Part shown: positions 1 to 64,000 of the stretch, in pieces
Layout of the letters: every line of letters begins with the position of its first letter
How positions within the stretch are numbered: the first letter of the stretch is position 1
Assembly: GCA_964463175.1 (NCBI GenBank)
Contig: CAYXBJ010000112.1
Coordinates: 1,331-65,330 of the forward strand
Reading direction: 5' to 3'
Length of the DNA stretch: 64,000 nucleotides
DNA from: an uncultured bacterium
GTDB taxonomy: Bacteria > Methylomirabilota > Methylomirabilia > Rokubacteriales > DASRDR01
The notes under the pieces: model-generated
The model's input: only the letters and a program-made list of their open reading frames with translations
Told to the model about the DNA's origin: nothing
Databases searched by the model: none
Position numbers and translations under genes: made by a program

Positions 1-26
1 CCCGCCCTCCCCTCGTCCAGGCAGAC

Positions 27-55
27 TTGCTGAATCAAGTATAATCAATGATAAT
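27..55 (+). promoter_or_regulatory. Putative sigma70-type promoter of the citrate-synthase-like gene. TTGCTG (27-32), 17 nt, GATAAT (50-55). Sits inside an AT-rich island (31-60) carrying direct repeats ATAATCAA (41-48, 51-58)
   Basis: Only strongly AT-rich 30-bp stretch in a ~70% GC region. -35/-10-like hexamers have correct spacing. AAGGAGG RBS at 101-107 is followed by ATG at 114. Confidence 0.4.
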
Positions 56-113
56 CAAGTTTGCCACGCAGCCCCGGCGGCGCAGACCCGTCGGGCGAGC
101 AAGGAGGACCGTC

Positions 114-1271
114 ATGGAAGCCACCTGGAAAGCGGGATTGGAGGACGTGATCGCGGCGCGCTCGGCGATCACGACCATCGACGGAGCGGCCGGGCGCCTC
201 TACCACCGCGGCTACGAGATCGGCGAGCTCGCCGGCCGCGTGAGCTTCGAGGAGACCGCGCACCTCCTGTGGTTCGGCGAGCTGCCGTCGCCCGCCGAGC
301 GTGACGCGTTCACCGGGCGCCTCCGCGCCGGCCGCGCGCTGCCGCCGCCGGTGCTCGCGCTGCTCCGCACGCTGCCGCGGGACACGCATCCACTCGACGC
401 CCTGCGCACGGCCGTGTCGCTCGCCGCGACCACCGATCCCGACGTCCGCGTGTCCGACGCCGGCGCGAACCTGCGCAAGGCGTTCCGGCTCACGGCGCTG
501 GTCCCCGCGGTGGTCGCCGCGTGGCAGCGGCTCCGCGCGGGACAGGAGCCGGCCGCCGCGAACGACGAGGACTCGCACGCCGCCCACTTCCTCCGGCTCC
601 TCCACGGCCGCCCGCCCACGCCCGAGGTCGCGCACGTGCTCGACACCATCCTCACCCTCCACGCGGACCACGAGCTCAACGCATCGACCTTCGCGGTCCG
701 GGTCGCCGTCGCGACCCTGGCGGACCTCCACGCGGCGCTGGTCGCGGCGGTCGCCACCCTCAAGGGACCGCGCCATGGCGGCGCGAACGAGGACGTGCTG
801 GCGATGCTGCTCGAGATCGGCGACCCCACCCGGGCGGAGGCGTACGTCAACCAGCGCCTCGATGCCCACGCTCGCGGCACCCGGACCGAGCGCGCAGACC
901 CCCGCGCCCGCGTGCCGGGGTTCGGGCATCGCGTCTACCGCGTGGACGACGCCCGGGCGCGCGTGCTGCGGCAGATGGCGAAGACCATGGCGGAGGCAAC
1001 CGGGCACGCGCGGCTCTTCGAGACCGCCGAGCGCGTCTATGCGACGATGACCGCGCGCACGGGCCTGCCGGTCAACGTCGACTTCTTCTCGGCGGTGGTG
1101 TACCACGCGCTCGGCATCCCCGGGGACCTCTGCACCTCGATCTTCGCGGTGGGCCGGGTCGCCGGCTGGTGCGCCCACGCGCTCGAGCAGTACGCGGACA
1201 ACCGTCTCATCCGCCCGCGCGCCGAGTACATCGGTGTGGCGCCGCGGGAGCTCGCCCCCGCGGCGCGCTGA
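114..1271 (+). CDS. Citrate synthase / 2-methylcitrate synthase family protein
   Basis: Translation (MEATWKAGLEDVIAARSAITTIDG...YHRGYEIGELA...) has typical citrate-synthase family N-terminal and catalytic regions. Strong RBS AAGGAGG 6 nt upstream of ATG 114. The track ORF 48..1271 has an implausible Arg-rich N-terminal extension. Confidence 0.8.
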   Translation: MEATWKAGLEDVIAARSAITTIDGAAGRLYHRGYEIGELAGRVSFEETAHLLWFGELPSPAERDAFTGRLRAGRALPPPVLALLRTLPRDTHPLDALRTAVSLAATTDPDVRVSDAGANLRKAFRLTALVPAVVAAWQRLRAGQEPAAANDEDSHAAHFLRLLHGRPPTPEVAHVLDTILTLHADHELNASTFAVRVAVATLADLHAALVAAVATLKGPRHGGANEDVLAMLLEIGDPTRAEAYVNQRLDAHARGTRTERADPRARVPGFGHRVYRVDDARARVLRQMAKTMAEATGHARLFETAERVYATMTARTGLPVNVDFFSAVVYHALGIPGDLCTSIFAVGRVAGWCAHALEQYADNRLIRPRAEYIGVAPRELAPAAR

Positions 1272-1382
1272 CGCGGGCCGGGAGACCGGGGCGACGCCGG
1301 CCACCCCGGACGACCCAGAGCGCGGACCCGCGACGCGACACCGCCCGGGTCCCCCTCGCCCGGTGAAGCCACGCAGCGCGGG

Positions 1383-2165
1383 CTACCGGTGACGCCAGCG
1401 CGGCGTGTCCTTCGCAAAGAACGCGCGCACACCCTCCTGCGCGTCGTCGGTGCGGAAGGCGGTCGCGGAGAGCTCGAGGGTCCGCCGGACCGCCTCGTCC
1501 TCCGTCGTGTCGTGCGCCAGGTCGACTGCTTCCTTGATCAGCTGGAGCGCACGATTGGGCCGCTCGGCCAGCGTGCGCGCGAGCTCGAGGGCCGCGGCGA
1601 GCGCCTGGCCAGGGGGGACCACGCGGTTGACCAGGCCCCAGCTGCGCGCGGTCTCGGCGTCGATGGGGTCGCCCGTGAACATCAGCTCCTTGGCGCGCCC
1701 TTCCCCGACTCGCCGGGGCACGCGCACGGTCCCGCCGCTCCCCGGCAGCACGCCGAGCTTCACCTCGGGCAGGGCGAGCCGCACGTCCGCGCCCGCGACG
1801 AGGAGATCGCAGCACACCGCGAGCTCGAGCCCGCCGCCGTACGCCAGCCCGTTGAGCGCCGCGATGGTGGGCTTCGGGAAGTCGTCGAGCCGGCTGTACG
1901 CCGCGTTCTCCGGGCCCAGCTTCTTTCGCACCACGTCGTCCGCCACCGAAGGGAACTCGCTCACGTCGGAGCCCGCGCAGAAGGCCCGCGTCCCCGCGCC
2001 GGTCACCACGAGGACGCGCGCCGCCGGATCGTCCGCGAGTCGGTCGAGCGCCGCGCGGAGCCGGCGGGTCAGCTCGAGCGTCACCAGGTTGAGCGGCGGA
2101 TTGTCCAGGGTCAGCACGGCGACGCCGTGCTCGACCCGCGTGTGGATCAGGGCCGGCTCAGTCAT
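1383..2165 (-). CDS. Enoyl-CoA hydratase/isomerase (crotonase family)
   Basis: MTEPALIHTRVEHGVAVLTLDNPPLNLV...FCAGSDV...YGGGLELAV is a crotonase fold signature. Start ATG at 2163-2165. The upstream part of track ORF 1383..2423 is Arg/Ser-rich junk. Confidence 0.8.
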   Translation of the reverse strand: MTEPALIHTRVEHGVAVLTLDNPPLNLVTLELTRRLRAALDRLADDPAARVLVVTGAGTRAFCAGSDVSEFPSVADDVVRKKLGPENAAYSRLDDFPKPTIAALNGLAYGGGLELAVCCDLLVAGADVRLALPEVKLGVLPGSGGTVRVPRRVGEGRAKELMFTGDPIDAETARSWGLVNRVVPPGQALAAALELARTLAERPNRALQLIKEAVDLAHDTTEDEAVRRTLELSATAFRTDDAQEGVRAFFAKDTPRWRHR

Positions 2166-3756
2166 GGTCGGGACGCCTCCTCTGACGCGGCGACGGCCGC
2201 CCGCGGAACTCGGCGAGGATATCCATGGGCTCGGGGCGAAACAGGCGCGGGTCCATGAGCCGGGGCGGGCGCGGGACCCGGACCGGGAAGCCGATCCGTC
2301 CCAGCACGTCCGTCGCCAGGTCCACGCCGGGGGCGATCTCGACGACCTCGATCCCGTCGGGGCCCAGCCGGAACACCGCCCGGTCGGTGACGTACATGAC
2401 GGCCTGGCCGCGCGTTCGCGCATAGCGCCCGCTGAAGGTCACCTGCTGGACGGCCGGGACCCACTTCGACGTTCGCCCCTCGCGGCGGAGTCGCACGCCG
2501 CCGGAGCCGTCGGGCTGGATGTCGAGACCGTCCGCGGTCAGGGTCCCGGAGAACACGACCTTCCGCGCCCCCTGGCTGATGTTCACGAAGCCGCCCGGGC
2601 CGTTCACGACCTTGCCGAAGCGGCTCACGTTGACGTTGCCCTCGGCGTCGACCTCGGCGAACGAGAGGAATGCGATGTCGAGCCCCCCGCCGTCGTAGAA
2701 GTCGAACTGGTACGGCTGGTCGATCATCGCGTCGTAGTTGTGGCCGGCGCCGGCATCGTTGCCGCCCGCCGGCACGCCGCCCACGATCCCCTGCTCCACT
2801 GTCAGCGTCACGTCGCGATGGATCCCTTCCTCGGCCGCCACCGGGGCGATCCCGTTCGAGACCCCGAAGCCGAGGTTCACGATCGCGCCCGGGAACAGCT
2901 CGAGCGCCGCGCGCCGCGCGATGACCTTGCGGATGTCGAGCGGCAGCCGCGCCAGGGCGGCATCGGGACGACGGATCACGCCCGCGTAGGCGGGATCGAA
3001 CCGGGTGACGTAGGTCTGCCACTCGTCGGGCACCACGACGAGATAGTCGACGAGCGCGCCCGGCACCTTCACGTGCTTGCCGGGCAGCGTCCCGGCCGCG
3101 GCGATCCGGGAGACCTGGCAGAGCACGGTCGCGCCGCGGTTCCGCGCAGCCTGGGCGATGGACAGCTGCTCGCCGAAGTACGGCTCGTCCTCCATGGTGA
3201 CGTTGCCGCGCTCGTCGGCGGTGCTGCCGCGGATGACCGCGAGGTCGATCGGCTGCGCCCGGTAGAAGAGGTACTCCTCGCCGTGAAGCGTCAGGAGCTC
3301 GACCAGGTCTTCCGTCGTGCGGGGGCTCTGTTTCCCGCCGCCGTGGCGCGGGTCGACGAAGGTGTGGAGGCCGGTCCGGGTCAGGAGCCCGGGGCGGCCC
3401 GCGGCCATGTCGCGACAGAGCTGGGAGAGCGCGCCCTGCGGGAGGGTGTACGCCTCGATCTCGTCGGCCGCCGCCATCGCGCCGACTGCCGGGCAGTTGT
3501 TGAAGCCGGCCGAGACCACGCGCTTGATGAGACCCGGCTGCGCGAGGCGGTTGAACCCGGTGGTCTTCCAGTCACCGAGGGCGACCACGCTCATGAGCGA
3601 GAGCCCGCGGGGCCGGCCCGTCCCGCGAAAGCGCTCGGCCAGGCCGGCGATCCATGCCTCCGGCACGGCGTGCCCGCCGCCGGAGCCGCCGACGAGGATG
3701 CGGTCGCCGTCCCGCGCGAGGCCGACGGCGGCGTCGAGGGGAATGATCTCCGCCAC
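2158..3756 (-). CDS. Acyl-CoA:acetate/3-ketoacid CoA-transferase, fused alpha/beta subunits (YdiF-like family I CoA-transferase)
   Basis: Approximately 530-aa protein with the typical N-terminal IIPLDAAVGLARDGDRILVGG and glycine-rich family-I CoA-transferase blocks. 8-nt overlap with downstream crotonase. Start assigned to GTG 3754-3756 (VAEIIPLD...). The exact start is uncertain because the ORF extends further with Arg-rich low-complexity sequence. Confidence 0.65.
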   Translation of the reverse strand: MAEIIPLDAAVGLARDGDRILVGGSGGGHAVPEAWIAGLAERFRGTGRPRGLSLMSVVALGDWKTTGFNRLAQPGLIKRVVSAGFNNCPAVGAMAAADEIEAYTLPQGALSQLCRDMAAGRPGLLTRTGLHTFVDPRHGGGKQSPRTTEDLVELLTLHGEEYLFYRAQPIDLAVIRGSTADERGNVTMEDEPYFGEQLSIAQAARNRGATVLCQVSRIAAAGTLPGKHVKVPGALVDYLVVVPDEWQTYVTRFDPAYAGVIRRPDAALARLPLDIRKVIARRAALELFPGAIVNLGFGVSNGIAPVAAEEGIHRDVTLTVEQGIVGGVPAGGNDAGAGHNYDAMIDQPYQFDFYDGGGLDIAFLSFAEVDAEGNVNVSRFGKVVNGPGGFVNISQGARKVVFSGTLTADGLDIQPDGSGGVRLRREGRTSKWVPAVQQVTFSGRYARTRGQAVMYVTDRAVFRLGPDGIEVVEIAPGVDLATDVLGRIGFPVRVPRPPRLMDPRLFRPEPMDILAEFRGRPSPRQRRRPDHD

Positions 3757-3944
3757 GGGTGAGGAGACTAGGCCAGAAGCCGGGCCCGCGCAATTGCGGC
3801 CACGGCGCCCCGCGGGGCCGAGGCGCGGCCCGTCTGCCCGTGAGGCGTCTCGGCGCCGGTCGCGCCGTTGACACCGTGGGGGTCTGACGGGCACCATCGT
3901 GCCGATCCGGGACGCGACCCCCCCACTCACATGGATGAACGCCG

Positions 3945-4502
3945 ATGATGCGACGCTCCCTGCTCTTCCTCGTGGCCGCCGGCGCCCTCGGGCTCGTGGG
4001 CTGCGCCTCCACGCCCGTCAAGGTCGATACGGGACCTATCCGCGCCAGCACGTTCAACTTCGTGGATGGGGGCCTCAAGCCCGCGCCCGCATACGCCGAC
4101 AACCGGGACGCCGTCCACGCGATGATTCAGGAGGCCATCACCAAGAACCTCGCCACCCGCGGCGTCACGCGAGTGCCCTCCGGCGGTGACGTGACGGTGG
4201 CCTATCTCGTCATCCTCGGTAACAACGTGTCGACGCGGTCGATCAACGACTACTTCGGCTACCGCGACGACGCCTGGGCCCTCCAGGAGAAAGCGCAGGA
4301 GGCCTACACGAGCACCGGCAACCCGAATGCCTTCGAGGCGGGCACGCTGCTCATCGACATCATCGAGGCGAAGGGGTTCAAGGTGCGGATGCGGAACTAC
4401 GCCACGCGGCCGACTCTGAAGGACCTCCCGGCCGACGCGCGGGCCGCGCGCATCCAGGAAGTGGTGGACGAGATCCTGAAGAACGTGCGCATCGGCCCCT
4501 GA
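3945..4502 (+). CDS. Lipoprotein of unknown function (signal peptide + lipobox LVGC)
   Basis: MMRRSLLFLVAAGALGLVGCAS... is a classic lipoprotein signal with lipobox Cys. Coding-like codon usage. Confidence 0.6.
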   Translation: MMRRSLLFLVAAGALGLVGCASTPVKVDTGPIRASTFNFVDGGLKPAPAYADNRDAVHAMIQEAITKNLATRGVTRVPSGGDVTVAYLVILGNNVSTRSINDYFGYRDDAWALQEKAQEAYTSTGNPNAFEAGTLLIDIIEAKGFKVRMRNYATRPTLKDLPADARAARIQEVVDEILKNVRIGP

Positions 4503-4526
4503 GCCGGGTGGCGGAGCGCCGCCGGC

Positions 4527-5615
4527 TCAGCGGGAGCGGGGCTTCTTCTTCTCCCCCCCGCGGTGCGTCGAGCTCCCTGCCAGCCAGCCGAGCCGCCAGA
4601 ACACACCGACCAGCCCCAACCCGACCGCCGCCATCACGCTCAGCACGGCCGGGTAGCCGAACGCCCACTTGAGCTCCGGCATGGACTCGAAGTTCATGCC
4701 GTAGATGCCGGCGATCAGGGTCAGCGGCAGCATGATGCTGGACACCACGGTCAGCACCCGGGCGATCTCGCTCGTCCGGTTGGCCGCCGCCGCCTGGATG
4801 CCGCCCAGGATTCCGTCGAGAAGGTCGCGGGACGAGTCGACCGCCTCGCGGATGGCCAGCGCGTTCCGGAGCATCTCGAGGAAGGCGTTCCGCCCGTCGT
4901 CACTCACGAAGCGGCTCCGCTTGGTGCCGAGGAGCATCAGCACGATGTGAAGACTGGCCGCCAGCTTCTTGAGCGTCAGGATATTGCGGGAGGCGATGGT
5001 CACACTCTCCGGCACGCCGCCGTGGCCCGCGGCCAGCTCGGCCTCGAGGAGATCGAGGTAGTTGTCGTTCGCGAGATTGAGGTGCGCGTAGTCGTAGAGA
5101 CAGCGCTGCAGGAACAGAAACGCGATGAAGCCGGGCGTCTTTCCGGCCAGACGGAAGCTGTCGATGCACGTTTCTTTGATCTGGTCGACGGCGTCCAGCC
5201 GCCGCCGGTGATACGTGATGACGTAGTCCGCACCCAGGACGAGGATCATCCGGGCGAACTCGATCTCCGTGATCGTCTGAGCGGTGTCGAGATGTGCCTC
5301 GGGCTCGTAGATGGGATACAGATAGAAGGCGAGACAGTCCGACCGCTCCACGATCCTTGGAAGCACCTCTGGCCGGTCGAAGTGAGACACGAGCTTGAGG
5401 TCGATGTCCATGCGCCGGAGGACCTCGTTCAGCGGGCTGATGTCCGGCGCCTGGATGTCGATCCAGGAGAAGACGACCGGGTCCTGCAGTTCGGCGTCGA
5501 ACCCGGCAAGGCCGAAGGTGCGGACCGTGTGGTTCGTCGGGTCGAAGCTGATGCCGTGGAAGACCAGGTCCGGCGTCGTGGCGAGCGGCGCCGGCGATTC
5601 CTTGAGCGTCGTCAT
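4527..5615 (-). CDS. corA: Magnesium/cobalt transporter CorA
   Basis: C-terminal two TM helices with the YGMNF (GMN) signature loop. Size 362 aa, typical for CorA. Confidence 0.85.
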   Translation of the reverse strand: MTTLKESPAPLATTPDLVFHGISFDPTNHTVRTFGLAGFDAELQDPVVFSWIDIQAPDISPLNEVLRRMDIDLKLVSHFDRPEVLPRIVERSDCLAFYLYPIYEPEAHLDTAQTITEIEFARMILVLGADYVITYHRRRLDAVDQIKETCIDSFRLAGKTPGFIAFLFLQRCLYDYAHLNLANDNYLDLLEAELAAGHGGVPESVTIASRNILTLKKLAASLHIVLMLLGTKRSRFVSDDGRNAFLEMLRNALAIREAVDSSRDLLDGILGGIQAAAANRTSEIARVLTVVSSIMLPLTLIAGIYGMNFESMPELKWAFGYPAVLSVMAAVGLGLVGVFWRLGWLAGSSTHRGGEKKKPRSR

Positions 5616-5697
5616 GCGGCGCTAGTCTGCCACCGTCCGAGGGGAATCGCCAAGGACGACCGCGGGGTGGCCACCGACAACGACCGGCGCCCGAGCG

Positions 5698-6348
5698 TCA
5701 GGCCGCCGCCCCGGATCGAGGCGCATCGGCGGGGGGCGCGGGCGCGATGACGATGTCCTCCCCCTCGAGCCGGACGCCTCCCCGGGCAAAGTACCGGCGC
5801 GTCGGGCCCATCGCCCAGTAACCGATCGACCCGACGATCTTCCGACCGGTCTTGCCCTCCATCACGTGGCGCGCAGGAGTGTTCCACCACGCCACGAGGC
5901 CGACGAGCCGGGTGAGGCCACATGCGCGTGCCCGATCGACCGCGAGAAGCGTCCCCGCGGTGTGAAGTCCTCGGCCACGGTAGCGCGGCACCGTGTAAAC
6001 GTCCACGACGCACAGGTCGCCGCGGGCTGGACGTAGCGTTCGCCCGAGATAGCGCAGGAACACCGGACGCGTGGCCTCCCAGCGCCAGTGCGCGAGCTCT
6101 CCGGCAATCCACGCTGCCCAGCATTCCTGCCCGGTGTCGAGGCGGCGCCGGACTTCGGTTCGAGCCGGGCGGAGGCCGCCCGGTCCGATCACCAGCTCGG
6201 CTGGATCATCGACCCGGCCCCAGCTCACCCCGGCGAGCCGCGGCACGCTCGCCGGAACCTCGATCGGCCGCACCGTGATCAGATATTCGCGCCGCAAGAG
6301 CCAGCTCGTGGCCACGATCGGGAGTCGGCACCCCGTGGCGGCCCACAT
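5698..6348 (-). CDS. GNAT family N-acetyltransferase (last gene of AsnB/ligase operon)
   Basis: FLRYLGRTLRP...CVVDVYTVPRYRGRGLHTAGTLLAVDRARACGL contains the GNAT acetyl-CoA-binding R-x-x-G-x-G motif. Start set to ATG 6346-6348 (MWAATG...) so it does not overlap the upstream ligase, which ends at 6390. Confidence 0.6.
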   Translation of the reverse strand: MWAATGCRLPIVATSWLLRREYLITVRPIEVPASVPRLAGVSWGRVDDPAELVIGPGGLRPARTEVRRRLDTGQECWAAWIAGELAHWRWEATRPVFLRYLGRTLRPARGDLCVVDVYTVPRYRGRGLHTAGTLLAVDRARACGLTRLVGLVAWWNTPARHVMEGKTGRKIVGSIGYWAMGPTRRYFARGGVRLEGEDIVIAPAPPADAPRSGAAA

Positions 6349-6389
6349 GTCACGCGCACGCGGCACCAGTGGGCGCCTGAACGCCGTTG

Positions 6390-7811
6390 TCACGATGGCT
6401 CGCCCACTCGTGAGCTCGTCCCGGTCGGGGTCCGTGGGATCCGGGACATGATTGCCAGTCGCTTCCCGGACGGCGTGCGCTCGATGGCGTCGACGGTCGC
6501 CACTCGCACGCGTGTTCCCGGGCCAAGCAGAGTCTCGAGCTCTCGCCGGAAGAACTCGCCGATCGCGTTCGTGTAGCGCGTCGTCGGGACCAGACGGAGC
6601 TCCACCGTCCCGGGCGACTCCTGCACGGCCTGATACTCCCACACGTACGGAACCGCGTCACCGACCGTCACGAGGCACTGCCCGAGCACCGCCGCCGAGA
6701 TCGCGCGGCCGTCGGGGGTCACCAGGGTCTCGCTCACGCGGCCCTCGATCGCGGCGATGGTCGGCCAGCCGCGGCCGCATGCGCATGGCGGACCGAGGAC
6801 GGCGGTGTCACCCAGCTCGTAATTGATGAACGGCATCACGTGGTTGACGAGGTCGGTCACAACCACGCGCCCCTGCTCCCCCGGGGCCACGCTCCTCCCT
6901 GCGGCGTCGACCACTCGTACAATCGCCCGCTCCGCGTTCACGTGCAGGACGGCGGGGTTGTCCGGGCAGGTCTGGGCAATGCGTGGAATCTCGAGACAGG
7001 AGTAGTGGCTCCGGACGGGGGCTGCAAAGGCCCGCTCGATGGCGTCGCGCTCGGGCGTCAGCAACGTCTCGGCCGCGGCAATCACGACACGCGGCGCGAC
7101 CGCCAGCGGACGCCCGTCCTCCAGCAGTTCGCGGGCGAGCCGACCAGCGTACGACGCGTATGCCCAGATATGGTACGGCCGGTGCCGCGCCCATCGGTCG
7201 ATAGCCGATCGCAGCGCTGGCAGCGTCGTGTCCGGCCCGGCGAGCCACACCTGCTCCCGGCCGAATAGCCACCGGCGCGCGCGGGCGGCAAGCGGGCCGA
7301 CATGCTTGCCCGCGAGGTACATATTCCGCGGGCTCGCGACGACGATCTCCGTGTGCCAGTAGGCGGTTTTCGCCCACTCCAGGAAGAGGAGATAGGCGCC
7401 GGTCCACGTGTCCGCGCCCGCCCGGTCCAGGAAGAACTCGAACGGCTCCCCGGTCGACCCGGACGTCACGCCGCGCAGTCGCCGGCGGTCGGGCAGATTC
7501 TCGGCGGTCACGCCGCTCGGAAAGCGGCGACGAAGGGCCGCCTTCGTCGTGATGGGTATCCGTGCCAGGTCATCGCTCGTCCGGATCGACCCGGGGTCGA
7601 GGCCAGCAGCGGCGAACAGCTCGCGGTAGTACGGGACGTGCGCCGCGGCGGGCACGACCAGCGCTTGGAGGCGCTCGGCGACGCGCGCCTCCAGCTCGCT
7701 CGGGCCCGTCCACTGCCGGGATCGCAGCCTCGTCACCTCCGTCCAGAAGCGACGCCCGGTCAGCCGCTCGCACGCCGGAAACATGAGCCGGGGAACGAGC
7801 GAGCTATACAT
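6390..7811 (-). CDS. PaaK/CapK/coenzyme-F390-synthetase-like adenylate-forming ligase, paralog A
   Basis: TSGSTGEPF AMP-binding P-loop-like motif and PaaK-family architecture (~470 aa). Start aligned with paralog B at conserved MYSSLVPRLMFPACERLTGRRFW. 8-nt overlap with paralog B stop. Confidence 0.7.
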   Translation of the reverse strand: MYSSLVPRLMFPACERLTGRRFWTEVTRLRSRQWTGPSELEARVAERLQALVVPAAAHVPYYRELFAAAGLDPGSIRTSDDLARIPITTKAALRRRFPSGVTAENLPDRRRLRGVTSGSTGEPFEFFLDRAGADTWTGAYLLFLEWAKTAYWHTEIVVASPRNMYLAGKHVGPLAARARRWLFGREQVWLAGPDTTLPALRSAIDRWARHRPYHIWAYASYAGRLARELLEDGRPLAVAPRVVIAAAETLLTPERDAIERAFAAPVRSHYSCLEIPRIAQTCPDNPAVLHVNAERAIVRVVDAAGRSVAPGEQGRVVVTDLVNHVMPFINYELGDTAVLGPPCACGRGWPTIAAIEGRVSETLVTPDGRAISAAVLGQCLVTVGDAVPYVWEYQAVQESPGTVELRLVPTTRYTNAIGEFFRRELETLLGPGTRVRVATVDAIERTPSGKRLAIMSRIPRTPTGTSSRVGEPS

Positions 7812-9201
7812 CGAGGGCGCTTTGGACTCGAGATACGATGACCGGGCGCTTGCCGGACGGCTCCGGGGGAATCCGGTCGACCACGTCCAACCGTAGCGCC
7901 ACATCGTCACCGAGGCATTCCTGAATCTCCGCCTGGAGAGCCGCGGCCGTGCCGGACGTGAAGTGTGGCGCCGGCACCACGCGGAGCACGACCTGGTCCG
8001 GCGCAATCTGCTCGGCCTGATACTCCCAGACTTCGGCCGTGCGGCTACCGAGCGAGGGTAGCTGGTTCAGGAGAATCGCCGACACCAGCCGCCCGGACGA
8101 GGTCCGGATCACTTCGCTCGTCCGCCCCTCCAGGCCGGTCAGCGTCGGCCAGCCGCGGCCGCACGGACAGATCCCCGCGTCCGCGCCCCAGTCGCCGATG
8201 TCGTAGTTCACGAAGGGCTGGACGTAGTTGGACAGGACCGTCAGCTGCAGGCGCCCGGGCTCTCCCGGCCCGGCCGGCGTGCCGTCTGCCCGCGAGACCC
8301 AGAAGACGGCCCGCTCGGAGTTCACGTGAAGAACGGCGGGATTGTCGGGGCAGGTCTGAGCGACGTGCATGGCCTCCCAGCTCGAGTAATGGTTGACCAC
8401 GCGCGCTCGAAACGCTTGGGCGATGACCGCCTCCCGTGCGGCGGTGAGGGTCTCCGAGACGCTGATCACGACGCGAGGCGACACGGGCAACCGGACGTCG
8501 GCCGCGAGGAGCCGGGTTCCGAGCTCCGCCGCGTAGGCCGGGTAGGCACGCACGTGATAGCCCCGGTGGATCGGGATGCGGGCCACGATCGCGGCCAATT
8601 CCGCAGCGGTGAGCTCGGGCCCGAGCACCGCACGGACGTCCTCGCCGAGGACGAGGCGGCGGAGCGGCCGGCTGACCTTCGAGACCAGCCACGGGGCAGT
8701 GTGGTAAGAGCGACCCAGTCGCACGCCCAGGTCAATCCGCGTCTGCCAGAGGGCCGCTCCGGCCCATTCGAGGAAGAGGAGGTAGGAGGCCAGGGTCTCG
8801 TCGGCGCTGGTCGGGTCGCCGCAGATCTCGAAGGGGAAGCCCGTTGAGCCGGATGTGGTCGTTCTGAACCGGCGAGGCGCCGGCCGGTCGTCGGCCACGA
8901 TCTCGCCCGGTGAACGGGCGCGGAGGGCTGCCTTGGTTGTCGGTGGCAACCAGGGGAGGTCCTCGATGCGGCGGACCCCCGCCGGATCGACGCCCGTCGC
9001 GTCGAAGAGCTCCCGGTAGTACGGGACGTGACGGTGGGCGTGGACCAGGAGGGCGCGCAGACGCACGGCAGCGCGGGCCGCCAGCTCGTCCGGTGAGCGC
9101 CACTGCAGCGTCCGCATCTCCTGAAATCGCGTCCACAGTCGGCGACCAGTCAGCCGCTCGTACGCGGGAAGGACGACACGGGGCACGTACCAGCTATGCA
9201 T
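7804..9201 (-). CDS. PaaK/CapK/coenzyme-F390-synthetase-like adenylate-forming ligase, paralog B
   Basis: TSGSTGFPF motif. N-terminus MHSWYVPRVVLPAYERLTGRRLW aligns to paralog A. 8-nt overlap with asnB-like stop (9194) and with the paralog A start. Confidence 0.7.
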   Translation of the reverse strand: MHSWYVPRVVLPAYERLTGRRLWTRFQEMRTLQWRSPDELAARAAVRLRALLVHAHRHVPYYRELFDATGVDPAGVRRIEDLPWLPPTTKAALRARSPGEIVADDRPAPRRFRTTTSGSTGFPFEICGDPTSADETLASYLLFLEWAGAALWQTRIDLGVRLGRSYHTAPWLVSKVSRPLRRLVLGEDVRAVLGPELTAAELAAIVARIPIHRGYHVRAYPAYAAELGTRLLAADVRLPVSPRVVISVSETLTAAREAVIAQAFRARVVNHYSSWEAMHVAQTCPDNPAVLHVNSERAVFWVSRADGTPAGPGEPGRLQLTVLSNYVQPFVNYDIGDWGADAGICPCGRGWPTLTGLEGRTSEVIRTSSGRLVSAILLNQLPSLGSRTAEVWEYQAEQIAPDQVVLRVVPAPHFTSGTAAALQAEIQECLGDDVALRLDVVDRIPPEPSGKRPVIVSRVQSALDV

Positions 9202-11119
9202 GGCCCGCCGCCATGCCAGGCGCTCGTACGTCATTCACGGCCGAGGCTCCCGGACGTCGAAATAGATCGTGCCAGAGCTGGACGCCCAGGATGGCCCACA
9301 AAAGCTGCCCGTCGGAGCGCGCGTCGGCGCGGTGGCGAGCCACCAGGGCCTGCACCGCGGCCGCATCGAAATAGCCGTCTCTCCGCAGGCGTTCCGCGGA
9401 CAACAGAGTCTCGGCGAATTCCGGAAGTCGCCCGCGCAGCCATGCCCCGACCGGTGCACGTAGCGGGCGCTTTCGCCGCCAGGCGATGGCCGGCGGCAGA
9501 TCCGAGGCCATCGCTCGGCGCAGGATGTACTTCTCGCGGCCCCGACGCAGGCAGAGCCGCCCCGGAATTCCGGCCGCCAGCTCGATCAATTCGTGATCGA
9601 GAAACGGCACGCGCGCTTCCAGACCGAACGCCATCGTCGTGCGGTCGAGGCTTTCGGTCATGTATCCGGCCAGCCGAGTCAGGAGGTCGTGATATCGCAG
9701 TCCGGCGAAGCGGTCACAGGGCGTGGACGGGTCACCCGGAGGGTCCTCGGCGGTAGTCCCTCCACCGAGCTGAGCCCGGAGATCGGCAGCGAGCAGCGTG
9801 CGGCGGGTTTCGCCGCCGAGCGGGCCGGCCAGACAGGCGTATCGGGGGAGGTCCATCTCGGCGGGCGCCAGCAGGAGCCGGCTCCCCCATGGCCACCGCC
9901 TGCGCCCCATCCCACCCAGGAGCAGGCCATTCCGGAGCCACCGCGGGAGCCGTGACGCCGAATGCAGGAGGCGGTCGCCGAGATGCCACGCATAGCCACC
10001 GAAGACCTCGTCCGCGCCCTCGCCGGTCAGCACCACCTTGACGCGACGAGCCGCCGTCTCGGCCAGCAAGAAACGTGGCAGATCCGGCGTATACGCGGCG
10101 GGCGTTTCCACGTGCCACAGGACCTCGGGGTAGCGGCGAAGGGATGCCGCGTCACACACGACACGCTCGTTCGGCAGCTCCTGCCCCGGAACCTGGGACA
10201 AGAGTCGCTGGCCACGTGTCTCGTCATAGTCGGCTGACTCGAAGGCGACGGTAAACGTGGGAAGTGGACCCACGATCCCGCGGGCAAGGGCCACGACCGC
10301 GCTCGAGTCCAGGCCGCCGCTGAGCCAGGCTCCCAGGCCCACGTCGGCCCGCGTATACAGCGCGACGGTCTCCGCCAGCTTCGCGTGGAGATCCTCGGCC
10401 CACTCCCGGCCGCTCCGCTCGGAAGGCCGCTCGCGGGACAGAACCTCCGCCAGCCGCCAGTATGGCCGGACCACGGAGCGTCCACTCTCGTAGACGAGCC
10501 AGTGGCCAGGCGGCAGTCTCCGGATCCCGGAGAAGAGCGTGCCGGGATCCCGCACGAAGCCGAACAGGAGGAGGTCGTCGAGCGCCCGCACGTCGAGGGG
10601 TCCGGGCTCGACGCCCCCCGCGAGGATCGCCTTCTGCTCCGATGCGAAGTGGAGGCCCGCAGGCCCCTCGAAGTAGTGGAGCGGCTTGATGCCGAGCCGA
10701 TCCCGTACGAGCCAGAGTCGTCGGCGCCGCGTGTCCCACAGCGCGAAGGCGAACATGCCGCGCAGGCGACCGACGCTTTCGACGTCGTCTTCCTCATACA
10801 GGTGGACGATGACCTCGACGTCGGAGTTCGTGCGAAATTGGTGGCCGCGGGCTTCGAGCCCGGCGCGGAGCGTCGCGTGGTTGTAGATCTCGCCGTTGCA
10901 GACGACGAGGAGCGAGCCGTCCTCGTTGCCTATGGGCTGGTCGCCGGAGGCGAGGTCGATGATGGCGAGGCGCTGGACGCCCAGGCCGATACCGGGCCCG
11001 GTGTACACGCCGCGGCTGTCCGGCCCGCGATGCCGCAGCGTGCCCGCCATCCGTTCCACGAGCTCACGCGGCGCTGGCTGCCTCGCATCGGACAGGGCCA
11101 CACCGGCGATTCCGCACAC
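9194..11119 (-). CDS. Asparagine synthetase (glutamine-hydrolysing) family amidotransferase (AsnB/WbpS-like)
   Basis: Begins V/M-CGIAG, i.e. the Ntn glutaminase nucleophile Cys is directly after the start codon. SGGLDSS PP-loop ATP pyrophosphatase motif present. 641 aa. GTG start 11117-11119 is preceded by a GGAGGA RBS (spacing 5). Confidence 0.85.
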   Translation of the reverse strand: MCGIAGVALSDARQPAPRELVERMAGTLRHRGPDSRGVYTGPGIGLGVQRLAIIDLASGDQPIGNEDGSLLVVCNGEIYNHATLRAGLEARGHQFRTNSDVEVIVHLYEEDDVESVGRLRGMFAFALWDTRRRRLWLVRDRLGIKPLHYFEGPAGLHFASEQKAILAGGVEPGPLDVRALDDLLLFGFVRDPGTLFSGIRRLPPGHWLVYESGRSVVRPYWRLAEVLSRERPSERSGREWAEDLHAKLAETVALYTRADVGLGAWLSGGLDSSAVVALARGIVGPLPTFTVAFESADYDETRGQRLLSQVPGQELPNERVVCDAASLRRYPEVLWHVETPAAYTPDLPRFLLAETAARRVKVVLTGEGADEVFGGYAWHLGDRLLHSASRLPRWLRNGLLLGGMGRRRWPWGSRLLLAPAEMDLPRYACLAGPLGGETRRTLLAADLRAQLGGGTTAEDPPGDPSTPCDRFAGLRYHDLLTRLAGYMTESLDRTTMAFGLEARVPFLDHELIELAAGIPGRLCLRRGREKYILRRAMASDLPPAIAWRRKRPLRAPVGAWLRGRLPEFAETLLSAERLRRDGYFDAAAVQALVARHRADARSDGQLLWAILGVQLWHDLFRRPGASAVNDVRAPGMAAGHA

Positions 11120-11205
11120 GCGCGAATCCTCCAGATCCCCTGTCGGGAAGGCGCGGCCAGTATGACACGCGGGCCGGCGCAGTTACCGGCCGGCGCACCC
11201 GATGG

Positions 11206-11742
11206 CTACACTCCGCGCGCCGTCGTCCAGCGCCGCTGGACCATCGGAACGGCCATGGCGGTGCGCCACGTCGTCGACGCCCCGAGCGCGCCCAGAACCA
11301 CCAGGCTCAGCGCGATGCCGACGGGCCACGGGGCGACCATGAACCCGAGAGCCGTCGCCAGCTCGCGCCCGGCGAACCAGTCCGTGACGATCTTCGCGAG
11401 CTGCATGTTGAGGAGCACGCCGCCCGCGCCGCTGACGAGTCGGCCGCCCGCGACCACCGGCCACGACTGGCCGATCACCAGGGCCGCGCCGCCGAGCGTC
11501 ATCAGTGCGAGCGCCGACAGGACGACCGCGCGATCGCCGAATCGCGCGCCGAGAAGACCTCCGGGCATCGCGAGGACCGCGCCGGGCAGGAGATAGAGCC
11601 CGATCAGCGTGCCGAGCTGCGCGTAGCTGAGGCCGAGGTCCGCCACCGGGAGCGGACCCACGGCCGCGGCCGACTGGAACTGGAAGGCCATGGCGGTCCG
11701 CGCCACCACCACGAGGCCGAGGACGGCCCATCGGCTTTGCAC
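11206..11742 (-). pseudogene. MFS transporter N-terminal half only (6 TM, 178 aa). Probable truncated remnant
   Basis: MFS-like TM helices (motif A-like GARFGDR) but the ORF stops after about six helices. Only 87 nt separate the stop from the asnB-like start, so there is no room for a C-terminal half. Confidence 0.45.
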
Positions 11743-11861
11743 GCGCCAAGGCTACTCAATTGCCGGCTGTCGTGGAACCCGACAGTCCGGACGGTCCCCG
11801 GCTGAATAGGCCCCCGGCGCCCTCCATCCAATTGGTCGTGAACAAGGAGGAGGACACGACA

Positions 11862-12359
11862 ATGAAGAAGATTCTGGTAGCCGCTCTGGTCCTGCCGGTG
11901 GCGCTGCTGGGCGCCGCGCGGCCCGCCAAGGCCAGCGACAAGGCCGCGGCGATCTTCGCCGGTGTGGCGGCGGGCGTCGGCGCCGCGCTGATCTTCGATG
12001 CGCTCGTCCCGCACCCCGTGGTGGTGGCCCCGGCGCCGGTCATCGTCCAGGCGCCCCCGCCGCCGCCGGTTGTGTACCAGCCGGCGCCCGTGGTGTATCA
12101 GGCGCCGCCCCCGGTGGTGTATCAGCCGGCGCCCGTGGTATATCAGGCGCTGCCCCCGGTCGTGTATGAGGCCGCGCCCGTGGTATATCAGGCGCCGCCG
12201 CGGGTCGTGTACCGGGCGCCAGTGGTGGTCCAGGCGCCGCCCCGTGTGATCGTGAAGCACCCCCGTCGCGTCGTTTACACGCCGGGTCCGGCCTACGTCC
12301 GTGACGGCCACGGCCACTGGGTGACGCCGCCGCCGGCCCGGGAGCTCTACCAGCGCTAG
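11862..12359 (+). CDS. Secreted proline-rich tandem-repeat protein (about seven repeats of P-V-V-Y-Q-A-P)
   Basis: AGGAGG RBS 7 nt upstream of ATG 11862. Signal peptide MKKILVAALVLPVALLGAARPAKA. Body of 21-nt repeats. The track ORF 11760..12359 has a non-coding-like extension. Confidence 0.6.
   Translation: MKKILVAALVLPVALLGAARPAKASDKAAAIFAGVAAGVGAALIFDALVPHPVVVAPAPVIVQAPPPPPVVYQPAPVVYQAPPPVVYQPAPVVYQALPPVVYEAAPVVYQAPPRVVYRAPVVVQAPPRVIVKHPRRVVYTPGPAYVRDGHGHWVTPPPARELYQR
12036..12245 (+). repeat. Tandem 21-nt (heptad-codon) repeats inside the proline-rich protein gene
   Basis: Visible repeats ccggtggtgtatcaggcgccg / cccgtggtatatcaggcgctg etc. encoding PVVYQAP variants. Confidence 0.6.
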
Positions 12360-12386
12360 CCAGTCGCACGGTCCCGATCGGCTCGA

Positions 12387-12422
12387 CAGCGGGCGACTCC
12401 AGGTCGCCCGCTGTTCGTTTGT
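12387..12422 (+). terminator. Rho-independent terminator downstream of the repeat-protein gene
   Basis: Perfect 11-bp stem cagcgggcgac / gtcgcccgctg with 5-nt loop, followed by the T-rich tract ttcgtttgt. Confidence 0.65.
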
Positions 12423-12603
12423 CCCGCCCGAAATCCGGGGCCCGTCCGTGGGCTCACTGCGAGCCGTGTAGTACCCTCGAACCCGCCGTGAACAAGCGCT
12501 CGAACGAGGACTGGCTGCGCGAGCTCCGCGCGAGCGGCGAGGGCCAGGCCGCCGCGGTCGGCGACCTCCGTGCCTATCAGCGGCAACGCGGAGGTGCTTA
12601 GAG

Positions 12604-13521
12604 TTAGCCCGCTTGCTGGAACAGCGCGTAGCGCTCCGCCAGGAACTCGGGATTGGGGCGCGAGTCCGCGCGTCGGGGAATTGTGATCTTCGTGCCCTGG
12701 AATCTCAGGAGTCCGTGTTGAAGCGTGGGGCCGTCCTTCTCGCGCAAAATGTCTACCCGGAGTTCCACCGTCAGGTCAGGGCGGATTCCGAGTAAATGCC
12801 GATCGAATGCTGCGTGGTGAAGACTGCACAGGGCGAGGCCATTGGGGACCACCGGCTCCCCCCGCGGGTGTCCGTCGGGCAGAATGTGCGCCGCATCGAG
12901 TAGTTCCCGGTGCCGGAAGCGACAGACGGCACACTGCTCCCGATACGCGTGGAGAATGCGCTCCCGGAACGCGCGCTGATGGACCCGCTGGAGCGCGACC
13001 CTCGTGACGTACCGCCGACGCACGTCTGCCGCGAGCATCTGGTCGGGGCTCCCCGTCGAGAAGAGGCGATCACGATCTTCGATCAGTACGGTGAAACAGA
13101 GCCCCCGCGGATCATCCTCCACGATATAGGCGGGCCAGTCAGCCACATACCGGCCGGGAACGATGCCGTGCAAGTACACGAGCGGGGTACGTCGCTGCAT
13201 GGCCAATCGCAGGCCTATGTTGTCACGGTGTGCAGGATCAGTCCCCCTGTATCGGTAACGAATGACACCATCAGGCCCGATCTCGTCGTCATACGGGCGC
13301 GGACGTCCTGCAACCGCGGGGGCCGTAGCTATGCTGAGCGGCATGTCGGGCAGGATGGCGGGCTTGAAGATTCCCTGTGGGCCGAGCAGGGGCACGCGGC
13401 GGCCCTCGAAATCAAAACCACGCAGAAGTGCCTCGTACGGCAGGGTGTCTGGATGGCGGAGTGTTAGCTCCCCGAGGAACTGAAAGGCCGCAAGTCGCAC
13501 ACGACTGTCGAGGTCGCCCAC
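12604..13521 (-). CDS. Putative modification-dependent (type IV) restriction endonuclease: N-terminal SRA/YDG-like domain + C-terminal HNH (HNH_2) nuclease
   Basis: C-terminal CAVCRF...LLDAAHILP...NGLALCSLHHAAFD matches the HNH_2-type Zn-finger nuclease. N-terminal YDDEIGPDGVIRYRYRGTDP resembles the SRA/YDG base-flipping motif (Y-E/D-D-D...G...Y.Y.G.G). The gene has clearly lower GC and atypical codons (AGT, CTT, TTT, ATA, GAT) compared with its neighbours. Confidence 0.6.
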   Translation of the reverse strand: MGDLDSRVRLAAFQFLGELTLRHPDTLPYEALLRGFDFEGRRVPLLGPQGIFKPAILPDMPLSIATAPAVAGRPRPYDDEIGPDGVIRYRYRGTDPAHRDNIGLRLAMQRRTPLVYLHGIVPGRYVADWPAYIVEDDPRGLCFTVLIEDRDRLFSTGSPDQMLAADVRRRYVTRVALQRVHQRAFRERILHAYREQCAVCRFRHRELLDAAHILPDGHPRGEPVVPNGLALCSLHHAAFDRHLLGIRPDLTVELRVDILREKDGPTLQHGLLRFQGTKITIPRRADSRPNPEFLAERYALFQQAG

Positions 13522-13639
13522 GTCATCGCCTGAGTGGGCGCGAGCCTACGGCAGGATCGACAGACCTGCAACATCGGGTCACAACGTGCAGTCCCCTGGT
13601 CCCGAACCGACCTGGACGTTGTCGAGTGGCGATCTCGTC

Positions 13640-15622
13640 TCAGATCGCGCGGCCGACGCGCGCGGCGTCCAGCATGGCGAGGAGAAGCGTCCGGGGCGCG
13701 TAGGCGTCGCCGATGAGATGGAGGGCGGGCGCGTCCTCCCGCCCCGCGGTGAGCGTGGCGAGCTCGTGATAGAGCTGGTCCCGCGCCTGGCCGCCCGAGG
13801 CAAGGATCACCGTGTCGGCGGGGATCGTCCACTCGGCGTCCGTCAGCATGTGGCGCACGCGCACGCGGCCCGCGTCGATGGCGACGGGCGCCGCCAGCAC
13901 GGTGATCGTCACGCCCTGGCGCAGGAGGCGCTCGAGCAGCTTGGCGCGGAGAGTGGTGCCGATGTCCTCGCCGAGGCTGTACTGGCGCGTGACGATCTCG
14001 ACGGCGTGGCCGGCCTGGCTGAGCGCATCGGCCACCTTCGGTCCGGGGGTATAGCTCGTCTCGTCCAGGATCACGGCGCGCCCGCGGATCGGCGCGGTCC
14101 CGGCCAGCACGTCGGTCGCGGAAACGACGTGCGCCCGGTCGACGCCGGGCAGCCGCGGCCGGCGCGGATCGGCGCCGGTCGCCACGACCACGGCGTCCGG
14201 GCGCTCCGCGAGCACCGCCGTCGCGGTCGCGGCCACGCCGAGCCGCACCTCGACCTTCAGCCGGCTGATCTGCCGGGCGAGCCAGTCGATCGCGGTCGCG
14301 TAGGCTTCCCATCCCGGCGCCCGCGCCGCAATCCGCAGCGCGCCGCCCAGGCGGCCCTCGCGTTCGAGGAGCGTCACGCCATGGCCGCGCTCGGCCAGGA
14401 CGCGCGCCGCCTCCATGCCGGCCGGGCCGCCGCCGACGACCAGGACCCGCCGCGCGGTGGCCGCCGGAACCAGCGTGCCCCACTCGCGCTCGCGCCCGAT
14501 AACGGGATTCTGGACGCAGCCGATCGGCAGCCCGAAGTAGAGGCGGTCGATGCAGCCCTCCGCCGAGCCCATGCACACGCGGATGTCGTCGAGCCGGCCC
14601 TCGCGCGCCTTCCGCGGCAGCTCCGGATCGGCGATCAGGGCGCGCGTCATGCCCACGAGATCCGCCGCGCCGCTCCGGAGCACCTCCTCGGCCTGAGTCG
14701 GCGTCACGATCCGCCCGGTGACGATCACCGGCGTCCGCACCGCCGCTTTGATGCGGGCCGCTAGGTGCACGAACGGGCCGAGCCCGTAGTACGCCGAGGG
14801 ATTGTTGTAGCCCCGCGAGCGGAACGTCGAGATCGTCCCGCCGGTGACTGTGAAGTAGTCGAGCTGACCGGTCCGGTCCAGTCGCGTGATGATCTCGAGC
14901 AGCTCGTCCGGCTGGAGGCCCTCCGGCAGCGCGTCGTCGCCCGAGATCCGCGCGCCGACGACGAAGTCGCGGCTCACCGCGCCGCGCACCGCCTCGAGCA
15001 CCTCGAGCGAGAAGCGCATCCGGTTGTCGAGACTCCCGCCGTACTGATCGGTCCGCAGGTTGATGGCGGGACTCCAGAACTGGTCGGGCAGCTGGTCGGC
15101 GTAGAACGCGAGATCGGCACCGTCGAAGCCGCACGCCTGGAGACGCCGGCACGACGCGGCGTAATCGTCGACCATCCGGCGGATCTCGCCCACCGACAGC
15201 ACGTGAGGGATCCCCGGCGAGAGCTGGCTCGACGTGGCGGAGGGACCCGAGCCGCACCGGTCGAGGTGGTGATAGCTGCGCCGGCCGCTCGAGGTGACCT
15301 GGCTCAGCGCGAGCGCGCCATGCGCCTTGACGGCCCGGGCGGCCGCCCGGAGCCCGGGCTCGGCGGCCGGATGCCAGAGGTTGACGTGATTCGGCGGCGT
15401 CGGGGTCTGCGGCGACGCGGAGGCGGACCCGAACATCATCACGGTTCCGCAGCCGCCGGCCGCCTTCGCCGCGTGATAGGCGATGATCCGCTCGCCCGGC
15501 GCGCCGTCGACGGCCATGTTCGTGCCGTGGCTCGTCGAGACGATCCGGTTCGGCGCCTCCGCGTGGCCGCGCGGGCCGAAGCGAAACGGGCTGAAGAGGA
15601 GGGGGAACGGCGACGGGGCCAT
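13640..15622 (-). CDS. OYE-type NADH:flavin oxidoreductase with 4Fe-4S and C-terminal FAD/NAD(P)-binding domain (2,4-dienoyl-CoA reductase / trimethylamine-dehydrogenase family)
   Basis: N-terminal LFSPFRFG...HGAHGYL-type old-yellow-enzyme TIM barrel. Cys cluster VCMGSAEGCIDR...IGCVQNP. GxGxxG Rossmann motif (VVGGGPAGMEAA). 660 aa. Confidence 0.8.
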   Translation of the reverse strand: MAPSPFPLLFSPFRFGPRGHAEAPNRIVSTSHGTNMAVDGAPGERIIAYHAAKAAGGCGTVMMFGSASASPQTPTPPNHVNLWHPAAEPGLRAAARAVKAHGALALSQVTSSGRRSYHHLDRCGSGPSATSSQLSPGIPHVLSVGEIRRMVDDYAASCRRLQACGFDGADLAFYADQLPDQFWSPAINLRTDQYGGSLDNRMRFSLEVLEAVRGAVSRDFVVGARISGDDALPEGLQPDELLEIITRLDRTGQLDYFTVTGGTISTFRSRGYNNPSAYYGLGPFVHLAARIKAAVRTPVIVTGRIVTPTQAEEVLRSGAADLVGMTRALIADPELPRKAREGRLDDIRVCMGSAEGCIDRLYFGLPIGCVQNPVIGREREWGTLVPAATARRVLVVGGGPAGMEAARVLAERGHGVTLLEREGRLGGALRIAARAPGWEAYATAIDWLARQISRLKVEVRLGVAATATAVLAERPDAVVVATGADPRRPRLPGVDRAHVVSATDVLAGTAPIRGRAVILDETSYTPGPKVADALSQAGHAVEIVTRQYSLGEDIGTTLRAKLLERLLRQGVTITVLAAPVAIDAGRVRVRHMLTDAEWTIPADTVILASGGQARDQLYHELATLTAGREDAPALHLIGDAYAPRTLLLAMLDAARVGRAI

Positions 15623-15665
15623 TGCTGCGCGGGGTCCGGTCCGGGTCAGTCGGCCCTGGCCCGCG

Positions 15666-16685
15666 TCACCGTCCGCGCGCCGGCGCGCCGGGCTTCACCG
15701 CCCGCGCGACGGCCGCGATGTGCTCCGGTCGCATCCCGCAGCAGCCGCCGACGATGGCGTAGCCCTCGCCCACGTAGCGCCGCGCGTGATCGGCCAGCTC
15801 CTCCGGCGAGACCGTGTGCTCCCAGCGCCACTGGTACATGTCGTAGCGCCCGTTGTTGGGATAGACGCCGAGCGGCAGGGACGTGAAGCCGCGGAGCCAC
15901 GGCGCCACCCCGTGGGCATTCGCCGGCGGCAGGCAGTGGACCAGCACGGCGCCGGCGCCCACCTCCTCGAGGCGCCGGGCAGCGCGCCCGAACAGATCGC
16001 CGTCCGCCGGCAGCGCGTCGCCGAAGATGCCGACCGGGCCACCCACGCCGCGGCGGTATGCGACCCACAGGGGGACTCCCGTCGCGACGAGCGTCCCGTA
16101 GTGCGGGAAGCTCAGATCCTCGGGGATGGGCGGCGCCAGCTCGACGAGGAACGCGTCCGGCGGCTCCGACTCGAGGGCTCGCGCGAGGTCGCGGAGGTAC
16201 TCGTGCGAGACCATCTCCTTCCAGTCCTTGCTGCCGCGACCGCTGCTCGCCCGGTTGTCGGGCCAGTCGGCCTTCGGCGAGTCCTGGATCATCATCGCGA
16301 AGACGACCGCGAGGTCCGGCCGGCCCCCCTCGCGCGCTGCCTCGCGAGCCAGGCGCACGCTGAGCCGCGCCTTCTCGCGCCACGTCCCGGCCGGCACGGC
16401 CAGGTCCCCGTCCTGCTCCATGCGCACGCACCGGTGGAACATGAAGGTGTTCGTGAGGAGGATGTCGGCGCCGGCGTCGACGTAGCGCCGGTGCATCGCC
16501 TTCACCGTCTCGGGAGCCTCGTAGAGCCCGAGCGTCCCCCAGGTGAAGTTCACCGGGCGGTCGGCCCGGGCCGGAGGATAGCCCATGGCCTGGAGCTCCG
16601 AGCCGATCCCGCCGTCCATGACGGTCGGCTCCCCGCGCGCCCACCGCGCCTTGAGCTGACGATAGACCGACGATTCGTGGCTCAT
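15666..16685 (-). CDS. Homocysteine S-methyltransferase (MmuM/BHMT family)
   Basis: MDGGIGSEL...ILLTNTF...GGCCG (C-terminal Zn-binding Cys pair) is typical of Pfam S-methyl_trans. Start ATG 16683-16685. Confidence 0.75.
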   Translation of the reverse strand: MSHESSVYRQLKARWARGEPTVMDGGIGSELQAMGYPPARADRPVNFTWGTLGLYEAPETVKAMHRRYVDAGADILLTNTFMFHRCVRMEQDGDLAVPAGTWREKARLSVRLAREAAREGGRPDLAVVFAMMIQDSPKADWPDNRASSGRGSKDWKEMVSHEYLRDLARALESEPPDAFLVELAPPIPEDLSFPHYGTLVATGVPLWVAYRRGVGGPVGIFGDALPADGDLFGRAARRLEEVGAGAVLVHCLPPANAHGVAPWLRGFTSLPLGVYPNNGRYDMYQWRWEHTVSPEELADHARRYVGEGYAIVGGCCGMRPEHIAAVARAVKPGAPARGR

Positions 16686-16828
16686 GGGTCTCGACGCGCG
16701 GCATGATATACGCGCCTCGGTTTCCGCCACAAGGCGTCATGCCGCGCGCGGCGATGAATCGATCGCGCGAGGCCCGCCGCCGGGCGCCCCGCGAGCCGAG
16801 ACCGCGAGGTCACGGCCGATCGCGGGCG

Positions 16829-18562
16829 CTACCGGGCACGGGTGGCGCGCAGGCGGGCTGTCTCCTCGGGCAGGATCGCCAGCGTCGTCGGATCGAGGGC
16901 GACGCCGTACTCCCGCCGGGCGTACTCGAGCGTGATCTTCTCCTCGAGGACATCCCAGCGGACACGCTCCGGATCGCGCGTCATGGGATCCCCCCAGCCA
17001 CCGGGGCCCGCGTAGACGTGGCGGAAGACGTCGCCGCGCTTGAGCGTCAGGGTGCACTTCGCGGGCAGCTCCCGCGCCGCCGGCGTACCGGGATTCATGA
17101 GGTTCGCGGACGGCGTCCCCGCACGCCCGCCCTGGAGTCCGTACGGGAGATGGTGGCGGCGGTCGGTGCGAAGCTGGAGCGTGCCCTCCGCCTCCTCGAA
17201 GCGGTACTCGCGGATCAGCGCGAGGCCGCCGCGGAAGCGCCCGGCGCCGCCGGAGTCGGCGAGATAGCCGTAGCGCTGGATGCGGATCGGGTACTCGGTC
17301 TCGATCACCTCGATGGGATTGTTCGAGAAGTTCACGACCGTGCTGCTGCAGGCGTCGATCCCGTCCTTCGTCGGCCGCCCGCCCCACGAGCCGAAGAGGA
17401 ACTCCAGGAACACGAACGCCCGCCGCTCGGCGTCGTAGCCGCCGATGCTGACGCCGGTGTCGCCGCCCACCTCGCAGGCGAACACCCGGTCCGGCGCGAC
17501 CTGCGCGAGGGCGCCGAACACCGCGTTGGCGATCCGGAAGCCGGTCAGCCCGCGCGCCGCGACCGACGCCGGCAGCACCGGGTTCACGATCGTCCCCGCC
17601 GGCGCCACGACCTCGATCGGGCGGAAGTAGCCCTCGTTGTTCGGCGGGTCGCCGCCGATCAGGTGGCGGACGCACGCGTACACTGCCGACTTCGTGAACG
17701 GGATCGGCGAGTTGATCGCGCCCTTCACCTGTGGCGCCGAGCCGGTGAAGTCGGCGATCAGGCGGTCGCCGGACACCGTCACCGTGACCACGATGGGAAT
17801 CGGGTCCGGGTCGATGCCGTCGTCGTCGATGTGGTCCGTGAAATGATAGACCCCGTCCGGCATCGCCTTGATGGCGTTCCGAGCCAGGCGCTCCGCCTGA
17901 TTGAGGAGGGCATCGGTGCAGGCGGCGAACGCCTCGCGCCCGTAGCGCTCGAGGAGGGCGAGGTAGCCGCGCTCGCCGGTGAGGCACGCCGCCACCTGCG
18001 AGCGCACGTCGCCCAGCACCTGTCGCGGGACCCGCACGTTCTTGTCGATGAAGTCGAAGACCGCCTCCACCGGCTCGCCGCGGTCCCAGAGGCGCATGGG
18101 CGGGATGCGGAGCCCTTCCTGGAAGATCTCGGTCGCGTCGCAGCCGTTCCCGCCCGGCGTCTTCCCGCCGACGTCCAGCTGGTGCCCGATGCTCACCGAC
18201 CAGCCGACCAGATCGGCCCCGACATAGATCGGCTTCAGGATGTAGAAGTCCGGGAGGTGCGTCCCGCCCTCGAACGGATCGTTCAAGATGAACACGTCGC
18301 CGGGCCGGAGCTTCCCTCGGAACTTCCGCGTCACCGCGGCCATCGCGTCGGGCACCGAGCCGAGGTGGAGCGGGAGCGTCAGCCCCTGGGCGATCAGGCG
18401 CCCCTCGGCGTCGCAGAGCGCGCACGACATGTCCATCGAGTTCTTGAGGTTGTTCGAGTAGGCAGTGCGCACCAGCGCGATCGCCATCTCGTCGACGATC
18501 GCGTCGAGCGCGTTCTTGATCAGCTCGAGCGTGATGGGATCCGACGCGGCCCGGTTCGTCAC
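16829..18562 (-). CDS. N-methylhydantoinase B / hydantoinase B (HyuB, acetone-carboxylase alpha family)
   Basis: DPITLELIKNALDAIVDEMAIAL is the characteristic hydantoinase_B N-terminus. GTG start overlaps the hyuA stop (GTGA). Confidence 0.8.
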   Translation of the reverse strand: MTNRAASDPITLELIKNALDAIVDEMAIALVRTAYSNNLKNSMDMSCALCDAEGRLIAQGLTLPLHLGSVPDAMAAVTRKFRGKLRPGDVFILNDPFEGGTHLPDFYILKPIYVGADLVGWSVSIGHQLDVGGKTPGGNGCDATEIFQEGLRIPPMRLWDRGEPVEAVFDFIDKNVRVPRQVLGDVRSQVAACLTGERGYLALLERYGREAFAACTDALLNQAERLARNAIKAMPDGVYHFTDHIDDDGIDPDPIPIVVTVTVSGDRLIADFTGSAPQVKGAINSPIPFTKSAVYACVRHLIGGDPPNNEGYFRPIEVVAPAGTIVNPVLPASVAARGLTGFRIANAVFGALAQVAPDRVFACEVGGDTGVSIGGYDAERRAFVFLEFLFGSWGGRPTKDGIDACSSTVVNFSNNPIEVIETEYPIRIQRYGYLADSGGAGRFRGGLALIREYRFEEAEGTLQLRTDRRHHLPYGLQGGRAGTPSANLMNPGTPAARELPAKCTLTLKRGDVFRHVYAGPGGWGDPMTRDPERVRWDVLEEKITLEYARREYGVALDPTTLAILPEETARLRATRAR

Positions 18563-20643
18563 GCGCGCCCTCCGGTCGAGATGAGGATGTTGCCATGGTC
18601 GTCCAGGCACGCCGTCGTCCCCGGCGGCACCAGTGTCGTCGCGTCGTACTCGTCGACGAGGAGCGGACCCGGTCGGGGATGCGCGTCGAGGTCCGCCCGC
18701 GCGAGGATGGGCGTCGCGAGCGTCCCGTGCTCGCGCCCGAAGTACGCGCGCCGCGACCCGCCCACTGGCGCCGCACGCTCGCTCGCGAGGCGCACCGCCC
18801 GCCGCGCGGCCGGGCGGACCAGCCGCGCCGTGACCCGGAGGCTCACGACCTGGATCGGATCGCCCGCCGCCGCGTGGCCGTACGTCCGCTCGTGCTCGCG
18901 GGCGAAGGCCGCCGCCAGCCGGTCCACGTCGGCGGCCCCGCGCCAGTCGGTGCCGACGGGAATCGTCAGCTCGAACGACTGACCCTCGTACTTCAGATCG
19001 ACGCCCCGCTCGGTCGCCACCGCCTCGCGGTACCCTTCCGCGCGGAGGAGGGCCTCCGCCTCGCGCTCGAGGGCGCCAAGCGCGGCGGCCACGCCGCCCG
19101 CGGTCTCGGCCGACAGCGGGCGGAGCACGCTCCGGACCAGGTGATGCTCGCTCTCGGCCTCCAGAAGACCGACCGCGCTGAACACCCCCGGCGCGGGCGG
19201 CACCAGCACGGTCCCGATCGCGAGGGAGCGCGCCATCTCCGCGGCGAAGAGCGGCCCGTTGCCGCCGAAGGCCACCAGGGCGAAGTCACGCGCGTCACGC
19301 CCCCGCTCGATGGTCACCGCGCGGACCGCACGGGCCATCCGCACGCAGCCGACGAGGTAGACGCCATGGGCCGCCGCCTGGAGCTCGAGGTCGAGCGGCT
19401 TGGCCACCTGCTCCCCGATCACCTCGCGCGCGCGGGCGGCGTCGAGCGCGAGCCCGCTCGGCAGCCGCTCCGAGTGGAGATAGCCGAGCACGACGTTCGC
19501 GTCGGTCAGCGTCGCGTCCTTCCCGCCCTGCCCGTAGCAGGCCGGCCCGGGGATCGCGCCCGCGCTCCGCGGCCCGACGTGGAGCTGACCGGCGTCGTCC
19601 ACCCGCACGACGCTGCCGCCACCCGCGCCGACCTCCGCAATGTCGATCGCCGGGATCCGCAGCAGGAACCCGCTGCCCCGGTTCAGCCGGCTCCCCTGCG
19701 ACAGCGCACCCCCGATCTCGAACTCGCCGGTGCGCTTGAGCTCCCCGCCTTCGATCACCGAGGCCTTCGCGGTGGTCCCGCCCATGTCGATGCTGATCGC
19801 GTTGGGCCGGCCGATCCGGCGGGCGAGCTCCGCCGTCGCGATCACGCCCGCCGCCGGCCCCGACTCGATCACGTGGACCGGACGGCGCCGGCCGCTGGCT
19901 GCCGTCATGACGCCGCCGTTCGACTGCATCACGAGGATCGGCGCGCGAAGGCCCAGCCCGCGCAGTTCCGTCTCGAGGCTCCCGAGGTAGCGGCTCATCA
20001 CCGGCATGACGTAGGCGTTCGTCACCGCGGTGCTCGTCCGCTCGAACTCCCGCACCTCGGGCAGGATCTCCGAGGACAGTGTCAGGTGCGTGCCGGGCGC
20101 CCGTTCCCGGACGATCTCGGCGGCGGCCTGTTCGTGCGCGTCGTTCGCATAGGCGTGGAGGAACGCGATCGCGATCGCCTCGACGCCCTCGCGCGTGAGC
20201 AGGTCGACGGCGGCCCGGACGCTCTCCGGGTCGAGCGGCGTCAGGACCGTCCCGCCCGGGCCGAGCCGCTCGGTGATCTCGCGCCGCCAGCGGCGCGGCA
20301 CCAGGGGAGCCGGGCGCTCGAAGTCGATGTCGTAGAGCCGCGCCAGCCGGAGGCGGCCGATCTCGAGGAGGTCGCGGAACCCCGCGGTCGTGAGGAGCCC
20401 CGTCCGGGCCCCGCGGCGCTCGAGGATCGCGTTCGTGGCCACGGTCGTGCCGTGGATCAGCTCGTCGACGTCGGCCGCGCCGATCCCGGCCGCCGCCATC
20501 AGCTCGCGCGCGCCTTGGACGATCGCCTGGGCGTAGTCGCCGGTCGAGGAGAGTACCTTGCGGGTCAACGCCCGCCCGTCCGGCCCGACCAGGACCAGAT
20601 CGGTGAACGTGCCGCCGACGTCGACCCCCAGGCGATGGCGCAT
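18559..20643 (-). CDS. N-methylhydantoinase A / hydantoinase A (HyuA)
   Basis: [18 protein letters not shown] is the hydantoinase_A ATPase N-terminus (actin-like fold). 694 aa. Coupled to hyuB. Confidence 0.8.
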
Positions 20644-20817
20644 CCGGCTCCCCGGGCCGGCCGATCTCGAGGTCGCGCCGGCGCCCAGGCGATTGTAAAC
20701 CGTTCGCTCTGGACGCACGCGGTACACTCGTGGCTTGAATCGCCCGCGCGTGTCAGGCGGTCACGCTGCCGACGGGCGCGGCGGGACGGGTGATCCACGG
20801 GCACGCGAAGGAGTGAC

Positions 20818-21642
20818 ATGAGGACAAGCGCGGTGGTGGCGTTGGCGGGCTGGGCTCTGGTGTCGCCGATGACGAGCCGGGCCGAAGCCCCGCCCTCCGT
20901 CTTCCTCGAGGAGCTGACCTGGACCGAGGTGCGGGACCTGATCCGCGCCGGGGCCACGACCATCATCCTGCCAACCGGCGGCACGGAGCAGAACGGCCCG
21001 CACATGACGCTCGGCAAGCACAACGCCCGCGCGCGAGCCCTGTCGGCGGCGATCGCCCGCGCGCTCGGGAACGCGCTGGTCGCTCCGGTTCTCGCCTACG
21101 TCCCCGAGGGCGGGCTCGCGCCGCCGACCGGGCACATGCGCTACCCGGGCACGATCACGCTCGGCGAGGCGCCCTTCGAGGCCGTGCTCGAGTCCGCGGC
21201 CCGGAGCTTCGCCCTCCACGGATTCCGCGACATCGTCTTCCTCGGGGACAGCGGGGAGAACCAGCGGGGCCAGGAGGCGGTGGCGCGACGCCTGAACCAC
21301 GCCTGGGCCGGAACGGCGATCCGCGTCCACGCGATCGAGGCGTACTACCGGGCGAGCACCGCGGGCGCGAGCGCGCTCTTCCGGAGCCGCGGCTACCAGG
21401 ACAGCGAGCTCGGGCGCCACGCCGGCGCGCTCGACACGTCGCTCGCCCTGGCGGTCGACCCGAGCCTCGTGCGGCAGGACCGCCTGCACGCCGGCCCCTG
21501 GGAGGGTGCGGACGGCGATCCGAGCCGCGCGAGCGCCGAGGTGGGGCGCGCGGCCGTCGATCAGATCGTCGCCCAGACCGTCGAGGCCATCCGGCGTGCG
21601 GTCACGCGGCCCGCCGTCCCGCCGGTCGGCGCGCACCCATGA
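20818..21642 (+). CDS. Creatininase (creatinine amidohydrolase) family protein with N-terminal signal peptide
   Basis: ILPTGGTEQNGPHMTLGKHN and LAYVPEGG blocks are typical of the creatininase / MftE-like fold. Signal-like N-terminus MRTSAVVALAGWALVSPMTSRAEA. RBS AAGGAG upstream. Confidence 0.7.
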   Translation: MRTSAVVALAGWALVSPMTSRAEAPPSVFLEELTWTEVRDLIRAGATTIILPTGGTEQNGPHMTLGKHNARARALSAAIARALGNALVAPVLAYVPEGGLAPPTGHMRYPGTITLGEAPFEAVLESAARSFALHGFRDIVFLGDSGENQRGQEAVARRLNHAWAGTAIRVHAIEAYYRASTAGASALFRSRGYQDSELGRHAGALDTSLALAVDPSLVRQDRLHAGPWEGADGDPSRASAEVGRAAVDQIVAQTVEAIRRAVTRPAVPPVGAHP

Positions 21643-22898
21643 GGCGCGCCCGTAAGCCGGCGCGGGTCACGGGGAGTCCCGGCGGCGTCCCGTGGTCCGT
21701 CGTCGGCGTGCTCCTGGCCGTCGCGGCGGCCGTGTGGGGCGTGGCGCTCTGGTGGCCTCCCCACCCGCGAGTGAGCGCCCAGGCGACGCCGGAGGCCAGC
21801 GCCCCCTCGCCGGCGCTAGCGCCGATCCAGACCCTCCCCGGCATGCCCGCGGTGCCCGACCCGACGAACCTCTACAGCGAGACGGCCGCGGGCCGGCTCA
21901 GCCCGGCCGTCGCCGGCGCGCTCCCCCGCGTGTACGTGCCGAACGTCAAGGGCAACACCGTCACGGTGATCGACCCGACGACCCAGAGCGTGGTCGAGAC
22001 GTTTCCGGTCGGCCTCAATCCCCAGCACGTCGTGCCGTCCTACGACCTCACGGTCCTCTGGGTCGCGAACAATGCCGAGGGCTCGACGAAGGGTAGCCTC
22101 ACGCCCATCGATCCGGCGACGGGCAAGCCGGGACGCGCGGTGCCCGTCGATGACCCCTACAATCTCTACTTCACGCCGGACGGTCGCTCCGCGATCGTCG
22201 TCGCCGAGGCGCTGAAGCGTCTCGACTTCCGCGATCCGCGCACGATGGCCCTCCAGGCGTCGATCCCGGTGCCCGGCTGCGCGGGCGTCAACCACATCGA
22301 CTTCGCGATCGACGGGAAGTTCATGATCGGGACCTGCGAGTTCCAGGGCGGCCTGGTCAAGATCGATCTCGTCGAGCGGACGGTGGTGGGCTACCTCGCG
22401 CTGCCCCACGGCGGGATGCCCCAGGACATCCGGATCTCGCCAGACGGCCAGACCTTCTTCGTCGCGGACATGATGGCCGGCGGCGTCCACCTGGTGGACG
22501 GCGCGCGCTTCGCCGCCATCGGCTTCATCGCGACGGGCACCGGCACCCACGGGCTCTATCCAAGCCGGGACGGGAAGAAGCTCTACGTCGCGAATCGCGG
22601 CTCCCGGCAAATCCGTGGGCGCCCGAAGGGGCCAGGCAGCGTGTCGGTGATCGACTTCGCCACCCGCACGATCGAGGCAACGTGGCCGGTGCCCGGGGGC
22701 GGGAGCCCGGACATGGGCAACGTCAGCGCCGACGGCAGCCAGCTTTGGCTGAGCGGCCGCTTCGACGACGTCGTCTACGTCTTCGACACTCGCACCGGCC
22801 AGGTCACGACGATCCCCGTGGGGAAGGAGCCGCACGGCCTCACGGTGTGGCCGCAGCCGGGCCGCTACTCGCTCGGCCACACCGGCAACATGCGCTGA
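21639..22898 (+). CDS. Membrane-anchored YVTN-family beta-propeller repeat protein
   Basis: Repeated VYVPN / LYVAN / FFVAD 40-residue YVTN-type blades. N-terminal TM anchor. ATGA overlap with creatininase gene. Confidence 0.7.
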   Translation: MRRARKPARVTGSPGGVPWSVVGVLLAVAAAVWGVALWWPPHPRVSAQATPEASAPSPALAPIQTLPGMPAVPDPTNLYSETAAGRLSPAVAGALPRVYVPNVKGNTVTVIDPTTQSVVETFPVGLNPQHVVPSYDLTVLWVANNAEGSTKGSLTPIDPATGKPGRAVPVDDPYNLYFTPDGRSAIVVAEALKRLDFRDPRTMALQASIPVPGCAGVNHIDFAIDGKFMIGTCEFQGGLVKIDLVERTVVGYLALPHGGMPQDIRISPDGQTFFVADMMAGGVHLVDGARFAAIGFIATGTGTHGLYPSRDGKKLYVANRGSRQIRGRPKGPGSVSVIDFATRTIEATWPVPGGGSPDMGNVSADGSQLWLSGRFDDVVYVFDTRTGQVTTIPVGKEPHGLTVWPQPGRYSLGHTGNMR

Positions 22899-22946
22899 GC
22901 CCCGAGCCGTCCCCGACGCGGAGGACGGCTCGGGTCAGTCCGACTC

Positions 22947-23147
22947 TCAGTGCGAGAGTCGCGGCGCAGGCTCCGTTGGCATCATGTAGACCAGCGCAAT
23001 GCCCAGGAGCGTCACGATCGCGCCGCCCACCACGACGTCCAGCTGAGCGATGCGATCCGTCGCGAAACTCAAGAGCCACGGCGTCACGATCAGGACGAGC
23101 CCGATCAGGACGATCAGCCACGAAAGCACTCGGTGTGCACCCATCAC
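22947..23147 (-). CDS. Small membrane protein (TPW motif; SPW-repeat-like)
   Basis: 66 aa, two hydrophobic helices around TPWLL. Weak evidence only. Confidence 0.3.
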   Translation of the reverse strand: MMGAHRVLSWLIVLIGLVLIVTPWLLSFATDRIAQLDVVVGGAIVTLLGIALVYMMPTEPAPRLSH

Positions 23148-23169
23148 GTCCTCCTTGCCGAGCCGATCC

Positions 23170-23409
23170 TCAGGACCGACTCCGGAGGCGAGAGGAGCCG
23201 GCGAGGAGATCGACCACGATGACGACGCCCTGCGCCACGACCGTGATCCCGGTGAGGGCGACCGCGACCGCAGCGACGTGATGCGCCGAGAAGTGGAACT
23301 CCCAGGGCATGCCCACCAGGGCGAGACCGAGTGCCGTGGTGAGCACGCCGACCGCCGTTCCCATGACGAGCCCGGTCGTGACGACCAGCGTCTCCTCGAA
23401 GTTCTTCAT
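23170..23409 (-). CDS. Small membrane protein (MPW motif; SPW-repeat-like)
   Basis: 79 aa from ATG 23407-23409. Helix-MPWEF-helix. Adjacent to and in a different frame from 22947..23147. Confidence 0.3.
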   Translation of the reverse strand: MKNFEETLVVTTGLVMGTAVGVLTTALGLALVGMPWEFHFSAHHVAAVAVALTGITVVAQGVVIVVDLLAGSSRLRSRS

Positions 23410-23606
23410 GGCCCTCTCTGACCCTCCGTTCACAGGATGCGCGGCGGCCGGCCCGCGGACCGTGACTTGAGTCTCGGCCGATCGAGACCGAAGTCATTCC
23501 GTCCCCTGATCGGCGTGACGATGATGGGTTCGTGCGACGGGACAGGGGGGCGACGAGACCGGAGCCGGGGCGGGCCCCGGCTCATCCGGCGGGGCGGGAA
23601 GGCGTC

Positions 23607-24287
23607 CTAGGAGACGCTGGGCAGCCGGCGCCCGCTGTGGCGCTCGAGCTGGGCGCGGTCGAGGATGACCGCGGACCGCGGCTCGAGCCGGATCGCGCCG
23701 CTGCTCTCGAGCTGGCGGAGCGAGCGCGTCGCGACCTCGCGGACGGTGCCGACCATGGCCGCCAGCTCGTTCCGGGTGGGCAGCGTCGCCACCCCGCCGG
23801 GCCCGGCCAGGCGCAGGAGCAGCCCGGCCATCCGCGGGACGACGCCTCGCAGCGACAGATCCCCCGCCAGCCGCGCCATGTCGCGGAGGCGCCCCGCCAG
23901 CATGCGGGACATCTCCAGTCCGATCTGGGGATACTCGTGGACCAGGCTCGTCAGCGCGGCCCGGCCGATGAGAAGCATCACGCTGGCCTCGGTGGCCTGC
24001 GCGTTCGCGATGGCGGGCTCGCCGTCGAGCGCGGACGCCTCGTTGATCGACTCGCCGACCGCCGCGTGGAAGAGCTCCTGCTCACGCCCGTCAGGCGACA
24101 TCTTGAACACGCGGATCTGCCCGGAGGCGACCACGTAGAGGCCCGGCGCCGGCTCGCCTTCCAGGTAGATCAGCGAGCCCTTTTCGTAGACGCGGATGAC
24201 GGTGCGGCGCGTGACCGCGCTCAGACTGTCCGGATCGAGACCCGCGAAGAACGGGTGCCGCCCGAGCACGTCCACGACGTCCACCAT
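23607..24287 (-). CDS. Crp/Fnr family transcriptional regulator
   Basis: cNMP-binding beta-roll (GEPAPGLYVVASGQIRV...) plus C-terminal HTH (RNELAAMVGTVREVATRSLRQLE). Confidence 0.8.
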   Translation of the reverse strand: MVDVVDVLGRHPFFAGLDPDSLSAVTRRTVIRVYEKGSLIYLEGEPAPGLYVVASGQIRVFKMSPDGREQELFHAAVGESINEASALDGEPAIANAQATEASVMLLIGRAALTSLVHEYPQIGLEMSRMLAGRLRDMARLAGDLSLRGVVPRMAGLLLRLAGPGGVATLPTRNELAAMVGTVREVATRSLRQLESSGAIRLEPRSAVILDRAQLERHSGRRLPSVS

Positions 24288-24440
24288 GCTGTCGCCCGGG
24301 GCGCGAAAAGAGCGCTCCCGTATCCGATTCTAGCACCGCGTGCCGCGGCGCCGGCGCGCCCGGCCCGGTCCATGGGTCATCATGTGCCCGTCATGCGATG
24401 CTCCGGTGCTCCACCCGGAGCGAAGCCGGGTGACTGAGCG

Positions 24441-24881
24441 ATGAGCGCCCCTCACGAGCGCGCCGCCACGCTGGAGGCCTTCGGCGCCCCGGTGACGCGC
24501 GCGACCGCCGTGCTCGTCTCGCAGAACCCGGGACAGCGCCTCTTCCGCGCGATCGCCATCCTCGTGGGCTGCTGGGCCGCTGCCATCGCGTCGGTCTTCA
24601 TCCCGGTCGCGCACTTCTTCCTGGTCCCCGGCTTCGTCGTGCTCGGCGTGGCACTCGCGGTCTTCCGCAGTCGGGAGCGGGAGCGCCTCCTCGGCGTGCA
24701 CGGCGTGTGCCCGCGCTGCGGTCGAGAGCGGGAGCTCGGGCGCGGCGACCGGCAGGGCGGCCAGACCTGGGTCACCTGCCCCGCGTGCTTCACGCGCCTG
24801 CTCGTCACGATCGGGTCGCGGGACCCGTCCGGGGCCACCCCCGTGGCGCCGCCACCGGCGCCCGCCGCGACCGCCCGATGA
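24441..24881 (+). CDS. Hypothetical membrane protein with C-terminal CxxC...CxxC zinc-ribbon
   Basis: Two predicted TM helices followed by CPRCG...CPAC. ATGA-coupled to the next ORF. Confidence 0.45.
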   Translation: MSAPHERAATLEAFGAPVTRATAVLVSQNPGQRLFRAIAILVGCWAAAIASVFIPVAHFFLVPGFVVLGVALAVFRSRERERLLGVHGVCPRCGRERELGRGDRQGGQTWVTCPACFTRLLVTIGSRDPSGATPVAPPPAPAATAR

Positions 24882-25336
24882 GCCCGGTCCGCGCCGACCT
24901 GAACGCGCTGCTCGAGACCGAGCAGGAAGCCACGGCAGCCCTGAACGGTCTGGGCAACGTCGGCACGGCGCCGGAGGCGCAAGCGTGTCTCGACGAGCTG
25001 CGCTTCTCCATGCGCTGGTTCTGCTCCGGCCTGGCGAAGCACGTGCGGCGCTCGACCCGGGGCCACGCGCCGAGATCCGAGCCCGGCATCGCGGCCCCGG
25101 TGAGCAATCGACTGATCGCGGCGCCCACCGGCGTCGATCGCATCCGGCTCCTCACCCAGACGCAGCGATCGGTGCTGGTGCGCGTCGAGAGCGTGCTCGC
25201 CAGCAGCCTGGCGCCGGATCTCCGGTCGTTCCTCGAGCAGGCGCGCGCGGTGCTCGCCCAAAGCGTCCATTGCTGCGAGCAGGCAATCGCGTCGCTCGAC
25301 AGGCAGCGGGAGGTTCCTCTCGACCCGGACTCCTGA
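24878..25336 (+). CDS. Hypothetical protein, translationally coupled partner of the zinc-ribbon membrane protein
   Basis: ATG 24878 overlaps the upstream stop (ATGA). 152 aa, helical, no recognised domain. Confidence 0.4.
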   Translation: MSPVRADLNALLETEQEATAALNGLGNVGTAPEAQACLDELRFSMRWFCSGLAKHVRRSTRGHAPRSEPGIAAPVSNRLIAAPTGVDRIRLLTQTQRSVLVRVESVLASSLAPDLRSFLEQARAVLAQSVHCCEQAIASLDRQREVPLDPDS

Positions 25337-25389
25337 TCGTCAGGGCATCGGGCCGGCGCGGGTGGCCGCGCCGGCCCCGGCTCCCGCCC

Positions 25390-26112
25390 TCAGCTCTTGG
25401 CCGCGAGGTCGAAGCGGAGCTTCACCTCCTGCCCGGGCTTCACGTCGACCTCCTTGGTCTGCGTGCCCAGCACCGGGTGCCACACCTCGACTTTGTGCTT
25501 CCCGGCCGGCACGTTCTCGAGCCGGAACTCGCCCTTGGCCCCGGTGAGGGTCGCGGGGTGGTCCGTCACGAAGAGCCAGCCCTGCATCCAGCTGTGGACG
25601 TCGCACTGGAGCTTGATGACCTCGGGCTTCGAGATCTCCTCGGTGATGACCTTCTTGAACTTCGGCTGGGCCTGGTTGAAGGGGCGGTTCGCCGTCGACG
25701 TGCTGTGGATGTTGTGGAGGATGCCGTCGGAGTTGAGGATGTCGAGCTCACCCGGCGCCATGATCAGGACGTCGGGGTGGAACTCGCATCCTTTCTGGTC
25801 GAGCGTGCTCTTGGCCCCACCGGGCGCGCCCTTCACGTCGGGCAGCGAGACGACGGCGTCCTGGAGCCCGTGCTCGGCGCCGACCGCCACCGCGGCGATC
25901 TTCTTCTCGGATCCGCAGACCTGCGGATCCTTGTTGACCGTGATCGTCTTCGGCGCCGGCGGGGTGCCGGTGACCGTCACCTCGCCCACGATGGTGCCGC
26001 CGCCCTGGGCGCCGGCCCGGGTCCCGAGGCCGACGACGGCGGCGCTGGCGAGGAGCGCGAGCGTCAGCGCACCCAGCCCCGTTAGCGAGAAGATCCCTCG
26101 TCCGTGTCGCAT
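25390..26112 (-). CDS. Secreted protein with C-terminal cupredoxin-like (type-1 copper) site
   Basis: Signal peptide. Ligand spacing H(NIH)...C-DV-H-SW-M (Cys-x2-His-x2-Met), typical of blue-copper sites. Confidence 0.5.
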   Translation of the reverse strand: MRHGRGIFSLTGLGALTLALLASAAVVGLGTRAGAQGGGTIVGEVTVTGTPPAPKTITVNKDPQVCGSEKKIAAVAVGAEHGLQDAVVSLPDVKGAPGGAKSTLDQKGCEFHPDVLIMAPGELDILNSDGILHNIHSTSTANRPFNQAQPKFKKVITEEISKPEVIKLQCDVHSWMQGWLFVTDHPATLTGAKGEFRLENVPAGKHKVEVWHPVLGTQTKEVDVKPGQEVKLRFDLAAKS

Positions 26113-26362
26113 GGCTTGCCCTCCGCTCTCGCGCGCGTCTCACAGCTGGTCCCGCTCGATGAGCCCACGATGCCACTGTCCGCGCGGGTCGATGGAGAGC
26201 GCCGTGACTTTGGTCACAGCGGCGGGAGTTGGCGGGGTGGCCGGCGGGGCCGCGCCCGGCATGTGTCGGGGATTGCCCCGCGTCGACCGGGCGCATGCTC
26301 GAACAGCGGCCACTTCGCGACCTCGGCGGAGCCTCGGCCCGGCGCGATCCGCCCGGTCGTCG

Positions 26363-27550
26363 CTACTTCGAGGCCGGCAAGCGTCCCTTGAGGTTCGCGG
26401 CGCGGAACGGTCCCGGCGCCGCGATCAGGGCGCGCGCCGCGTCGACCTGGTCCCAGGTGTTCCAGAGCAGCACCCCGCGGACGCGTCCGGCCTCGAGGTA
26501 GTAGACCACGCCCTCCTTCATCGGGTCCTTCCAGTCCGCGACGGTCTCGTGCCGCGCGTCCACTTCCCCGACCGCCTCGTACCCCAGCTTGAAGAGGTCG
26601 GAGTAGAAGAACGGGAGGTGCTCGTAGCGGAGCCCCGCGCCGGCCATGTTCTGGCCCGCGACGTCGCCCATCGTGTTGGCGTTGTCCTCGTGCTCGACGC
26701 GGATGCGCTTGCCAAGCGCGGGATTGGGGAAGCTCGCCACGTCGCCCGCCGAGTAGATGCCGGGCTGGCTCGTCCGCAGCTGCTCGTCGACGGCGATCCC
26801 GTCCTGCACGGTGAGGCCCGCCTGCCGGGCCAGATCGAGCTCGAGCTCGATGCCGAGGCCCGCGACGACCGCGTCGGCCGCGACCACACCGGAGCCCTTG
26901 GTGTGCACCCGGTAGCCGCCGGCCGCCGCCTCGACTCGCTCGACCGACTCGCCCATCAGCATCGTCACGCCTTCCTGGCGGTAGTAGTCCACCAGGGAGC
27001 GGGACAGGTCGGCGGGGAAGACGCGGGCCCCCAGGCCTTGCTGGGGCACGATCATCGTGACCGCGCACTGCTGCATCCGGAGCCCGGCGGCCACTTCCGA
27101 GCCGATGAACCCGCCGCCGATGACCACGAAGCGCGCCTTGCGGTCAGCCAGCTGCCGCGACCGCCGGTAGTCGTCGAGGGTGCGAAAGTAGATGAGACCG
27201 TCGGGCGCGCCGGCGAGCCGGCGCGGCGTGCCGCCGGTCGCGAGCAGCAGCGTCTCGTACTCGTGGACGGTGCCCCGGTCATCGGTAACGCGACGCGCCC
27301 GCGGGTCGAGCGTGACGGCGCGACGGCCGAGGTGGAGCTCGGCGCCGGTCTCGCCGCTCTTCCGCCAGATGCCGTCTTCCGCCTCGCCCTTCCACAGCCC
27401 TTTGCTGAGCGGCGGCCGGTTGTACGGAGCGTGGGGCTCGGCGGCGATGAGGCCAATGGCGCCGGTCCCGTCGCGCTTCCGGATGCCGTGGGCGGCCGCG
27501 TCGGCGGTCATCCCGCCGCCGACGATGAGATAGCGGTATCGGGCCATCAT
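26363..27550 (-). CDS. FAD-dependent pyridine nucleotide-disulfide oxidoreductase (ferredoxin-reductase / AIF-like)
   Basis: Two Rossmann GxGxxG motifs (LIVGGGMTADAAA, VVIGGGFIGSEVAA). Start ATG 27548-27550 preceded by a GGAGG RBS at 4-nt spacing. Confidence 0.8.
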   Translation of the reverse strand: MMARYRYLIVGGGMTADAAAHGIRKRDGTGAIGLIAAEPHAPYNRPPLSKGLWKGEAEDGIWRKSGETGAELHLGRRAVTLDPRARRVTDDRGTVHEYETLLLATGGTPRRLAGAPDGLIYFRTLDDYRRSRQLADRKARFVVIGGGFIGSEVAAGLRMQQCAVTMIVPQQGLGARVFPADLSRSLVDYYRQEGVTMLMGESVERVEAAAGGYRVHTKGSGVVAADAVVAGLGIELELDLARQAGLTVQDGIAVDEQLRTSQPGIYSAGDVASFPNPALGKRIRVEHEDNANTMGDVAGQNMAGAGLRYEHLPFFYSDLFKLGYEAVGEVDARHETVADWKDPMKEGVVYYLEAGRVRGVLLWNTWDQVDAARALIAAPGPFRAANLKGRLPASK

Positions 27551-27720
27551 GGAACCTCCCGGGTCGCGGGCCGCCATGACGATCGCGACCCACAATAAAA
27601 CTGTACTCCCGATCCACGGGCCGCGGTGGCCGCACGTCGCTGCCGGTCAGCCGTCCGGAGCGGACACTCGTATGGCGCGCACGGCCTCGGTGACGCCTGG
27701 GCGCGACGCGCGCGCATCGG

Positions 27721-28029
27721 TCACGGCGATCGGCTGTCGAGGAGGATGACCCAGGGCTCGACGCGCGCGATCTCGAGCAGCCCGATCTGGGTCCAGGGGT
27801 CGGCGGCGAGGCGGGCGCGCACTGTGGCCTCGCTGTTCGAGTCGATCACCAACAGGGTCTCCTCGCCGCCTTCGCCCATCGGCCCGCCGAGCACGACGAA
27901 TCCCTCCGCGGCCAGGGCGTTCATGAAGCGGGCATGCGCGTCCCAGAGGACCTGCTGCCGCATCGGCCTCGCGTGATCCCACGCGGGCCCACGGACTCGA
28001 CGGACGGCGAAGTAGCGGAGCGGGCTCAC
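27721..28029 (-). CDS. YciI-like (Dabb-type) small protein
   Basis: Approximately 100 aa. Sequence pattern consistent with the YCII-related domain. Confidence 0.5.
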   Translation of the reverse strand: MSPLRYFAVRRVRGPAWDHARPMRQQVLWDAHARFMNALAAEGFVVLGGPMGEGGEETLLVIDSNSEATVRARLAADPWTQIGLLEIARVEPWVILLDSRSP

Positions 28030-28098
28030 GTCCCCCTCACCTGGCGCCTGGCGTGCGGCCGGGGCCCGAGGCCCCGTGCCCGGTAACGCGTCCGGGCG

Positions 28099-29040
28099 TC
28101 AGCCGGTCCGGCGGTGGAAGGCCGGCACGATCTCGGCGGCGAGCTGATCGAGCTGATCGAGCATCCGGTCGGGCGGGCACATCGGGCGCAGGATGAATTT
28201 CGACGCGCCCCCGGCGACGTACGCCTCGAGATGCTCCCGCACCCGCGCGGGCGGACCGAACGCCGTGCAGCACGCAAGCGTCGCGTCGTCCACGCGGCCC
28301 TTCGGGATGAAGGGCTCCGCCAGGGCGCGGGCGACGGCCGGGTCCGGATCGAGACAGTAGTAGAAGAGCGCGCCGAAGTGGTCGACGTCGATGCGGCGTC
28401 CCGCCTCGGCCGCGAACGCCTGCGTCTTCTCCACGCCGACGCGCACCTGCTCCGGCGTGATGAAGGATGGGATCCAGCCGTCGCCGAGCCGGCCCGCCCG
28501 ACGCATCGCCGCCTCGCTGTTGCCGCCGATCCAGAGCGGCATCGGCTGCTGGACCGGCTTCGGCAGGACGCTGACGCGGTCGAGCCGCCAGAACTCGCCG
28601 GCGAGCGTCACCTCGTCCTCGCTCCAGCACCGCCGCATGATCTGGATCGCCTCGTCGGTGCGGCGGCCGCGCTCGCGGAACGGCACGCCGGCCGCCTCGA
28701 ACTCCCGCGGCTGGTCGACGCCGATCCCGAAGGCCGGTAGCATGCGACCGTTCGAGAGGTAGTCGATCATCGCGATCTCGCGCGCGGCCATGACCGGCGT
28801 CCGGAACGGCGTGATGAACACGCTCGGCCCGAACTTGAGGCGGCTCGTCCGCGCGGCCACCGCTGCCATCGCCGTCATCGGCTCCGGTACCGGGAGGGGC
28901 GAGGACAGTCGCTCCGAGAACCACACGGAGTCGATCTCGCTCTTCTCGCAGAGCTCGACGAACCGCCAGAAGAAGTCGCGGCCGGCCGGCCCGTCGGGCC
29001 ACGGGCCCGGCATCACGCCGATGCGGTACTTGATGCGCAT
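28099..29040 (-). CDS. LLM-class (luciferase-like) flavin/F420-dependent oxidoreductase
   Basis: MRIKYRIGVMPGP...TIM-barrel LLM family pattern. 313 aa from ATG 29038-29040. Confidence 0.7.
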   Translation of the reverse strand: MRIKYRIGVMPGPWPDGPAGRDFFWRFVELCEKSEIDSVWFSERLSSPLPVPEPMTAMAAVAARTSRLKFGPSVFITPFRTPVMAAREIAMIDYLSNGRMLPAFGIGVDQPREFEAAGVPFRERGRRTDEAIQIMRRCWSEDEVTLAGEFWRLDRVSVLPKPVQQPMPLWIGGNSEAAMRRAGRLGDGWIPSFITPEQVRVGVEKTQAFAAEAGRRIDVDHFGALFYYCLDPDPAVARALAEPFIPKGRVDDATLACCTAFGPPARVREHLEAYVAGGASKFILRPMCPPDRMLDQLDQLAAEIVPAFHRRTG

Positions 29041-29090
29041 GACAACGACTTTAGCAGTCGGGCAGAAGCAGGTCCACGGAGGGCCCCGCG

Positions 29091-29519
29091 TTACGCGTGT
29101 CCTCGCGCGGGCATCACGCCGATCTGCTGGAGGAACCCCATGACGTCCTTCTCCGACCATTTCTCGGCCAGCTTGCCGTTGGCGATCCGGTGGATGGTGA
29201 TCGACGTCATCTTCAAGTCGTTGCCCGTCCTCGGGGCGCCAGGCAGATCTCCGGTGTGCTTCCCGATCGATGTCATCCGCGTGACGACGCGGTCCCTCTC
29301 GGCAATCTGGTCCTCGATGCGCTGATACCCTGGCGTCGCCTCCCAGAAGATCCTGAACGATTGCTTCACGCCCTCCCGCCCCGGTGGCAAGCCTGGGAAG
29401 GGAGGCGGATTGTGATCGATGTAATCCTCCGCGACCAGCTCATCCATCGCTTCCAGGTTGCTCTTGTCGATCCCGGCATAGAACCGGCGCACCAGCGCCT
29501 TGTTGGCTCCTGCAGACAT
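29091..29519 (-). CDS. SnoaL-like / NTF2-fold ester-cyclase family protein
   Basis: ANKALVRRFYAGIDKSNLEAMDELVAEDYIDHN is an NTF2-like signature. RBS AAGGAGAG upstream of ATG 29517-29519. Confidence 0.6.
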   Translation of the reverse strand: MSAGANKALVRRFYAGIDKSNLEAMDELVAEDYIDHNPPPFPGLPPGREGVKQSFRIFWEATPGYQRIEDQIAERDRVVTRMTSIGKHTGDLPGAPRTGNDLKMTSITIHRIANGKLAEKWSEKDVMGFLQQIGVMPARGHA

Positions 29520-29668
29520 CGATCTCTCCTTCTTCTCCTCGAGTCCAACTCTCACGGGTTCCGCTTGATGGAACGAGCAGGCGTCAATCGTCTCAGGCCC
29601 CATGGCGCGAGATCGCCGACCGGCCGCCGAAGGCGTCCCTCGAGCCAATCCGGCAACCCGGCGACCCC

Positions 29669-30595
29669 TTACGGCCGATTCCGAATGCCGAAGGGCACGT
29701 GGACGGACGGCGCGACGGTGGCCGCCGGGACCGCGTGCGTCTTCTGATCGTCGAAGAAGATGTGCGGGCGAAAGATCTCGAGAACCCGGTTCTTCCCGAG
29801 GCCGCCGAGCAGCAGGGTCTCGTCGACCGTGATGCCCCAGCTGCGGAGCGTCGTCACCATGCGCCGATGGGCCGGCGCATTCCGCGACGTCACGATCGCC
29901 GTCCGGATCTTGGGGAGATAGTGCGGGTCCCGCTGGACGCGCCGGCGCTCGAGCTGCTGCAGTCGGGCCATCTCCTCGAGAAGACGCTTCAGCGGACCGG
30001 CCTCGAGCGGCAGCGGCGCATGAGCATCCTCGTGATCGAGGAACTGCTGCAGGCCGTGCTCGTGGTTGACCCGCTCGGATTCGTCGCTCGCAAGCACCCC
30101 ATCGAAGTCGAAGGCGATCCGCAGCTCGGGATCCGTCGGGTCGTCCTCGACGCTCGATCCGAGCACCTGACCCGCCGGTCGCCCGTCCCCCAGAGCCGCG
30201 CGAACGTCCTCCTCGTTCGCCGAGAGGAAGAGACTCGCGTTGAACGCCGGCATGTACCGATAGGGGCGCCGTCCGGTCACGAAGGCGCCGCGCGAGATCG
30301 CCAGCTTGTGGTGCGCGATGGAGTTGAACACCCGCAGTCCGGTGTCCGGATCGTTCCGCGAGAGCAGGATGACCTCGACCGGCCGGTCGTCCGGATCGGG
30401 CTCGTTGAGGCTGAGGAGGCGGCGCACGAACGAGAACGCCACGCCCGGATTGAGCACGTCCTCCTCGTGCTCGCGCTGGTACCGGCGGTACTCGTCCTCG
30501 CCGCGCTCCCGGAACACGCGATCGGATTCGGTGAGGTCGAAGAGGGCGCTCGAGGCGAGCGCGACGACGAACTTCTCCTCGATCAGGAACGGCAA
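29669..30595 (-). CDS. Bacterial 5'-nucleotidase family (PF06189-like HAD-related) protein
   Basis: IAFDFDGVL DxD-type motif and overall similarity to the bacterial cytosolic 5'-nucleotidase family. Confidence 0.55.
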   Translation of the reverse strand: MPFLIEEKFVVALASSALFDLTESDRVFRERGEDEYRRYQREHEEDVLNPGVAFSFVRRLLSLNEPDPDDRPVEVILLSRNDPDTGLRVFNSIAHHKLAISRGAFVTGRRPYRYMPAFNASLFLSANEEDVRAALGDGRPAGQVLGSSVEDDPTDPELRIAFDFDGVLASDESERVNHEHGLQQFLDHEDAHAPLPLEAGPLKRLLEEMARLQQLERRRVQRDPHYLPKIRTAIVTSRNAPAHRRMVTTLRSWGITVDETLLLGGLGKNRVLEIFRPHIFFDDQKTHAVPAATVAPSVHVPFGIRNRP

Positions 30596-30633
30596 CGGTC
30601 AGCTCCGGAGCGGGACTGACCCTTGCGTCATCG

Positions 30634-31587
30634 TCATCGAGCCTGTGCGAGCCGCGCGGCGACGCCGTCGGGGACCGGGTAGCGGCGCGTGGCGGGGCCG
30701 GCCTTGACGAGCTGACCCGGGAGCACGCGACCCACCACCTCCTGGACGCGGCGCGACACGCCCAGCAACCGGTCGAGATCGATGCCGGTCTGGACGCCCA
30801 TGGCGTGGAGGCCGTGGACGAGGTCCTCCGTGCAGACGTTGCCGGACGCCCCGGGCGCGAACGGGCAGCCGCCGAGCCCGCCGATCGAGCTGTCGAAGTG
30901 GGTCACGCCGCACGCCATCGCGGCGAGGATGTTCGGGATCGCCATCGCGCGCGTGTCGTGCGTGTGGAGCGTCCACTCAACGCCGGGGAAGCGCGGCATG
31001 AAGCGCTCCAGGATCGCCGTCACCTGCCGCGGGTTCGCCATGCCGGTCGTGTCAGCGAGGGCGATGCCGGGGGCGCCCATGTCGACGAGCGACCGCACCA
31101 CCCACTCCAGCCGCTCGACCGGCACGTCGCCCTCGAACGGGCACCCGAACGACGTCGAGATCGCGCAGTTCACCGCCACCCTCGCGCGCGCGGCGACCTC
31201 CAGCACGGCGCGGAGCTTCACCAGCGACTCGGCGACCGTCATGTTGACGTTGGCGAGGTTGTGGCTCTCGCTCGCGGAGACGACGGTGTGGATCGCGTCG
31301 ACGCCGGCGTCGACCGCGCGCACGGCGCCCTTGTCGTTCGGCACGAGCGCGACGTAGCGCGTGCCCGGCCGCCGGCGGATCCGCGCCATGACCTCCTCGG
31401 CGTCCCGCATCTGGGGCACCACCTTCGGGTGGACGAACGACGTGACCTCGATGCGCGGGAGGCCGGTCTCGGACAGGCGGTCGATGACCTCGACCTTCGT
31501 CTCGGTCGGAATCCACTCGGGCTCGATCTGGAAGCCGTCGCGGGGCCCGACCTCGCAGATGGTGACGCGCGCCGGCAGTGTCAGCAT
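30634..31587 (-). CDS. Hydroxymethylglutaryl-CoA lyase-like (HMGL-like TIM barrel)
   Basis: VTICEVGPRDGFQ...HTHDTRAMAIPNILAAMACG contains the DRE/HxH-type metal site of the HMG-CoA lyase family. Confidence 0.8.
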   Translation of the reverse strand: MLTLPARVTICEVGPRDGFQIEPEWIPTETKVEVIDRLSETGLPRIEVTSFVHPKVVPQMRDAEEVMARIRRRPGTRYVALVPNDKGAVRAVDAGVDAIHTVVSASESHNLANVNMTVAESLVKLRAVLEVAARARVAVNCAISTSFGCPFEGDVPVERLEWVVRSLVDMGAPGIALADTTGMANPRQVTAILERFMPRFPGVEWTLHTHDTRAMAIPNILAAMACGVTHFDSSIGGLGGCPFAPGASGNVCTEDLVHGLHAMGVQTGIDLDRLLGVSRRVQEVVGRVLPGQLVKAGPATRRYPVPDGVAARLAQAR

Positions 31588-31624
31588 CCGACGTCCTCCC
31601 GAGCCCGGGGCGATCCGGGCTCGC

Positions 31625-32545
31625 TCATAGCTCGCGCGGGCAGCCCGGCGCCGTCGACCCGAGCGCGTGGGCCATCGCGCGGAGATGCGCGGGCGCGCTC
31701 CCGCAGCAGCCGCCGACGATCCGGACGCCCGCGGCGACGAGTCGCTTCGCGTAGTCGGCCATCTCCTCCGGGCTCCCGCGGTAGACGGCCTTCCCGTCCT
31801 CCAGCACCGGCAGGCCGGCGTTCGGCTTGGCGACGAGCACCGCGTCCGGGACGGCCGCGTGCATGGCGACCATCGCGGGCAGGAGCTCCGCCGGGCCGAG
31901 GCCGCAGTTGCCGCCGACCGCCGCGGCGCCGAGCGCGGTCAGCTCCTTCGCCGCCTGCTCGGGGCTGACGCCCATCATCGTGTGCCCGTGGGTGTCGAAG
32001 CTCATCGTGACGACCACCGGCACGCCGGGCGCCGCCTGGCGCACGCCCTCGAGCGCGGCCTCGACCTCCTCGAGCGCCGACATGGTCTCGATCCAGAACA
32101 CGTCGACGCCGCCGGCATGGAGGGCGGCCGCCTGCTCGGCGAATCCCTTGACGGCGTCGTCACGCTCGAGCTCCCCGAGGGGCGCCAGGATCCCGCCGCT
32201 CGGGCCGATGTCGCCGGCGACGACGGCCCGGCTGCCCGGCGCGTGCGCGATCGCCCCGGCGAGCCTCGCCGCGGCTTCGTTCAGCTCGGCGACCCGCGTG
32301 TCGAGGCCGTGAAGCGCGAGGCGGAACCGGTTCCCGCCGAACGTGTTGGTCAGGAGGATCCGCGCGCCGGCGTCCTGGTACGCGCGGTGGATCTCGCAGA
32401 TCACGTCGGGGCGCTCGACGTTCCAGCGCTCCGGGGAGTCGCCGGAGGTGAGCCCGGCCTCGAAGAGCATCGTGCCCATGGCGCCGTCTGCCAGGATCGG
32501 GCCCGGCGCCGCGAGAAGCGCCCGCCAGCGCGCGCCGTCAGGCAA
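31625..32545 (-). CDS. Homocysteine S-methyltransferase-domain protein (MetH N-terminal-like; candidate methylcorrinoid:homocysteine/THF methyltransferase)
   Basis: ILADGAMGTML...ILLTNTF...VGGNCGLGP...GGCCGSAPAHL (Zn-binding Cys triad pattern). Start is probably the TTG at 32543-32545 (8-nt overlap with the corrinoid-protein gene), so the start is low confidence. Confidence 0.7.
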   Translation of the reverse strand: MPDGARWRALLAAPGPILADGAMGTMLFEAGLTSGDSPERWNVERPDVICEIHRAYQDAGARILLTNTFGGNRFRLALHGLDTRVAELNEAAARLAGAIAHAPGSRAVVAGDIGPSGGILAPLGELERDDAVKGFAEQAAALHAGGVDVFWIETMSALEEVEAALEGVRQAAPGVPVVVTMSFDTHGHTMMGVSPEQAAKELTALGAAAVGGNCGLGPAELLPAMVAMHAAVPDAVLVAKPNAGLPVLEDGKAVYRGSPEEMADYAKRLVAAGVRIVGGCCGSAPAHLRAMAHALGSTAPGCPREL

Positions 32546-33224
32546 GGGAGCCGCCCATCTTCTCGGCCATGAGGCGCTTCGCCGTCGCGACGGCCTTCGC
32601 GGCGTCGCGGCAGTAGGCGTCGGCGCCGATCGTCTTCGCGAAGTCGGCGTTGAGCGGCGCGCCGCCGACCAGGACGATGAGCTTCTCGCGGAGCCCGGCC
32701 TCCTTGAGCGCCTGGATCACCACGCGCATGTACGGCATCGTCGTCGTGAGAAGCGCGCTCATCCCGAGGATGTCGGCGCCGTGCTCGCGCACGGCATGCA
32801 GGAACTTCTCGACGTCGGTGTTGATGCCGAGGTTGATGACCTGGAAGCCGGCCCCCTCCATCATCATCCCGACCAGGTTCTTCCCGATGTCGTGGATGTC
32901 GCCCTTGACGGTGCCGATGACGAGCGTGCCGATGCGCGGCGCGCCGGTCTCGGCGAGGAGGGGCCGCAGGACCTCCATCCCCCCCTTCATCGCCTTCGCG
33001 GCCATCAGCACCTGCGGGACGAAGAGCTTCCCGGTGCGGAAGTCCTCCCCCACGACGTCCATGCCGGCGATGAGGCCCTGGGTGAGGGCGTCGTAGGGCG
33101 TGAGCCCGCGGCGGAGGAGTTCGTGGACGCCGGCCACGACGGGCTCGACGTGGCCGCCGTAGAGGTTGTCCTGGATCTGCTCCAGGAGCTCCTCGAGCGG
33201 CAGCTGCGTGAGGTCGCTACTCAT
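32538..33224 (-). CDS. Cobalamin (B12)-binding corrinoid protein (MtgC/MtbC-like)
   Basis: DxHxxG B12-binding motif (GDIHDIGKNLV) and cap + Rossmann B12-binding domain organisation. 228 aa. Confidence 0.8.
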   Translation of the reverse strand: MSSDLTQLPLEELLEQIQDNLYGGHVEPVVAGVHELLRRGLTPYDALTQGLIAGMDVVGEDFRTGKLFVPQVLMAAKAMKGGMEVLRPLLAETGAPRIGTLVIGTVKGDIHDIGKNLVGMMMEGAGFQVINLGINTDVEKFLHAVREHGADILGMSALLTTTMPYMRVVIQALKEAGLREKLIVLVGGAPLNADFAKTIGADAYCRDAAKAVATAKRLMAEKMGGSLA

Positions 33225-33227
33225 TCG

Positions 33228-34754
33228 CTAGGCCTCGGCCTGCTGGGCGAGCCGGCGGCGCCGCCGCTCCGCCCGGTCGGAGAGCGCCTCGTCGGGCGCG
33301 CGCGTCCAGCCCTCGGGCGGCGCGAACGTCGCGGCCACCATGCCGGCGAACTCCGAGCGGAGCCGCGCGTCGACCTCGGGGGAGAAGAGGCTCGGCGCGT
33401 CGCGGGTGAGAATGTCGCGGACCCGCGCCATCGCGCGCCCCTGAGCGTCGAGCCCGCCCTTCTCGATCCACCCCTGACGGGGATCTCGGTCAGCGATCTC
33501 CGGAAGGAACCCCGTGGTGCGCATGCGCTCGAGCGTGTGCACGTGGTCGGCGAACATGCCGCCCGGCCCCACTTCCTTGATCACGTCGAGCGCGAAGTTC
33601 TCCTCGGTCAGCTCGAGGCCCTTCTGGATGCGACGGAGCATCGCCACGATCTCGTCGTCGATGACCGCCTTCGCGAAGTCGAACGACATGAGGGCGTCCA
33701 GGAGCCCCGCCATGTTGAAGAGATGATTGCCGGACAGGAGCGCCGCCACCCCGGACATGCCGGTCTCGAAGCCGGACTGGGCGTCGTTCACCTTCGCGTT
33801 CGAGAGTCCGATGTAGCCGCCGCACGGCACGCCGTAGAAGCGCGCCAGCTGCGCGACCCCCATGAACAGCATGCCGGTCTCGATGGCGCCCGGCGCGTAG
33901 GCGCCGGTCCGCATGTCGGCCACCGTCGGGAGGCTCGAGTAGATCGTCGCCTTCCCCGGCCGCACCATCTGCTCGAGGACGATCGCCGCCAGGAACTCGG
34001 CGTTCCCTTGCACCAGCGTGCCGGCGAGCGTCAGCGGCGACGTCAGCCCGGCGTTCGGCACGAGGGTCGGATGGCCGGGCAGGCCGCGCTCGGCGTAGTA
34101 GATGAGGGTCTCGGTGGAGTCGTAGTCCATGGTGAGGGGCGACACGCACGGGCAGTAGTGGTGCGTGATGAAGGGCCGCGCCATGTAGGCGGCCTCGCCC
34201 CCGGCAATGATGTGGGCGAGCTTCAGGATCGAGTCGAGCTCCTCCGGCGGGCCGCTGATGCGGATCGGCTTCCGGCAGTACTTGAGCGCGGCGTAGAGCC
34301 GCGTGGTCGAGAAGAAGGCGGGCGGCGCGTCGTCGGCGAGCGTCGAGACCGAGAAGATGTCGTAGTTCGGGAGCTGATCGACGAGCCGCGCGATGCGCGC
34401 GATGTCCGCGGCCAGCGCGCGGCGGGCGATCCCCGTCGCCGGGTCGACCATGTCGGGGGCCGAGCTGCCCGTGATCACCACCGGCGCGTCGTCGGGCACG
34501 GTGCGATCGAACTGCGGGTCGCGCGCCCGGAACGTGAACTTCGGCGGCATGCCGGCGCGGTGCTGCTCGACCACCGCGCGCGGGAACCGGACCCTTTCCC
34601 CGCCCGCCTCGACCTTGCAGCCGTGCTTGGCGAAGATCTCGCGAGCGCGGGCGTTCCGGACGAGCATCCCCACGTCTTCCAGGATCTCGAGGGAGGCCTC
34701 GTGGACCCGGCGGACCTCGTCCTCGGACAGGAACGCCGCGGGTGTCCGGATCAT
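33228..34754 (-). CDS. MttB-superfamily (non-pyrrolysine) quaternary-amine:corrinoid methyltransferase (MtgB-like)
   Basis: 508 aa with typical MttB-family blocks. Uninterrupted ORF with no in-frame amber codon, i.e. the non-Pyl clade. GGGGGAG RBS upstream of ATG 34752-34754. Confidence 0.8.
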   Translation of the reverse strand: MIRTPAAFLSEDEVRRVHEASLEILEDVGMLVRNARAREIFAKHGCKVEAGGERVRFPRAVVEQHRAGMPPKFTFRARDPQFDRTVPDDAPVVITGSSAPDMVDPATGIARRALAADIARIARLVDQLPNYDIFSVSTLADDAPPAFFSTTRLYAALKYCRKPIRISGPPEELDSILKLAHIIAGGEAAYMARPFITHHYCPCVSPLTMDYDSTETLIYYAERGLPGHPTLVPNAGLTSPLTLAGTLVQGNAEFLAAIVLEQMVRPGKATIYSSLPTVADMRTGAYAPGAIETGMLFMGVAQLARFYGVPCGGYIGLSNAKVNDAQSGFETGMSGVAALLSGNHLFNMAGLLDALMSFDFAKAVIDDEIVAMLRRIQKGLELTEENFALDVIKEVGPGGMFADHVHTLERMRTTGFLPEIADRDPRQGWIEKGGLDAQGRAMARVRDILTRDAPSLFSPEVDARLRSEFAGMVAATFAPPEGWTRAPDEALSDRAERRRRRLAQQAEA

Positions 34755-34973
34755 GACTGGCTCCCCCTGACGCGGGTAGACGCGCCCCCCGCGCTGGCCA
34801 TCCAGGGTACCAGAGATGGGGCCAGATCTTGCCTTCCGGACGAGTCGCGAACCCCGGTCCGCCGCCCGGAGTAGGTCCGCAGCCGGAGGAAATGTCCGTG
34901 CAGCCAGGTCCGATCCTCCCCTGCTAGACTGGGGCCACTTCTACACTGGGGTGACTTCCAGGAGGAGCCGACC

Positions 34974-35834
34974 ATGCCCGCAGCGACCACCCGGACGGCG
35001 CACGCGATGTCGCCGGAAGAGCAGCAGGCGTTCTACGCGGACCAGGGTTACCTGGTCTTCCCCGAGATGCTGGGTCGCGACGAGGTCGCCGCGTTGCGCG
35101 CGGCGCTGGACGAGGTGCTCGAGGAGGCCCGGGGACTGACCGAGAACACCCCGAAGTTCTCCGTCACCCGGGGCCACGACGGCGCTCACCACGTGCGCCG
35201 GATCTTCAACCCGATCCAGCACCACAAGGCGTTCCACGACGCCGCGTTCCATCCGCGGATCCTCGACGCCGTCGAGAATCTCATCGGCCCGAACATCCAG
35301 CTCCACCACAGCAAGCTCAATCTGAAGCCGCCGTCGAGCCCCGAGTCGAGGTTCGAGTGGCACCAGGACTATCCGTTCTTCCCGCACACCAACTACGACC
35401 TGCTCGCGGTGCTGGTGCACATCGACGAGTCGACCGAGGAGAACGGGTGCCTCCGGATCATGCCGGGCATCCACCGGCTCGGTCCGCGCCTCCACCGGTT
35501 CGCCAAGGACGGCGCCTTCTCGTCGCAGCTCGAGGACCGGAGCGTGCTCGCCGACGAGTCGCAATTCCTCAACGTCCCCTGCCCGGCCGGCGGCGTGGAG
35601 CTGCACCACTGCAACATGCTCCACAGCTCGACCGCGAACCGCGGCACCGCGCCGCGCAGCGTGCTGATCTTCCAGTACCGCGCCGCGGACAACGTCGCGC
35701 TGGGCGGCGGCATGGCGCACTTCGGGTTCGGGATGATGGTGCGGGGGGCGATGCCCTATCGGGCGCGCATGCTCGACGGCACCCTCGTCGCGCTGCCCGG
35801 CGAGATCAAGGACCCGCTCCAGCGGGACGGCTAG
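34974..35834 (+). CDS. Phytanoyl-CoA dioxygenase (PhyH) family Fe(II)/2-oxoglutarate-dependent oxygenase
   Basis: WHQDYPFF...HxD...H facial-triad pattern of the PhyH family. GGAGGAG RBS 6 nt upstream of ATG 34974. Confidence 0.8.
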   Translation: MPAATTRTAHAMSPEEQQAFYADQGYLVFPEMLGRDEVAALRAALDEVLEEARGLTENTPKFSVTRGHDGAHHVRRIFNPIQHHKAFHDAAFHPRILDAVENLIGPNIQLHHSKLNLKPPSSPESRFEWHQDYPFFPHTNYDLLAVLVHIDESTEENGCLRIMPGIHRLGPRLHRFAKDGAFSSQLEDRSVLADESQFLNVPCPAGGVELHHCNMLHSSTANRGTAPRSVLIFQYRAADNVALGGGMAHFGFGMMVRGAMPYRARMLDGTLVALPGEIKDPLQRDG

Positions 35835-35867
35835 CGCCGGGGCCGCGCTTCGCGTCTCCGCCGCGCG

Positions 35868-36188
35868 TCAGCGCGCGGCCGGAGCGGGCCCCAGCTCGGC
35901 CTCGAGGAACTCGCGGGTGCCGGGCGGGCCGGTGAGCTCGAGCCATGCGGGACCGCCGCCGGGCTCGACCGTCAGCCGGAACCGGAGGAACGCGCAGCAT
36001 CGCCGCTCGAGGTCGATGAACGTCGCGAGGAGTGCCAGGCGCTCCGGCTCGGCGGCAAAACGGAGCGCGACGCCATCCGGCAGCCAGCGGGCATCCTCCC
36101 GGGCCCGCCGGACCTCGCCCAGCACGCCGGCCCGGCGCTCGGCGAGCTCGGGCTCGGTCAGGCTGCAGGCGACGGGCAGGTCGGTCAC
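35868..36188 (-). CDS. Hypothetical small protein (~106 aa) upstream of the MBL gene
   Basis: Coding-like composition in the C-terminal 106 codons of track ORF 35868..36470. GTG start 36186-36188. No recognised domain. Confidence 0.3.
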   Translation of the reverse strand: MTDLPVACSLTEPELAERRAGVLGEVRRAREDARWLPDGVALRFAAEPERLALLATFIDLERRCCAFLRFRLTVEPGGGPAWLELTGPPGTREFLEAELGPAPAAR

Positions 36189-36199
36189 GCCCGGTCGAC

Positions 36200-37138
36200 C
36201 TACCCGCCGAAGGTGAACGTCGAGCCGGTCGAGCTCACGACCAGCTCCTTCCCCATCTGCTGGGCGAGCCGGACGAACGCCTCCGCGCCCGTGCAGTGCT
36301 GGGGCACGAGGTAGTCGACCTCGAAGCCGCGGAGCGCCTCGACGACGCGATCGATCCGCTCCGCGTCGAGCCCGGACAGATGGAAGCCGCCGATCACGGC
36401 GTGGATCTTCGCGACTCCGCTGACGCGCGCCGCGTGGCGGCAGATGCCGACGATCCCGCGATGCGAGCACGACGTGACGACGACCAGCCCGCGGTCCTTC
36501 ACGTGGGCGACGAGGGTCTGCTCGCCGATGAACGTGTCCTGGACGAAGGCGCCGTCCTGCTCCATGCGGAGCGACGGCGGGATCGCCTCGTACGGCTCCG
36601 GCGCCCGCATCTCGCCCGAGAGGAGCACGCCCTCGGGAAGGACCATCGGCTCCGGCACGTCGACCACGTCGAGATCCCAGCGCGCGACGTCACCCCGGTC
36701 GAGGCGGCCGAGGGACACACGGTCCCCGTCCCGCTCCATGAAGCGCGCGACGTAGTGATTCGGATGGCCGTAGAAGCGAAGCCCCGGCCGCATGACGCGC
36801 CGGTACGCCGTCAGGAAGCCGAGCAGCCCGCCGAAGTGATCGGAGTGGCCGTGAGAGAGCGCGAGCGCGTCGATCTTCGTCGCGTCGAGGCCCAGCTCCC
36901 GGAAGTTGTGAGTCATCGACGCGGCGCTGAGGCCGAAGTCAAACGCCAGGCGGGCGCTCTCGCGTCCCCGCGTCACCTCCACGTGGTGGGCGAGACCGTG
37001 CTCGGCGCGGAGGTCGGCGATCTTCCGGGCCCGCGGGACGCTCCAGCGGCGCGCGACCTTCTCGTCGGCGCGCAGGATGTCGACCGAGTTGTCGACGACG
37101 GTGGTGACGGCGACGCGATCGACCACCGGCAGCGGCAT
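36200..37138 (-). CDS. MBL-fold metallo-hydrolase
   Basis: HxHxDH motif (LSHGHSDHFGG). 312 aa from ATG 37136-37138. The track ORF has a 132-aa junk N-terminal extension. Confidence 0.7.
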   Translation of the reverse strand: MPLPVVDRVAVTTVVDNSVDILRADEKVARRWSVPRARKIADLRAEHGLAHHVEVTRGRESARLAFDFGLSAASMTHNFRELGLDATKIDALALSHGHSDHFGGLLGFLTAYRRVMRPGLRFYGHPNHYVARFMERDGDRVSLGRLDRGDVARWDLDVVDVPEPMVLPEGVLLSGEMRAPEPYEAIPPSLRMEQDGAFVQDTFIGEQTLVAHVKDRGLVVVTSCSHRGIVGICRHAARVSGVAKIHAVIGGFHLSGLDAERIDRVVEALRGFEVDYLVPQHCTGAEAFVRLAQQMGKELVVSSTGSTFTFGG

Positions 37139-37143
37139 GGCTC

Positions 37144-38310
37144 TCAGTACGACCGCGGGAGGCCGAGGACGTGCTCGGCGATGTACGCGGTGACCAGGTT
37201 CTGGTTGATGGGCGCCGTCTTGTAGAGCCGCGCCTCGCGGAACTTCCGCTCGATGTCGTACTCCTCGGCGAACCCGTAGCCGCCGTGGCAGTCGACGCAG
37301 GCGTTGGCCGCCTCCCACGCCGCCTCGGCCGAGAGGTACTTGGCCATGTTGGCCTCGGCACCGCAGGGCTGGCCGGCGTCGAAGAGCGCGGCCGCCTTGT
37401 TCCGCATGAGCTCCGACGCCTCGACCGCCATGTGGGCCTTGGCGATCGGAAACTGGACGCCCTGGTTCGCCCCGATCGGCCGCCCGAAGATCACGCGCTG
37501 GTTCGAGTAGGCCACCGCCTTCTCCACGAACCACCGCCCGTCCCCGACGGAATCCGAGGCGACCAGGATGCGCTCGGCGTTCATGCCGTCGATGATGTAG
37601 GAGAAGCCGCGGCCCTCCTCGCCGATCAGGCTCTCGGCGGGGATCTCCATGTTGTCGAAGAAGAGCGCGTTGGTGGAGTGGTTCATCATCATGCGGAGCG
37701 GCCGGACCTCAAGCCCCTGCGCCTGGCGCAGGTCGAAGAGGAACACGGACAGCCCGTCCGTCTTCCGCGTCACGTGGTCGACCGGCGTCGTGCGCGCGAG
37801 GAGCAGCATCAGATCGGATTGCAACACCCGCGAGATGAAGATCTTCTGGCCGTTGACGACGTAGCGGTCGCCCCGGCGCACCGCGGTCGTCTGGAGCTTG
37901 GTGGTGTCCGACCCCGAGTTCGGCTCGGTCACGCCGAACGCCTGGAGCCGGAGCTCGCCGGTCGCGATCTTCGGGAGATAGCGCCGCTTCTGGTCCTCGG
38001 AGCCGTGCCGGAGGACCGTGCCCATGATGTACATCTGGGCGTGGCACGCCGCCGCGTTACCGCCGCACGCGTTGATCGTCTCGAGGATGAGGCCGCCCTC
38101 GAGGATGCCGAGTCCGGCGCCGCCGTACTCCGTCGGGACCAGGGCGCCGAGGTAGCCGGCGCGCGTGAGCTCGGTTACGAACGCCTCCGGGTAGGCGCGC
38201 TCCTGATCGAGCTGCCGCCAGTACTCGCCCGGATAGCGCTTGCAGATCTCGGCCACGCCCGCCTTCAGCGCGCGCTGCTCGTCGGTCAGCGTCAGGCTCA
38301 TGGACACCAT
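37144..38310 (-). CDS. Acyl-CoA dehydrogenase
   Basis: Full ACAD architecture (N-terminal helical, beta-barrel and C-terminal helical domains, e.g. ...GGYGFAEEYDIERKFREARLY). 388 aa. Confidence 0.85.
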   Translation of the reverse strand: MVSMSLTLTDEQRALKAGVAEICKRYPGEYWRQLDQERAYPEAFVTELTRAGYLGALVPTEYGGAGLGILEGGLILETINACGGNAAACHAQMYIMGTVLRHGSEDQKRRYLPKIATGELRLQAFGVTEPNSGSDTTKLQTTAVRRGDRYVVNGQKIFISRVLQSDLMLLLARTTPVDHVTRKTDGLSVFLFDLRQAQGLEVRPLRMMMNHSTNALFFDNMEIPAESLIGEEGRGFSYIIDGMNAERILVASDSVGDGRWFVEKAVAYSNQRVIFGRPIGANQGVQFPIAKAHMAVEASELMRNKAAALFDAGQPCGAEANMAKYLSAEAAWEAANACVDCHGGYGFAEEYDIERKFREARLYKTAPINQNLVTAYIAEHVLGLPRSY

Positions 38311-38320
38311 GGCTCGGCCC

Positions 38321-39118
38321 TCAGCGCCCCTCGAACCGAGGCTTCCGGCGCTCGTTGAACGCGCGGACGCCCTCGACGCGGTCCTGGGTCACGACCGTCG
38401 CGTTGTAGGCCTCGATCGACAGCACCATCCCGGTCTCGAGGTCGGTCTCGCCGCCCCAGGCGATCGCCTTCTTCGCCTGGCGCACTGCCACCGGGCCGTT
38501 CTCCGCGATGGTGGCGGCGAGCTCGGTCGCCCGGAGTCGCGCCTGGCCGCGCGGCACGACATGGTTCACGAGGCCGATCGCCCGCGCCTCCGGAGCCTCC
38601 ACGCGCCGTCCCGTGAAGATGAGCTCCTTCGCCAGCGGCGCGCCGACGATGCGCGGCAGGAGCTGCGTCCCGCCCACGCCGGGGAAGATCCCGCGGGTGA
38701 CCTCCGGCAGGGCGAACACCGCGCTCTCGCTCGCGACGACGAAGTCGGCGAGGAGGGCGAGCTCGCAGCCGCCGCCGAACGCGAAGCCCTCCACGGCGGC
38801 GATCACTGGCGCCGGGCAGCGGAGGATGGCCATCGCCGCCTGCTCGAAGATGAGGTGCTGGGCGCGCCAGACGTCGTCCGACATGCCCTCGCGCTCCTTG
38901 AGGTCGCCGCCGACGCAGAACGCGCGATCACCCGCGCCGGTGAACACGACCGCGCGCACGCCCGGCGCGACGGCCGGCCCGCGGAAGCACCCGAGAAGGT
39001 CCTCGCCCATCGCCGTGTTCATCGCGTTCAGGACCTCCGGGCGGTGCAGCACCACGGTGAGGACGTGGCCGTCCCCCGAGCCCTCGAGCCGGAGCGTGCG
39101 GAAGCTCGCCTCGCTCAC
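38321..39118 (-). CDS. Enoyl-CoA hydratase/isomerase (crotonase), CaiD-like
   Basis: LTVVLHRPEVLNAMN...AFCVGGDLKE...GFAFGGGCELALL crotonase signatures. 265 aa. Confidence 0.85.
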   Translation of the reverse strand: MSEASFRTLRLEGSGDGHVLTVVLHRPEVLNAMNTAMGEDLLGCFRGPAVAPGVRAVVFTGAGDRAFCVGGDLKEREGMSDDVWRAQHLIFEQAAMAILRCPAPVIAAVEGFAFGGGCELALLADFVVASESAVFALPEVTRGIFPGVGGTQLLPRIVGAPLAKELIFTGRRVEAPEARAIGLVNHVVPRGQARLRATELAATIAENGPVAVRQAKKAIAWGGETDLETGMVLSIEAYNATVVTQDRVEGVRAFNERRKPRFEGR

Positions 39119-39211
39119 GCGAGCCTATCCACGCGAGACCGAGCGACGCCGCGCGCCAGCTCGACCATTCGGTTCATCCGCTCGGCGACACGGTCCGGCG
39201 CGCACGACCCG

Positions 39212-40414
39212 TCACTCCGGCAAGGGCCAGTCGACGACGCCCTGCGCGCGAAGCTCGCCCATCTCGACCGCGCCGAAGCCGAGCTCGCCGAGGAGGTCGA
39301 TGGTGTGCTCGCCCACGCGCGGCGGCGGGCGGCGGGGCACCGGGCGCTCGTCGCCGAACCGCACGGGAAGCGCCACCGTCGTGAGATCGGGAAGGTCCGG
39401 ACGCGGCGTGGGCATGAGCATCTCGCTCGCCTTCGTCTGGGGATCCGTCGCGACCTGATCGACGGTCTGCACCGGCGCGCCGGTGACGCCGGCCTGGCGG
39501 AGGCGCTCGAGGAGCTCCGCGGTCGCCCACGGACGCGTCAGCCCTTCCAGCACGGGGACGAGCGTCGCGCGGTTCTGCACGCGATCGGGGTTGGTGCGGT
39601 ACCGCGGGTCGGCGGCGAGCTCGGGGCGCCCGAGGGCCTCGCAGAGCCGGCCGAAGAGCGCGTCGGTCGGGGTCGTGATCATGAGGTAGCCGTCGACCGT
39701 CGGGAAGGCCTGGTAGGGCACGATCATCGCCGCGGCCGAGCCCTGGGGCTGCAGCACCTCGCCGGTTCCGAGGTACGCCATGATCTGGTAGGGAATCCAC
39801 GCGAGCGCGGTGTCGAAGAGCGCGGTGCTCACCTCCGAGCCGACCCCGGTCTCGTCCCGCTCCCGGAGTGCCGCCAGGACGCCGAGCGCCGCCCACATCC
39901 CCGTTCCCATGTCGACCATCGACGTGCCCGCGCGCACCGGCGCCTGGCCGGGGTGGCCGGTCAGCCGCATGAACCCGCTGTAGCCCTGCATCATCGGGTC
40001 GTACCCCGGATGCTCGCGCAGCGGCCCGCGGCTCCCGAACGCGGTCACCGAGCAGTAGACGAGTCGGGGGTTGAGGGCGCGGGCCTGCGCCGTGCCGAAG
40101 CCGAGCTCGTCGGCGTTGCCGGGGCGGAAGCTCTGCACGAGCACGTCCGATCGCCGGACGAGCCGCTCGATCACCGCGCGGGCCCCGGGCGCTTTCACGT
40201 CGAGGGCGAGGCTCCGCTTGTTCCGGTTGAACGACAGGAAGATCGTGCCCTCCGGCCCCCAGCGCGGCGGCGCCCACGCGCGCGTCTCGTCCCCGCGGCC
40301 CGGCCGCTCGACCTTGACCACGTCCGCGCCCAGGTCCCCGAGGATCTGGGTGCAGTACGGCCCGGCCACGTTCTGCGTGAGATCGAGGACGGTCAGCCCG
40401 GCCAGCGCGGTCAC
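39212..40414 (-). CDS. Family III CoA-transferase (CaiB/BaiF-like)
   Basis: LAGLTVLDLTQNVAGPYCTQILGDLGADVVKVE is the family-III N-terminus. Start assigned to GTG 40412-40414. Codons upstream to ATG 40546 are AT-rich and non-coding-like. Confidence 0.7.
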   Translation of the reverse strand: MTALAGLTVLDLTQNVAGPYCTQILGDLGADVVKVERPGRGDETRAWAPPRWGPEGTIFLSFNRNKRSLALDVKAPGARAVIERLVRRSDVLVQSFRPGNADELGFGTAQARALNPRLVYCSVTAFGSRGPLREHPGYDPMMQGYSGFMRLTGHPGQAPVRAGTSMVDMGTGMWAALGVLAALRERDETGVGSEVSTALFDTALAWIPYQIMAYLGTGEVLQPQGSAAAMIVPYQAFPTVDGYLMITTPTDALFGRLCEALGRPELAADPRYRTNPDRVQNRATLVPVLEGLTRPWATAELLERLRQAGVTGAPVQTVDQVATDPQTKASEMLMPTPRPDLPDLTTVALPVRFGDERPVPRRPPPRVGEHTIDLLGELGFGAVEMGELRAQGVVDWPLPE

Positions 40415-40518
40415 GGCGATCAGTATAGCCTCGCCGGCCGGGTCCGCGGACCATCCCGGCCCGGACGGCGCGGGTCGGGTTGACGGCCGGGCGGCGCCGC
40501 CGCAGAATGCGACGTAAG

Positions 40519-40534
40519 TTGGTCGGCCAACCAA
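40519..40534. promoter_or_regulatory. Near-palindrome TTGGTCGGCCAACCAA in the divergent TetR / CoA-transferase intergenic region (candidate TetR operator)
   Basis: 16-bp inverted repeat with one mismatch. Lies in the only AT-richer stretch between the divergent genes. Confidence 0.4.
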
Positions 40535-40641
40535 TTTATGTTCCACTTCATGTCATCGAGCGGTGAGTGCAAAGCGTGTCGAGAATCGGATGCGCCCCCT
40601 GACGGGGACCTCCCGCGATTCGCGCCGCGAGGGCGTCGTCC

Positions 40642-41274
40642 GTGAGCCCGCGACCCAGGGTCGCCGACGAGCGTCGAGCGGCGATCGTCCGCGCCACCAT
40701 CCGCTGCCTGGCGCGTGACGGGTATGCCCGTCTCACGATGAAGCGGGTCGCCGCGGAGGCGGGCGTGAGCCCCGGCATCCTCCACTACTACTTCCGCGAC
40801 AAGCGCGCGATCCTGGGCCGCGCCGCCGCCACCGTCATGGCCGATCTCGATCGGCGCGTGGCGACCGAGGCACGCGGCGCGCGCGACGCGAGGGGGCGCC
40901 TGCGGGCTCTCCTCCGCGCCTGCCTCGAGGTCGCGACCGAGAGCCGCGAGTTCTGGACGGTGCTCATCGAGCTGTGGGGCGAGGCGCTCCACGACCGGGA
41001 GCTCGCGCGGCTGAACCGGCTCGCCTACGCGCGAGCCCGGCGGTTCCTCGCGGCGGGCGTCGCGCGGGGCGCCGCGGCCGGCACCTTCCGCAAGGTCGCG
41101 CCCGACGAGGCCGCGGCGGTCATCCTCGCCCTCGTGGACGGGCTCTCGCTCCAGATCACCTTCGACCCCGAGCTGATGCCGCTCGGCCGCGCCGTTCGTG
41201 TCGCGGAGGAGGCGCTGGGCGCCTATCTGGCGGGGGCCGGCCGATCCGATGCGTGGGAGGACCGCCATGGCTGA
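40642..41274 (+). CDS. TetR/AcrR family transcriptional regulator
   Basis: N-terminal HTH (RLTMKRVAAEAGVSPGILHYYFRDKRAIL). 210 aa. Confidence 0.85.
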   Translation: MSPRPRVADERRAAIVRATIRCLARDGYARLTMKRVAAEAGVSPGILHYYFRDKRAILGRAAATVMADLDRRVATEARGARDARGRLRALLRACLEVATESREFWTVLIELWGEALHDRELARLNRLAYARARRFLAAGVARGAAAGTFRKVAPDEAAAVILALVDGLSLQITFDPELMPLGRAVRVAEEALGAYLAGAGRSDAWEDRHG

Positions 41275-41845
41275 CCCGGCCCGGCCCGCGCGTGCCCGCC
41301 TGCTCGACTACCTCCGGGCGCGGGCCGCCGGGCTCGACGCGCCGCGGCTCCGGGCGCGCGTGCGCTCGGCGGCGGCGGAGTTCGAGGCGGCACTCGCGGG
41401 GCTCGATGAGCCCGCGGCGCGCCGGCGGGTCACCGCGGACGAGTGGACGGTGGCGCAGGTGGTGGATCACGTCGCCCAGTCCACCGTGCGATCCGCCGAG
41501 GAGCTCCGCCATCTCCGCGCGGGCCGGCGGCCGCCGGGTCCGCCGATCTACGAGGCGCTCCTCTCCGGGGCCGCCCACCGCGTGCCGTGGACCGAGCTGG
41601 TCGACGGTCTACGGGAGGCGATGGCTGCGCTCGACGAGGCGCTGAGCGGCCCCGCCGCGCTCGACGGCAGCCCGGCGCGCACGGTCACCGCGCCGGCCGT
41701 CCTGGTGATCAACGCGGAAGAGGCGGGCGGCACGCCCGAGATCTTCGCGGCCGAGCTCACGTGGCCGGAGTACGCGCTCGTGGTGCGGCTGCACCTCCTG
41801 GAGCACCGTGCGCAGGTCCGTCAGCTCCGCAGCGCGGGAGTCTGA
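41267..41845 (+). CDS. DinB-like / maleylpyruvate-isomerase N-terminal-domain family protein
   Basis: WTVAQVVDHVAQS...(DinB_2-like helical bundle His motif). ATG 41267 overlaps the TetR stop (ATGGCTGA). Confidence 0.5.
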   Translation: MADPARPARARLLDYLRARAAGLDAPRLRARVRSAAAEFEAALAGLDEPAARRRVTADEWTVAQVVDHVAQSTVRSAEELRHLRAGRRPPGPPIYEALLSGAAHRVPWTELVDGLREAMAALDEALSGPAALDGSPARTVTAPAVLVINAEEAGGTPEIFAAELTWPEYALVVRLHLLEHRAQVRQLRSAGV

Positions 41846-41930
41846 GCGGGCGAGCCGTCCGCGGACAAGGCAGGGCCCCGGGGGCCTCGACGGGCCCCAG
41901 GGGCATGCCCGGTGAGTACGTCAGTCGCGA

Positions 41931-42614
41931 CTAGCTGTCTTCGCCCTGGTCGTCGTCGTTGCCGCCGTGGTGGCCGCTCGGCTTCCCCGACCCGGGCCCG
42001 GAGGAGATGGAGCCCGGACCCCGGTTCGTGCCGTGGATCTCGCCGTTGTGGTGTTCATGGTGATGCCCGTGCTCGTCGTCGCAGTCCGCCTCGATCTCGA
42101 GCTTCTGTGCCACGACTCCGCCCGTCGTGGTCGGCGGCGATGCCGCGTTCAGCACGCCCTCGACCTCGACCGGCGTCGTGCCGGGCGTGATGTCGCTCAG
42201 CAGGGTGACGGGCGAGCCGCCGACGACCGCGGTCAGCTGGCACGGCCCCCCGGTCACGCCCTTGAACTCGAACTTGCCCTGGTTGTTCGTCGTCGTCGTG
42301 AGAACCGGGGCGCCGCTGCACGAGAGGTTCACCGTCACGCCCACCGCCGGCGTCCCGGTGACCGCCGCGTCGGCGGTCTGGACGATGAGATCGAGCGCGC
42401 GCGCCAGCCAGCTCTGCCCGGGCATCGGATCACCCAGCGCCACGGTCACGCCCGGCCCCTTGCTGATCGTCCCGCGCACGGTCTGCCCCTGGGCGCTGCT
42501 GCCCGCCGATGAGCCGGTGCTCTTCGAGCTCGAGCCGCACCCGGCCATGACGACCAGGGCGACCGCGGCCACCGTGCACGCCCCCATCCTTGCTTGCCAC
42601 CGTCGACTGTCCAT
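41931..42614 (-). CDS. Lipoprotein with carboxypeptidase-regulatory-like beta domain and His-rich C-terminal tail (probable metal-binding)
   Basis: Lipobox VMAGCGSS. C-terminal DCDDEHGHHHEHHNGEIHG...GHHGGNDDDQGEDS. Confidence 0.5.
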   Translation of the reverse strand: MDSRRWQARMGACTVAAVALVVMAGCGSSSKSTGSSAGSSAQGQTVRGTISKGPGVTVALGDPMPGQSWLARALDLIVQTADAAVTGTPAVGVTVNLSCSGAPVLTTTTNNQGKFEFKGVTGGPCQLTAVVGGSPVTLLSDITPGTTPVEVEGVLNAASPPTTTGGVVAQKLEIEADCDDEHGHHHEHHNGEIHGTNRGPGSISSGPGSGKPSGHHGGNDDDQGEDS

Positions 42615-42887
42615 TCGCTCCCCCTCGGCATGTGATGGCACGAGCCCGGACCATCCGGATGGTGGCCGGATGGCAGCCGGGCCCATAGCCGGGCTCGTGG
42701 CCTGGCCGAGGAAGAGCAACTGGAATGCCACCGGAGGAGTGGCGCGGAACATCTCGGAAACACAGCATCGCGCGCGAGCCCGGCATCGGAGCCCGACGCC
42801 TCGCGACGGGCAAATCCCCGGAGCGGGCAGGGATCTGCCCATCAGCGCGGGATCGGGCGGGCACCGGGAGGGACGAGACCTGGGACG

Positions 42888-43235
42888 CTAGCGCACCACG
42901 ACCTCGCCGCGCATCGACGGGTGTCGCGCGCAGAAGTACGGGTAGACGCCGGGAGCGGCGAAGGTCGCGCTGCCGCTCGTCCCCTTGCCGGCGAGCTGCA
43001 CGTCGAACCGTCCGTCCGGATCTCCGGGCCGGCCCGACGTCACCGTGTGCGTGATGTCGTCCTGGTTCGTCCACGTGACGCGCGTGCCGCCGCGCACCTC
43101 GAGGACGCCCGGCTGGAACTGGAAGACGCGGACCGCCGCGTCGACCATGGCGCCGTCGGCGGACAGGGCGGGCGCGGCCGCCCCGAGCCCGAGCGCGAGG
43201 AGCAATGCCGGCCGGATGGACCATCGACGTGTCAT
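42888..43235 (-). CDS. Cupredoxin (plastocyanin/pseudoazurin-like blue copper protein)
   Basis: Signal peptide. Ligands H(THTV)...YPYFCARHPSMRG (Cys-x2-His-x2-Met). Confidence 0.75.
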   Translation of the reverse strand: MTRRWSIRPALLLALGLGAAAPALSADGAMVDAAVRVFQFQPGVLEVRGGTRVTWTNQDDITHTVTSGRPGDPDGRFDVQLAGKGTSGSATFAAPGVYPYFCARHPSMRGEVVVR

Positions 43236-43475
43236 TCGGGTTCCTCTCTCTCGCCGGCGATTCGTCGCCGGCCTTCACCTCCTCACTACGCATTCGCACC
43301 GCCGGACGGTTTTCACGCGGCGGTCACCGCGTCTTCGAAGCCGAACGACGTTCCAAAGATTGCGTCGTCGGAGAGCGTCTGATAGGATGCCCGCGTTCGC
43401 TAAGTCCGCGTCACTTCGACGGTGCATCAGGATTGCGGTACCAGGTCGCAAGCCACTTCGTCGCTGGGGAGGTCC

Positions 43476-45656
43476 GTGTCGGCACAGCGTCTGGCCTGTC
43501 TCTTGGTCGTCGCGTGCCTCGCCGTCCTCCCGAGCCTCGCGCAGGGTCAGGAGCGCGAGCGGCTCTCCATCGACGCCGGAACCCCGGTCACCGTCTACGC
43601 CGACCACGTCCAGAATTTGGAGCAGGAGAAGCTGCTTCTCGCCGAGGGCAACGTCCAGCTCGAGCAGGGCGACGTCCGGCTGGAGGCCGACCGAGTCGAG
43701 GTGAACACCGAGACGGGTGAGGCCGTGGCCTCCGGCCGGGTGGTTCTGTTCGACGGACGCGACCGGCTGACCGGCGAGCGCATCGAGTACAACCTCCGCT
43801 CGGCCACCGGCATCGTGTACCAAGCGGAGGCCGCCGCCGAGCCGCACTTCTTCTTCGGCGGCGAGCGCATGGAGCGCTTCGGCGACAAGGCGTACCGCAT
43901 CGCCGGCGGTGTCTTCACGACGTGCGAGGACGAGGATCCGGCGTGGTCGGTCCACCTCAACTCGGCGACGGCCTACCTGGACGACTACCTGTGGGGCACC
44001 GGCGCGGCGTTCTGGGTCTGGCGGGTGCCGCTGATCCCCTTCATCCCGTTCTTCGCGACGAGCCTGCGCAAGGACCGCCACAGCGGGCTGCTCGCGCCGA
44101 CCTTCGGCAGCAGCAGCGACAAGGGCTTCTTCGTCCGGCAGCCGGTCTACATCGTGCTGTCCGACAGCCAGGATCTGACGGTGGCGCCCGCCTGGTTCGA
44201 GAAGCGCGGCTTCGGGATGGGCGCGAACTACCGCTACGTGCGCACCGAGGGATCGCGCGGCGCGCTCGACGGGTTCTACCTCCACGACACGGAGAAGTCT
44301 CCGGACCACGGCGAGGAACGCGGAGTGGTGAGCCTCCGGCACGAGGAGGTCTTCACGCCGCGGATGAACCTGAAGGTCGACGCCGGCTACGTCAGCGACG
44401 ACAAATTCCTCAGCGAGTTCGGCAACACGCTCGACGAGCGCAGCGCCCAGCGCCTCGAGACGAACGTCTCGCTGACCCAGCGCTGGGAGAAGTGGAACTT
44501 CGTCGGCCGGCTCTTCGCCTATCAGGACCTCACCACCGACAAGCCGATCGAGCTCCAGCGGCTCCCCGACCTCCGGCTGAGCGCGTTCTCGCAGCCCATC
44601 CCGTGGATCCCCGGGATGCTCTTCGAGATGGACAGCTCCTACGTCAACTTCGTGCGCGACATCGGGTCGGGCGGCCAGCGCCTCGACTTCGAGCCCCGCG
44701 TGTCCTATCCCTTCAATCCCGGCGGCCTCTTCACGATCACCCCGCGGGTCGGCGTCCACGAGACCATCTACGACACCGAGGTCACCGGCACCAAGGTGGA
44801 GCGGGGCATCGTGGTCGAGGACACCGACAAGGCGTTCCTCGCCCGCTCCCTGCTCGAGGCCGGGGTCGATCTCGAGGCGCGCGCCTACCGGGTGTTCGAT
44901 CTCGACGGCGCGTTCGGGATCCAGAAGCTCCAGCACGTCATCGAGCCGCGGATCAGCTACAACTTCCTCGGCGGCGACGATCCGGACAACATCCCGCAAT
45001 GGGACGGGATCGACGTCATCAAGCCGAGCAACGTGGTGACCTACTCGCTCGTCAACCGGCTCAAGGCTCGCGCGGTGAGCCAGGACGACCGGCCCGGCCG
45101 CGTCTGGGAGCTCATTCGGTTCACGCTCAGCCAGACATACACCATCGACCCCACCGCGACCTCGACGACGGTCTTCGGGGTGCCCGGACAGACCACGACC
45201 ACGGTCAGCACCATCACCCCCAAGCGGCTGTCGGACCTGGGCGCGGACCTCATCTTCGAGCCGCTGTACGGCGTGCGGTTCCGGGGCACCGCGGCCTTCG
45301 ACCCCTACGACGGCAAGATCACGGCCGCCACCACCGACGTCTCCTACGAAGCGGCGCGGTGGCGGGCGGCGTTCGGCACCCGGCACGGCGAGGACGGTCG
45401 CCTCGTTTTCATCCAGGGCTCCATCCAGGCCCAGATCGGCACCCGTTGGACGGTCCGGTTCTCGAGCGACTACAACATGGATACCGGGACGGTCATCGAG
45501 AACCGCCTCGAGGTCGAGTTCCGCGAGCAGTGCTGGGGGGTGACCGCCGCCTACATCAACCGCGTGAACGAGGACGAATTCCGGATCACCATCAACCTGC
45601 TCGAATTGGGGCAATATGGGTTCGGGCGGGGGTTCAGCGGCCTGACCACACAATGA
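43476..45656 (+). CDS. lptD: LPS-assembly outer-membrane protein LptD (OstA)
   Basis: N-terminal OstA_N jellyroll region (RLSIDAGTPVTVYADHV...LEADRVEVN) followed by a large C-terminal beta-barrel. GTG start after GGGGAGG at 43476. Track ATG 43422 is also possible. Confidence 0.8.
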   Translation: MSAQRLACLLVVACLAVLPSLAQGQERERLSIDAGTPVTVYADHVQNLEQEKLLLAEGNVQLEQGDVRLEADRVEVNTETGEAVASGRVVLFDGRDRLTGERIEYNLRSATGIVYQAEAAAEPHFFFGGERMERFGDKAYRIAGGVFTTCEDEDPAWSVHLNSATAYLDDYLWGTGAAFWVWRVPLIPFIPFFATSLRKDRHSGLLAPTFGSSSDKGFFVRQPVYIVLSDSQDLTVAPAWFEKRGFGMGANYRYVRTEGSRGALDGFYLHDTEKSPDHGEERGVVSLRHEEVFTPRMNLKVDAGYVSDDKFLSEFGNTLDERSAQRLETNVSLTQRWEKWNFVGRLFAYQDLTTDKPIELQRLPDLRLSAFSQPIPWIPGMLFEMDSSYVNFVRDIGSGGQRLDFEPRVSYPFNPGGLFTITPRVGVHETIYDTEVTGTKVERGIVVEDTDKAFLARSLLEAGVDLEARAYRVFDLDGAFGIQKLQHVIEPRISYNFLGGDDPDNIPQWDGIDVIKPSNVVTYSLVNRLKARAVSQDDRPGRVWELIRFTLSQTYTIDPTATSTTVFGVPGQTTTTVSTITPKRLSDLGADLIFEPLYGVRFRGTAAFDPYDGKITAATTDVSYEAARWRAAFGTRHGEDGRLVFIQGSIQAQIGTRWTVRFSSDYNMDTGTVIENRLEVEFREQCWGVTAAYINRVNEDEFRITINLLELGQYGFGRGFSGLTTQ

Positions 45657-46762
45657 AGGTCCCTCAGTTCGACCTCACGCGCCAGTACGAGACGCTCGAG
45701 CCCGAGATCGAGTCGGCGATCCGGCACGTGCTGCGAGGAGGCCGGTTCATCCTCGGCCCCGAGGGCGAGGCCTTCGAGGCGGAGTGCGCCGCCTATCTGG
45801 GCGTGACCCACGCGATCGGCGTCGGGTCCGGCTCGGACGCGATCAAGCTCTCCTTGCAGGCGCTTGGCGTCGGCCCCGATACCGAGGTGATCACCCCCGC
45901 GTTCTCCTTCGTCGCCTCCGCGACGGCCGCCCTCGAGCTGCGGGCCCGGCCCGTCTTCGTCGACGTCGAGCCGGCCACGCTCACGCTCGATCCGGACCGC
46001 GTCGCGGACGCCATCACGCCGCGGACGCGGGTGATCCTCGCCGTCCACCTCTACGGGCTGCCGGCCGCCATGGGCCCCCTCCGGGTTCTCGCGGAGTCCC
46101 GCGGGGTGCACCTCGTGGAGGACGCCGCTCAGGCGTTCGGCGCGACCCTCGGCGGCCGGGCGGTGGGCGGGCACGGCCACGCGGCGGCGTTCAGCTTCTA
46201 CCCCACCAAGAACCTGGCGGCCTACGGCGACGCCGGCCTGGTGACGACCGCCGACGCGACGCTCGCCGGGCATCTCCGCCGGGCCCGGAACCACGGCCAG
46301 ACGCAGAAGTACCGGCATGACGAGATCGGCTGGACGGCGCGGCTCGACGAGCTCCAGGCGGCCATCCTGCGGGTGAAGCTGCGGCATCTCCCGGAGTGGA
46401 CCCGCGCCCGGCAGGCCATCGCCGCGCGGTACGGCGCGGGCCTCGCGGGACTTCCCGTTGTCCTGCCCGCCGAGCGCCCGGGCGCCACGCACGTGTACCA
46501 CCAGTACACGATCCGGACGACCCGACGGGACGCCCTCGCGGCGCACCTCACCGCCGACGGCATCGGCACCGCCTGTCACTATCCGCTGCCCATCCCCGCG
46601 CAGCCGCTCTTCCAGGAGCTGGGATACGATGCCGAGGCCTTCCCGGCGTCGTGGGCCGCCGCGCGGGAGGTGCTCTCCCTCCCGTGCTTCCCCGAGCTCC
46701 GGCCTGACGAGATCGACGCCGTCATCGCCGCCGTCCGGGGTTTCTTCGAAGGAGATCGCTGA
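45653..46762 (+). CDS. DegT/DnrJ/EryC1/StrS family PLP-dependent sugar aminotransferase (1 of 3)
   Basis: GSGSDAI...FSFYPTKNLAAYGDAG (Lys in the F-x-P-T-K context). ATGA overlap with the lptD stop. Confidence 0.85.
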   Translation: MKVPQFDLTRQYETLEPEIESAIRHVLRGGRFILGPEGEAFEAECAAYLGVTHAIGVGSGSDAIKLSLQALGVGPDTEVITPAFSFVASATAALELRARPVFVDVEPATLTLDPDRVADAITPRTRVILAVHLYGLPAAMGPLRVLAESRGVHLVEDAAQAFGATLGGRAVGGHGHAAAFSFYPTKNLAAYGDAGLVTTADATLAGHLRRARNHGQTQKYRHDEIGWTARLDELQAAILRVKLRHLPEWTRARQAIAARYGAGLAGLPVVLPAERPGATHVYHQYTIRTTRRDALAAHLTADGIGTACHYPLPIPAQPLFQELGYDAEAFPASWAAAREVLSLPCFPELRPDEIDAVIAAVRGFFEGDR

Positions 46763-47715
46763 TGCGGGTCCTGATCACCGGCTTCACCGGCTTCGTGGGG
46801 AGTCACCTCGCCGACTACCTCATCGCCCGCGGCGACATCGAGGTCTTCGGCATGCAGCGCTGGCGGAGCCGCCAGGAGAACGTCGAGCATCTCGGGACGA
46901 AGGTCCGCCGGGTCGAGTGCGACCTCCGCGACGCCGCTGCCGTCCGGCGCGCCCTGCGCGAGGTGCGCCCGGACCGGATCTTCCACCTGGCGGCCCAGAG
47001 CTACGTGCCCACGTCCTGGCTGATCCCGGGTGAGACGCTGAGCGGCAACGTGCTGGGCCAGGTAAACCTGTTCGAGGCGATGCGCGACCTCGAGCTCGGC
47101 GCCCGGGTCCACATCGCCGGCTCGAGCGAGGAGTACGGTCTCGTGCTGCCCAACGAGGTGCCGATCCGGGAGGAAAGCCCGCTCCGCCCGCTCTCGCCCT
47201 ACGCGGTCTCGAAGGTCGCCCAGGATCTCCTCGCCTATCAGTACTGGAGGAGCTACGGGCTCCACGTGGTCCGGACCCGCGGCTTCAATCACACCGGCCC
47301 GCGCCGCGGCGAGGTCTTCGTCTCCTCGAACTTCTCGCGGCAGATCGCCGAGATCGAGAAGGGCCTGCGGGAGCCCGTCGTCCGGGTCGGCAACCTCGAC
47401 TCGATCCGGGACTTCACCGACGTCCGCGACATGGTCCGGGCCTACTGGCTGGCCCTCGAGCGCGGCGCGGCGGGCGAGGTCTACAACGTCTGCTCGGGCC
47501 GCGGGTACTCGGCGCGCCAGGTGCTGGACATCCTCCTCGGGCTGAGCCACGTGAAGGTCGAGATCCAGCCGGACCCCGCCCGGATGCGACCCTCCGACGT
47601 CACACTCCTGGTCGGCGACTACTCGAAGTTCCGGAGCGCCACCGGCTGGGAGCCCACCATCCCGTTCGAGGTGACGCTCACGGATCTCCTCGAGCACTGG
47701 CGCAAGCGCGTCTAG
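46762..47715 (+). CDS. NAD(P)-dependent NDP-sugar epimerase/dehydratase/reductase (GDP-4-keto-6-deoxymannose reductase Rmd-like), paralog 1
   Basis: ITGFTGFVGSHL Rossmann motif. YxxxK (YAVSK). AGGAGA RBS. 1-nt overlap with degT stop. Confidence 0.8.
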   Translation: MRVLITGFTGFVGSHLADYLIARGDIEVFGMQRWRSRQENVEHLGTKVRRVECDLRDAAAVRRALREVRPDRIFHLAAQSYVPTSWLIPGETLSGNVLGQVNLFEAMRDLELGARVHIAGSSEEYGLVLPNEVPIREESPLRPLSPYAVSKVAQDLLAYQYWRSYGLHVVRTRGFNHTGPRRGEVFVSSNFSRQIAEIEKGLREPVVRVGNLDSIRDFTDVRDMVRAYWLALERGAAGEVYNVCSGRGYSARQVLDILLGLSHVKVEIQPDPARMRPSDVTLLVGDYSKFRSATGWEPTIPFEVTLTDLLEHWRKRV

Positions 47716-47727
47716 GCAGCGCGGCGC

Positions 47728-48672
47728 GTGAAGGTCCTCATCACCGGCGTCGCCGGCTTCGCCGGCAGTCACCTCGCGGAGCTGGCGCTCCACGAGGGGG
47801 CGGAGGTCGTGGGCACCGTTCTGCCGGGCGCGCCGACCGACAATCTCGCCGCGCTGCAGAAGGATGTGGCGACGGTCGTCTGCGACCTGACGGAGCCCGG
47901 CGCGGCGGCGGCGGTGCTGCGGGCCACACGCCCCGACCGCGTCTTTCATCTCGCCGGGGCCTCGGTCGTGGGCACCTCGTGGGCCCTCCGGGCCGACGTC
48001 CTCCGGACCAACCTCGAGGCCACGTACCAGCTCTGCGAGGGACTCCGCGGCCATCCGGTGCCCTCCCTCCTGGTCTCCTCCGGCGAGGTCTACGGGGTCG
48101 TGCCCGAGTCGGAGCAGCCGATCTCCGAGACGCGGCGGTGGGCCCCGAGCTCGCCGTACGCCCTGTCGAAGGCCTCCCAGGAGCTGTACGCGGGGTACTA
48201 CGTCCGCGCGGAGGGCCTGCCGCTGGTGATCGTCCGCGCCTTCAACCAGGTCGGCCCGCGACAGGGGCTCGGCTTCGTCTGGAGCGACGTGGCCCGGCAG
48301 GTCGCCGAGATCGAGCGCGGGCGCTCGGCCGCGGTCCTCGAGGTCGGCACCACGACCACGCGGCGCGACTTCACCGACGTGCGCGACATGGTCCGGGCGT
48401 ACTGGCTGCTGCTCGGCCGCGGCGATCCGGGCTGGACCTACAACGCGGCCTCCGGCCAGGCCACGTCGATCCGGCAGGTCATCGATGGCTTCCTCGCCCT
48501 CGCCTCACGCCCGATCGAGGTGCGTCAGGTCCCCGCGCGCGTGCGCCCCATCGACACCCCCCTCCTGGTCGGGGACGCGAGCCGGCTCCGGGCGCTGACC
48601 GGCTGGGCGCCATCCATCCCGCTCCACCAGAGCCTCGAGGACACGCTCGACGACTGGCGCCGCCGCGTTTGA
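47728..48672 (+). CDS. NAD(P)-dependent NDP-sugar epimerase/dehydratase/reductase, paralog 2
   Basis: ITGVAGFAGSHL, YALSK. Approximately 45% identical to paralog 1 by eye. GTG start 47728. Confidence 0.8.
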   Translation: MKVLITGVAGFAGSHLAELALHEGAEVVGTVLPGAPTDNLAALQKDVATVVCDLTEPGAAAAVLRATRPDRVFHLAGASVVGTSWALRADVLRTNLEATYQLCEGLRGHPVPSLLVSSGEVYGVVPESEQPISETRRWAPSSPYALSKASQELYAGYYVRAEGLPLVIVRAFNQVGPRQGLGFVWSDVARQVAEIERGRSAAVLEVGTTTTRRDFTDVRDMVRAYWLLLGRGDPGWTYNAASGQATSIRQVIDGFLALASRPIEVRQVPARVRPIDTPLLVGDASRLRALTGWAPSIPLHQSLEDTLDDWRRRV

Positions 48673-48709
48673 CCGGACGCCCCGGCCTCCGGCGGTAGAA
48701 TGAAGGGTC

Positions 48710-49516
48710 ATGGCGGGGCACCTGGCTGACCTGTACCGCTACCGCGCGCTCCTCGGAACGCTCGTCCTCCGCGAGCTCCGGGCGCGCTACCGGGGCTCGT
48801 TCCTGGGGTTCCTCTGGTCCTTCCTGAATCCGCTGCTCCTCATGCTGGTGTACGCCCTCGTCTTCTCCATCTACCTCCGGGTGCCGATGGAGGGGTACGC
48901 GGTCTTCCTCTTCTCCGGGCTCCTGCCCTGGCTCTGGTTCTCGTCCTCGCTGGGGCACTCCGCCGGCGTGATCGTGGCCTCGGGGGCGCTGGTCAAGCGG
49001 ATCCTCTTCCCCGCCGAGATCCTGCCGGTGGTCTCGGTGCTGGCGAACCTGATCAACATGCTGCTGTCGTTCCCCCTCCTGTTCGGGTTCCTCCTCGTCT
49101 TCGGGATCCGCCCGCACGGCGTCCTCCTGTTCCTGCCGATCCTCGTCGTGCTCCAGCTGCTCTTCACCACCGGGCTCGCGCTGGCGCTCGCGGCGCTCAA
49201 CGTCCACCTCCGGGACGTGGAGCAGATCCTGACGAACGCGCTGACCCTGCTGTTCTTCCTGTCGCCGATCCTCTATCCGGTGTCGACGGTCCCGACGACG
49301 CTCCACCTCGGCAGCACGATCGAGCTCCCGCTCCGGCCGCTCTACTTCCTCAACCCGATCGCCGGGCTCGTCCAGAGCTACCAGAACATCTTCTTCTTCG
49401 GTCGCCAGCCGCACTGGATCCACCTGGGAACCGTGAGCATCTACGCCGTCCTCGCCTTGCTGGGCGGCTGGTGGGTGTTCGACCGTCTGCGCGACAGCCT
49501 CGCCGAGGAGGTCTGA
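48710..49516 (+). CDS. wzm: ABC-2 type polysaccharide export permease (Wzm)
   Basis: Six TM helices. N-terminal amphipathic LYRYRALLGTLVLRELRARYRGSFLGFLW is typical of Wzm/TagG. Confidence 0.85.
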   Translation: MAGHLADLYRYRALLGTLVLRELRARYRGSFLGFLWSFLNPLLLMLVYALVFSIYLRVPMEGYAVFLFSGLLPWLWFSSSLGHSAGVIVASGALVKRILFPAEILPVVSVLANLINMLLSFPLLFGFLLVFGIRPHGVLLFLPILVVLQLLFTTGLALALAALNVHLRDVEQILTNALTLLFFLSPILYPVSTVPTTLHLGSTIELPLRPLYFLNPIAGLVQSYQNIFFFGRQPHWIHLGTVSIYAVLALLGGWWVFDRLRDSLAEEV

Positions 49517-49520
49517 CGCC

Positions 49521-50804
49521 GTGAGCGGACCGTCCGCGCTCGCGGAGACCGCCATCGCGCTCCGGGACGTCTCGAAGCGGTTCCGGCTCTACCGGGGGCG
49601 CCACGTCTCGACCGTGAAGGACCTCTTCGTCCGCCTGGTGGTCGGCCAGGGCGGGCCCGGCCTGTTCTCGGGCGAGGAGCTCTGGGCGCTCCGGGACCTG
49701 ACCCTCGAGCTTGGCCGGGGGCGCATGGTCGGGATCGTCGGCTCGAACGGCTCCGGGAAGTCGACCCTGCTCAAGGTCCTCGGAGGCATCCTCAAGCCGA
49801 CCACCGGCCAGGTCTCGGTGCGCGGGCGGGTGTCCGCCCTGATCGAGCTGGGCGCGGGCTTCCACCCGGAGTTCACCGGGCGCGAGAACGTCTACATCAA
49901 CGGCGTGCTCCTCGGGCTGTCCCGCGCGGAGATCCGCGCGCGCTTCGATGAGATCGTCGCCTTCGCCGGGCTCGAGGCGTTCGTGGACAGCCCCGTGAAG
50001 ACGTACTCCTCGGGAATGTACATGCGGCTCGGCTTCGCGATCGCGGTCACCGTGGACCCGGACGTCCTGCTGATCGACGAGGTGCTGGCCGTCGGCGACG
50101 AGGCCTTCCAGCACCGCTGCGTCGGCAAGATCCAGGAGTTCAAGGCTGCCGGGAAGACGATCGTGCTCGTCTCCCACGACCTCGGGAGCATCGAGCGACT
50201 CTGCGACGAGGTGGTCTGGCTGGATCACGGGCGGCTCCAGGCCCACGGCGAGGCGCGCGAGGTCGTGAGCCGCTACCTCGACCACGTGGCGCGCGAGGAG
50301 GCCCGGGCGCTCGGCGTCGAGCACACCGAGGCGGAGGCGGTCGCGCGGACCGGGACCGGCGCGCGCTGGGGAACCCGCGAGGTCGAACTGACCCGCGTCC
50401 AGCTGGCCGGGCGCGACGGCCTGGAGCGCTACCTCTTCGAGACCGGCGAGCCCTGCGCCGTGCACCTCGCCTACCGGGCCCACCGGCCGATCGAGGACCC
50501 GGTGTTCGGTGTCGGCATCTTCCGGAAGGACGGGGTCTGCTGCTACGGCACCAACACCGCGGTGGAGGGCCTCAACTGGGGCAAGGTCGATGGCGAGGGC
50601 GCCGTCACCATGCAGATCGAGCGGCTCGATCTGATCGAGGGCGACTATCTCCTCGACGTCGCCGTGCACGCGCGCGACGGCCATCCGTACGACTATCACA
50701 GCCGCCTCTACGGCTTCGCGGTGCGCTCCCGGGTGCGCGACACGGGCGTCGCGCGGCTCGGACACCGGTGGCGCCTCCAGCCGGGCAGCGGAGACGGGCC
50801 GTGA
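49521..50804 (+). CDS. wzt: Polysaccharide ABC exporter ATP-binding protein Wzt with C-terminal glycan-terminus-binding extension
   Basis: Walker A GSNGSGKST, ABC signature YSSGM, Walker B LLIDE. About 180-aa C-terminal extension beyond the NBD, as in Wzt proteins with a carbohydrate-binding domain. Confidence 0.85.
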   Translation: MSGPSALAETAIALRDVSKRFRLYRGRHVSTVKDLFVRLVVGQGGPGLFSGEELWALRDLTLELGRGRMVGIVGSNGSGKSTLLKVLGGILKPTTGQVSVRGRVSALIELGAGFHPEFTGRENVYINGVLLGLSRAEIRARFDEIVAFAGLEAFVDSPVKTYSSGMYMRLGFAIAVTVDPDVLLIDEVLAVGDEAFQHRCVGKIQEFKAAGKTIVLVSHDLGSIERLCDEVVWLDHGRLQAHGEAREVVSRYLDHVAREEARALGVEHTEAEAVARTGTGARWGTREVELTRVQLAGRDGLERYLFETGEPCAVHLAYRAHRPIEDPVFGVGIFRKDGVCCYGTNTAVEGLNWGKVDGEGAVTMQIERLDLIEGDYLLDVAVHARDGHPYDYHSRLYGFAVRSRVRDTGVARLGHRWRLQPGSGDGP

Positions 50805-50847
50805 CAGCCCTGACCACCGCACGCCGCGCACCCTGTCGGAACGCGCC

Positions 50848-50900
50848 GTGACCGACCCGCGCGTGACGCCGCCGGCCGCCACAGGCCGAAGGCCGTCCGA
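50848..50900 (+). repeat. Degenerate upstream copy of the methyltransferase gene 5' end (gtgaccgacccgcgcgtgac...ccacaggccgaaggccgtccga)
   Basis: Shares the same 26-bp motif as 50951-50977 and 61511-61537. Reads VTDPRVTPPAATGRRPSDR* in frame. Confidence 0.5.
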
Positions 50901-50923
50901 TAGACGAAAGCGCGGCATGGACC

Positions 50924-52258
50924 GTGACCGTGACTGACCCACGCGTGACACCACAGGCCGAAGGCCGTCCGGTCGACGCGGGCCGCCTCATGGAGGAGAT
51001 CAAGGAGCGCGTGCGGGAGCGCCGCGCCTCCGGCTTCTACTCCGAGGACGAGGTCCGGCGCATCACCCAAATGGAGATCGAGCTGGCGGAGAGCGCGCCG
51101 GCGTTCCAGGACGAGCTGGAGGGCCATCTCGAGCAGCTGAACGACGGCTGGGATACCGCCGCGGAGCCGGTCATCACGTCCCACCGCGGCGGCATCGGCG
51201 GGGTCATCGTCGGGGCCAAGAAGCTCCTCCGGCGGGTCACCCGGCCCTACATCACCCTCATCCTCGCGCGCCAGGTCGAGTTCAACAGCGCGCTCCTCCA
51301 TCTCCTGAACGCGTTCGTCCTGCCGGTGCGCGACGCGCTCGCCACGCTCACCCGGCGTCACGAGGACCTCTCCCTCGATCTCCAGGAGCGGCTGACGGTC
51401 GAGCACGGCGAGCGCCGTCGGAAGGAGCAGGAGGTCGCCGAGCAGCTCGGCGTCCTCACCGCTCGTCTCGAAGCCCTCCGGGCCGAGATGGACCGCGTGC
51501 GGCGGCCGGCCCCGGCGATGGCGCTGCCCCCGACGCCGGCGGTGCCGGCCGGACTCGGTGCGCTCCCGGCCGCCGCCTACGTGCGCTTCGAGGATCGCCA
51601 TCGCGGGACCGCCGAAGAGATCCGCGAGCGCCAGCGCGTCTACCTCGATCTCTTCGCCGGCGCCGGGCGCGTCCTGGACGTCGGCTGCGGGCGCGGGGAG
51701 TTCCTCGAGCTGTGTCGCGACGCGGGAATCGACGCGCGGGGCATCGACCTCGACCCTGCGATGGTCGCGCGCTGCCGCGAGGCCGGCCTCGCCGCGGAGC
51801 AGGCGGACGCGCTCGCCTACCTGGACGCCCTGCCGGACGGCGCGCTCGGCGGGATCTTCTCCGCCCAGGTGATCGAGCACATCCCGCCCGAGGCCCTCAT
51901 CGCCCTGGTGCGGCTCGCTCAGCGGAAGCTCCGGCCGGGCGGCGTGCTGCTCTGCGAGACCCCGAACCCGGCCTGTCTCACCGTGTTCTCCGGCGCGTTC
52001 TACGTCGACCTCTCGCACGTGAAGCCCATCCACCCCGAGGCGGCGCGCTTTGTGCTGGAGGCCGCGGGCTTCCGCGACGTCGAGATCCGATACGTGAACC
52101 CGGTGCCGCCGGACGGAAAGCTCCAGCGGCTCGAGCCCTTCTGGTACATGCGCCGGTACGAAGAGGTCTTCCTGGGCCAGATCAATGACAACTTCGAGCG
52201 GCTGAACCAGCTCCTCTGGGGCGCGCAGGACTACGCCGTGATCGGCCGGCGCCCGTGA
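50924..52258 (+). CDS. Class I SAM-dependent methyltransferase with long N-terminal coiled-coil region (WbdD-like candidate glycan chain terminator)
   Basis: C-terminal VLDVGCGRGEF (motif I) ...LRPGGVLL. N-terminal ~200 aa predicted coiled coil. Start is GTG 50924 (per track) or ATG 50990 (MEEIKERV). Confidence 0.7.
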   Translation: MTVTDPRVTPQAEGRPVDAGRLMEEIKERVRERRASGFYSEDEVRRITQMEIELAESAPAFQDELEGHLEQLNDGWDTAAEPVITSHRGGIGGVIVGAKKLLRRVTRPYITLILARQVEFNSALLHLLNAFVLPVRDALATLTRRHEDLSLDLQERLTVEHGERRRKEQEVAEQLGVLTARLEALRAEMDRVRRPAPAMALPPTPAVPAGLGALPAAAYVRFEDRHRGTAEEIRERQRVYLDLFAGAGRVLDVGCGRGEFLELCRDAGIDARGIDLDPAMVARCREAGLAAEQADALAYLDALPDGALGGIFSAQVIEHIPPEALIALVRLAQRKLRPGGVLLCETPNPACLTVFSGAFYVDLSHVKPIHPEAARFVLEAAGFRDVEIRYVNPVPPDGKLQRLEPFWYMRRYEEVFLGQINDNFERLNQLLWGAQDYAVIGRRP

Positions 52259-53487
52259 GGCGGCTGCTCCGGCGGGCGCGGCCGGAGCCCGTGGAACGGG
52301 CCGAGGGCCGCGGCCCCCGGCTGGCGTTCGTCGTGCCCCGCTACGGCGCCGACATCGTGGGAGGCGCCGAGACTCTCGTCCGGGGTCTCGCCCAGCACCT
52401 CGCCGCCGCCGGCCACGCCGTCGAGGTGCTGACCACGTGCGCGCAGGACCACCTCTCGTGGAAGAACGTCCTACCGGCCGGCGCCCGCCGCGAGGCCGGC
52501 GTGCTGGTGCGGCGCTTCCCGGTCCAGCTGCGGGACACGCGCCGCCACGCGTGGCTCCAGCAGCGGATCCTCCGAGGCTCGCGGCTCAGCCCGAAGCAAG
52601 AGGCCCGCTGGGTGCAGGAATCGGTCGGGAGCCGGGAGCTTTTCGACCATCTCGCCGAGCGCCAGGCGAACTACGATCTCGTGTGCTTCGCGCCGTACCT
52701 CTTCGGGACGACGCTCCGCGGCGTGCCGCTCGTCCCGGGCCGGGCGGTCCTCATCCCCTGCCTCCACGATGAGCCGTTCGCGCATCTCGGCGTGGTGCGG
52801 AACGCGTTCCAGGCCTGCCGGGGTTTCATCTTCAACGCCGCGCCGGAGGCCGCGCTGGCCGAGAAGCTCTACGGGATCGGGGACCGCCCGGCCGGCGTGG
52901 TCGGCCTCGGCTTCGATCCGCCGCCGGCCACGGATGCGACGGCCTTCCGCCGGCGCCACGGCCTCGAGGGCCCCCTCCTCGTCTATCTCGGACGCAAGGA
53001 AACCGGGAAGAACGTCCCGCTCCTGATCGAGTACGCGCTCCGCTACCGCGACGTCCGTCGCTCCGACCTGACGCTCGTCCTCGCCGGGGACGGCCCGGTC
53101 ACCGCGCCGGCGGGCGCCGCGGGCGTCCGGGACCTCGGGTACCTCGATGCGGCCGCCAAGGCCGCGGCGTACGCGGCCGCCACGGTCGTGTGCCAGCCGT
53201 CGGTCAACGAGTCCTTCTCGATCGTCCTCATGGAGGCGTGGCTCGCGGGGACGCCGGTCCTCGTCCACGCGCGGTGCGCGGTGACGACGCATCACGTCTT
53301 CCAGGCCGGCGGCGGGCTCGCCTTCGAGGACTTCTACGAGTTCGCGGAGGCGCTCGACCTCCTCCTCGAGGACGGCGAGCGGCGCCGCCGCCTCGGCGCC
53401 CAGGGCCGGGCCTACGTCGAGACGGTCTACAGCTGGCCGGCGGTGACCGCGCGCCTCCGCGACACCCTGGAGCGCCTCGTTGCCTGA
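52255..53487 (+). CDS. GT4 family glycosyltransferase (GT-B, group 1), paralog 1
   Basis: RLAFVVPRYGADIVGGAETLV... N-terminus. E-x7-E-like C-terminal domain (MEAWLAGTPVL). GTGA overlap with methyltransferase stop. Confidence 0.8.
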   Translation: MRRLLRRARPEPVERAEGRGPRLAFVVPRYGADIVGGAETLVRGLAQHLAAAGHAVEVLTTCAQDHLSWKNVLPAGARREAGVLVRRFPVQLRDTRRHAWLQQRILRGSRLSPKQEARWVQESVGSRELFDHLAERQANYDLVCFAPYLFGTTLRGVPLVPGRAVLIPCLHDEPFAHLGVVRNAFQACRGFIFNAAPEAALAEKLYGIGDRPAGVVGLGFDPPPATDATAFRRRHGLEGPLLVYLGRKETGKNVPLLIEYALRYRDVRRSDLTLVLAGDGPVTAPAGAAGVRDLGYLDAAAKAAAYAAATVVCQPSVNESFSIVLMEAWLAGTPVLVHARCAVTTHHVFQAGGGLAFEDFYEFAEALDLLLEDGERRRRLGAQGRAYVETVYSWPAVTARLRDTLERLVA

Positions 53488-54673
53488 GACGCTGGCCTTC
53501 GTGGCGCCATGGTACGGGCAGGACATCGCGGGCGGCGCCGAGGCCGAGTGCCGCGAGACGGCGCGGGCGCTCCGGCGGCGCGGCGTCGGGGTCGAGATCC
53601 TCACGACCTGCGCGCGCGACCACGCCTCGCCGTGGGTGGATCACCACCCGGAAGGCGCGACGGAGGAGGGCGGGCTCGTCGTGCGCCGCTTCAAGGTCCG
53701 GCCGCGCGACCCCGAGCAGTACGGGCGGCTCCAGTGGCGCCTGACCGCCGGGGGCACCCTCACGTCCTGGGAGGAAGAGGACTTCGTCCGGGAATCGGTC
53801 AACTCGAACGATCTCTACGCGTACCTGGGCGCCGAGCGCGAGCGGTACTGGTACCTGTTCATCCCGTACTGTTTCGGCACCACGTGGGAAGGCGCGCTGG
53901 TCGCGCCCGAGCGCTCGCTCCTCATTCCCTGCCTCCACGACGAGCCGTTCGCGCAGCTCAAGTGGACGCGGCGCCTCCTGCGCGCCGTCCGCGGCGTCTG
54001 CTTCCACGTACCGGCCGAGCGCGCGCTGGCGGAGCGCCTGGCCGGCGCGGACGCGGCCCGCTTCCACCTCGTCGGTGAGGGCGTCGAGCCGCCGCCGCCG
54101 GGCGATGGCGAGCGGTTTCGCCGGACGCACCGGGTGCTGGATCCGTTCATCCTCTACGCCGGCCGCAAGGCGGCAGAGAAGAACACGCCGCTCCTGGTGG
54201 AGTACTTCGCCCGCTACAAGCTCACCCATCCCCGGAGCCGCCTCAAGCTCGTGCTGATCGGCTCGGGCGGCGTGCGCATTCCGGGCCGGCTCTCCGCTGA
54301 CATCCTCGATCTCGGGTTCGTGACCCCGCAGGACAAGGCCGACGCCTACGCGGCGACGCTGGCGCTCTGCCAGCCGTCGCTCCTCGAGAGCTTCTCGCTC
54401 GTCATGATGGAGGCCTGGCTCGCCGGGGCGCCATCGCTGGTCCACGGGCGGTGCGCCGTGACCCGCGACCACTGCCTCCGCTCGAACGGCGGCCTCTTCT
54501 TCGAGGACTACTTCGAGTTCGTCGAGGCGGTGGAGCTGCTGGCCGGCGACGCGGCGCTCCGTCAGCGGATGGCCGAGGCCGGGCGCGCCTACGTCCTCCA
54601 GCACTACACGTGGGACCGGGTCACCGACAACTACCTGGCCGTCCTCCGCCAGGTCGGAGCCCGGCTGTCGTGA
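53480..54673 (+). CDS. GT4 family glycosyltransferase, paralog 2
   Basis: LAFVAPWYGQDIAGGAEAEC...MEAWLAGAPSL. TTG start with 8-nt overlap to paralog 1. Confidence 0.75.
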   Translation: MPETLAFVAPWYGQDIAGGAEAECRETARALRRRGVGVEILTTCARDHASPWVDHHPEGATEEGGLVVRRFKVRPRDPEQYGRLQWRLTAGGTLTSWEEEDFVRESVNSNDLYAYLGAERERYWYLFIPYCFGTTWEGALVAPERSLLIPCLHDEPFAQLKWTRRLLRAVRGVCFHVPAERALAERLAGADAARFHLVGEGVEPPPPGDGERFRRTHRVLDPFILYAGRKAAEKNTPLLVEYFARYKLTHPRSRLKLVLIGSGGVRIPGRLSADILDLGFVTPQDKADAYAATLALCQPSLLESFSLVMMEAWLAGAPSLVHGRCAVTRDHCLRSNGGLFFEDYFEFVEAVELLAGDAALRQRMAEAGRAYVLQHYTWDRVTDNYLAVLRQVGARLS

Positions 54674-55767
54674 CCGCCCGTCCGCCCATTCGCGCCGTCC
54701 ATCAGCTGGTGTCGAACTTCGATCTCGGGGACGCCATCGGCAATCACGTCCGGGCGCTCCGCCGGCTCCTCCGGAGCTGGGGGTACGCATCCGACGTGTA
54801 CGCCCAGTACCGCCACATGAGCCTCCTCAAGGACGCGCACTTCTACACGACGTATCGCGCGGTGTCCTCGCCCGACACGGTCGTGCTGTTCCACTTCTCG
54901 ATCGGCTCGGAGGTGACGAGCTTCTTCGCCGGCCTGCCGGACCGCCGGGCGATCGTGTACCACAACATCACGCCGCCCGAGTACTTCGTCGGCGTCAACG
55001 CGCGGGTCGCGGATCGGTGCCGGCGCGGGCGCTGGGAGCTGGCCCGGCTCCGCACCGTGACGGAGCTCGCCCTCGGCGTCTCGGAGTTCAACCGGCAGGA
55101 GCTCGAGACCGCGGGATTCCGGCAGACCGGGGTCCTGCCGATCCTCGTCGACTGGGACCAATACGCGCATTCGCCGGTCCGCGCGCTCGAGGAGGCTTAC
55201 GGGCGCGGCACGAACCTCCTCTTCGTCGGCCGCCTCGCCCCGAACAAGCGGATCGAAGATCTGATCAAGGCGTACTACTTCTACCGGCGGCTCGAGCCGG
55301 ACAGCCGCCTGATCATGGTGGGCTCGGCGGTCGACACCGAGACCTACCTCGCCGGTTGCCAGAAGCTCTGCGCGGAGCTGGGGCTCCTCGACCACGTGGT
55401 GTTCGCGGGCAGCGTGTCGCAGGCCGAGCTCTGCACCTACTACCGTCTCGCGGCGGCCTACCTCTGTCTCTCCGAGCACGAGGGCTTCTGCGTGCCGCTC
55501 CTCGAAGCCATGCACTTCGACGTGCCGGTCGTCGCCTACGCGGCGGCGGGCGTGCCCGGCACGATGGGCGACGCCGGCCTCCTCGTCCACGAGAAGGACT
55601 TCCCCGCGATCGCCGAGCTCACTCACCGGGTCGTCCACGATCCCGTGGTGCGCGCCGCCGTCGTCCGCGGGCAGCGCGACCGGCTCCGGGCCTTCGACGC
55701 CGAGACGATCGGCGCCACCCTGCGCGGGCACCTCGAGACCCTGACCAGCGCGGAGGCGGTCCGGTGA
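54670..55767 (+). CDS. GT4 family glycosyltransferase (distinct subfamily)
   Basis: ...EHEGFCVPLLEAMHFDVPVVA (EX7E motif). GTG 54670 overlaps the upstream stop (GTGA). Confidence 0.75.
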   Translation: MTARPPIRAVHQLVSNFDLGDAIGNHVRALRRLLRSWGYASDVYAQYRHMSLLKDAHFYTTYRAVSSPDTVVLFHFSIGSEVTSFFAGLPDRRAIVYHNITPPEYFVGVNARVADRCRRGRWELARLRTVTELALGVSEFNRQELETAGFRQTGVLPILVDWDQYAHSPVRALEEAYGRGTNLLFVGRLAPNKRIEDLIKAYYFYRRLEPDSRLIMVGSAVDTETYLAGCQKLCAELGLLDHVVFAGSVSQAELCTYYRLAAAYLCLSEHEGFCVPLLEAMHFDVPVVAYAAAGVPGTMGDAGLLVHEKDFPAIAELTHRVVHDPVVRAAVVRGQRDRLRAFDAETIGATLRGHLETLTSAEAVR

Positions 55768-56969
55768 GCGCCTCCGGGCCGCGACTGCGGCTCGCCTTCG
55801 TGGTGCAGCGCTACGGCCCGGAGATCGACGGGGGCGCCGAGTACGAGTGCCGTCGCGTCGCCGAGGCCCTGGCGCCTCACCACACCGTCGAGGTGCTGAC
55901 CACGTGCGCCCGCGACTACCTCACCTGGCGGAACGTCTACTCGCCAGGCGTCGAGACGGTCAACGGCGTCCGCGTGCGCCGCTTCGCGGTGGACCGGCCG
56001 CGCCGGGTGCGCGCGTTCGGGCGCTACGCCGACTGGCTCTACGCCACCCCCCACACCTTCTTCGACGAGGCGGAGTGGGTGCGGCTCCAGGGGCCGATCT
56101 GCCCGGCGCTCGTCGAGTGGATCCGGGCTCACGCCGATGACCACGACGGCTTCGTCTTCTACACGTACCTCTATCTCCCGACAACGCTCGGGCTGCCGCT
56201 GGTCGCCCACAAGGCGGTGCTCGTGCCGACGGCCCACGACGAGCGGCCGATCTACCTGGATCTCTTCCGGAGCCTGTTTCGGATCCCGCGCGGGCTGATC
56301 TTCCAGGTCGAGGAGGAGCGGGCGTTCGTCGAGGGGCGCTTCCACACCGCGCACCTGCCTTCGGCGGTGATCGGCGCGGGGATCGACCCGGTCGCCGACG
56401 CCGACGCGGCGCGGTTCCGGCGGCAGCACGGGCTCGAGGGTCCGTACTTCCTCTACGTCGGGCGGGTCGACGTCGAGAAGGGCTGCCGGACGCTCGTCGA
56501 CGCGTTCCTCCAGTGGCGCGAGCGCGCGCCGGAGCCGGTGACGCTGGTCCTCATGGGCACCGTCGCGCTGAAGCTCCCGCGCCATCCGGCCATCCGCGCC
56601 CTCGGCTTCCGGCCCGACCAGGAAAAGCACGACGCCATTGCGGGCGCGACGGCCCTCGTCATGCCGTCGCCCCACGAGAGCTTCTCGTTCGTGATCCTCG
56701 AGGCGTGGTCCCAGGGCACGCCGGTCCTCGCGACCACGCGCTCCCCGGTCCTCCGGGGCCACGTGGAGCGCTCCGGCGCGGGACTCCTCTACGACCGCGC
56801 GCCGGGCGACTTCGGCGCCGCCGCCGCGAGCCTGCTCGCCGACGAGTCGCTCCGGAAGACCTTCGGCGAGCGGGGCCGCGCCTACGTCGAGGCGCGCTAT
56901 CGCTGGCCGGGCATCACCCGCCAGTACCTCGACTTCCTCGGACGCGTCTTCGCGGGGCCGGCGGAATAG
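55764..56969 (+). CDS. GT4 family glycosyltransferase, paralog 3 of the RYG-GGAE group
   Basis: LRLAFVVQRYGPEIDGGAEYEC...LEAWSQGTPVL. GTGA overlap with the upstream gene. Confidence 0.8.
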   Translation: MSASGPRLRLAFVVQRYGPEIDGGAEYECRRVAEALAPHHTVEVLTTCARDYLTWRNVYSPGVETVNGVRVRRFAVDRPRRVRAFGRYADWLYATPHTFFDEAEWVRLQGPICPALVEWIRAHADDHDGFVFYTYLYLPTTLGLPLVAHKAVLVPTAHDERPIYLDLFRSLFRIPRGLIFQVEEERAFVEGRFHTAHLPSAVIGAGIDPVADADAARFRRQHGLEGPYFLYVGRVDVEKGCRTLVDAFLQWRERAPEPVTLVLMGTVALKLPRHPAIRALGFRPDQEKHDAIAGATALVMPSPHESFSFVILEAWSQGTPVLATTRSPVLRGHVERSGAGLLYDRAPGDFGAAAASLLADESLRKTFGERGRAYVEARYRWPGITRQYLDFLGRVFAGPAE

Positions 56970-56972
56970 CCG

Positions 56973-57701
56973 ATGGACGCGCAGGTCTTCACCGAGCACT
57001 TCGACCTCGAGGACACGCACTGGTGGTTCCGCTCCAAGCGCACGCTCGTCCTCTCGCTGCTCCGGCGGTACGGCGCCCTCGCGGGCCCGGGGCTCGACGT
57101 CGGCTGCGGGGCGGGCGGCACGCTCGCGGTCCTCGCCCGGCACGGCACCTGGGCCGGGGTCGACGCCGACCCGGCCGCGCTCCAGCTCTCCCGGCGGCGC
57201 GGCCTCGACCGGCTGGCCGGCGGCGGGGCGGAGGCGCTGCCGTTTCGCACCGGGACGTTCGCGGCGTGCCTCTGCCTCGATCTCCTCTATCACCGCAACG
57301 TGATCTCGGAGGGCGGCGTCCTCCGGGAGTGTCATCGCGTCCTGCGCCCGGGCGGGCTCCTCGTCGTGACGGACTCGGCCTTCAAGTGGCTCCGCTCCGC
57401 GCACGACGACGCCGTCCACGGCGCCCGCCGCTACACGCGGCGCGAGATGGTCGAGCACGTGCGGGCGGCGGGGTTCACGCCGGTGCTCGCCTCCTACGCC
57501 TACTGCCTCGTCTTCCCGGTCGTGGCGGCCGTCCGGCTCGCGCGCCGCGGCGCCAACGGGGGGTCGGACGTCTACCCGGTGCCCCGCCCGCTCAACGCCG
57601 CGCTCCTCGGGGTCCAGGCCGTCGAGCGGGCGCTTCTCCGCGTCGCGTCGCTGCCCTTCGGCAGCTCGGTCGTCCTGGCGGCGCGCAAGGCAGCGGCATG
57701 A
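56973..57701 (+). CDS. Class I SAM-dependent methyltransferase
   Basis: LDVGCGAGGTL motif I. LRPGGLLVV. 242 aa. Confidence 0.75.
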   Translation: MDAQVFTEHFDLEDTHWWFRSKRTLVLSLLRRYGALAGPGLDVGCGAGGTLAVLARHGTWAGVDADPAALQLSRRRGLDRLAGGGAEALPFRTGTFAACLCLDLLYHRNVISEGGVLRECHRVLRPGGLLVVTDSAFKWLRSAHDDAVHGARRYTRREMVEHVRAAGFTPVLASYAYCLVFPVVAAVRLARRGANGGSDVYPVPRPLNAALLGVQAVERALLRVASLPFGSSVVLAARKAAA

Positions 57702-58423
57702 TGGCCTCGGTCGTGCTGCCCACGTACAACGAGCGCGACGTCATTGTCGGCGTGGTCGCCGAGATCCTGGACGCCGTTGGCGACGTCGAGGTGCTGGTCG
57801 TGGACGACGACTCGCCGGACCGGACCTGGGAGCTGGTCGACTCGGCCTTCGCCAGCGACGGCCGGGCGCGCGCCCTCCGGCGAGTCGGCCGCCGCGGCCT
57901 CCCGTCGGCGATCGCCGAGGGCGTCGGGGCCACCACGGGCGAGGTGGTGGTGTGGCTGGACGCGGACGGCTCCATGCCCGCCGACGTCATCCCGCGCCTG
58001 GTCGCCGCCACGGCGGGCGCCGACGTGGCGGTCGCATCGCGCTACGCCCCGGGCGGGAAGGACGCGCGCGATTCGACCGCCCGGATCCTGGCGTCGCGCG
58101 CCATCAACACCTTCGGCACGCTGTGTCTCGGGGGCCCGGTCCGCGACTGGACGTCGGGCTTCGTGGCGGCGCGGCGCGGCGCGCTCGCGCGGGTGCCGAT
58201 CCGCGCCGACCACGCCTACGGGGACTACTGCATCGATTTTCTCCACCGGGCGTGTCGCCAGGGTCTCCGGGTGGTCGAGGTGCCGTACGCGTGCGTGGAA
58301 CGGCGCGCGGGCACCACCAAGACCAGTCCGAGCCTCCGGCGATTCGCGGCCCTGGGATTGCGCTACGTCCACACCATCCGGCGGCTCCGACGGGAGAGCC
58401 GCACCGAGGAGGATCGGTCGTGA
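57698..58423 (+). CDS. GT2 family polyprenyl-phosphate sugar transferase (DPM1/ArnC-like), copy 1
   Basis: VVLPTYNERDVI...VVDDDSPD...LDADGS (DxD) is the signature of dolichyl/undecaprenyl-phosphate glycosyltransferases. ATGA overlap with methyltransferase stop. Confidence 0.8.
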   Translation: MMASVVLPTYNERDVIVGVVAEILDAVGDVEVLVVDDDSPDRTWELVDSAFASDGRARALRRVGRRGLPSAIAEGVGATTGEVVVWLDADGSMPADVIPRLVAATAGADVAVASRYAPGGKDARDSTARILASRAINTFGTLCLGGPVRDWTSGFVAARRGALARVPIRADHAYGDYCIDFLHRACRQGLRVVEVPYACVERRAGTTKTSPSLRRFAALGLRYVHTIRRLRRESRTEEDRS

Positions 58424-59658
58424 TCGAAGAGACCCGACTGCCCGAGGACGTCATGGCCGAGCTCCTGCGCATCGTGCCGGGGCCCGAGCCGGCGCTGGAG
58501 GTCCGTCTCCCCCGCATCCCCGTGGTGGAAGAGTCGCTGAGCCGCCAGATCATTCCCGTGTCGGACCCGCGCCTGGACGGCAACGAGCTGCGCTACCTCA
58601 CCCAGTGCGTCCAGTCGAACTGGATCTCCTCGGCCGGCCGCTTCGTGCGGGAATTCGAGGAGAATTTCGCCCAGCTGGTCGGGTGCAAGTACGGGGTCGC
58701 CTGCTCGAACGGGACCACGTCGCTCCACCTCGCGCTGGTGACCTTCGGCCTCGAGCCGGGGGACGAGGTCATCCTCCCCGCCTTCACGATGATTGCGACC
58801 GCGAACGCCGTCAAATACACCGGTGCCACCCCCGTGCTGGTCGACTCGGAGCGCGATACCTGGAATCCGGACACGTCGAAGATCGCCGCGGCCATCACGC
58901 CCCGGACCAAGGGGATCATCGTCGTCCATACCTACGGCCATCCGGTGGACATGGATCCGGTCATGGAGGCCGCCGCGCGGCGGGGCCTGTGGGTCCTGGA
59001 GGACGCCGCGGAGGCCCACGGCGCGATTTACCGGAACCGGCCCATCGGGAGCATCGGCCAGGCCGCCTCCTTCTCCTTCTACGCGAACAAAATCATCACG
59101 ACCGGCGAGGGCGGCATGGTCACCACGAACGACCTGGAGATCGCGCGCCTCGGCCGCCGGCTGCGCGATCACGCCTTCTCGGACGAGCGCCACTTCTGGC
59201 ACAAGTACCTCGGCTTCAACTACCGGATGACCAACATGCAGGCCGCGGTAGGCCTCGCGCAGTGCGAGCGACTGGAGGAGTTCGTGCGCATCCGCCGCGA
59301 CAACGCCGCCCGCTACTCGGCGCGGCTCAAGCGGATCCCCGGGCTCACGCTGCCGGTGGAGAAGGACTGGGCGAAGAACGTCTACTGGATGTACGGCGTC
59401 GTGGTCGAGGACGAGTTCGGCATCTCCCGGGACGAGCTCCGGCGGCGGCTTGCCCGGCGCGGCATCGAGACCCGCACCTTCTTCATTCCCATCCACATGC
59501 AGCCGATCTACTATGAGTTGTTCCGCGGGCAGCGGTTCCCGGTGGCCGAGGAGCTCTGCCAGCGCGGGCTCTACCTGCCCTCGGGCGCGACCCTGACGGA
59601 GGCCGAGGTGGCCTACGTGTGCCAGGCCGTGGCCGAGGTGCGAGAGGAACGCGGATGA
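58420..59658 (+). CDS. DegT/DnrJ/EryC1/StrS sugar aminotransferase (2 of 3)
   Basis: FSFYANKIITTGEGG. GAGGAGG RBS 7 nt upstream of GTG 58420, which overlaps the GT2 stop. Confidence 0.8.
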   Translation: MIEETRLPEDVMAELLRIVPGPEPALEVRLPRIPVVEESLSRQIIPVSDPRLDGNELRYLTQCVQSNWISSAGRFVREFEENFAQLVGCKYGVACSNGTTSLHLALVTFGLEPGDEVILPAFTMIATANAVKYTGATPVLVDSERDTWNPDTSKIAAAITPRTKGIIVVHTYGHPVDMDPVMEAAARRGLWVLEDAAEAHGAIYRNRPIGSIGQAASFSFYANKIITTGEGGMVTTNDLEIARLGRRLRDHAFSDERHFWHKYLGFNYRMTNMQAAVGLAQCERLEEFVRIRRDNAARYSARLKRIPGLTLPVEKDWAKNVYWMYGVVVEDEFGISRDELRRRLARRGIETRTFFIPIHMQPIYYELFRGQRFPVAEELCQRGLYLPSGATLTEAEVAYVCQAVAEVREERG

Positions 59659-60746
59659 TTCCGGTCTTCGCTCCCTGGCTGTCCGACAACGTGCGGCGCT
59701 ACGTGCTCGACTGCGTCGACACCGGCTGGATCTCGTCGCTCGGCGAGTACGTGAAGCGCTTCGAGCGCGACTTCGCGACGTTCTGCGAGGCCCGGCACGC
59801 GGTGGCGACGTCGAACGGCACCACCGCCCTCCACCTGTGCCTCGCGACCCTCGGGATCGGGCCGGGCGACGAGGTCCTGATCCCCGACCTGACCTTCATC
59901 GCGACGGCCAACGTGGTCCGCTTCACCGGCGCGACCCCGGTCCTCGTCGACTCCGAGCCCCGGACGTGGAACATCGATCCCGTCGACGCGCGCCGCAAGG
60001 TCACGTCCCGGACCCGCGCCATCATCCCGGTCCATCTCTACGGCCACCCGGTGGACATGGATCCGCTGCTCGCCCTGGCCGCCGAGCATCGCCTGGAGAT
60101 CGTCGAGGACGCCGCCGAGGCCCACGGGGCGCGCTACAAGGGGCGGCGCGTCGGCGCGATCGGGCGCATCGGCGCCTTCTCCTTCTACGGGAACAAGATC
60201 ATCACGACTGGCGAGGGCGGCGCGGTGGTGACGAACGACCCCGCGCTGGCCGAGCGCGCCGCATTCCTGCGCGACCACGCGATGGATCCCCGGCGCCGCT
60301 ACTATCATCCGGAGGTCGGCTACAACTACCGCATGACCAACATCCAGGCGGCGATCGGCTGCGCTCAGCTCGAGCAGGCGGATGCCATCCTCGCGCGGCG
60401 GAAGGCCATCGCGGCCGCCTACCAGACAGGCCTCGCCGGGATTCGGGGACTCACGCCGCCGCCCGCCGAGCCCTGGGCGGAGACCGTCTACTGGATGTAC
60501 TCCGTTCTCATCGAGCCGGCCTTCGGGCGGAGCCGGGCGGACGTGATGGCGGGCCTCCGCGCGCGCGGCGTGGACTCGCGCCCCTTCTTCGTCCCGCTCC
60601 ACGAGATGCCGCCGGACCGCCTGGACGCGCCGTTCCCGGTGGCGACGTCGCTCGGGGCGCGGGGGATCAACCTCCCCTCCGGCACCGGGCTCCAGCTCGA
60701 GGAGATCGCCACGGTGTGCGACGCTCTGCGGGCGCTCGCCGGCTGA
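59655..60746 (+). CDS. DegT/DnrJ/EryC1/StrS sugar aminotransferase (3 of 3)
   Basis: FSFYGNKIITTGEGG. ATGA overlap with upstream degT. Confidence 0.85.
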   Translation: MIPVFAPWLSDNVRRYVLDCVDTGWISSLGEYVKRFERDFATFCEARHAVATSNGTTALHLCLATLGIGPGDEVLIPDLTFIATANVVRFTGATPVLVDSEPRTWNIDPVDARRKVTSRTRAIIPVHLYGHPVDMDPLLALAAEHRLEIVEDAAEAHGARYKGRRVGAIGRIGAFSFYGNKIITTGEGGAVVTNDPALAERAAFLRDHAMDPRRRYYHPEVGYNYRMTNIQAAIGCAQLEQADAILARRKAIAAAYQTGLAGIRGLTPPPAEPWAETVYWMYSVLIEPAFGRSRADVMAGLRARGVDSRPFFVPLHEMPPDRLDAPFPVATSLGARGINLPSGTGLQLEEIATVCDALRALAG

Positions 60747-60806
60747 GGGTCACCGGCCGACGATGCCTCTCTCGACGCGCCCCCCCGAACGCTGAGTCAC
60801 GCCGCC

Positions 60807-61508
60807 GTGGTGTCCGTCGTGCTGCCCACGTACAACGAGCGGGAGGGGATCGCCGAGCTCGTCACCGAGATCCTCGGCGTTGCCCGCAGCGCGCGACTCG
60901 AGGTCGAGGTCCTGGTGGTGGACGACGCGTCGCCCGACGGCACGGCCGCCCATGTGGAAACGGTCTTCGCCGCCGACCCCGCGGTGCGGGTCCACGTGCG
61001 CCGGGGCGAGCGGGGGCTGGCGAGCGCGATCCACCGCGGCATCCGCGAGGCGCGCGGCGACACCATCGTGGTCATGGACTCGGACGGCAATCACGACCCC
61101 GCTCTCCTGCCGCTGATGGTCCGCTGCGCGGAGGACTTCGACGTGGTCATCGGCTCCCGGTACGTCCTCGGGGGCGGCATGCTCACGTCGCGGTTTCGCT
61201 ACTGGGGCTCGTACGCCTTCAACATCCTGATCCGGATCGTGCTGGGGCTGCGGATCCACGACAACCTCTCCGGCTACCTCGCGTTCCGGCCGCCGCTCCT
61301 GCACGGACTCGATCCCGAGGCGGTGTTCTACGGGTACGGTGACTACGCCATCCGGCTGCTCCACCACGTGGTCCGCCGGGGCGGCCGGGTGCTGGAGATC
61401 CCCACCGTCTATCGGTTCCGGAAGGGGGGCGAGTCGAAGACCCGCTTCTCCGCGTACCTCTGGACGTATCTCGCGTCGGTCTTCCGCCTCCGGCTGGCCC
61501 GGCGGTGA
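60807..61508 (+). CDS. GT2 family polyprenyl-phosphate sugar transferase (DPM1/ArnC-like), copy 2
   Basis: VVLPTYNEREGI...VVDDASPDGT...MDSDGN. GTG start 60807. Confidence 0.8.
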   Translation: MVSVVLPTYNEREGIAELVTEILGVARSARLEVEVLVVDDASPDGTAAHVETVFAADPAVRVHVRRGERGLASAIHRGIREARGDTIVVMDSDGNHDPALLPLMVRCAEDFDVVIGSRYVLGGGMLTSRFRYWGSYAFNILIRIVLGLRIHDNLSGYLAFRPPLLHGLDPEAVFYGYGDYAIRLLHHVVRRGGRVLEIPTVYRFRKGGESKTRFSAYLWTYLASVFRLRLARR

Positions 61509-61510
61509 AC

Positions 61511-61537
61511 CCACCGGCCGAAGGCCGCCCGGTCAAC
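61511..61537 (+). repeat. Third copy of the CCACMGGCCGAAGGCCGYCCGGTCRAC motif
   Basis: acccaccggccgaaggccgcccggtcaac lies immediately after the GT2 stop and 24 nt before the GTG of the large membrane glycosyltransferase. Confidence 0.5.
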
Positions 61538-61560
61538 TCCTGCGCGGCCGCGACGCTCTG

Positions 61561-64000
61561 GTGAGCGCGGCCGCCTCGCCGCCGGGCGGGACCACGGCCC
61601 GCCCCCTGCGCGACTTCTGGCTCTGGGCGCTCGTCGGGCTTCTCGGGCTCCTCCTGGCCCTGTATCTCGCCTTCCCGCGACTCGATGCCGATCAGGCCAT
61701 CACCGGGCTCGTCGGCGTCTACGTCCTGCACGGCGAGTTCCCCACCTTCTTCTGGATGCAGGACCATGCGGGCGTGCCGGAGTCGTACATGGCGGCGCCG
61801 CTCTTCTATCTGTTCGGCATCTCGCGACGGGTCCTCGACCTCGTTCCGGCCCTCAGCACCCTGGCGCTGGCCCTGGCCGTCTACCGCACCGGCGCGCTCC
61901 TCTTCGGCCGCGTGCCGGGCCTGCTCGGCATTCTCTTCACCACCGTGGTGTCGGCGTACGTCGCGGCGAACTACACCCTCGCCCGGGCCTACTACGTCGA
62001 GCACCTCCTGGTGGGCCAGGTCGTGCTGATCGGCGCCGCGCTCTGGCTCGCCCGGCCGCTGTCCGAGCCGGTGCGCTGCCGCGTCGCGATCGCCATGGGC
62101 CTCGCGGGTGGACTGGGTCTGTACTTCAACTTCCAGATCGTCGACGCCCTCGTGCCCGCCGTGCTCGTGATGCTCGTGAGGGAGCCGACGTTGCCGCTCC
62201 GGCGGGCGGCCTGGCTCGGCGTGGGCGCGTTCTTCCTCGCGAGCCTGCCGTTCTGGACCTATCAGCTCACCCGGGACTGGGCCACGTTCGCGACGGGTGT
62301 GCGCTTCCAGGGCCGACTGTCCGGGCTGGAGAGCGCGCGGATTCTGTTCGTCGACCTGATCCCGGTGGTCCTCGGCGTCCGCTCCGGCACGGACCAGCCG
62401 CCCCATCTGCCGGGGCCGCTCGCCTGGTCCATCCCGCTGATCGTGGGCGGCGCCGTCCTCCTGCTGCTGGCTCGGGTCGTCGTCGGCCTCGGTCGCCTGC
62501 GGCGCGAGGTACCGCGGGCCGGGGAGGCCATGCTCCTGATCGGCCTCGCCGTCACCCTCGGCGTCGTCTGGTACGGCGGGTACATCCGCGTCCCGCGCTA
62601 CCTCCTGCCGCTGATCCCGCTGCTCGCGCTGGTGCTCGCGCGGGCGGCCCAGCTGACGTGGCGGTGGACTCGCGCCGGGACCATCCTGTGGGTGACGGTG
62701 TACCTCGCCGCAGTGGGGCTCGACCTCGCGCCCGACATCACGGCGCTCCACCCCGAGGCCCGGACCCAGTACCGGCAGGAGCGGGTCGCCGACGCCGAGC
62801 TCTTCGCGTTCCTGCGGGCGCGGGACTTCCGGAAGGCCTACTCCTTCGACTACTGGCTCGCGCCGCGCCTGACCTTCGAGGCCCCGGACATCATCGTGGC
62901 CCAGCCGTTCAACGACCGGTATCCGCCGTTCACCCAGGCCGTGGACCGCTCGCCGCAGCCCGCCTACGTGGTCCAGGCGGGCGTCGAGACCTTCCGCGCC
63001 TGGATGGAGGTCCTGGGCATCACCGGCCGCGAGGACATCGCCGGGGACTACCGCGTCTTCCACGACTTCACGCCGCCGCCCGACGCCCGGCCGCTGGCCC
63101 GCGCGTCGTTCACGGTCAGCGCGAGTCCGGGCCGCGGCGAGCCGGCCAGCGTGCTCGATGGCGACATCAACACCGGCTGGTCGACCGCCCGGGGGACGAC
63201 TCCCCCGGCCTGGATGGAGGTGGACCTCGGCGCCGAGCGCGTGGTGAGCGGCGTGACGCTGGTGAACGACCGCGCCGAGCGCATCCCCGAGGACTTCCTC
63301 GTGCTCGTCGACCGTGACGGCGCGTGGCGGCAGATGGCGGCGCTGGCCCCCCAGGGCGTCGCCGCCCGATGGGAGAACGGCGCCATCCGCATCGCGCCGA
63401 GCCGGACCCTCACCGTGCGCTTCGCTCCGGTGGCGACCCGGCGCATCCGGCTCGTGGAGAAAGGGCCGCCCGGCCGCTGGAGCGTCGCGGAGATCTTCGT
63501 CCTGGGCCCCGCGCCGCCCGGATCTCCGCCGGACGCGATCACCGCGCTCGTGGACGAGGGCCGGCGGCTGGAAGACGCGGGGCATGCGGGCGCCGCGCTC
63601 CAGCGCTACCACGACGCGATGCGGCGCGCGCCGGACGATCCCGCCGGATACGAGGCCTTCGCGGGACTGGGCACCATCCTCCGGGCGAGCGCCCGGTCGC
63701 CGATCGAGCACGCCGCGCGGCTCGTCGACCTCGGGCTCCTCGGCGACGCGCGGGCAGCCTACGCCGACGCGGTCCGGACGCTGGGCCCCGGGCGGGTGCA
63801 CGTGGAGCTCTGGCGGCTCCGGGCGCGCCTGGCCGCGGCGGACGGGGACGCCCCGGAGGCGGCGCGCCTGAGCGCCGAGGCGGACGCGGCGCTCGCGCCG
63901 GCGCGGCCCGTCGGCGCGGTGGTGGGCGGGCAGGCCGAGCTCGTGGGCTACGAGGTCCGGCCGCAGCCCCTCGAGGCCGGCGGGACCGTCGAGATCACGA
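61561..64000 (+). CDS. Large polytopic membrane glycosyltransferase (GT39/GT83 ArnT/PMT-like) with C-terminal F5/8-type-C (discoidin) domain and TPR-like tail. 3' end outside window
   Basis: Not listed in the ORF track because it has no stop before the window end. A manual frame-1 translation from GTG 61561 shows no stop codons over more than 810 codons and strong GC3 bias. It shows multiple TM helices (FWLWALVGLLGLLLALYLAF...), a GDINTGWST...WMEVDLG discoidin motif and a C-terminal Ala/Arg-rich helical repeat. Confidence 0.65.
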   Translation, partial: MSAAASPPGGTTARPLRDFWLWALVGLLGLLLALYLAFPRLDADQAITGLVGVYVLHGEFPTFFWMQDHAGVPESYMAAPLFYLFGISRRVLDLVPALSTLALALAVYRTGALLFGRVPGLLGILFTTVVSAYVAANYTLARAYYVEHLLVGQVVLIGAALWLARPLSEPVRCRVAIAMGLAGGLGLYFNFQIVDALVPAVLVMLVREPTLPLRRAAWLGVGAFFLASLPFWTYQLTRDWATFATGVRFQGRLSGLESARILFVDLIPVVLGVRSGTDQPPHLPGPLAWSIPLIVGGAVLLLLARVVVGLGRLRREVPRAGEAMLLIGLAVTLGVVWYGGYIRVPRYLLPLIPLLALVLARAAQLTWRWTRAGTILWVTVYLAAVGLDLAPDITALHPEARTQYRQERVADAELFAFLRARDFRKAYSFDYWLAPRLTFEAPDIIVAQPFNDRYPPFTQAVDRSPQPAYVVQAGVETFRAWMEVLGITGREDIAGDYRVFHDFTPPPDARPLARASFTVSASPGRGEPASVLDGDINTGWSTARGTTPPAWMEVDLGAERVVSGVTLVNDRAERIPEDFLVLVDRDGAWRQMAALAPQGVAARWENGAIRIAPSRTLTVRFAPVATRRIRLVEKGPPGRWSVAEIFVLGPAPPGSPPDAITALVDEGRRLEDAGHAGAALQRYHDAMRRAPDDPAGYEAFAGLGTILRASARSPIEHAARLVDLGLLGDARAAYADAVRTLGPGRVHVELWRLRARLAAADGDAPEAARLSAEADAALAPARPVGAVVGGQAELVGYEVRPQPLEAGGTVEIT

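Follow-up and report, generated by a model that had tools for sequence, protein, structure and literature searches.

A conserved yet unstable cassette of two PaaK/CapK-type ligases, a GNAT-fold protein and an AsnB-type amidotransferase in uncultivated Rokubacteria

Here, our analysis of 64,000 nucleotides of DNA from an uncultured member of the Rokubacteriales (the window) revealed a genuine four-gene cassette on the minus strand, which encodes an AsnB-type amidotransferase, two paralogous adenylate-forming ligases (Lig1 and Lig2) and a GNAT-fold acyltransferase. The identical gene order and overlaps found in relatives, together with purifying selection on all four genes, indicate that the arrangement is more than a chance coincidence. 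The cassette is conserved yet evolutionarily unstable, decaying repeatedly in uncultivated soil Rokubacteria, and it probably makes or modifies a molecule with an amide linkage.

Gene organization of the cassette

The cassette and its surroundings comprise the following features:

11206–11742, minus strand: MFS transporter remnant (N-terminal 178 aa), upstream of the AsnB gene
11127–11132, minus strand: Shine-Dalgarno-like site GGAGGA, read directly from the sequence, 7 nt before the AsnB GTG start
9194–11119, minus strand: AsnB-family glutamine-hydrolysing amidotransferase, 641 aa, GTG start, MCGIAG...
7804–9201, minus strand: Lig1, PaaK/CapK-type adenylate-forming ligase, 465 aa, ATG start
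6390–7811, minus strand: Lig2, ligase paralogue of Lig1, 473 aa
5698–6393, minus strand: GNAT-fold acyltransferase, 231 aa, GTG start at 6393
4527–5615, minus strand: gene for the Mg2+/Co2+ channel CorA, with a conserved place immediately after the cassette
46.7–60.7 kb: O-antigen-type locus with GDP-mannose dehydratase-family enzymes, Wzm/Wzt, GT4s and two DegT aminotransferases

The four intact genes run from 11119 down to 5698 and form a coupled unit of 5.4 kb. An earlier, sequence-only reading of this DNA had described these genes, the GGAGGA site before the first of them and two 8-nt overlaps, all of which were borne out by the open reading frames and the junction sequence. The Lig1 start lies within ATGCATAG and overlaps the AsnB stop at 9194–9201, and the Lig2 start lies within ATGTATAG and overlaps the Lig1 stop at 7804–7811. 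These ligase starts (9201 and 7811) are backed by the N-termini of 23 homologues, which rule out the longer open reading frame starts at 9234 and 8006. A third overlap, GTGA between the Lig2 stop and the GNAT gene, had been missed by the earlier reading; GTG 6393 is most likely the GNAT start, as family members align back as far as the N-terminus that it gives and the gene calls of the related locus L001 show this 4-nt overlap too.

As in the earlier description, the cassette lies between corA and a transporter remnant, with the glycan locus about 35 kb away. CorA is probably part of the genomic backbone rather than of the cassette, since it is retained where the cassette has been deleted, and the surrounding backbone further includes CoA-transferase, enoyl-CoA hydratase and citrate synthase genes. 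In relatives, a full-length MFS gene (384–393 aa) directly precedes the AsnB gene on the same strand; in the window, two thirds of it are gone through a deletion of about 650 bp, so that the transporter gene is lost while the four enzyme genes are intact. The full-length L001 transporter best matches D-galactonate, aromatic-acid:H+ and MhpT symporter models (E 7e-11 to 2e-8); these matches are weak and far under the cut-offs, and the transporter is closer, again weakly, to organic-acid importers than to drug exporters. L007 retains the MFS gene but not the enzymes, so the transporter may belong to the backbone rather than to the cassette.

The AsnB-type amidotransferase

The first gene product belongs to the asparagine synthase family, with the Pfam domains GATase_7 (PF13537, E 7.5e-43) and Asn_synthase (PF00733, E 2.6e-82) and 417.9 bits against TIGR01536 (cut-off 267.1). 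Its translation contains the Cys2 nucleophile and the glutaminase motifs RLAIIDL, CNGEIYN and SDVEV, which provide the Arg49, Asn74-Gly-Glu and Asp98 equivalents of a class-II (Ntn) enzyme, while the synthetase domain contains the PP-loop LSGGLDSS and GEGADEVFGGY, a Glu348/Asp351/Tyr357-type segment. Motifs and domains thus agree with the earlier description of an intact Ntn-type amidotransferase with Cys after the start and an SGGLDSS PP-loop. The closest solved structures are the hydroxyamidotransferase 7ylz (1.5e-55), which acts on a small-molecule carboxylate, and AsnB itself (1ct9, 2e-49).

The protein stays under the cut-offs of the named functional subfamilies. The highest-scoring subfamily model was the XrtA/PEP-CTERM amidotransferase TIGR03108 (E 1e-137), at 460.5 bits against a cut-off of 816.9, and the amidotransferase of N-acetylglutaminylglutamine amide (NAGGN) synthesis, TIGR03104, scored 354.5 against 570.1, with the best stretch aligned to residues 1–379 only. 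Under both cut-offs, the protein does not bear out the exosortase association that the earlier reading had proposed to check with these profiles. It also scored 294 bits against the E. coli-type AsnB model PRK09431 (cut-off 499) and 214.7 bits against the lasso-peptide cyclase NF033535 (cut-off 525), and the annotated genes of the cluster and its flanks contain no leader-peptidase-type domain. Homologues of 60% identity also occur as solitary genes (L018), so the cassette enzyme could simply supply asparagine. An identical AsnB is present on several independent metagenome contigs, which indicates that an established population carries the version seen in the window.

The paired ligases

Lig1 and Lig2 are 46% identical and keep every invariant column of a 25-sequence family alignment, including the motifs TSGSTG, YS..E, QTCPD, NYxxGD, CxCGRG, EGR and SGKR. 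Among these are the adenylation motifs of ANL/PaaK-like enzymes, namely the P-loop TSGSTG, YS..E, NYxxGD, the hinge EGR and the lysine of the C-terminal SGK. Neither protein matched the Pfam copy searched, from which PF27533 is absent; homologues 75–80% identical to them carry PF27533 (CapK_C) in precomputed annotation that is mostly flagged weak. Both match PaaK-type NCBIfam models and the PaaK, AjiA1 and NatL2 structures (Lig2 against PaaK 4r1l, E 1.1e-23, and against AjiA1, 9.5e-19; the ligase profile against 4r1l, E 1.1e-35). Together with the motif alignment, these matches uphold the earlier call of two paralogous PaaK/CapK-like ligases of about 470 aa.

These ligases are not bona fide phenylacetate-CoA ligases. 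Lig1 and Lig2 reached 45.6 and 78.2 bits against TIGR02155 (cut-off 646) and 72.8 and 101.1 bits against NF041878 (cut-off 700), and the window flanks hold no paa genes or operon. They share with PaaK (TIGR02155; 4r1l, 2y27) the fold and adenylation motifs, and with the Bacteroides PaaK the C...CxCGR cysteines, but are about 40 residues longer and have the P-loop TSGSTG(F/E)PF where PaaK has SSGTTGKPT. Scores against the coenzyme F390 synthetase model TIGR03335 were 16.2 and 48.8 bits (cut-off 458.7). Of the relatives that are solved or curated, NatL2 and AjiA1 (6siw, 6wuq) and BagE/FevW rank with the nearest. NatL2 and AjiA1 are PaaK-like enzymes that form esters or amides independently of CoA in small-molecule biosynthesis; the single-sequence E-values against them are just 1e-16 to 1e-19, the cassette lacks aminobenzoate pathway genes, and the BagE/FevW score is 58 against a cut-off of 800. 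The branch to which the cassette ligases belong is very large: homologues about 50% identical number in the hundreds.

The GNAT-fold acyltransferase

The match of the last gene product to Acetyltransf_1 (PF00583) is marginal (21.4 bits, cut-off 20.7), and no NCBIfam model matched. Its AlphaFold model (pLDDT 83) nevertheless retrieved GNATs (VipF, MshD, AAC(6')) in Foldseek with a probability of 1.0 and a TM-score of about 0.5, and the acyl-CoA motif RxxGxG, here RYRGRG, lies inside a nearly invariant block of the family alignment. Fold and motif A (R/Q-x-x-G-x-G/A) thus place the protein in the GNAT superfamily, in line with the earlier assignment of the fourth gene.

The family is small: a word-indexed search of 5.8e9 proteins returned 22 homologues, and a profile search returned 95 clusters at E<=1e-30. 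All seven GTDB genome loci with this GNAT belong to Rokubacteria/Methylomirabilota, and in each the ligase family or its remnants are directly adjacent. Two members are fusions with a probable ATP-grasp carboligase, and one of these two adjoins a Mur-ligase-family gene; the family thus pairs with carboxylate-amine ligases that all depend on ATP but are unrelated in fold, a partnership also seen in Ngg of NAGGN synthesis. The GNAT is intact in two lineages where AsnB and the ligases have been deleted, and may thus have an independent role. Judged by their residues, all four cassette proteins look catalytically intact.

Conservation, distribution and decay

The four genes recur in the same order and with the same overlaps, at 75–81% amino acid identity, in at least six other Rokubacteria/Methylomirabilota contigs (the order is found in L001–3, L009/L019, L017, L073 and L090). 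The 8-nt, 8-nt and 4-nt overlaps are all kept in L001, and the distant lineage L087 also keeps the ligase–ligase ATGTATAG overlap. All four genes are under purifying selection, with dN/dS values of 0.14–0.29 against L001 (AsnB 0.18, Lig1 0.14, Lig2 0.28). The sequence-only reading had named two outcomes that would speak against it, best hits to housekeeping AsnB and to a true PaaK within a paa operon, and missing synteny in other genomes; given the conserved synteny and the divergence of the ligases from PaaK, neither was found.

The four-gene order is conserved, but it is not a fixed unit. The conserved core is ligase-GNAT(-ligase), distant Rokubacteria have the arrangement ligase(+) GNAT(+) ligase(-) without AsnB, and this AsnB with the adjacent MFS gene is confined to one clade. 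AsnB-type genes of 61%, 37% and 28% identity adjoin the ligase family in L045, L040/41/43 and L087, respectively, and 61 of the 80 ligase-family metagenome loci, many on short contigs, show no partner. L001–3 hold a third ligase that is absent from the window. The cassette occupies two unrelated genomic positions, one with hydantoinase/CorA and the other with MtnA where the dcw cluster ends. AsnB and the ligases were lost through separate large deletions in L005/L010 and in L007/L008/L011, two lineages are left with no more than remnants plus the GNAT, and the ligases are broken in L006.

The exosortase or O-antigen neighbourhood that the earlier reading had proposed to look for in related genomes was not found: more than ten Rokubacteria loci examined contain no exosortase, glycosyltransferase or sugar-nucleotide gene within about 10 kb, none has a flippase gene flanking the cassette, and the roughly 10-kb flanks of the window, L001, L005, L007, L016 and L017 lack exosortase, PEP-CTERM and EPS genes.

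Discussion

We tentatively favour, at somewhat less than even chances, an accessory, horizontally shuffled, ATP-driven amide-forming cassette that would yield a small N-acylated, C-amidated product. From the observed gene structure, coupling, motifs, synteny, purifying selection, ligase–GNAT and ligase–AsnB linkage and decay, we infer a scheme in which every substrate, the use of CoA, the order of steps and the release of a free small molecule are proposals. The conserved core pairs a PaaK/CapK-type ligase, by translational coupling, with the dedicated GNAT-fold acyltransferase and includes a second, non-redundant ligase paralogue; in the window's clade, the AsnB-type amidotransferase, which depends on glutamine, and the MFS transporter would have been added upstream. 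Each ligase would adenylate a carboxylate and pass the acyl group to CoA or straight to an amine; the GNAT would then N-acylate the amine partner from an acyl-CoA, either acetyl-CoA or a ligase product; and AsnB would turn a remaining free carboxylate into a carboxamide via an acyl-AMP, with glutamine as the ammonia source. Overall, these steps would give a small molecule of the amino-acid or dipeptide-like kind, both N-acylated and C-amidated.

Such a product logic would resemble that of NAGGN or the dapdiamides. In the NAGGN pathway, the amidotransferase AsnO and Ngg, a bifunctional GNAT/ATP-grasp protein, produce an N-acetylated, C-amidated dipeptide. Like the cassette, this pathway groups a GNAT and an AsnB-type glutamine amidotransferase with a carboxylate-amine ligase that depends on ATP, all within a compact gene set, and some relatives of the cassette GNAT are fused to a probable ATP-grasp ligase. 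Unlike it, the cassette has two ligases of the PaaK/ANL fold in place of one of the ATP-grasp fold, a stand-alone GNAT of a separate family, no M42 peptidase and an AsnB below the TIGR03104 cut-off. Dapdiamide biosynthesis employs the ANL-type amide ligase DdaG, the AsnB-type amidotransferase DdaH, the ATP-grasp ligase DdaF and an efflux pump. Here the likeness is one of gene logic, in that stand-alone adenylating ligases and an AsnB homologue amidate and lengthen a small acyl-amino acid, and the gene cluster includes a transporter; the cassette lacks the genes for DAP synthesis and epoxidation, includes a GNAT and comes from another producer phylum.

The amide-cassette reading is favoured by the absence of glycan-type flanks in Rokubacteria, the small-molecule substrate of 7ylz and the likeness to AjiA1 and NatL2. 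Against it, no protein reaches the cut-off of a characterized subfamily, the GNAT can be intact without ligases, the MFS is (weakly) importer-like and kept in L007, and most ligase-family metagenome loci are partnerless.

A somewhat unlikely alternative is that the cassette tailors glycans or the cell envelope, with carboxylates (uronic-acid or other) in a polysaccharide, LPS or peptidoglycan precursor receiving amines or amino acids through the ligases, AsnB forming uronamides or amidated residues, and the GNAT N-acetylating an amino sugar. Support for it is indirect and comes from other lineages, in contexts that fit polymer or envelope modification and so weigh against our preferred reading: a ligase homologue follows AsnB and precedes a GT9 heptosyltransferase (AsnB-ligase-GT9 in L040/L043), another lies near GT2, a PlsC-type acyltransferase, a GNAT-like gene and PMT_2 (L072), and fused ATP-grasp–GNAT homologues have GT2s and a FemAB-like gene in their vicinity (L099) or, weakly, PEP-CTERM proteins (L100). 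The CapK_C domain of the ligase homologues, the two DegT aminotransferases of the window's O-antigen-type locus and the top rank of TIGR03108, which like the O-antigen uronamide synthases (WbpS) is expected to share the amidation chemistry, point the same way. However, the TIGR03108 score is far under its cut-off of 817, the genes scanned in the distant glycan locus include no uronic-acid enzyme, and Rokubacteria neighbourhoods lack adjacent exosortase, PEP-CTERM and glycan genes. Furthermore, the two genomic positions brought no glycan genes along, and close relatives have lost the cassette while the genes flanking its site, across about 10 kb, look unaltered.

Uptake and conjugation or assimilation of organic acids seems improbable. 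The MFS would import an aryl or alkyl acid, the ligases would make CoA thioesters, the GNAT would place the acyl group on an amino acid, the way glycine or glutamine conjugates are made, and AsnB would supply or amidate the amino-acid partner. This would suit the symporter matches of the L001 MFS, weak as they are, the aryl-acetate CoA ligases that are the nearest characterized ligase relatives, a singleton homologue following a TPP-dependent enzyme (L004) and the CoA-related genes in the flanks; yet the CoA-transferase and hydratase persist where the cassette is deleted and hence are backbone rather than pathway, no cassette-specific ring-oxidation or beta-oxidation genes are present, AsnB has no evident catabolic role, and a single conjugation needs no two distinct conserved ligases. 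More improbable still is a remnant that is being lost in this particular genome and makes nothing useful, its frames still open only because the decay is recent, as the shortened MFS gene, the missing third ligase and the losses in relatives would allow, given four full-length frames with every family-invariant residue, intact overlaps and ribosome-binding site, low dN/dS and the identical AsnB on independent contigs.

Our preferred amide-forming cassette overturns no concept, as precedents exist for all four enzyme classes and for the activate, acylate and amidate logic. A broader and more doubtful extension is that, in Rokubacteria, stand-alone PaaK/CapK-type ligases constitute a mix-and-match, non-ribosomal and thiotemplate-free assembly, with one ligase per block, a GNAT as amine cap and AsnB as carboxylate cap. 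If true, tandem ligase arrays with variable AsnB, GNAT, ATP-grasp and Mur-ligase partners would be versions of one assembly system, and its products a new family of small N-acyl peptide amides serving as osmolytes, signals or antimetabolites.

Soils abound in uncultivated Rokubacteria/Methylomirabilota, whose specialised metabolism is barely charted. The cassette brings a very large, uncharacterised branch of PaaK-like ligases together with a small, dedicated family of GNATs and, time and again, with amidotransferases of the AsnB type. Being compact, it lends itself to synthesis and to expression in another host. Solving its chemistry would give a function to this ligase branch and would show whether PaaK-fold enzymes serve here as stand-alone amide synthetases.

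Organization of the four-gene cassette

An ORF scan of the window, whose GC content is high (~70%), revealed a head-to-tail series of four minus-strand ORFs between 11119 and 5698. They encode a glutamine amidotransferase (AsnB), two paralogous PaaK/CapK-type adenylate-forming ligases (Lig1 and Lig2) and a GNAT-fold acyltransferase (GNAT).

9194-11119, minus strand: AsnB; GTG start 7 nt after GGAGGA (11127-11132), N-terminus MCGIAG
9201, minus strand: Lig1 start, ATG inside ATGCATAG, the TAG of which is the AsnB stop
7811, minus strand: Lig2 start, ATG inside ATGTATAG, the TAG of which is the Lig1 stop
6393, minus strand: GNAT start, GTG forming GTGA with the Lig2 stop

Both ligase starts, rather than those of the longer ORFs, are backed by the N-termini of 23 homologues (M-[HY]-[SR]-W-L-V-P-R), and the 8-nt overlap arises because codons 2-3 of this conserved N-terminus supply the TAG. 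The same overlap is found in locus L001 and at a ligase-ligase junction of L087, a distant lineage with 64% GC. The GNAT start, which the sequence-only reading did not place, is supported by the family alignment, which reaches back to the N-terminus at GTG 6393, and by the gene calls of L001, which display the same 4-nt Lig2/GNAT overlap. No Rfam match to a known RNA or riboswitch was obtained within or upstream of the operon, no sigma-70 promoter-like sites were found, and terminator-like sites were no commoner than in shuffled sequence, which makes that scan uninformative. The sequence-only reading was correct in all its sequence-level statements (ORFs, junction sequence and upstream GGAGGA), and the cassette it described is confirmed; its interpretation, that the genes tailor a glycan or peptide or build a small amide-linked metabolite, is borne out only in part.

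Conservation and decay of the cassette

A GNAT-profile scan of GTDB genomes recovered seven loci, all from Candidatus Rokubacteria/Methylomirabilota MAGs. The full arrangement, with an MFS transporter gene upstream and the Mg2+/Co2+ channel gene CorA downstream (MFS-AsnB-Lig1-Lig2-GNAT-CorA), is present in L001-3, L009/L019, L017, L073 and L090 at 75-81% amino-acid identity, so that the four-gene order, for which a synteny check had been proposed, does recur elsewhere. Measured against L001, dN/dS is 0.18 (AsnB), 0.14 (Lig1), 0.28 (Lig2) and 0.29 (GNAT); CorA has 0.22. Given the shared order, identity and low dN/dS, the four are genuine, functional genes that have been inherited together within the AsnB-containing clade. 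In more distant Rokubacteria (L012-L016, L039, L053, L071, L083 and L092), a plus-strand ligase and GNAT are followed by a convergent minus-strand ligase; this unit lacks AsnB and MFS and lies in a different genomic place, beside an aspartate/serine-glyoxylate-type aminotransferase, MtnA and the end of the dcw cluster. AsnB-type genes directly beside Lig1/Lig2-type ligases were also identified in L045 (61% identity), L040/41/43 (37%) and L087 (28%), an adjacency too frequent for chance because genomes carry few AsnB genes; on these arrangements, AsnB has joined the ligases more than once.

Remnants of the cassette were also identified. L005/L010 (9200-10004) retain a chimeric Lig1(211-381)/Lig2(382-473) remnant with an intact GNAT, in L007/L008/L011 (L007/L011 9500-9910) AsnB residues 1-97 are joined to Lig2 residues 389-441 and again followed by an intact GNAT, and in L006 (8632-11033) the ligases are broken while the GNAT ORF is intact. 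Judged from these junctions, the cassette has evidently been deleted independently in different lineages, and the L005/L010 chimera suggests recombination between the paralogues. L007 and L011 differ by a dS of only 0.01 and represent the same strain. The GNAT, which stays intact where the other cassette genes are deleted, could have a role of its own. Lig1 orthologues seem frameshifted in two MAG contigs (L009 3969-5358 and L017 11925-13309), and in L090 the ligase and neighbour-gene matches are split into many short pieces; these may be assembly errors or real pseudogenes.

In the window itself, AsnB is directly preceded by an MFS pseudogene (11206-11742, minus strand) that retains only the N-terminal 178 aa and has lost ~650 bp, as measured against the full-length orthologues of L001 (5388-6560) and L073 (250-1460). 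The full-length protein weakly resembles organic-anion/aromatic-acid and galactonate symporters. The surrounding backbone does not change with the presence of the cassette: CorA, citrate synthase, enoyl-CoA hydratase and CoA-transferase flank it on one side and hydantoinase A/B on the other. These genes thus lie outside the pathway.

AsnB matches the general asparagine synthase model but no specific subfamily

AsnB consists of GATase_7 and Asn_synthase domains (Pfam) and scored 418 bits against TIGR01536, the general glutamine-hydrolysing asparagine synthase model (cut-off 267). The exosortase-associated and NAGGN amidotransferase profiles, to which the sequence-only reading had looked, did not claim it: AsnB reached 460 bits against a cut-off of 817 for the XrtA/PEP-CTERM model and 354 against 570 for NAGGN. 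It likewise fell under the cut-offs for E. coli-type AsnB (294 against 499), lasso cyclase (215 against 525) and macrolactam cyclase. All the expected elements were found, namely the Cys nucleophile, RLAIIDL, NGE and SDVE of the glutaminase, the SGGLDSS PP-loop and the GEGADEVFGGY segment. The nearest solved structure is the hydroxyamidotransferase 7ylz, with E. coli AsnB behind. Several JGI contigs and one 168-kb NCBI contig carry an AsnB matching the window's copy identically over 96% of its length. AsnB might only supply asparagine, as 60%-identical AsnBs are also found solitary (L018).

Lig1 and Lig2 belong to a large PaaK-like family

Lig1 and Lig2 share 46% identity. Only PaaK-type models match them, with scores one tenth of those required. 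The models for true PaaK, F390 synthetase, FlxY, BagE/FevW and DVU_1553 all scored far under their cut-offs and were rejected. The closest structures are PaaK, AjiA1, NatL2 and 2-hydroxyisobutyryl-CoA synthetase. Both proteins retain all family-invariant columns (TSGSTG, YS..E, QTCPD, NYxxGD, CxCGRG, EGR and SGKR); the cysteine motif among them (QTCPD ... CxCGRG; Cys/His) is not a novelty of the family, as Bacteroides PaaK 4r1l has the same cysteines. Homologues carry PF27533 (CapK_C), a model absent from the local Pfam copy. The family is large, with 416 matches among the candidates scored, most at ~50% identity, and in 61 of 80 metagenome loci, many of them on short contigs, the ligase has no partner. 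A neighbour-joining tree was star-like and did not separate which of the 'upstream' or 'convergent' ligases in distant Rokubacteria are orthologous to Lig1 or Lig2.

Family ligases frequently stand in tandem, two or three together (L001 13457-14851, L027, L033, L037, L089, L098 and L045). L001-3 carry a third ligase copy after CorA, missing in the window, that groups with the 'convergent' ligases, and L045 holds GNAT, three ligases (two only ~30% identical to Lig2) and AsnB within 6.4 kb. A literature search on CapK, on F390-synthetase-like ligases in polysaccharide amidation and on AglU yielded nothing usable; S. aureus type-1 CapK might attach taurine, a possibility on which no argument here rests.

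The GNAT family and its probable ATP-grasp fusions

GNAT is marginal in Pfam (21.4 bits against a cut-off of 20.7). AlphaFold models it with confidence (pLDDT 83), and the structure resembles many GNATs in a generic way. In the family alignment, the RxxGxG motif sits in a nearly invariant block. The family is small, comprising 22 proteins by word-indexed search and 95 clusters at E<=1e-30 by profile search, and in every readable locus GNAT adjoins the Lig1/Lig2-type ligase family or its remnants.

Two long proteins of 640-650 aa, P0379 and P0392, carry GNAT-family C-terminal domains. They are not fused to a Lig1/Lig2-type ligase, and a ligase-GNAT fusion as Rosetta stone was thus rejected; the first 400 residues of each are probably an ATP-grasp carboligase. 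This assignment draws on weak but concordant HMM matches (PRK12767 of NCBIfam in both, E about 1.5e-4), on the best five PDB profile matches, each an ATP-grasp enzyme that aligns at the Mg-ATP loop (ELNPR), and on JGI's own name for P0379, likewise ATP-grasp. Single-sequence AlphaFold of the fusion gave a pLDDT of 34. In L099 (4344-9920; Deltaproteobacteria MAG JAHLLJ010000001.1), the fusion is preceded by a Mur-ligase-family gene and a 771-aa protein without Pfam match, with a FemAB-like gene and GT2s nearby, and in L100 (8001-12042) it adjoins two proteins with weak PEP-CTERM domain matches. The fusion to a probable ATP-grasp enzyme and the nearby Mur-ligase gene argue that the GNAT family has ATP-dependent carboxylate-amine ligases of two or more unrelated folds as its partners.

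Other features of the window

The MFS remnant and an HNH gene are separated by a 199-aa ORF (11760-12359, plus strand) without Pfam match, consisting mostly of proline-rich P-P-V-V-Y-Q-type repeats and containing a tandem DNA repeat (12058-12243; period 21/24/45 nt, ~4-7 copies, 68-83% match); similar sequence occurs in L001, L005 and L017. The HNH gene (12604-13521, minus strand) encodes a 305-aa protein with an HNH_2 endonuclease domain, whose L001/L002 homologue is annotated at just 113 aa; the gene coincides with a local GC dip (0.65 vs about 0.72) and a GC3 of 0.72, far under its neighbours; it may be mobile or foreign, at the edge of a variable region. An OYE/2,4-dienoyl-CoA-reductase-like flavoprotein (13640-15622) lies beside a homocysteine S-methyltransferase-family gene (15666-16730, minus strand). 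Another such gene stands in a row with an MttB-family methyltransferase and a B12-binding corrinoid protein (31625-34754, minus strand), which suggests demethylation of quaternary amines or methylamine. An O-antigen-type locus of the ABC-transporter-dependent kind comes after LptD (43422-60746). It encodes two GDP-mannose-dehydratase-family enzymes, Wzm, Wzt with Wzt_C, two GT4s, two DegT aminotransferases and a methyltransferase; a scan of ten genes revealed no uronic-acid enzyme.

Proposed function

In the known chemistry of these families, enzymes of the ANL/PaaK type activate a carboxylate as its adenylate and hand the acyl group to CoA or straight to a nucleophile, GNATs move an acyl group from acyl-CoA onto an amine, and AsnB enzymes, which likewise act through an adenylated carboxylate, use ammonia from glutamine to turn it into an amide. 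A ligase may therefore make the acyl-CoA donor for GNAT in a two-step amide formation, as in glycine/glutamine conjugation, or GNAT may cap the amine of a ligase product; one of these two schemes is suggested because the ligase-GNAT coupling is tight and widely conserved. The second ligase would add a further unit, and AsnB would amidate a remaining carboxylate. We tentatively favour a free small molecule as the product, from substrates that we infer throughout, because none of the Rokubacteria loci has a glycan gene alongside the cassette, because the cassette is self-contained and relocates from one genomic site to another, and because a transporter gene lies directly upstream in the AsnB-containing clade. 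The nearest precedents in logic are the dapdiamide pathway (DdaG/DdaH/DdaF) and the NAGGN cassette (AsnO and Ngg), although membership of the NAGGN family itself failed on testing.

Tailoring of a glycan or of the envelope is rather unlikely, with no such neighbour of the cassette in the Rokubacteria loci, but contexts in other lineages speak for it: AsnB, a ligase and GT9 adjoin in L043, a singleton ligase in L072 is surrounded by GT2, PlsC and PMT_2, and the fusion proteins lie near GT2s and a FemAB-like gene or PEP-CTERM proteins. The best-scoring AsnB model, the exosortase one, points in the same direction. Uptake and conjugation of an organic acid, which the weak symporter likeness of MFS and the kinship of the ligases with PaaK would fit, is improbable. 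That the cassette is a relic in this genome, as the truncated MFS gene and the repeated decay in the family might suggest, is very improbable given the intact ORFs and purifying selection. An anti-phage defence system was rejected, with no PADLOC match.

The cassette is best described as an ATP-dependent amide-forming and amidating one. It brings together an uncharacterised branch of PaaK-like ligases and a small, private family of GNATs, in a phylum that is uncultivated. Conceptually it holds no surprise; it is a compact, tractable target that could give a function to a large orphan ligase family.

Follow-up and report, generated by a model that had tools for sequence, protein, structure and literature searches.

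A gene on the stretch of bacterial DNA analysed here (64,000 nucleotides from an uncultured bacterium; hereafter, the window) encodes a 305-aa HNH protein which we regard, with moderate confidence, as a stand-alone, modification-dependent restriction endonuclease (type IV) from a family not characterised so far. From the N-terminus, the protein consists of a putative SRA-like sensor, a linker helix, an HNH_2 nuclease, and a C-terminal helical extension. The features discussed below are collected in Table 1.

Table 1 Features of the HNH gene and its surroundings. Coordinates are counted from the first letter of the window.
Feature	Coordinates	Strand	Basis
HNH gene CDS, complete, 305 aa; GTG start, TAA stop	12604..13521	-	ORF list, homologues, ω, GC3
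N-terminal domain, residues 1-150, putative modified-base sensor	13072..13521	-	AF2 model, Foldseek
G47-P-Q-G-I-F-K-P54, putative thumb (base-flipping) loop	13360..13383	-	translation, conservation, hhalign register
Y77-D-D-E-I-G-P-D-G-V-I-R-Y89-R-Y91-R-G93, putative flipped-base pocket	13243..13293	-	translation, conservation
Extended nuclease module, residues 171-296: pre-HNH helix, HNH core, C-terminal helices	12634..13011	-	PADLOC, NCBIfam
HNH_2 ββα-Me core, residues 197-246	12784..12933	-	Pfam PF13391, TagI alignment
5' leader of the HNH gene, ~65 nt	13522..13590	-	three-way alignment of the window, L001, and L002
12-bp perfect GC-rich hairpin, ACAGCGGGCGAC / GTCGCCCGCTGT, 5-nt loop	12386..12414	.	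inverted repeat I3, folding

Composition and evolution of the HNH gene

An earlier note on this DNA had proposed a 918-nt gene of low GC content and unusual codon usage, and the ORF list contained an ORF of 305 aa plus stop at this place. Its GTG start is supported since homologues align at full length from residue 1 and an ATG occupies the same position in locus L001. The GC content of the gene was 0.641 as compared to 0.715 for the whole window, and its GC3 (0.719) was the lowest among the compared window genes, with a z of ~ -6.7 against the 39 others (mean 0.922, sd 0.030, minimum 0.815). The codons listed as unusual were enriched 4- to 16-fold over the other window genes (per 1000 codons: AGT, 6.5 vs 1.1; CTT, 13.1 vs 2.7; TTT, 6.5 vs 1.6; ATA, 6.5 vs 0.4; GAT, 29.4 vs 7.7; and CTA, 6.5 vs 1.0). 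Across the family, the GC content of the gene was lower than that of its flanks in 58 of 77 loci.

Two related Rokubacteria/Methylomirabilia MAGs hold a divergent allele of the HNH gene at the same locus. Comparison with the L001 and L002 alleles gave an ω of ~0.11, indicating purifying selection, and a dS of 1.39 vs 0.31 to 0.42 for the flanks, so that divergence in the gene is about fourfold that of its surroundings at the same locus. This excess of synonymous divergence points to allele replacement rather than vertical descent and, together with the composition, to horizontal exchange of the gene, in line with the horizontal acquisition proposed earlier. The HNH ORF is a real gene under purifying selection; its composition is foreign, and its history differs from that of its flanks. 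The description of a single-gene island holds for the composition, but the gene is no insertion peculiar to one genome, given the allele in the two related MAGs. The locus would be an example of a defence gene that keeps its place on the chromosome while alleles are swapped.

The surroundings of the gene differ from those first described. The oxidoreductase gene (13640-15622, - strand), which had been taken to converge on the HNH gene, lies upstream of it and is co-directional with it, with 118 nt separating its stop from the start of the HNH gene; the actual convergent neighbour is a Pro-rich gene (11760-12359, + strand). The strong terminator of the earlier description proved to be a real hairpin, with a folding energy of -39 to -42 kcal/mol and a z of -2.7 to -3.0 against shuffles, but it received no call in a canonical terminator scan. 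It lies ~190 nt beyond the HNH stop and only ~27 nt beyond the stop of the Pro-rich gene, and the T-rich tail follows it on the + strand only; it is more likely the terminator of the Pro-rich gene, or a bidirectional one. On the other side, conservation among the window, L001, and L002 starts only ~65 nt before the start codon, and beyond this leader each of the three sequences runs into the 3' end of a different gene. A promoter of the gene's own and its translation signals probably lie within the leader.

The HNH_2 nuclease half

The assignment of the C-terminal half to the HNH_2 nucleases was confirmed by a match to PF13391 (E 4.2e-11, 43 bits against a cut-off of 21) over residues 197-246, where the motifs C197-x2-C200, AAHILP, NGLALC, and HHAAFD were found. 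Residue roles were taken from the paper on the structure of TagI. C197, C200, H212, N227, C232, H235, H236, and D240 align to TagI C210, C213, H229, N245, C250, D253, H254, and D258, which were shown to be essential in that study. On this alignment, C197, C200, C232, and H235 are the predicted zinc ligands, H212 the general base, and N227 a structural residue, and H236 and D240 are predicted to hold the catalytic metal. None of the eight varies among 37 homologues, and the nuclease site is intact as judged from the alignment.

The nuclease module extends beyond the HNH core and matches the PADLOC model PDLC04132 'HNH' at 4.3e-22. The C-terminal part of the protein also matches the PADLOC model PDLC03546 'Type II restriction enzyme' and, at 6.4e-20 and in this part only, the NCBIfam model PT-DNA_restrict (NF045808). 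The possibility that the protein is a full-length phosphorothioate-dependent SBD-HNH enzyme of the latter kind was rejected, as the score was 71.4 bits against a cut-off of 180 and only profile positions 157-276 of 284 were matched. The module is common to PT-dependent and other sensor-HNH restriction enzymes.

A predicted SRA-like fold in the N-terminal domain

The N-terminal half had been likened to SRA/YDG domains. Sequence searches did not bear this out: no Pfam, NCBIfam, or PADLOC model matched the N-terminal ~150 aa, and SAD_SRA (PF02182) and PF26348 gave no match to the protein even at E<=1. An SRA HMM run against 208 N-domains of the family gave neither a match nor a positive score, and the family profile matched TagI among PDB sequences in the HNH part only. 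The hhalign comparison of the N-domain with canonical SRA domains gave a collinear register that was not significant (probability 0.8-1.2%, P ~0.04-0.07). Canonical bacterial SRA-HNH proteins are easily detected by sequence, as seen from UHRF1 against TagI (1.6e-20) and from PF02182 in precomputed annotations. Since the N-domain is undetectable as SRA by means that find canonical members trivially, the HNH protein, by its sequence, is outside the characterised SRA-HNH family and represents a separate, divergent family of predicted SRA-like-HNH proteins.

The predicted fold supports the likeness. In AF2 models, which were built on shallow alignments (21-37 sequences) and of which the best of five alone was confident, the N-domain consists of an N-terminal helix (residues 4-22) followed by a β-barrel with two helices, with a pLDDT of ~90 when modelled within the whole protein and 82.6 when modelled by itself. 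When the full-length model was searched against the PDB with Foldseek, the best match was the SRA-HNH enzyme TagI (284 columns, E 5e-4), followed by SUVH5/6 and the ScoMcrA SRA domain. The top 17 PDB matches of the N-domain model were all SRA domains, 15 of them with a probability of 0.82-0.99 and two with 0.51-0.66; the E values of 0.02-0.2 and TM of ~0.45 obtained with the domain alone are modest, suggestive rather than decisive. The top match in BFVD was a viral ScoMcrA-like SRA protein, so that SRA proteins came first in all three Foldseek searches (two PDB, one BFVD), and no EVE, YTH, or ASCH match ranked above them. The order of secondary-structure elements in the model agrees with that of SRA, and the motifs correspond in register: GIFKP to GVHRP, PYxD to GYEDD, YxYxG to YTGxG, and DNxGL to xNxAL. 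An SRA-like fold (PUA superfamily) is, therefore, predicted for the N-domain. As for the proposed match to the architecture of SRA-HNH modification-dependent endonucleases, the domain order, the HNH_2 nuclease, and the predicted fold agree with it, and the placement in the characterised family was not upheld by sequence.

Family distribution and genomic context

More than 6,778 full-length homologues with 60-78% identity were found. The family comprises >6,700 clusters at 90% identity and 2,184 at 50%. It occurs in at least 592 species of more than a dozen phyla, in a broad and patchy distribution, and is common in uncultured soil and groundwater phyla. Family members are annotated as 'HNH endonuclease' only, and a literature search found no characterised member. 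The genomic context is variable, with 147 nearest neighbours at 80 loci falling into 146 Pfam families, many of them ordinary metabolic genes. The sole recurrent neighbour, present at 12 of the 80 loci, is a second sensor-HNH_2 gene, the nuclease end of which matches the 5mC/5hmC enzyme VcaM4I by sequence. A type I hsdRMS system adjoins the Allochromatium homologue, and the Methylibium and Bradyrhizobium homologues are on conjugative plasmids amid recombinase, IS, UvrD-helicase, and PD-(D/E)XK nuclease genes, with a phosphorothioation-associated gene near the former.

No DNA methylase family was among the neighbour families common to two or more (147 neighbours, 80 loci), and no C5 or N6 methyltransferase motif was found in a credible ORF of the window. 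The gene agrees with a type IV system in being a single mobile gene that lacks a conserved partner methyltransferase. Lutz et al. (2019, PMC6765204) regard the lack of methyltransferases nearby as the distinguishing mark of PUA-HNH modification-dependent enzymes. From the genomic context, a type IV defence role is plausible, though putative.

This context also bears on the possibility that the N-domain recognises a specific DNA sequence by means of an unrelated fold, as the type IIS enzymes AlwI and HphI do, in which case the SRA likeness would be spurious and the protein an orphan or toxin-like nuclease. HNH_2 (COG3440) does include type IIS enzymes with unrelated recognition domains, and the match to the 'Type II restriction enzyme' model, the lack of a sequence link to SRA, and the modest fold-search scores would fit. 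However, such a nuclease would kill its host in the absence of a cognate methyltransferase, and no methyltransferase family recurs among the neighbours at the loci, nor does a C5 or N6 methyltransferase motif occur in a credible ORF of the window; besides, SRA and no other fold tops the three separate Foldseek searches, and conservation falls on aromatic and acidic residues, which a base pocket would be expected to have. We consider this explanation very unlikely.

Still less probable, in our view, is a role in DNA repair or maintenance rather than in defence, with the nuclease sensing a damaged or mismatched base through its PUA-like domain and being kept vertically in some lineages. Such a role would account for the strong purifying selection, with an ω like that of housekeeping neighbours, for the shared chromosomal location in three related genomes, for the frequent metabolic neighbours, and for the high cross-phylum identity (60-65%). 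Canonical bacterial SRA domains, among the 120 matches listed, are also 55-65% identical, so that high conservation is not unusual for such sensors. The foreign composition, the elevated dS, the variable context, and the homologues on plasmids and beside R-M genes, recombinases, and other sensor-HNH genes argue against this explanation.

The putative base pocket and the proposed mechanism

The motif Y77-D-D-E-x3-G-x3-Y89-x-Y91-x-G93, which had been compared to the 5mC/5hmC pocket of SRA/YDG domains, is present in the translation and strongly conserved among the N-domains of the family (Y77, 99%; D79, 98%; Y89, 100%; Y91, 97%; R92, 95%; and G93, 96%). Y77 and Y89 are 12 residues apart, as are Y466/Y478 of UHRF1 and Y55/Y67 of TagI; this spacing, like the predicted fold, speaks for the SRA likeness that the Pfam, HMM, and hhalign searches failed to detect. 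The two tyrosines would be the aromatic walls of the pocket and D79 its candidate carboxylate. In 203 N-domains, the loop preceding the pocket is conserved as well (G50, 100%; I51, 99%; F52, 90%; K53, 92%; and P54, 99%), and its GIFKP aligns with the G-V-H-R-P thumb loop of SRA domains in the hhalign register; the Allochromatium homologue reads GIHRP here.

The following mechanism is a proposal, in which base flipping, the dependence on a modification and its identity, the formation of a dimer, and the role in defence are all inferred. The divergent SRA-like β-barrel of the N-terminal ~150 aa would bind DNA and flip out a base that bears a chemical modification. The base would be held in a pocket of the near-invariant Y77, D79, Y89, and Y91, with the GPQGIFKP loop acting as the thumb that fills the gap left behind. 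Binding of the base may then tether or license the HNH_2 ββα-metal nuclease, with its putative structural zinc at C197/C200/C232/H235, general base H212, and catalytic metal at H236/D240, to nick or cut nearby DNA, probably as a dimer, as for TagI. A host free of the target modification would need no partner methyltransferase.

The residue equivalent to the 5mC-contacting Asp (UHRF1 D469, TagI D58) is residue 80, which varies within the family (E, Q, D, S, T, V, R, or G); the invariant Asp is D79 (Y-x-D), one before the canonical Y-x-x-D position. Since the 5mC-contacting Asp is not conserved, 5mC/5hmC remains a default guess for the target. The sensor may, with the same architecture and defence role, read another modification, such as N4-methylcytosine, N6-methyladenine, glucosylated or other hypermodified pyrimidines, 7-deazaguanines, or a backbone modification, and so represent a new type IV specificity class. 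Besides the shifted Asp, the divergence of the N-domain from any SRA model would fit this possibility, as would the existence of PUA-like sensors of other specificity, e.g. ScoA3V, which is stimulated by 6mA. The VcaM4I-like paralogue next door at 12 loci suggests complementary rather than redundant specificities, and the phosphorothioation-associated gene near the Methylibium homologue would also fit another target. Nevertheless, the best structural matches (SUVH5, TagI, and ScoMcrA SRA) all read cytosine modification, and the spacing of the aromatic walls is identical to that of 5mC pockets; the alternative is possible but rather doubtful. Equally tentative is the wider reading that the family is an undescribed branch of SRA-like readers, whose altered pocket would comprise the invariant Y-x-D, Y-x-Y/F-x-G, H98, and N101, and which would read a modification untargeted by characterised type IV enzymes.

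Sensor-nuclease fusions are the source of the enzymes for mapping genomic 5mC, 5hmC, and phosphorothioate, and, to our knowledge, a new specificity has so far come with every new sensor clade. As the N-domain is invisible to current domain libraries, the family would be missed by architecture-guided screens that start from Pfam/InterPro SRA/PUA annotations. If the family is modification-dependent, it would widen the type IV repertoire known from little-studied soil phyla (Rokubacteria, Binatia, Acidobacteriota, Gemmatimonadota, and Chloroflexota) and offer a tractable 305-aa candidate for biochemistry. If the undescribed-branch reading is true, the family would represent a major defence gene that has been overlooked in these uncultured phyla of soil and groundwater, and it would supply a new modification-specific reagent.

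Comparison with known systems

At the level of the domain, the eukaryotic SRA/YDG proteins UHRF1 and SUVH5/6 match best in structure (SUVH5, probability 0.98-0.99) and have collinear motifs, although identity is 16-20% with no significant profile score, and the domain is fused to chromatin enzymes in these proteins and to a nuclease in the HNH protein. Among the SBD enzymes, ScoMcrA (SBD-SRA-HNH) contributes its SRA domain to the top fold matches, and the SBD-HNH enzymes EcoWI and SprMcrA (NF045808) share the nuclease module and C-terminal helices (6e-20); unlike both, the HNH protein has no sulfur-binding domain, its NF045808 match being limited to the C-terminal 120 residues. With the EVE-HNH/PUA-HNH enzymes VcaM4I, TspA15I, and ScoA3V it shares an N-terminal PUA-superfamily sensor (predicted here), a C-terminal HNH, and a size of ~300 aa, and, as in the screen of Lutz et al. 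(2019), the genes are stand-alone and rarely near methyltransferases. Unlike for the EVE-HNH enzymes, fold searches gave SRA and not EVE, and the VcaM4I-like nuclease end belongs to the neighbouring paralogue and not to the HNH protein.

The closest likeness is to the SRA-HNH enzymes (PF02182 + PF13391) TagI, ScoA3IV/Sco5333, and TbiR51I. The HNH protein differs from them in an N-domain that is undetectable as SRA by Pfam, HMM, or profile-profile comparison (canonical ones, E ~1e-20), in an extra N-terminal helix, in ~8 more residues between thumb and pocket, and in having Y-x-D in place of Y-x-x-D, with a variable canonical Asp position. Order and size are the same: an N-terminal base-flipping-type β-barrel (predicted here), a helical linker, and a C-terminal HNH_2. 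The pocket tyrosines are equally spaced, and an associated methyltransferase is absent in both cases. The whole model finds its best PDB match in TagI, whose zinc site and catalytic H...N...H-x3-D align one to one with those of the HNH protein, which has the CxxC...CxxH variant of the zinc site noted for members of the SRA-HNH family in the TagI structure paper.

Composition and surroundings of the HNH gene

The HNH gene differs clearly from its surroundings in composition, as the earlier note had claimed from the sequence. Its GC content was 0.641 where the window as a whole has 0.715, its GC3 of 0.719 was the lowest in a comparison with 39 confidently coding genes of the window (0.922 ± 0.030, minimum 0.815; z of ca. 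-6.7), and the six codons named in that note were 4- to 16-fold over-represented. On these grounds, the compositional anomaly is real and far outside gene-to-gene scatter. The GTG start is sound, since the alignment with homologues covers the very beginning of the protein and the corresponding codon in the closest relative is ATG.

Coordinates of the features discussed in the window and in two homologue loci
Feature	Position	Strand	Remarks
HNH gene	12604-13521	-	918 nt, 305 codons + stop, GTG start (ORF list)
FMN/FAD (OYE/FAD) oxidoreductase gene	13640-15622	-	upstream of HNH gene
Homocysteine S-methyltransferase gene	15666-16730
Pro-rich repeat protein gene	11760-12359	+	199 aa
Hairpin	12386-12414		perfect 12-bp, GC-rich
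Canonical terminator call	13487-13505		sole call of the scan
Small ORF	12419-12601	+
Small ORF	12356-12586	-
Direct repeat, two copies	12361-12377; 13589-13605		17 nt, 14/17 identical
Unknown-family protein gene	6390-8006	-
Unknown-family protein gene	7804-9234	-
Asparagine synthase (glutamine-hydrolysing) homologue	9194-11119	-
MFS_1 transporter ORF	11206-11742	-	178 aa
GT4-family glycosyltransferase ORF	55017-56969	+	GC3 0.76
DegT/DnrJ-type aminotransferase gene	57952-59658
Second sensor-HNH_2 gene, locus L042	6928-7869	+	example of the adjacent second gene
Second sensor-HNH_2 gene, locus L062	4842-5777	+	example of the adjacent second gene

The earlier note had placed the gene between a strong terminator and a convergent oxidoreductase gene. 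The latter arrangement was not borne out: the oxidoreductase gene ends 118 nt before the start of the HNH gene and is co-directional with it, and the convergent neighbour is the gene for the Pro-rich repeat protein. A perfect hairpin does exist, but it lies ca. 27 nt past the stop of the Pro-rich gene and ca. 190 nt past that of the HNH gene, has a T-rich tail on the + strand only, and was not called in the canonical terminator scan; it is more likely the terminator of the Pro-rich gene, or bidirectional. The sole call of the scan was dismissed as lying inside the 5' end of the HNH coding sequence, and two small ORFs between the HNH gene and the hairpin were dismissed as having no family match. 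The imperfect direct repeat on either side of the HNH gene plus the spacer downstream of it was rejected as an insertion scar because, by our estimate, chance alone would give about 10 matches of this kind in so GC-rich a stretch. The Pro-rich protein has an N-terminal hydrophobic segment followed by many PVVYQAPP-type proline-rich repeats, with a weak match to the PXPV repeat.

History of the locus

Two MAGs closely related to the window, one binned as Candidatus Rokubacteria (locus L001) and the other as Methylomirabilia (locus L002), served for comparison: positions 12604-20727 were set against L001:2098-6915 and L002:1-1213. In both relatives hydantoinase B immediately precedes the HNH gene, and in the window two extra genes, encoding the oxidoreductase and the homocysteine S-methyltransferase, are interposed. 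A 5' leader of ca. 65 nt is conserved with the HNH gene in all three genomes and different genes lie further upstream, indicating that the gene travels with its own leader. Between the window and L001, the flanking genes share 92-95% amino acid identity (dS 0.31-0.42, dN 0.024-0.044), while the HNH gene shares 77% (dS 1.39, dN 0.153, ω 0.11); its dS is thus about four-fold that of the flanks, a value which the weaker codon bias of the gene may inflate somewhat. Judging from these substitution rates, the HNH gene is functional and constrained, with a history unlike that of its neighbours. Replacement of the allele, or repeated acquisition of the gene at a single variable site, accounts best for the discordant divergence. 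Across the family, the GC content of the gene fell below that of its flanks in 58 of 77 loci, consistent with a continually moving gene. Together with the foreign composition and the excess dS, this supports the proposal of horizontal acquisition.

The region is a variable hot spot. A convergent counterpart of the Pro-rich gene, alignable at its 3' end, occupies the corresponding position in L001 and is absent in L002. Three adjacent genes, encoding an asparagine synthase homologue and two proteins of unknown family that resemble each other, have GC3 values of 0.81-0.85, higher than that of the HNH gene and lower than elsewhere in the window; they are syntenic in L002 (76-83% amino acid identity) and absent from the L001 locus, and may represent an older acquired block. 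The MFS_1 ORF, short against the ca. 400 aa typical of its family, is probably what is left of a decaying gene at the edge of the variable region, and a similarly short remnant occurs in the corresponding place in L002. Elsewhere in the window, the GT4-family ORF, whose GC3 is low for the genome, lies upstream of the aminotransferase gene and probably belongs to a polysaccharide gene cluster of atypical composition.

The nuclease half and the N-domain

The assignment of the C-terminal half to HNH_2 was confirmed by a Pfam match at residues 197-246 (E 4e-11). A wider module (ca. 171-296) matches PADLOC 'HNH' models and the NCBIfam model for phosphorothioate-dependent SBD-HNH proteins in their nuclease parts, these matches covering only the C-terminal part and falling below the family cut-off. 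Residues were mapped onto TagI, the only SRA-HNH enzyme for which a crystal structure exists. C197, C200, C232 and H235 align with the structural zinc positions C210, C213, C250 and D253, H212 with the general base H229, N227 with the structural N245, and H236 and D240 with the catalytic metal positions H254 and D258. None of the eight residues varies among 37 homologues, and the HNH_2 nuclease is predicted to be active.

Within the family, conservation is highest in the N-domain (residues 1-150). Among 203 N-domains, down to 40% identity, at least 90% conservation was found for G50, I51, F52, K53, P54, P76, Y77, D79, Y89, Y91, R92, G93, H98, N101, R105, Y116, Y125, P130 and D136. The earlier note had proposed an SRA/YDG-like domain and, as a check, a Pfam scan for SAD_SRA (PF02182), but residues 1-150 matched nothing in Pfam even at E ≤ 1, nor in NCBIfam or PADLOC. 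An AlphaFold2 model consisted of a long N-terminal helix and then a β-barrel with two helices (N-domain pLDDT of ca. 90 in the full-length model and 82.6 alone). When the full-length model was compared with the PDB using Foldseek, TagI was the best match (284 columns, E 5e-4), followed by the SRA domains of SUVH5, SUVH6 and ScoMcrA. With the domain model, the first 17 PDB matches were all SRA domains (TM ca. 0.45, E 0.02-0.7; Foldseek probability 0.82-0.99 for 15 and 0.51-0.66 for the other two), and the best match among the predicted viral structures of BFVD was a 'ScoMcrA-like SRA domain-containing protein'. No EVE, YTH or ASCH protein ranked above the SRA matches in these searches.

Sequence comparisons did not reach significance. 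This applied to hhalign runs of the family profile against UHRF1, and of 203 family sequences against 118 bacterial SRA domains with UHRF1 and a Janthinobacterium query domain; the probability of a family-SRA match was ca. 1%. An HMM of 120 SRA domains gave no positive score with 208 family members, as with reversed controls, and the family profile matched only the HNH part of TagI among PDB sequences. In contrast, UHRF1 finds TagI at 1.6e-20, and each of the 120 relatives listed for a Janthinobacterium SRA-HNH protein has PF02182. When five divergent plasmid homologues were added under permissive settings, hhalign gave a collinear alignment of 107 columns in the expected register (P ca. 0.07, not significant), in agreement with alignment by eye. 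In it, G-I-F-K-P corresponds to the G-V-H-R-P thumb loop of SRA (G-I-H-R-P in the Allochromatium homologue), P-Y-x-D to G-Y-E-D-D, Y-x-Y-x-G to Y-T-G-x-G and D-N-x-G-L to x-N-x-A-L, and the last three strands likewise follow the SRA order. The 12-residue spacing of Y77 and Y89 equals that of the pocket walls in UHRF1 (Y466/Y478) and TagI (Y55/Y67). The position aligned to the 5mC-contacting Asp (UHRF1 D469, TagI D58) is E80, which varies across the family, and the invariant carboxylate is D79, one position earlier. Since the sequence-level link is not significant and the pocket Asp is shifted, we regard the N-domain as SRA-like by predicted fold and as a separate family outside Pfam SAD_SRA; the SRA proposal of the earlier note is supported at the level of predicted fold and not by sequence.

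The most likely reading, and a reasonably probable one, is that the product is a stand-alone type IV modification-dependent endonuclease. The SRA-like sensor would flip a modified base into a Tyr/Asp/Tyr pocket, the HNH_2 domain would cleave nearby DNA, probably as a dimer as TagI does, and the host would be spared because it lacks the modification.

Distribution and genomic context

The family comprises more than 6,778 clusters (90% identity) matching over the full length, typically at 60-65% identity; the N-domain profile retrieved 2,184 clusters at 50% identity. Carriers belong to at least 592 GTDB species of Rokubacteria/Methylomirabilota, Binatia, Acidobacteriota, Actinomycetota, Chloroflexota, Gemmatimonadota, Proteobacteria, Elusimicrobia, Nitrospirales, Planctomycetota, Bacteroidota and Spirochaetales, and the matches listed come mostly from soil and groundwater MAGs. 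Cultured carriers, including Allochromatium vinosum, Methylibium petroleiphilum, Azospirillum, Actinomyces oris and Bradyrhizobium elkanii, hold the gene on plasmids or megaplasmids, annotated in all of them as 'HNH endonuclease'. The phage collection yielded HNH-domain matches only and no full-length homologue. Among the matches of the representative search, the N-domain occurred only with HNH_2 partners, in fragments and in probable gene-fusion artefacts.

The 147 nearest neighbours in 80 homologue loci fell into 146 different Pfam families, with integrases, RadC, STAND NTPases and ResIII helicases appearing sporadically. The gene adjoins hsdR-hsdM-hsdS in Allochromatium, whose homologue is WP_012972335.1; in Methylibium it lies between recombinase/ParB/IS3 genes near a phosphorothioation-associated gene, and in Bradyrhizobium between genes for a large ATPase, a UvrD-helicase and a PD-(D/E)XK nuclease on a conjugative plasmid. 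A role as a repair or maintenance nuclease is highly improbable, as this variable and often mobile context, the foreign composition and the discordant divergence all argue against it. An HNH_2 enzyme that recognises a specific sequence through an unrelated domain, also improbable, would require a partner methyltransferase; no DNA methyltransferase family recurred among the 147 neighbours, and no C5- or N6-methyltransferase motif was found in a credible ORF of the 64-kb window. Both readings are less likely than modification dependence. A stand-alone gene with no methyltransferase nearby is the pattern taken by Lutz et al. (2019, PMC6765204) to mark PUA-HNH modification-dependent enzymes.

When all flanking ORFs were clustered, the only recurrent neighbour was a second sensor-HNH_2 protein of ca. 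310 aa, adjoining in 12 of the 80 loci (L013, L019, L026, L028, L036, L042, L049, L054, L055, L060, L062 and L067), usually in tandem. It has a different, unannotated N-domain (motifs VGVTDxxWFxFL, EVNFWxP, FLFKL and GGGxF), and at its nuclease end it matches VcaM4I, an EVE-HNH enzyme (6yex, 1e-6). The two genes together resemble a cassette in which each sensor-HNH enzyme has a sensor of its own. Given this frequent pairing and the altered pocket, a less probable variant of the modification-dependent reading is that the recognised modification is other than 5mC/5hmC.

Comparison with known systems

Literature searches found no paper characterising any family member. The architecture would not surprise a restriction-enzyme specialist; the sensor clade has many members, lacks annotation and occurs chiefly in phyla that have received little study. 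The general design is common to PUA/EVE-HNH and SBD-HNH enzymes, and the product is predicted to work like the SRA-HNH enzymes TagI, ScoA3IV and TbiR51I. By sequence-based tests it belongs to neither the SRA-HNH nor the SBD-HNH group. The modelled fold and the putative pocket residues are suggestive of SRA-HNH but not decisive.

Follow-up and report, generated by a model that had tools for sequence, protein, structure and literature searches.

A three-gene MttB-family, corrinoid protein and homocysteine methyltransferase cassette in soil Rokubacteria: a candidate corrinoid methyl relay from a quaternary amine to homocysteine

The DNA analysed here (the window, 64 kb in full) derives from a soil Candidatus Rokubacteria (Methylomirabilota) and carries on its minus strand three co-directional genes, whose products are abbreviated below as B (MttB-family), C (corrinoid protein) and E (homocysteine methyltransferase):

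33228–34754, minus strand, non-pyrrolysine MttB-superfamily methyltransferase (MT1, substrate:corrinoid), 508 aa, PF06253
32538–33224, minus strand, corrinoid (cobalamin-binding) protein of MtgC type, 228 aa, PF02607 + PF02310
31625–32545, minus strand, stand-alone homocysteine-binding zinc methyltransferase (MT2, MtgE/Bmt type), 306 aa, TTG start, PF02574

A gap of 3 nt separates the stop codon of the MttB gene from the corrinoid gene, which in turn overlaps the PF02574 gene by 8 nt; the PF02574 gene is translationally coupled to the corrinoid gene. The same three products were present in an independent JGI gene call of identical metagenome contigs. An initial sequence-only reading had described this arrangement as an MttB homolog followed by a B12-binding corrinoid protein with a DxHxxG motif and a zinc methyltransferase with a Cys triad resembling the N-terminus of MetH, and its coordinates, domains and motifs all held when checked. 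Cobalamin, SAM and SAH riboswitches, sought as a sign of methionine or B12 regulation, were absent from the whole window at the Rfam gathering threshold, and a permissive Rfam scan of the intergenic region between the MttB gene and the divergent PhyH gene (see below) gave sub-threshold chance matches only. Promoter and terminator counts between 28000 and 41500 were at or near shuffle expectation.

The corrinoid protein contains the expected DxHxxG...SxL signature (DIHDIG at residues 109–114, SAL at 156), with the lower-ligand His111 encoded at 32892–32894. It is 65% identical to the cobalamin-binding protein (MtgC) of the Sinorhizobium meliloti MtgBCDE locus and matches the cap and B12 domains of MetH (TIGR02082, 153 bits). 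Its best NCBIfam matches were anaerobe-type MtgC models, both below their cutoffs (209 vs 370 and 194 vs 310).

The cassette PF02574 enzyme (PF02574 E = 4.8e-69) passed NF005718, the betaine--homocysteine S-methyltransferase model that covers MtgE/Bmt (345.7 vs a cutoff of 338), and is 47% identical to S. meliloti Bmt/MtgE. The homocysteine barrel of Thermotoga maritima MetH (1q7m) aligned over its full length and was its closest match (182 bits), ahead of BHMT (78 bits) and MmuM-type enzymes (69 bits). Cys214 (31904–31906) and Cys280/281 (31703–31708) fall at the CSLGP and GGCCG motifs of T. maritima MetH, which hold its zinc ligands Cys207 and Cys272/273. The MetH-like barrel, combined with the gene overlap, suggests that the enzyme would move a methyl group from the methyl-corrinoid protein to homocysteine. 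The MetH homocysteine barrel, the nearest relative of this module, itself accepts methyl from methylcobalamin, an observation in keeping with a relay.

The MttB-family reading frame is uninterrupted and its product covers the full-length TIM-barrel domain of PF06253 (E = 1.6e-93; profile positions 30–490 of 500). Leu317 (codon 33804–33806) aligned to Pyl334 of Methanosarcina barkeri MttB (X in 7xcl) and the score against the Pyl-type model TIGR02369 (366.6) fell under the cutoff of 525, confirming the earlier view that the protein has no in-frame TAG and is non-Pyl. Its best solved relative was glycine betaine methyltransferase (9yce/2qne, 245 bits), followed by MttB (7xcl, 177 bits). We compared the protein with three characterised members of the superfamily, namely Desulfitobacterium hafniense MtgB (~35% identity), S. 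meliloti MtgB (26% identity) and M. barkeri MttB. In D. hafniense MtgB, glycine betaine is contacted by Y97 and F356 (cation-pi) and by R312 and H348 (carboxylate). All four contacts are changed here, to Ser97, Gly312, Asn347 and Leu355 (Y97S, R312G, H348N, F356L). An Arg equivalent to R312 is reported for every characterised non-Pyl member that acts on acidic quaternary amines (MtgB, MtcB, MtpB, MtyB and MthB), and the glycine at this position lies in a gap-free alignment anchored by FYGVP...DAQ and was the same in all 55 clade sequences aligned. S. meliloti MtgB keeps part of the D. hafniense contact set, including an Arg and a His that the protein studied here lacks. A clade-specific THHY insertion and Tyr314 are present and could rebuild a carboxylate and cation-pi site. 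The protein belongs to a divergent, uncharacterised subfamily, and no plasmid, chromid or cultured homologue exceeded 34% identity. As the four contact residues are not conserved, its substrate is uncertain: the non-Pyl membership proposed from the sequence stands, but the accompanying expectation of a substrate from the characterised clade (glycine betaine, proline betaine, carnitine or gamma-butyrobetaine) does not follow.

Conservation of the cassette was evident both within and beyond the Rokubacteria. The triad was kept in 9/9 Rokubacteria MAG loci whose downstream sequence reached 5 kb or more. Under the same length limit, loci of the MttB clade from other phyla had the corrinoid protein linked in 21/34 cases and the homocysteine methyltransferase in 17/34, and the three families were also found linked in Chloroflexota, Acidobacteriota and Verrucomicrobiota. 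Chance adjacency of the three genes was rejected on this cross-phylum conservation. Relatives at 55–71% identity to the MttB-family protein had identical residues at the four pocket positions, and members of the clade were adjoined by a DMGDH-like FAD/folate N-demethylase (18/34 loci) as well as by complete MtgC-MtgE-DUF1638-MetF-MtgD-RACo sets. This gene context of the relatives suggests glycine betaine as a putative substrate. A close counterpart is an uncharacterised Chloroflexia locus (L018, CAVPYC010000003.1), whose MttB protein is 68% identical and has the same four substituted residues, whose corrinoid protein and PF02574 enzyme are 74% and 59% identical, respectively, and in which the C and E genes also overlap. 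Unlike the cassette, this locus additionally encodes EamA, RACo, DUF1638, MetF and MtgD, which the Rokubacteria cassette has lost or never had locally.

Several genes flank the cassette:

30634–31587, minus strand, HMG-CoA-lyase-family gene (PF00682; NF004283, 362 vs cutoff 246)
34974–35834, plus strand, PhyH-family 2-oxoglutarate dioxygenase (PF05721, E = 4.6e-32), divergent from the MttB gene
35868–36188, minus strand, Cys-containing protein, 106 aa, in an upstream co-directional block (35868–40414)
36200–37138, minus strand, MBL-fold protein, same block
37144–38310, minus strand, acyl-CoA dehydrogenase, same block
38321–39118, minus strand, enoyl-CoA hydratase, same block
39212–40414, minus strand, family-III CoA-transferase, same block
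40642–41274, plus strand, TetR-family regulator (PF00440 + PF13977), divergent from the CoA-transferase gene

The HMG-CoA-lyase-family gene lies 37 nt downstream of the cassette on the same strand and trails it in those Rokubacteria loci that extend far enough; any functional tie to the cassette is putative. In two loci (L013 and L015) an acyl-CoA dehydrogenase gene immediately precedes the MttB gene. The PhyH gene occurred in some Rokubacteria loci only, with tblastn matches in L012 and L014 alone among the MAG loci. The TetR-family regulator was kept in Rokubacteria loci; its best family was the choline-binding repressor BetI (TIGR03384, 109 bits, below the cutoff of 201, with the family ranked next at E = 1e-10), and the presence of this BetI-like regulator at the head of the Rokubacteria cluster also accords with a relay. 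A carnitine/gamma-butyrobetaine pathway (CaiB/CaiA/CaiD-like) for the flanking CoA genes was weakened, as the CoA-transferase scored 306 bits against succinate-glutarate CoA-transferase and 94 against CaiB, and generic models outscored the Cai models for the dehydrogenase and the hydratase. A search for betaine transporters, BetB and DMGDH in the flanks of nine Rokubacteria loci found nothing consistent: aldehyde dehydrogenase occurred in 3/34 ORFs and DAO in 1, and the 25 commonest families listed included neither BCCT nor betaine-ABC.

Components that accompany related systems were missing locally. The pterin-binding MtgD (PF00809) had no match at E < 1 when all six frames of the 64-kb window were searched with profiles, and PF00809 was likewise absent at E ≤ 0.01 from the surroundings of the cassette (about 10 kb) in 11 Rokubacteria loci. 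Profile-HMM and tblastn searches of the window and 219 kb of Rokubacteria loci revealed no pterin-binding gene, no RamA/RACo activase and no DUF1638, and MetF2 was absent near the cassette. The same profile models do find pterin-binding, RACo and DUF1638 genes in relatives from other phyla, with RACo and DUF1638 present in Chloroflexota, Acidobacteriota and Verrucomicrobiota. With MtgD, RACo and DUF1638 all missing locally, direct passage of the methyl group from the corrinoid to homocysteine is favoured, although other parts of the genome may encode a pterin module.

We propose that the cassette is a minimal corrinoid methyl relay running from a quaternary amine via the corrinoid protein to homocysteine, i.e. 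a three-component B12-dependent betaine:homocysteine methyltransferase, and judge the chances of this reading to be about even. Put differently, the cassette would be a split MetH in which an MttB module takes the place of the folate module. The MttB-family protein (MT1) would take a methyl group from the quaternary amine, for which glycine betaine or a near analogue is the likeliest candidate, and methylate the Co(I) corrinoid protein, after which the PF02574 zinc enzyme (MT2) would pass the methyl of CH3-Co(III) to homocysteine, giving methionine and Co(I); the corrinoid would be reactivated by an activase encoded elsewhere. The identity of the donor, the direct flow from B through C to E and the remote activase are points that we infer. 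The sequence-only reading had likewise suggested a split MetH-like route in which a quaternary amine replaces methyl-THF as donor; its component identities, operon and donor-corrinoid-homocysteine logic survive, whereas the direct flow keeps its inferential status and the precedent is already published. A stronger version, which we put forward tentatively and consider rather unlikely, is that the cassette is a self-contained, folate-independent, B12-dependent methionine synthase, drawing methyl directly from an osmolyte-type quaternary amine through an uncharacterised MttB subfamily with perhaps a new substrate range. That subfamily may bind substrates, e.g. non-acidic quaternary amines, without the Arg/His/aromatic set of the characterised members. 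With lower probability, the flanking BetI-like, CoA-transferase, acyl-CoA dehydrogenase, hydratase and HMG-CoA-lyase-like genes might serve to turn a longer-chain betaine into the substrate of the cassette.

Several considerations weigh against the relay. A relay of this kind depends on a reductive activase, which is missing from the neighbourhood; homocysteine as sole acceptor would cap flux at the demand for methionine and SAM, which sits oddly beside catabolic acyl-CoA genes; MtgB and MtgE have been treated as competing modules, with mtgE down-regulated on glycine betaine (bioRxiv 10.64898/2025.12.19.695462); and, were a pterin methyltransferase encoded elsewhere, the published hub model would apply. 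Under that model, C and E form a split methionine synthase with MtgD and the activase encoded elsewhere, the MttB protein feeds tetrahydrofolate and the methyl of methionine comes from methyl-THF. Ruegeria pomeroyi knockouts back such an arrangement (PMC12478193), Chloroflexia and Acidobacteriota relatives of the MttB clade carry MtgD, MetF, DUF1638 and RACo in-locus, and the local absence of the required activase means that other parts must in any case be encoded elsewhere. Against this stand the missing pterin module, both in the window and around the cassette in the 11 Rokubacteria loci, seven Verrucomicrobiota loci in which B, C, RACo and E are linked without a PF00809-type match, and the tight B-C-E operon, which differs from the unlinked and oppositely regulated mtgE of marine bacteria. 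We therefore regard methyl-THF as the source of the methyl group as doubtful on balance, while giving it serious weight.

Two further alternatives concern the acceptor and the donor sides of the relay. It is improbable that the PF02574 enzyme needs neither partner and works without cobalamin as a classical Bmt/BHMT-type betaine (or DMSP/SMM):homocysteine methyltransferase, leaving the MttB and corrinoid proteins to serve an unlinked acceptor. The pass against NF005718 fits this explanation, as does the report that a purified Bmt homologue from Phaeobacter inhibens converts betaine or DMSP to methionine without B12 or THF (PMC12366255). Nonetheless, the enzyme scored far higher against the MetH barrel than against BHMT, S. 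meliloti-type enzymes do not have the residues with which human BHMT binds betaine (Mausz et al., PMC12478193), and the overlap of its gene with that of the corrinoid protein recurs across phyla, which points to the two working as a 1:1 pair. A donor other than glycine betaine is a more open possibility, albeit one we somewhat doubt: the substrate might be a non-acidic quaternary amine (e.g. choline), another betaine or a sulfonium compound, maybe connected with the acyl-CoA pathway of the flanks, and the homocysteine relay may hold even so. The glycine in place of R312 points this way, as do the acyl-CoA dehydrogenase and HMG-CoA lyase genes on either side of the cassette, the BetI-like regulator of the cluster and the distance to any cultured or plasmid homologue. 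Clade members with the same residues, however, adjoin DMGDH-like demethylases, which would suit dimethylglycine as the product, the THHY insertion and Tyr314 could restore the binding site, and the CoA-transferase is nearer to dicarboxylate enzymes than to CaiB.

Comparison with known systems shows that the cassette is not new in kind, given the published split MetH (Price 2018), the published MtgBCD/MtgE modules that share MtgC (Mausz 2025, PNAS; PMC12478193) and the identities of C and E to the S. meliloti proteins, which Mausz et al. treat as MtgC and MtgE (Bmt). Relative to the MtgBCDE system described from marine bacteria in 2025, the cassette is pared down and divergent. MtgBCD/MtgE of R. 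pomeroyi, P. inhibens and S. meliloti (PMC12478193; Price et al. 2018) share with it four Pfam module types, PF06253, PF02607/PF02310 and PF02574 and a single corrinoid carrier for the methyl-donor and homocysteine modules. The cassette differs in having no nearby MtgD, RamA/RACo, DUF1638 or MetF2, in its phylum (Methylomirabilota) and soil habitat, and in the translational coupling of B, C and E within a single operon; in marine bacteria, by contrast, mtgE lies apart from the other genes. The glycine betaine:corrinoid:THF system of D. hafniense (MtgB/MtgC/MtgA; 2QNE, 9YCE) has the same three-component MT1/corrinoid/MT2 design and Leu at the Pyl position, but its MT2 is the pterin-binding MtgA rather than a homocysteine methyltransferase. 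MetH has in common with the cassette a homocysteine barrel with a Cys triad and the cap and B12 domains. However, it unites homocysteine, pterin, B12 and AdoMet activation functions in a single polypeptide, whereas the cassette covers homocysteine and B12 with two separate proteins, lacks the pterin-binding and AdoMet reactivation domains and has an MttB TIM barrel as its methyl-donor module. Zinc-dependent BHMT, including SAR11-type Bhmt, belongs to PF02574 and catalyses the same net reaction as proposed here (betaine + homocysteine -> dimethylglycine + methionine), yet does so as one enzyme without a corrinoid, unlike the cassette enzyme with its corrinoid and MttB partners.

If the relay is correct, the cassette would be the clearest genomic case of a corrinoid shuttling methyl straight from a quaternary amine to homocysteine, a step implied but not demonstrated by the 2025 MtgBCD/MtgECD papers, and B12-dependent osmolyte demethylation would reach Rokubacteria and other uncultured lineages of several phyla. 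The case is also relevant to a disagreement about bacterial 'Bmt/Bhmt' enzymes, which may work on their own or belong to a corrinoid complex as modules. An MttB subfamily with substrate-binding residues unlike those of every characterised member is a good target for enzyme discovery.

Finally, the window encodes a second, divergent PF02574 protein:

15666–16685, minus strand, 339 aa, PF02574 (E = 1e-34)

A stand-alone gene of MmuM type had been proposed here; the PF02574 gene exists, but it is only weakly MmuM-like, at 88.1 bits against MmuM/YagD NF007020 (cutoff 215). Its product retains the Cys triad and is 30% identical to the cassette enzyme, and the gene overlaps one for an OYE/FadH-like Fe-S flavoenzyme (13640–15694).

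The cassette comprised three genes on the minus strand of the window, in which G+C content was 71%:

33228-34754, minus strand, MttB-family protein (508 aa; full-length PF06253, E = 1.6e-93)
32538-33224, minus strand, corrinoid protein (228 aa; B12-binding cap and B12-binding domain)
31625-32545, minus strand, homocysteine methyltransferase (306 aa; PF02574, E = 4.8e-69)

The MttB and corrinoid genes were separated by a 3-nt gap, and the corrinoid and PF02574 genes overlapped by 8 nt. On metagenome contigs of identical sequence, the JGI gene predictions gave the same three proteins, in agreement with the layout proposed by the sequence-only reading. The three genes form one translationally coupled unit. 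The assignments made in that reading also held. The MttB ORF had no internal stop, scored 366.6 against the pyrrolysine-type MttB model (cutoff 525) and carried Leu317 at the position aligned with the pyrrolysine of M. barkeri MttB, as expected of a non-Pyl enzyme. The DxHxxG motif of the corrinoid protein was present as DIHDIG (residues 109-114), together with SAL at 156. In the PF02574 protein, Cys214 and Cys280/281 completed the Cys triad; in the alignment their counterparts in T. maritima MetH are the conserved cysteines of its CSLGP and GGCCG motifs, the zinc ligands of that enzyme.

The MttB protein was 87-97% identical to proteins from Candidatus Rokubacteria/Methylomirabilota metagenome-assembled genomes (MAGs), and the window contained an LptD gene, consistent with a diderm organism. 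The corrinoid and PF02574 genes directly followed the MttB gene in all Rokubacteria loci with at least 5 kb of downstream sequence (9/9). A wider gene order was conserved in most Rokubacteria loci. This included a divergent BetI-like TetR regulator, genes for a family-III CoA-transferase, an enoyl-CoA hydratase and an acyl-CoA dehydrogenase, then those for an MBL-fold protein, a 106-aa protein and, in only some loci, PhyH, followed by the MttB, corrinoid and PF02574 genes and an HMG-CoA lyase gene. Relatives of the MttB clade (55-71% identity) were found in Chloroflexota, Acidobacteriota, Verrucomicrobiota and Planctomycetota. Where their loci extended 5 kb or more downstream (n = 34), MttB was linked to a corrinoid protein (21/34), the reductive activase RACo (19/34), a DMGDH-like FAD/GCV_T enzyme (18/34), a PF02574 protein (17/34) and a pterin-binding protein (11/34).

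Direct precedent exists for these modules. In R. pomeroyi, the corrinoid protein MtgC and the pterin methyltransferase MtgD are both needed for two pathways, namely glycine betaine demethylation with the PF06253 protein MtgB and methionine synthesis with the PF02574 protein MtgE (Mausz et al., PNAS 2025, PMC12478193). MtgE was equated with P. inhibens PGA1_c13370 (the split MetH of Price et al.) and S. meliloti 'Bmt', and MtgBCDE are co-located in S. meliloti (PMC12478193). We retrieved the S. meliloti locus for comparison. The window corrinoid protein was 65% identical to its cobalamin-binding protein, whilst the PF02574 protein was 47% identical to Bmt and cleared the NCBIfam model made around the Bmt family; the C and E modules hence belong to the MtgC and MtgE families already described. 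The split MetH-like route put forward in the sequence-only reading was partly supported: its component families fit, but a system of this kind was known already (Mausz et al., PMC12478193). In marine bacteria, mtgE lies apart from mtgBCD (PMC12478193) and is less expressed with glycine betaine, and MtgB is described as a module that competes with MtgE (bioRxiv 10.64898/2025.12.19.695462), whereas B, C and E lie in a single coupled unit in the window. The pairing of MtgC with MtgE is already known; what differs here is the operon coupling, the Arg-less MttB and the local absence of the folate module. One Chloroflexia locus (L018, 9155-19519) encoded, all in one direction, GntR, MttB, EamA, RACo, MtgC, MtgE, DUF1638, MetF and MtgD, i.e. 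the full MtgBCDE and activation set of the system of Mausz et al., but with an MttB of the Arg-less subfamily. As the linkage of B, C and E was kept in Rokubacteria and in loci from other phyla, including this one, it is not due to chance.

The window MttB shared 35% identity with D. hafniense MtgB and 26% with S. meliloti MtgB. D. hafniense MtgB contacts glycine betaine through Y97, F356, R312 and H348; R312 is stated to be conserved in every member with a known function (Picking et al., JBC 2026, PMC13080624). Mapped through a gap-free stretch anchored on FYGVP...DAQ, these positions were Ser97, Leu355, Gly312 and Asn347 in the window MttB, which lacks both the contact Arg and the contact His retained by S. 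meliloti MtgB. Ser, Gly and Leu were common to all 55 aligned clade sequences; the fourth position was mostly Asn, with Gln in Verrucomicrobiota/Planctomycetota and Ser in a single sequence (L070). Judged by this alignment, the window MttB is a member of an uncharacterised, Arg-less subfamily. No cultured or plasmid MttB homologue above 34% identity was found. The clade also shared a Tyr two residues past Gly312, Tyr314, and a THHY insertion near residues 196-199, which could rebuild a binding site and are candidates to stand in for R312 and H348.

The PF02574 protein scored 182 bits against the MetH homocysteine barrel (1q7m), compared with 78 for BHMT and 69 for MmuM-type enzymes. Read most simply, the MetH-barrel match and the overlap with the gene of the corrinoid protein suggest that this protein would demethylate the methyl-corrinoid protein. 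That it acts alone as a betaine/DMSP:homocysteine methyltransferase, as P. inhibens Bmt is reported to do in vitro (PMC12366255), is improbable. In the proposed route, MttB would transfer a methyl group from the donor to the Co(I) corrinoid protein, and the PF02574 protein would pass it from the resulting CH3-Co(III) form to homocysteine, giving methionine. Neither tblastn nor six-frame profile-HMM searches detected pterin-binding, RACo or DUF1638 genes in the 64-kb window, or in the 219 kb that flank the cassette across 11 Rokubacteria MAGs. In other loci these models, which derive from the relatives, matched 11 pterin-binding, 23 RACo and 7 DUF1638 ORFs. With no pterin module nearby, this direct route is the most economical and about as likely as not. 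A hub as published, with MtgD and the activase encoded elsewhere in the genome, is rather unlikely as a whole, although an activase must exist somewhere and unlinked parts are to some degree certain. In seven Verrucomicrobiota loci, B, C, RACo and E were linked and a pterin protein was not detectable. A 403-aa Cys-rich protein with an SPGYDGW motif was encoded between the RACo and PF02574 genes of Verrucomicrobiota locus L052 (13792-15003) and was kept in L046, L048, L049, L053, L054 and L057. It matched nothing in Pfam, NCBIfam or PDB, and might serve these systems as a so far unrecognised accessory or reactivation component.

Among candidate methyl donors glycine betaine leads, as members of the clade that carry the same substitutions adjoin DMGDH-like N-demethylases and the Rokubacteria cluster regulator is most like BetI (below cutoff). 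With all four known contact residues lost, it remains a candidate, and the substrate does not follow from the characterised members of the non-Pyl clade. A different donor, compatible with the relay itself, falls short of probable yet carries real weight.

Flanking the cassette are an acyl-CoA block (35868-41274) on one side and an HMG-CoA-lyase-family gene (30634-31587) on the other. These surroundings (family-III CoA-transferase, enoyl-CoA hydratase, acyl-CoA dehydrogenase, HMG-CoA lyase) resemble an acyl-CoA catabolic operon, headed by a divergent TetR gene with BetI as best match. The acyl-CoA dehydrogenase gene stood immediately before MttB in loci L013 and L015. A carnitine-type route for the flanking genes was not supported, since the CoA-transferase scored 306 bits to succinate-glutarate CoA-transferase and 94 to CaiB. 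No riboswitch was found. The 106-aa protein (35868-36188, minus strand; Cys8 and a CC pair, ERRCCAF) had no family match and was kept at 77-83% identity between the MBL-fold and MttB genes of most Rokubacteria loci. Next after the HMG-CoA lyase gene is one of the PF06189 '5'-nucleotidase' family (29669-30595, minus strand; E = 2.5e-125), for which NCBIfam gave no match; by tblastn, it occurred only in identical metagenome contigs and was absent from the Rokubacteria MAG loci.

A second PF02574 gene and features near it were present elsewhere in the window:

15666-16685, minus strand, divergent PF02574 protein retaining the Cys triad
13640-16685, minus strand, region of this gene and that of a 660-aa OYE/FadH-like Fe-S flavoenzyme, overlapping by 29 nt
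16829-18610 and 18559-20727, caprolactamase/hydantoinase-like B and A subunits
20818-21642, creatininase-family gene, adjoining and divergently transcribed from these subunits

The first had been read as a second MmuM; its family stood, but the MmuM match was weak (88 bits, cutoff 215). The flavoenzyme best matched the mycofactocin-system OYE_2 model (550 bits, cutoff 793), and the pair could form another homocysteine-linked methyl or redox module. The neighbouring genes (16829-21642) point to a catabolic cluster of lactam or N-methylhydantoin/creatinine type. On a Terrarubrum flagellatum plasmid (NZ_CP091854.1; L075, 4048-14506), a bmt gene lay immediately upstream of an MttB-family gene within a sarcosine oxidase and DMGDH-like cluster. 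No corrinoid protein gene was listed within ~17 kb in the incomplete plasmid gene table. This locus is a further layout joining PF02574 and PF06253.
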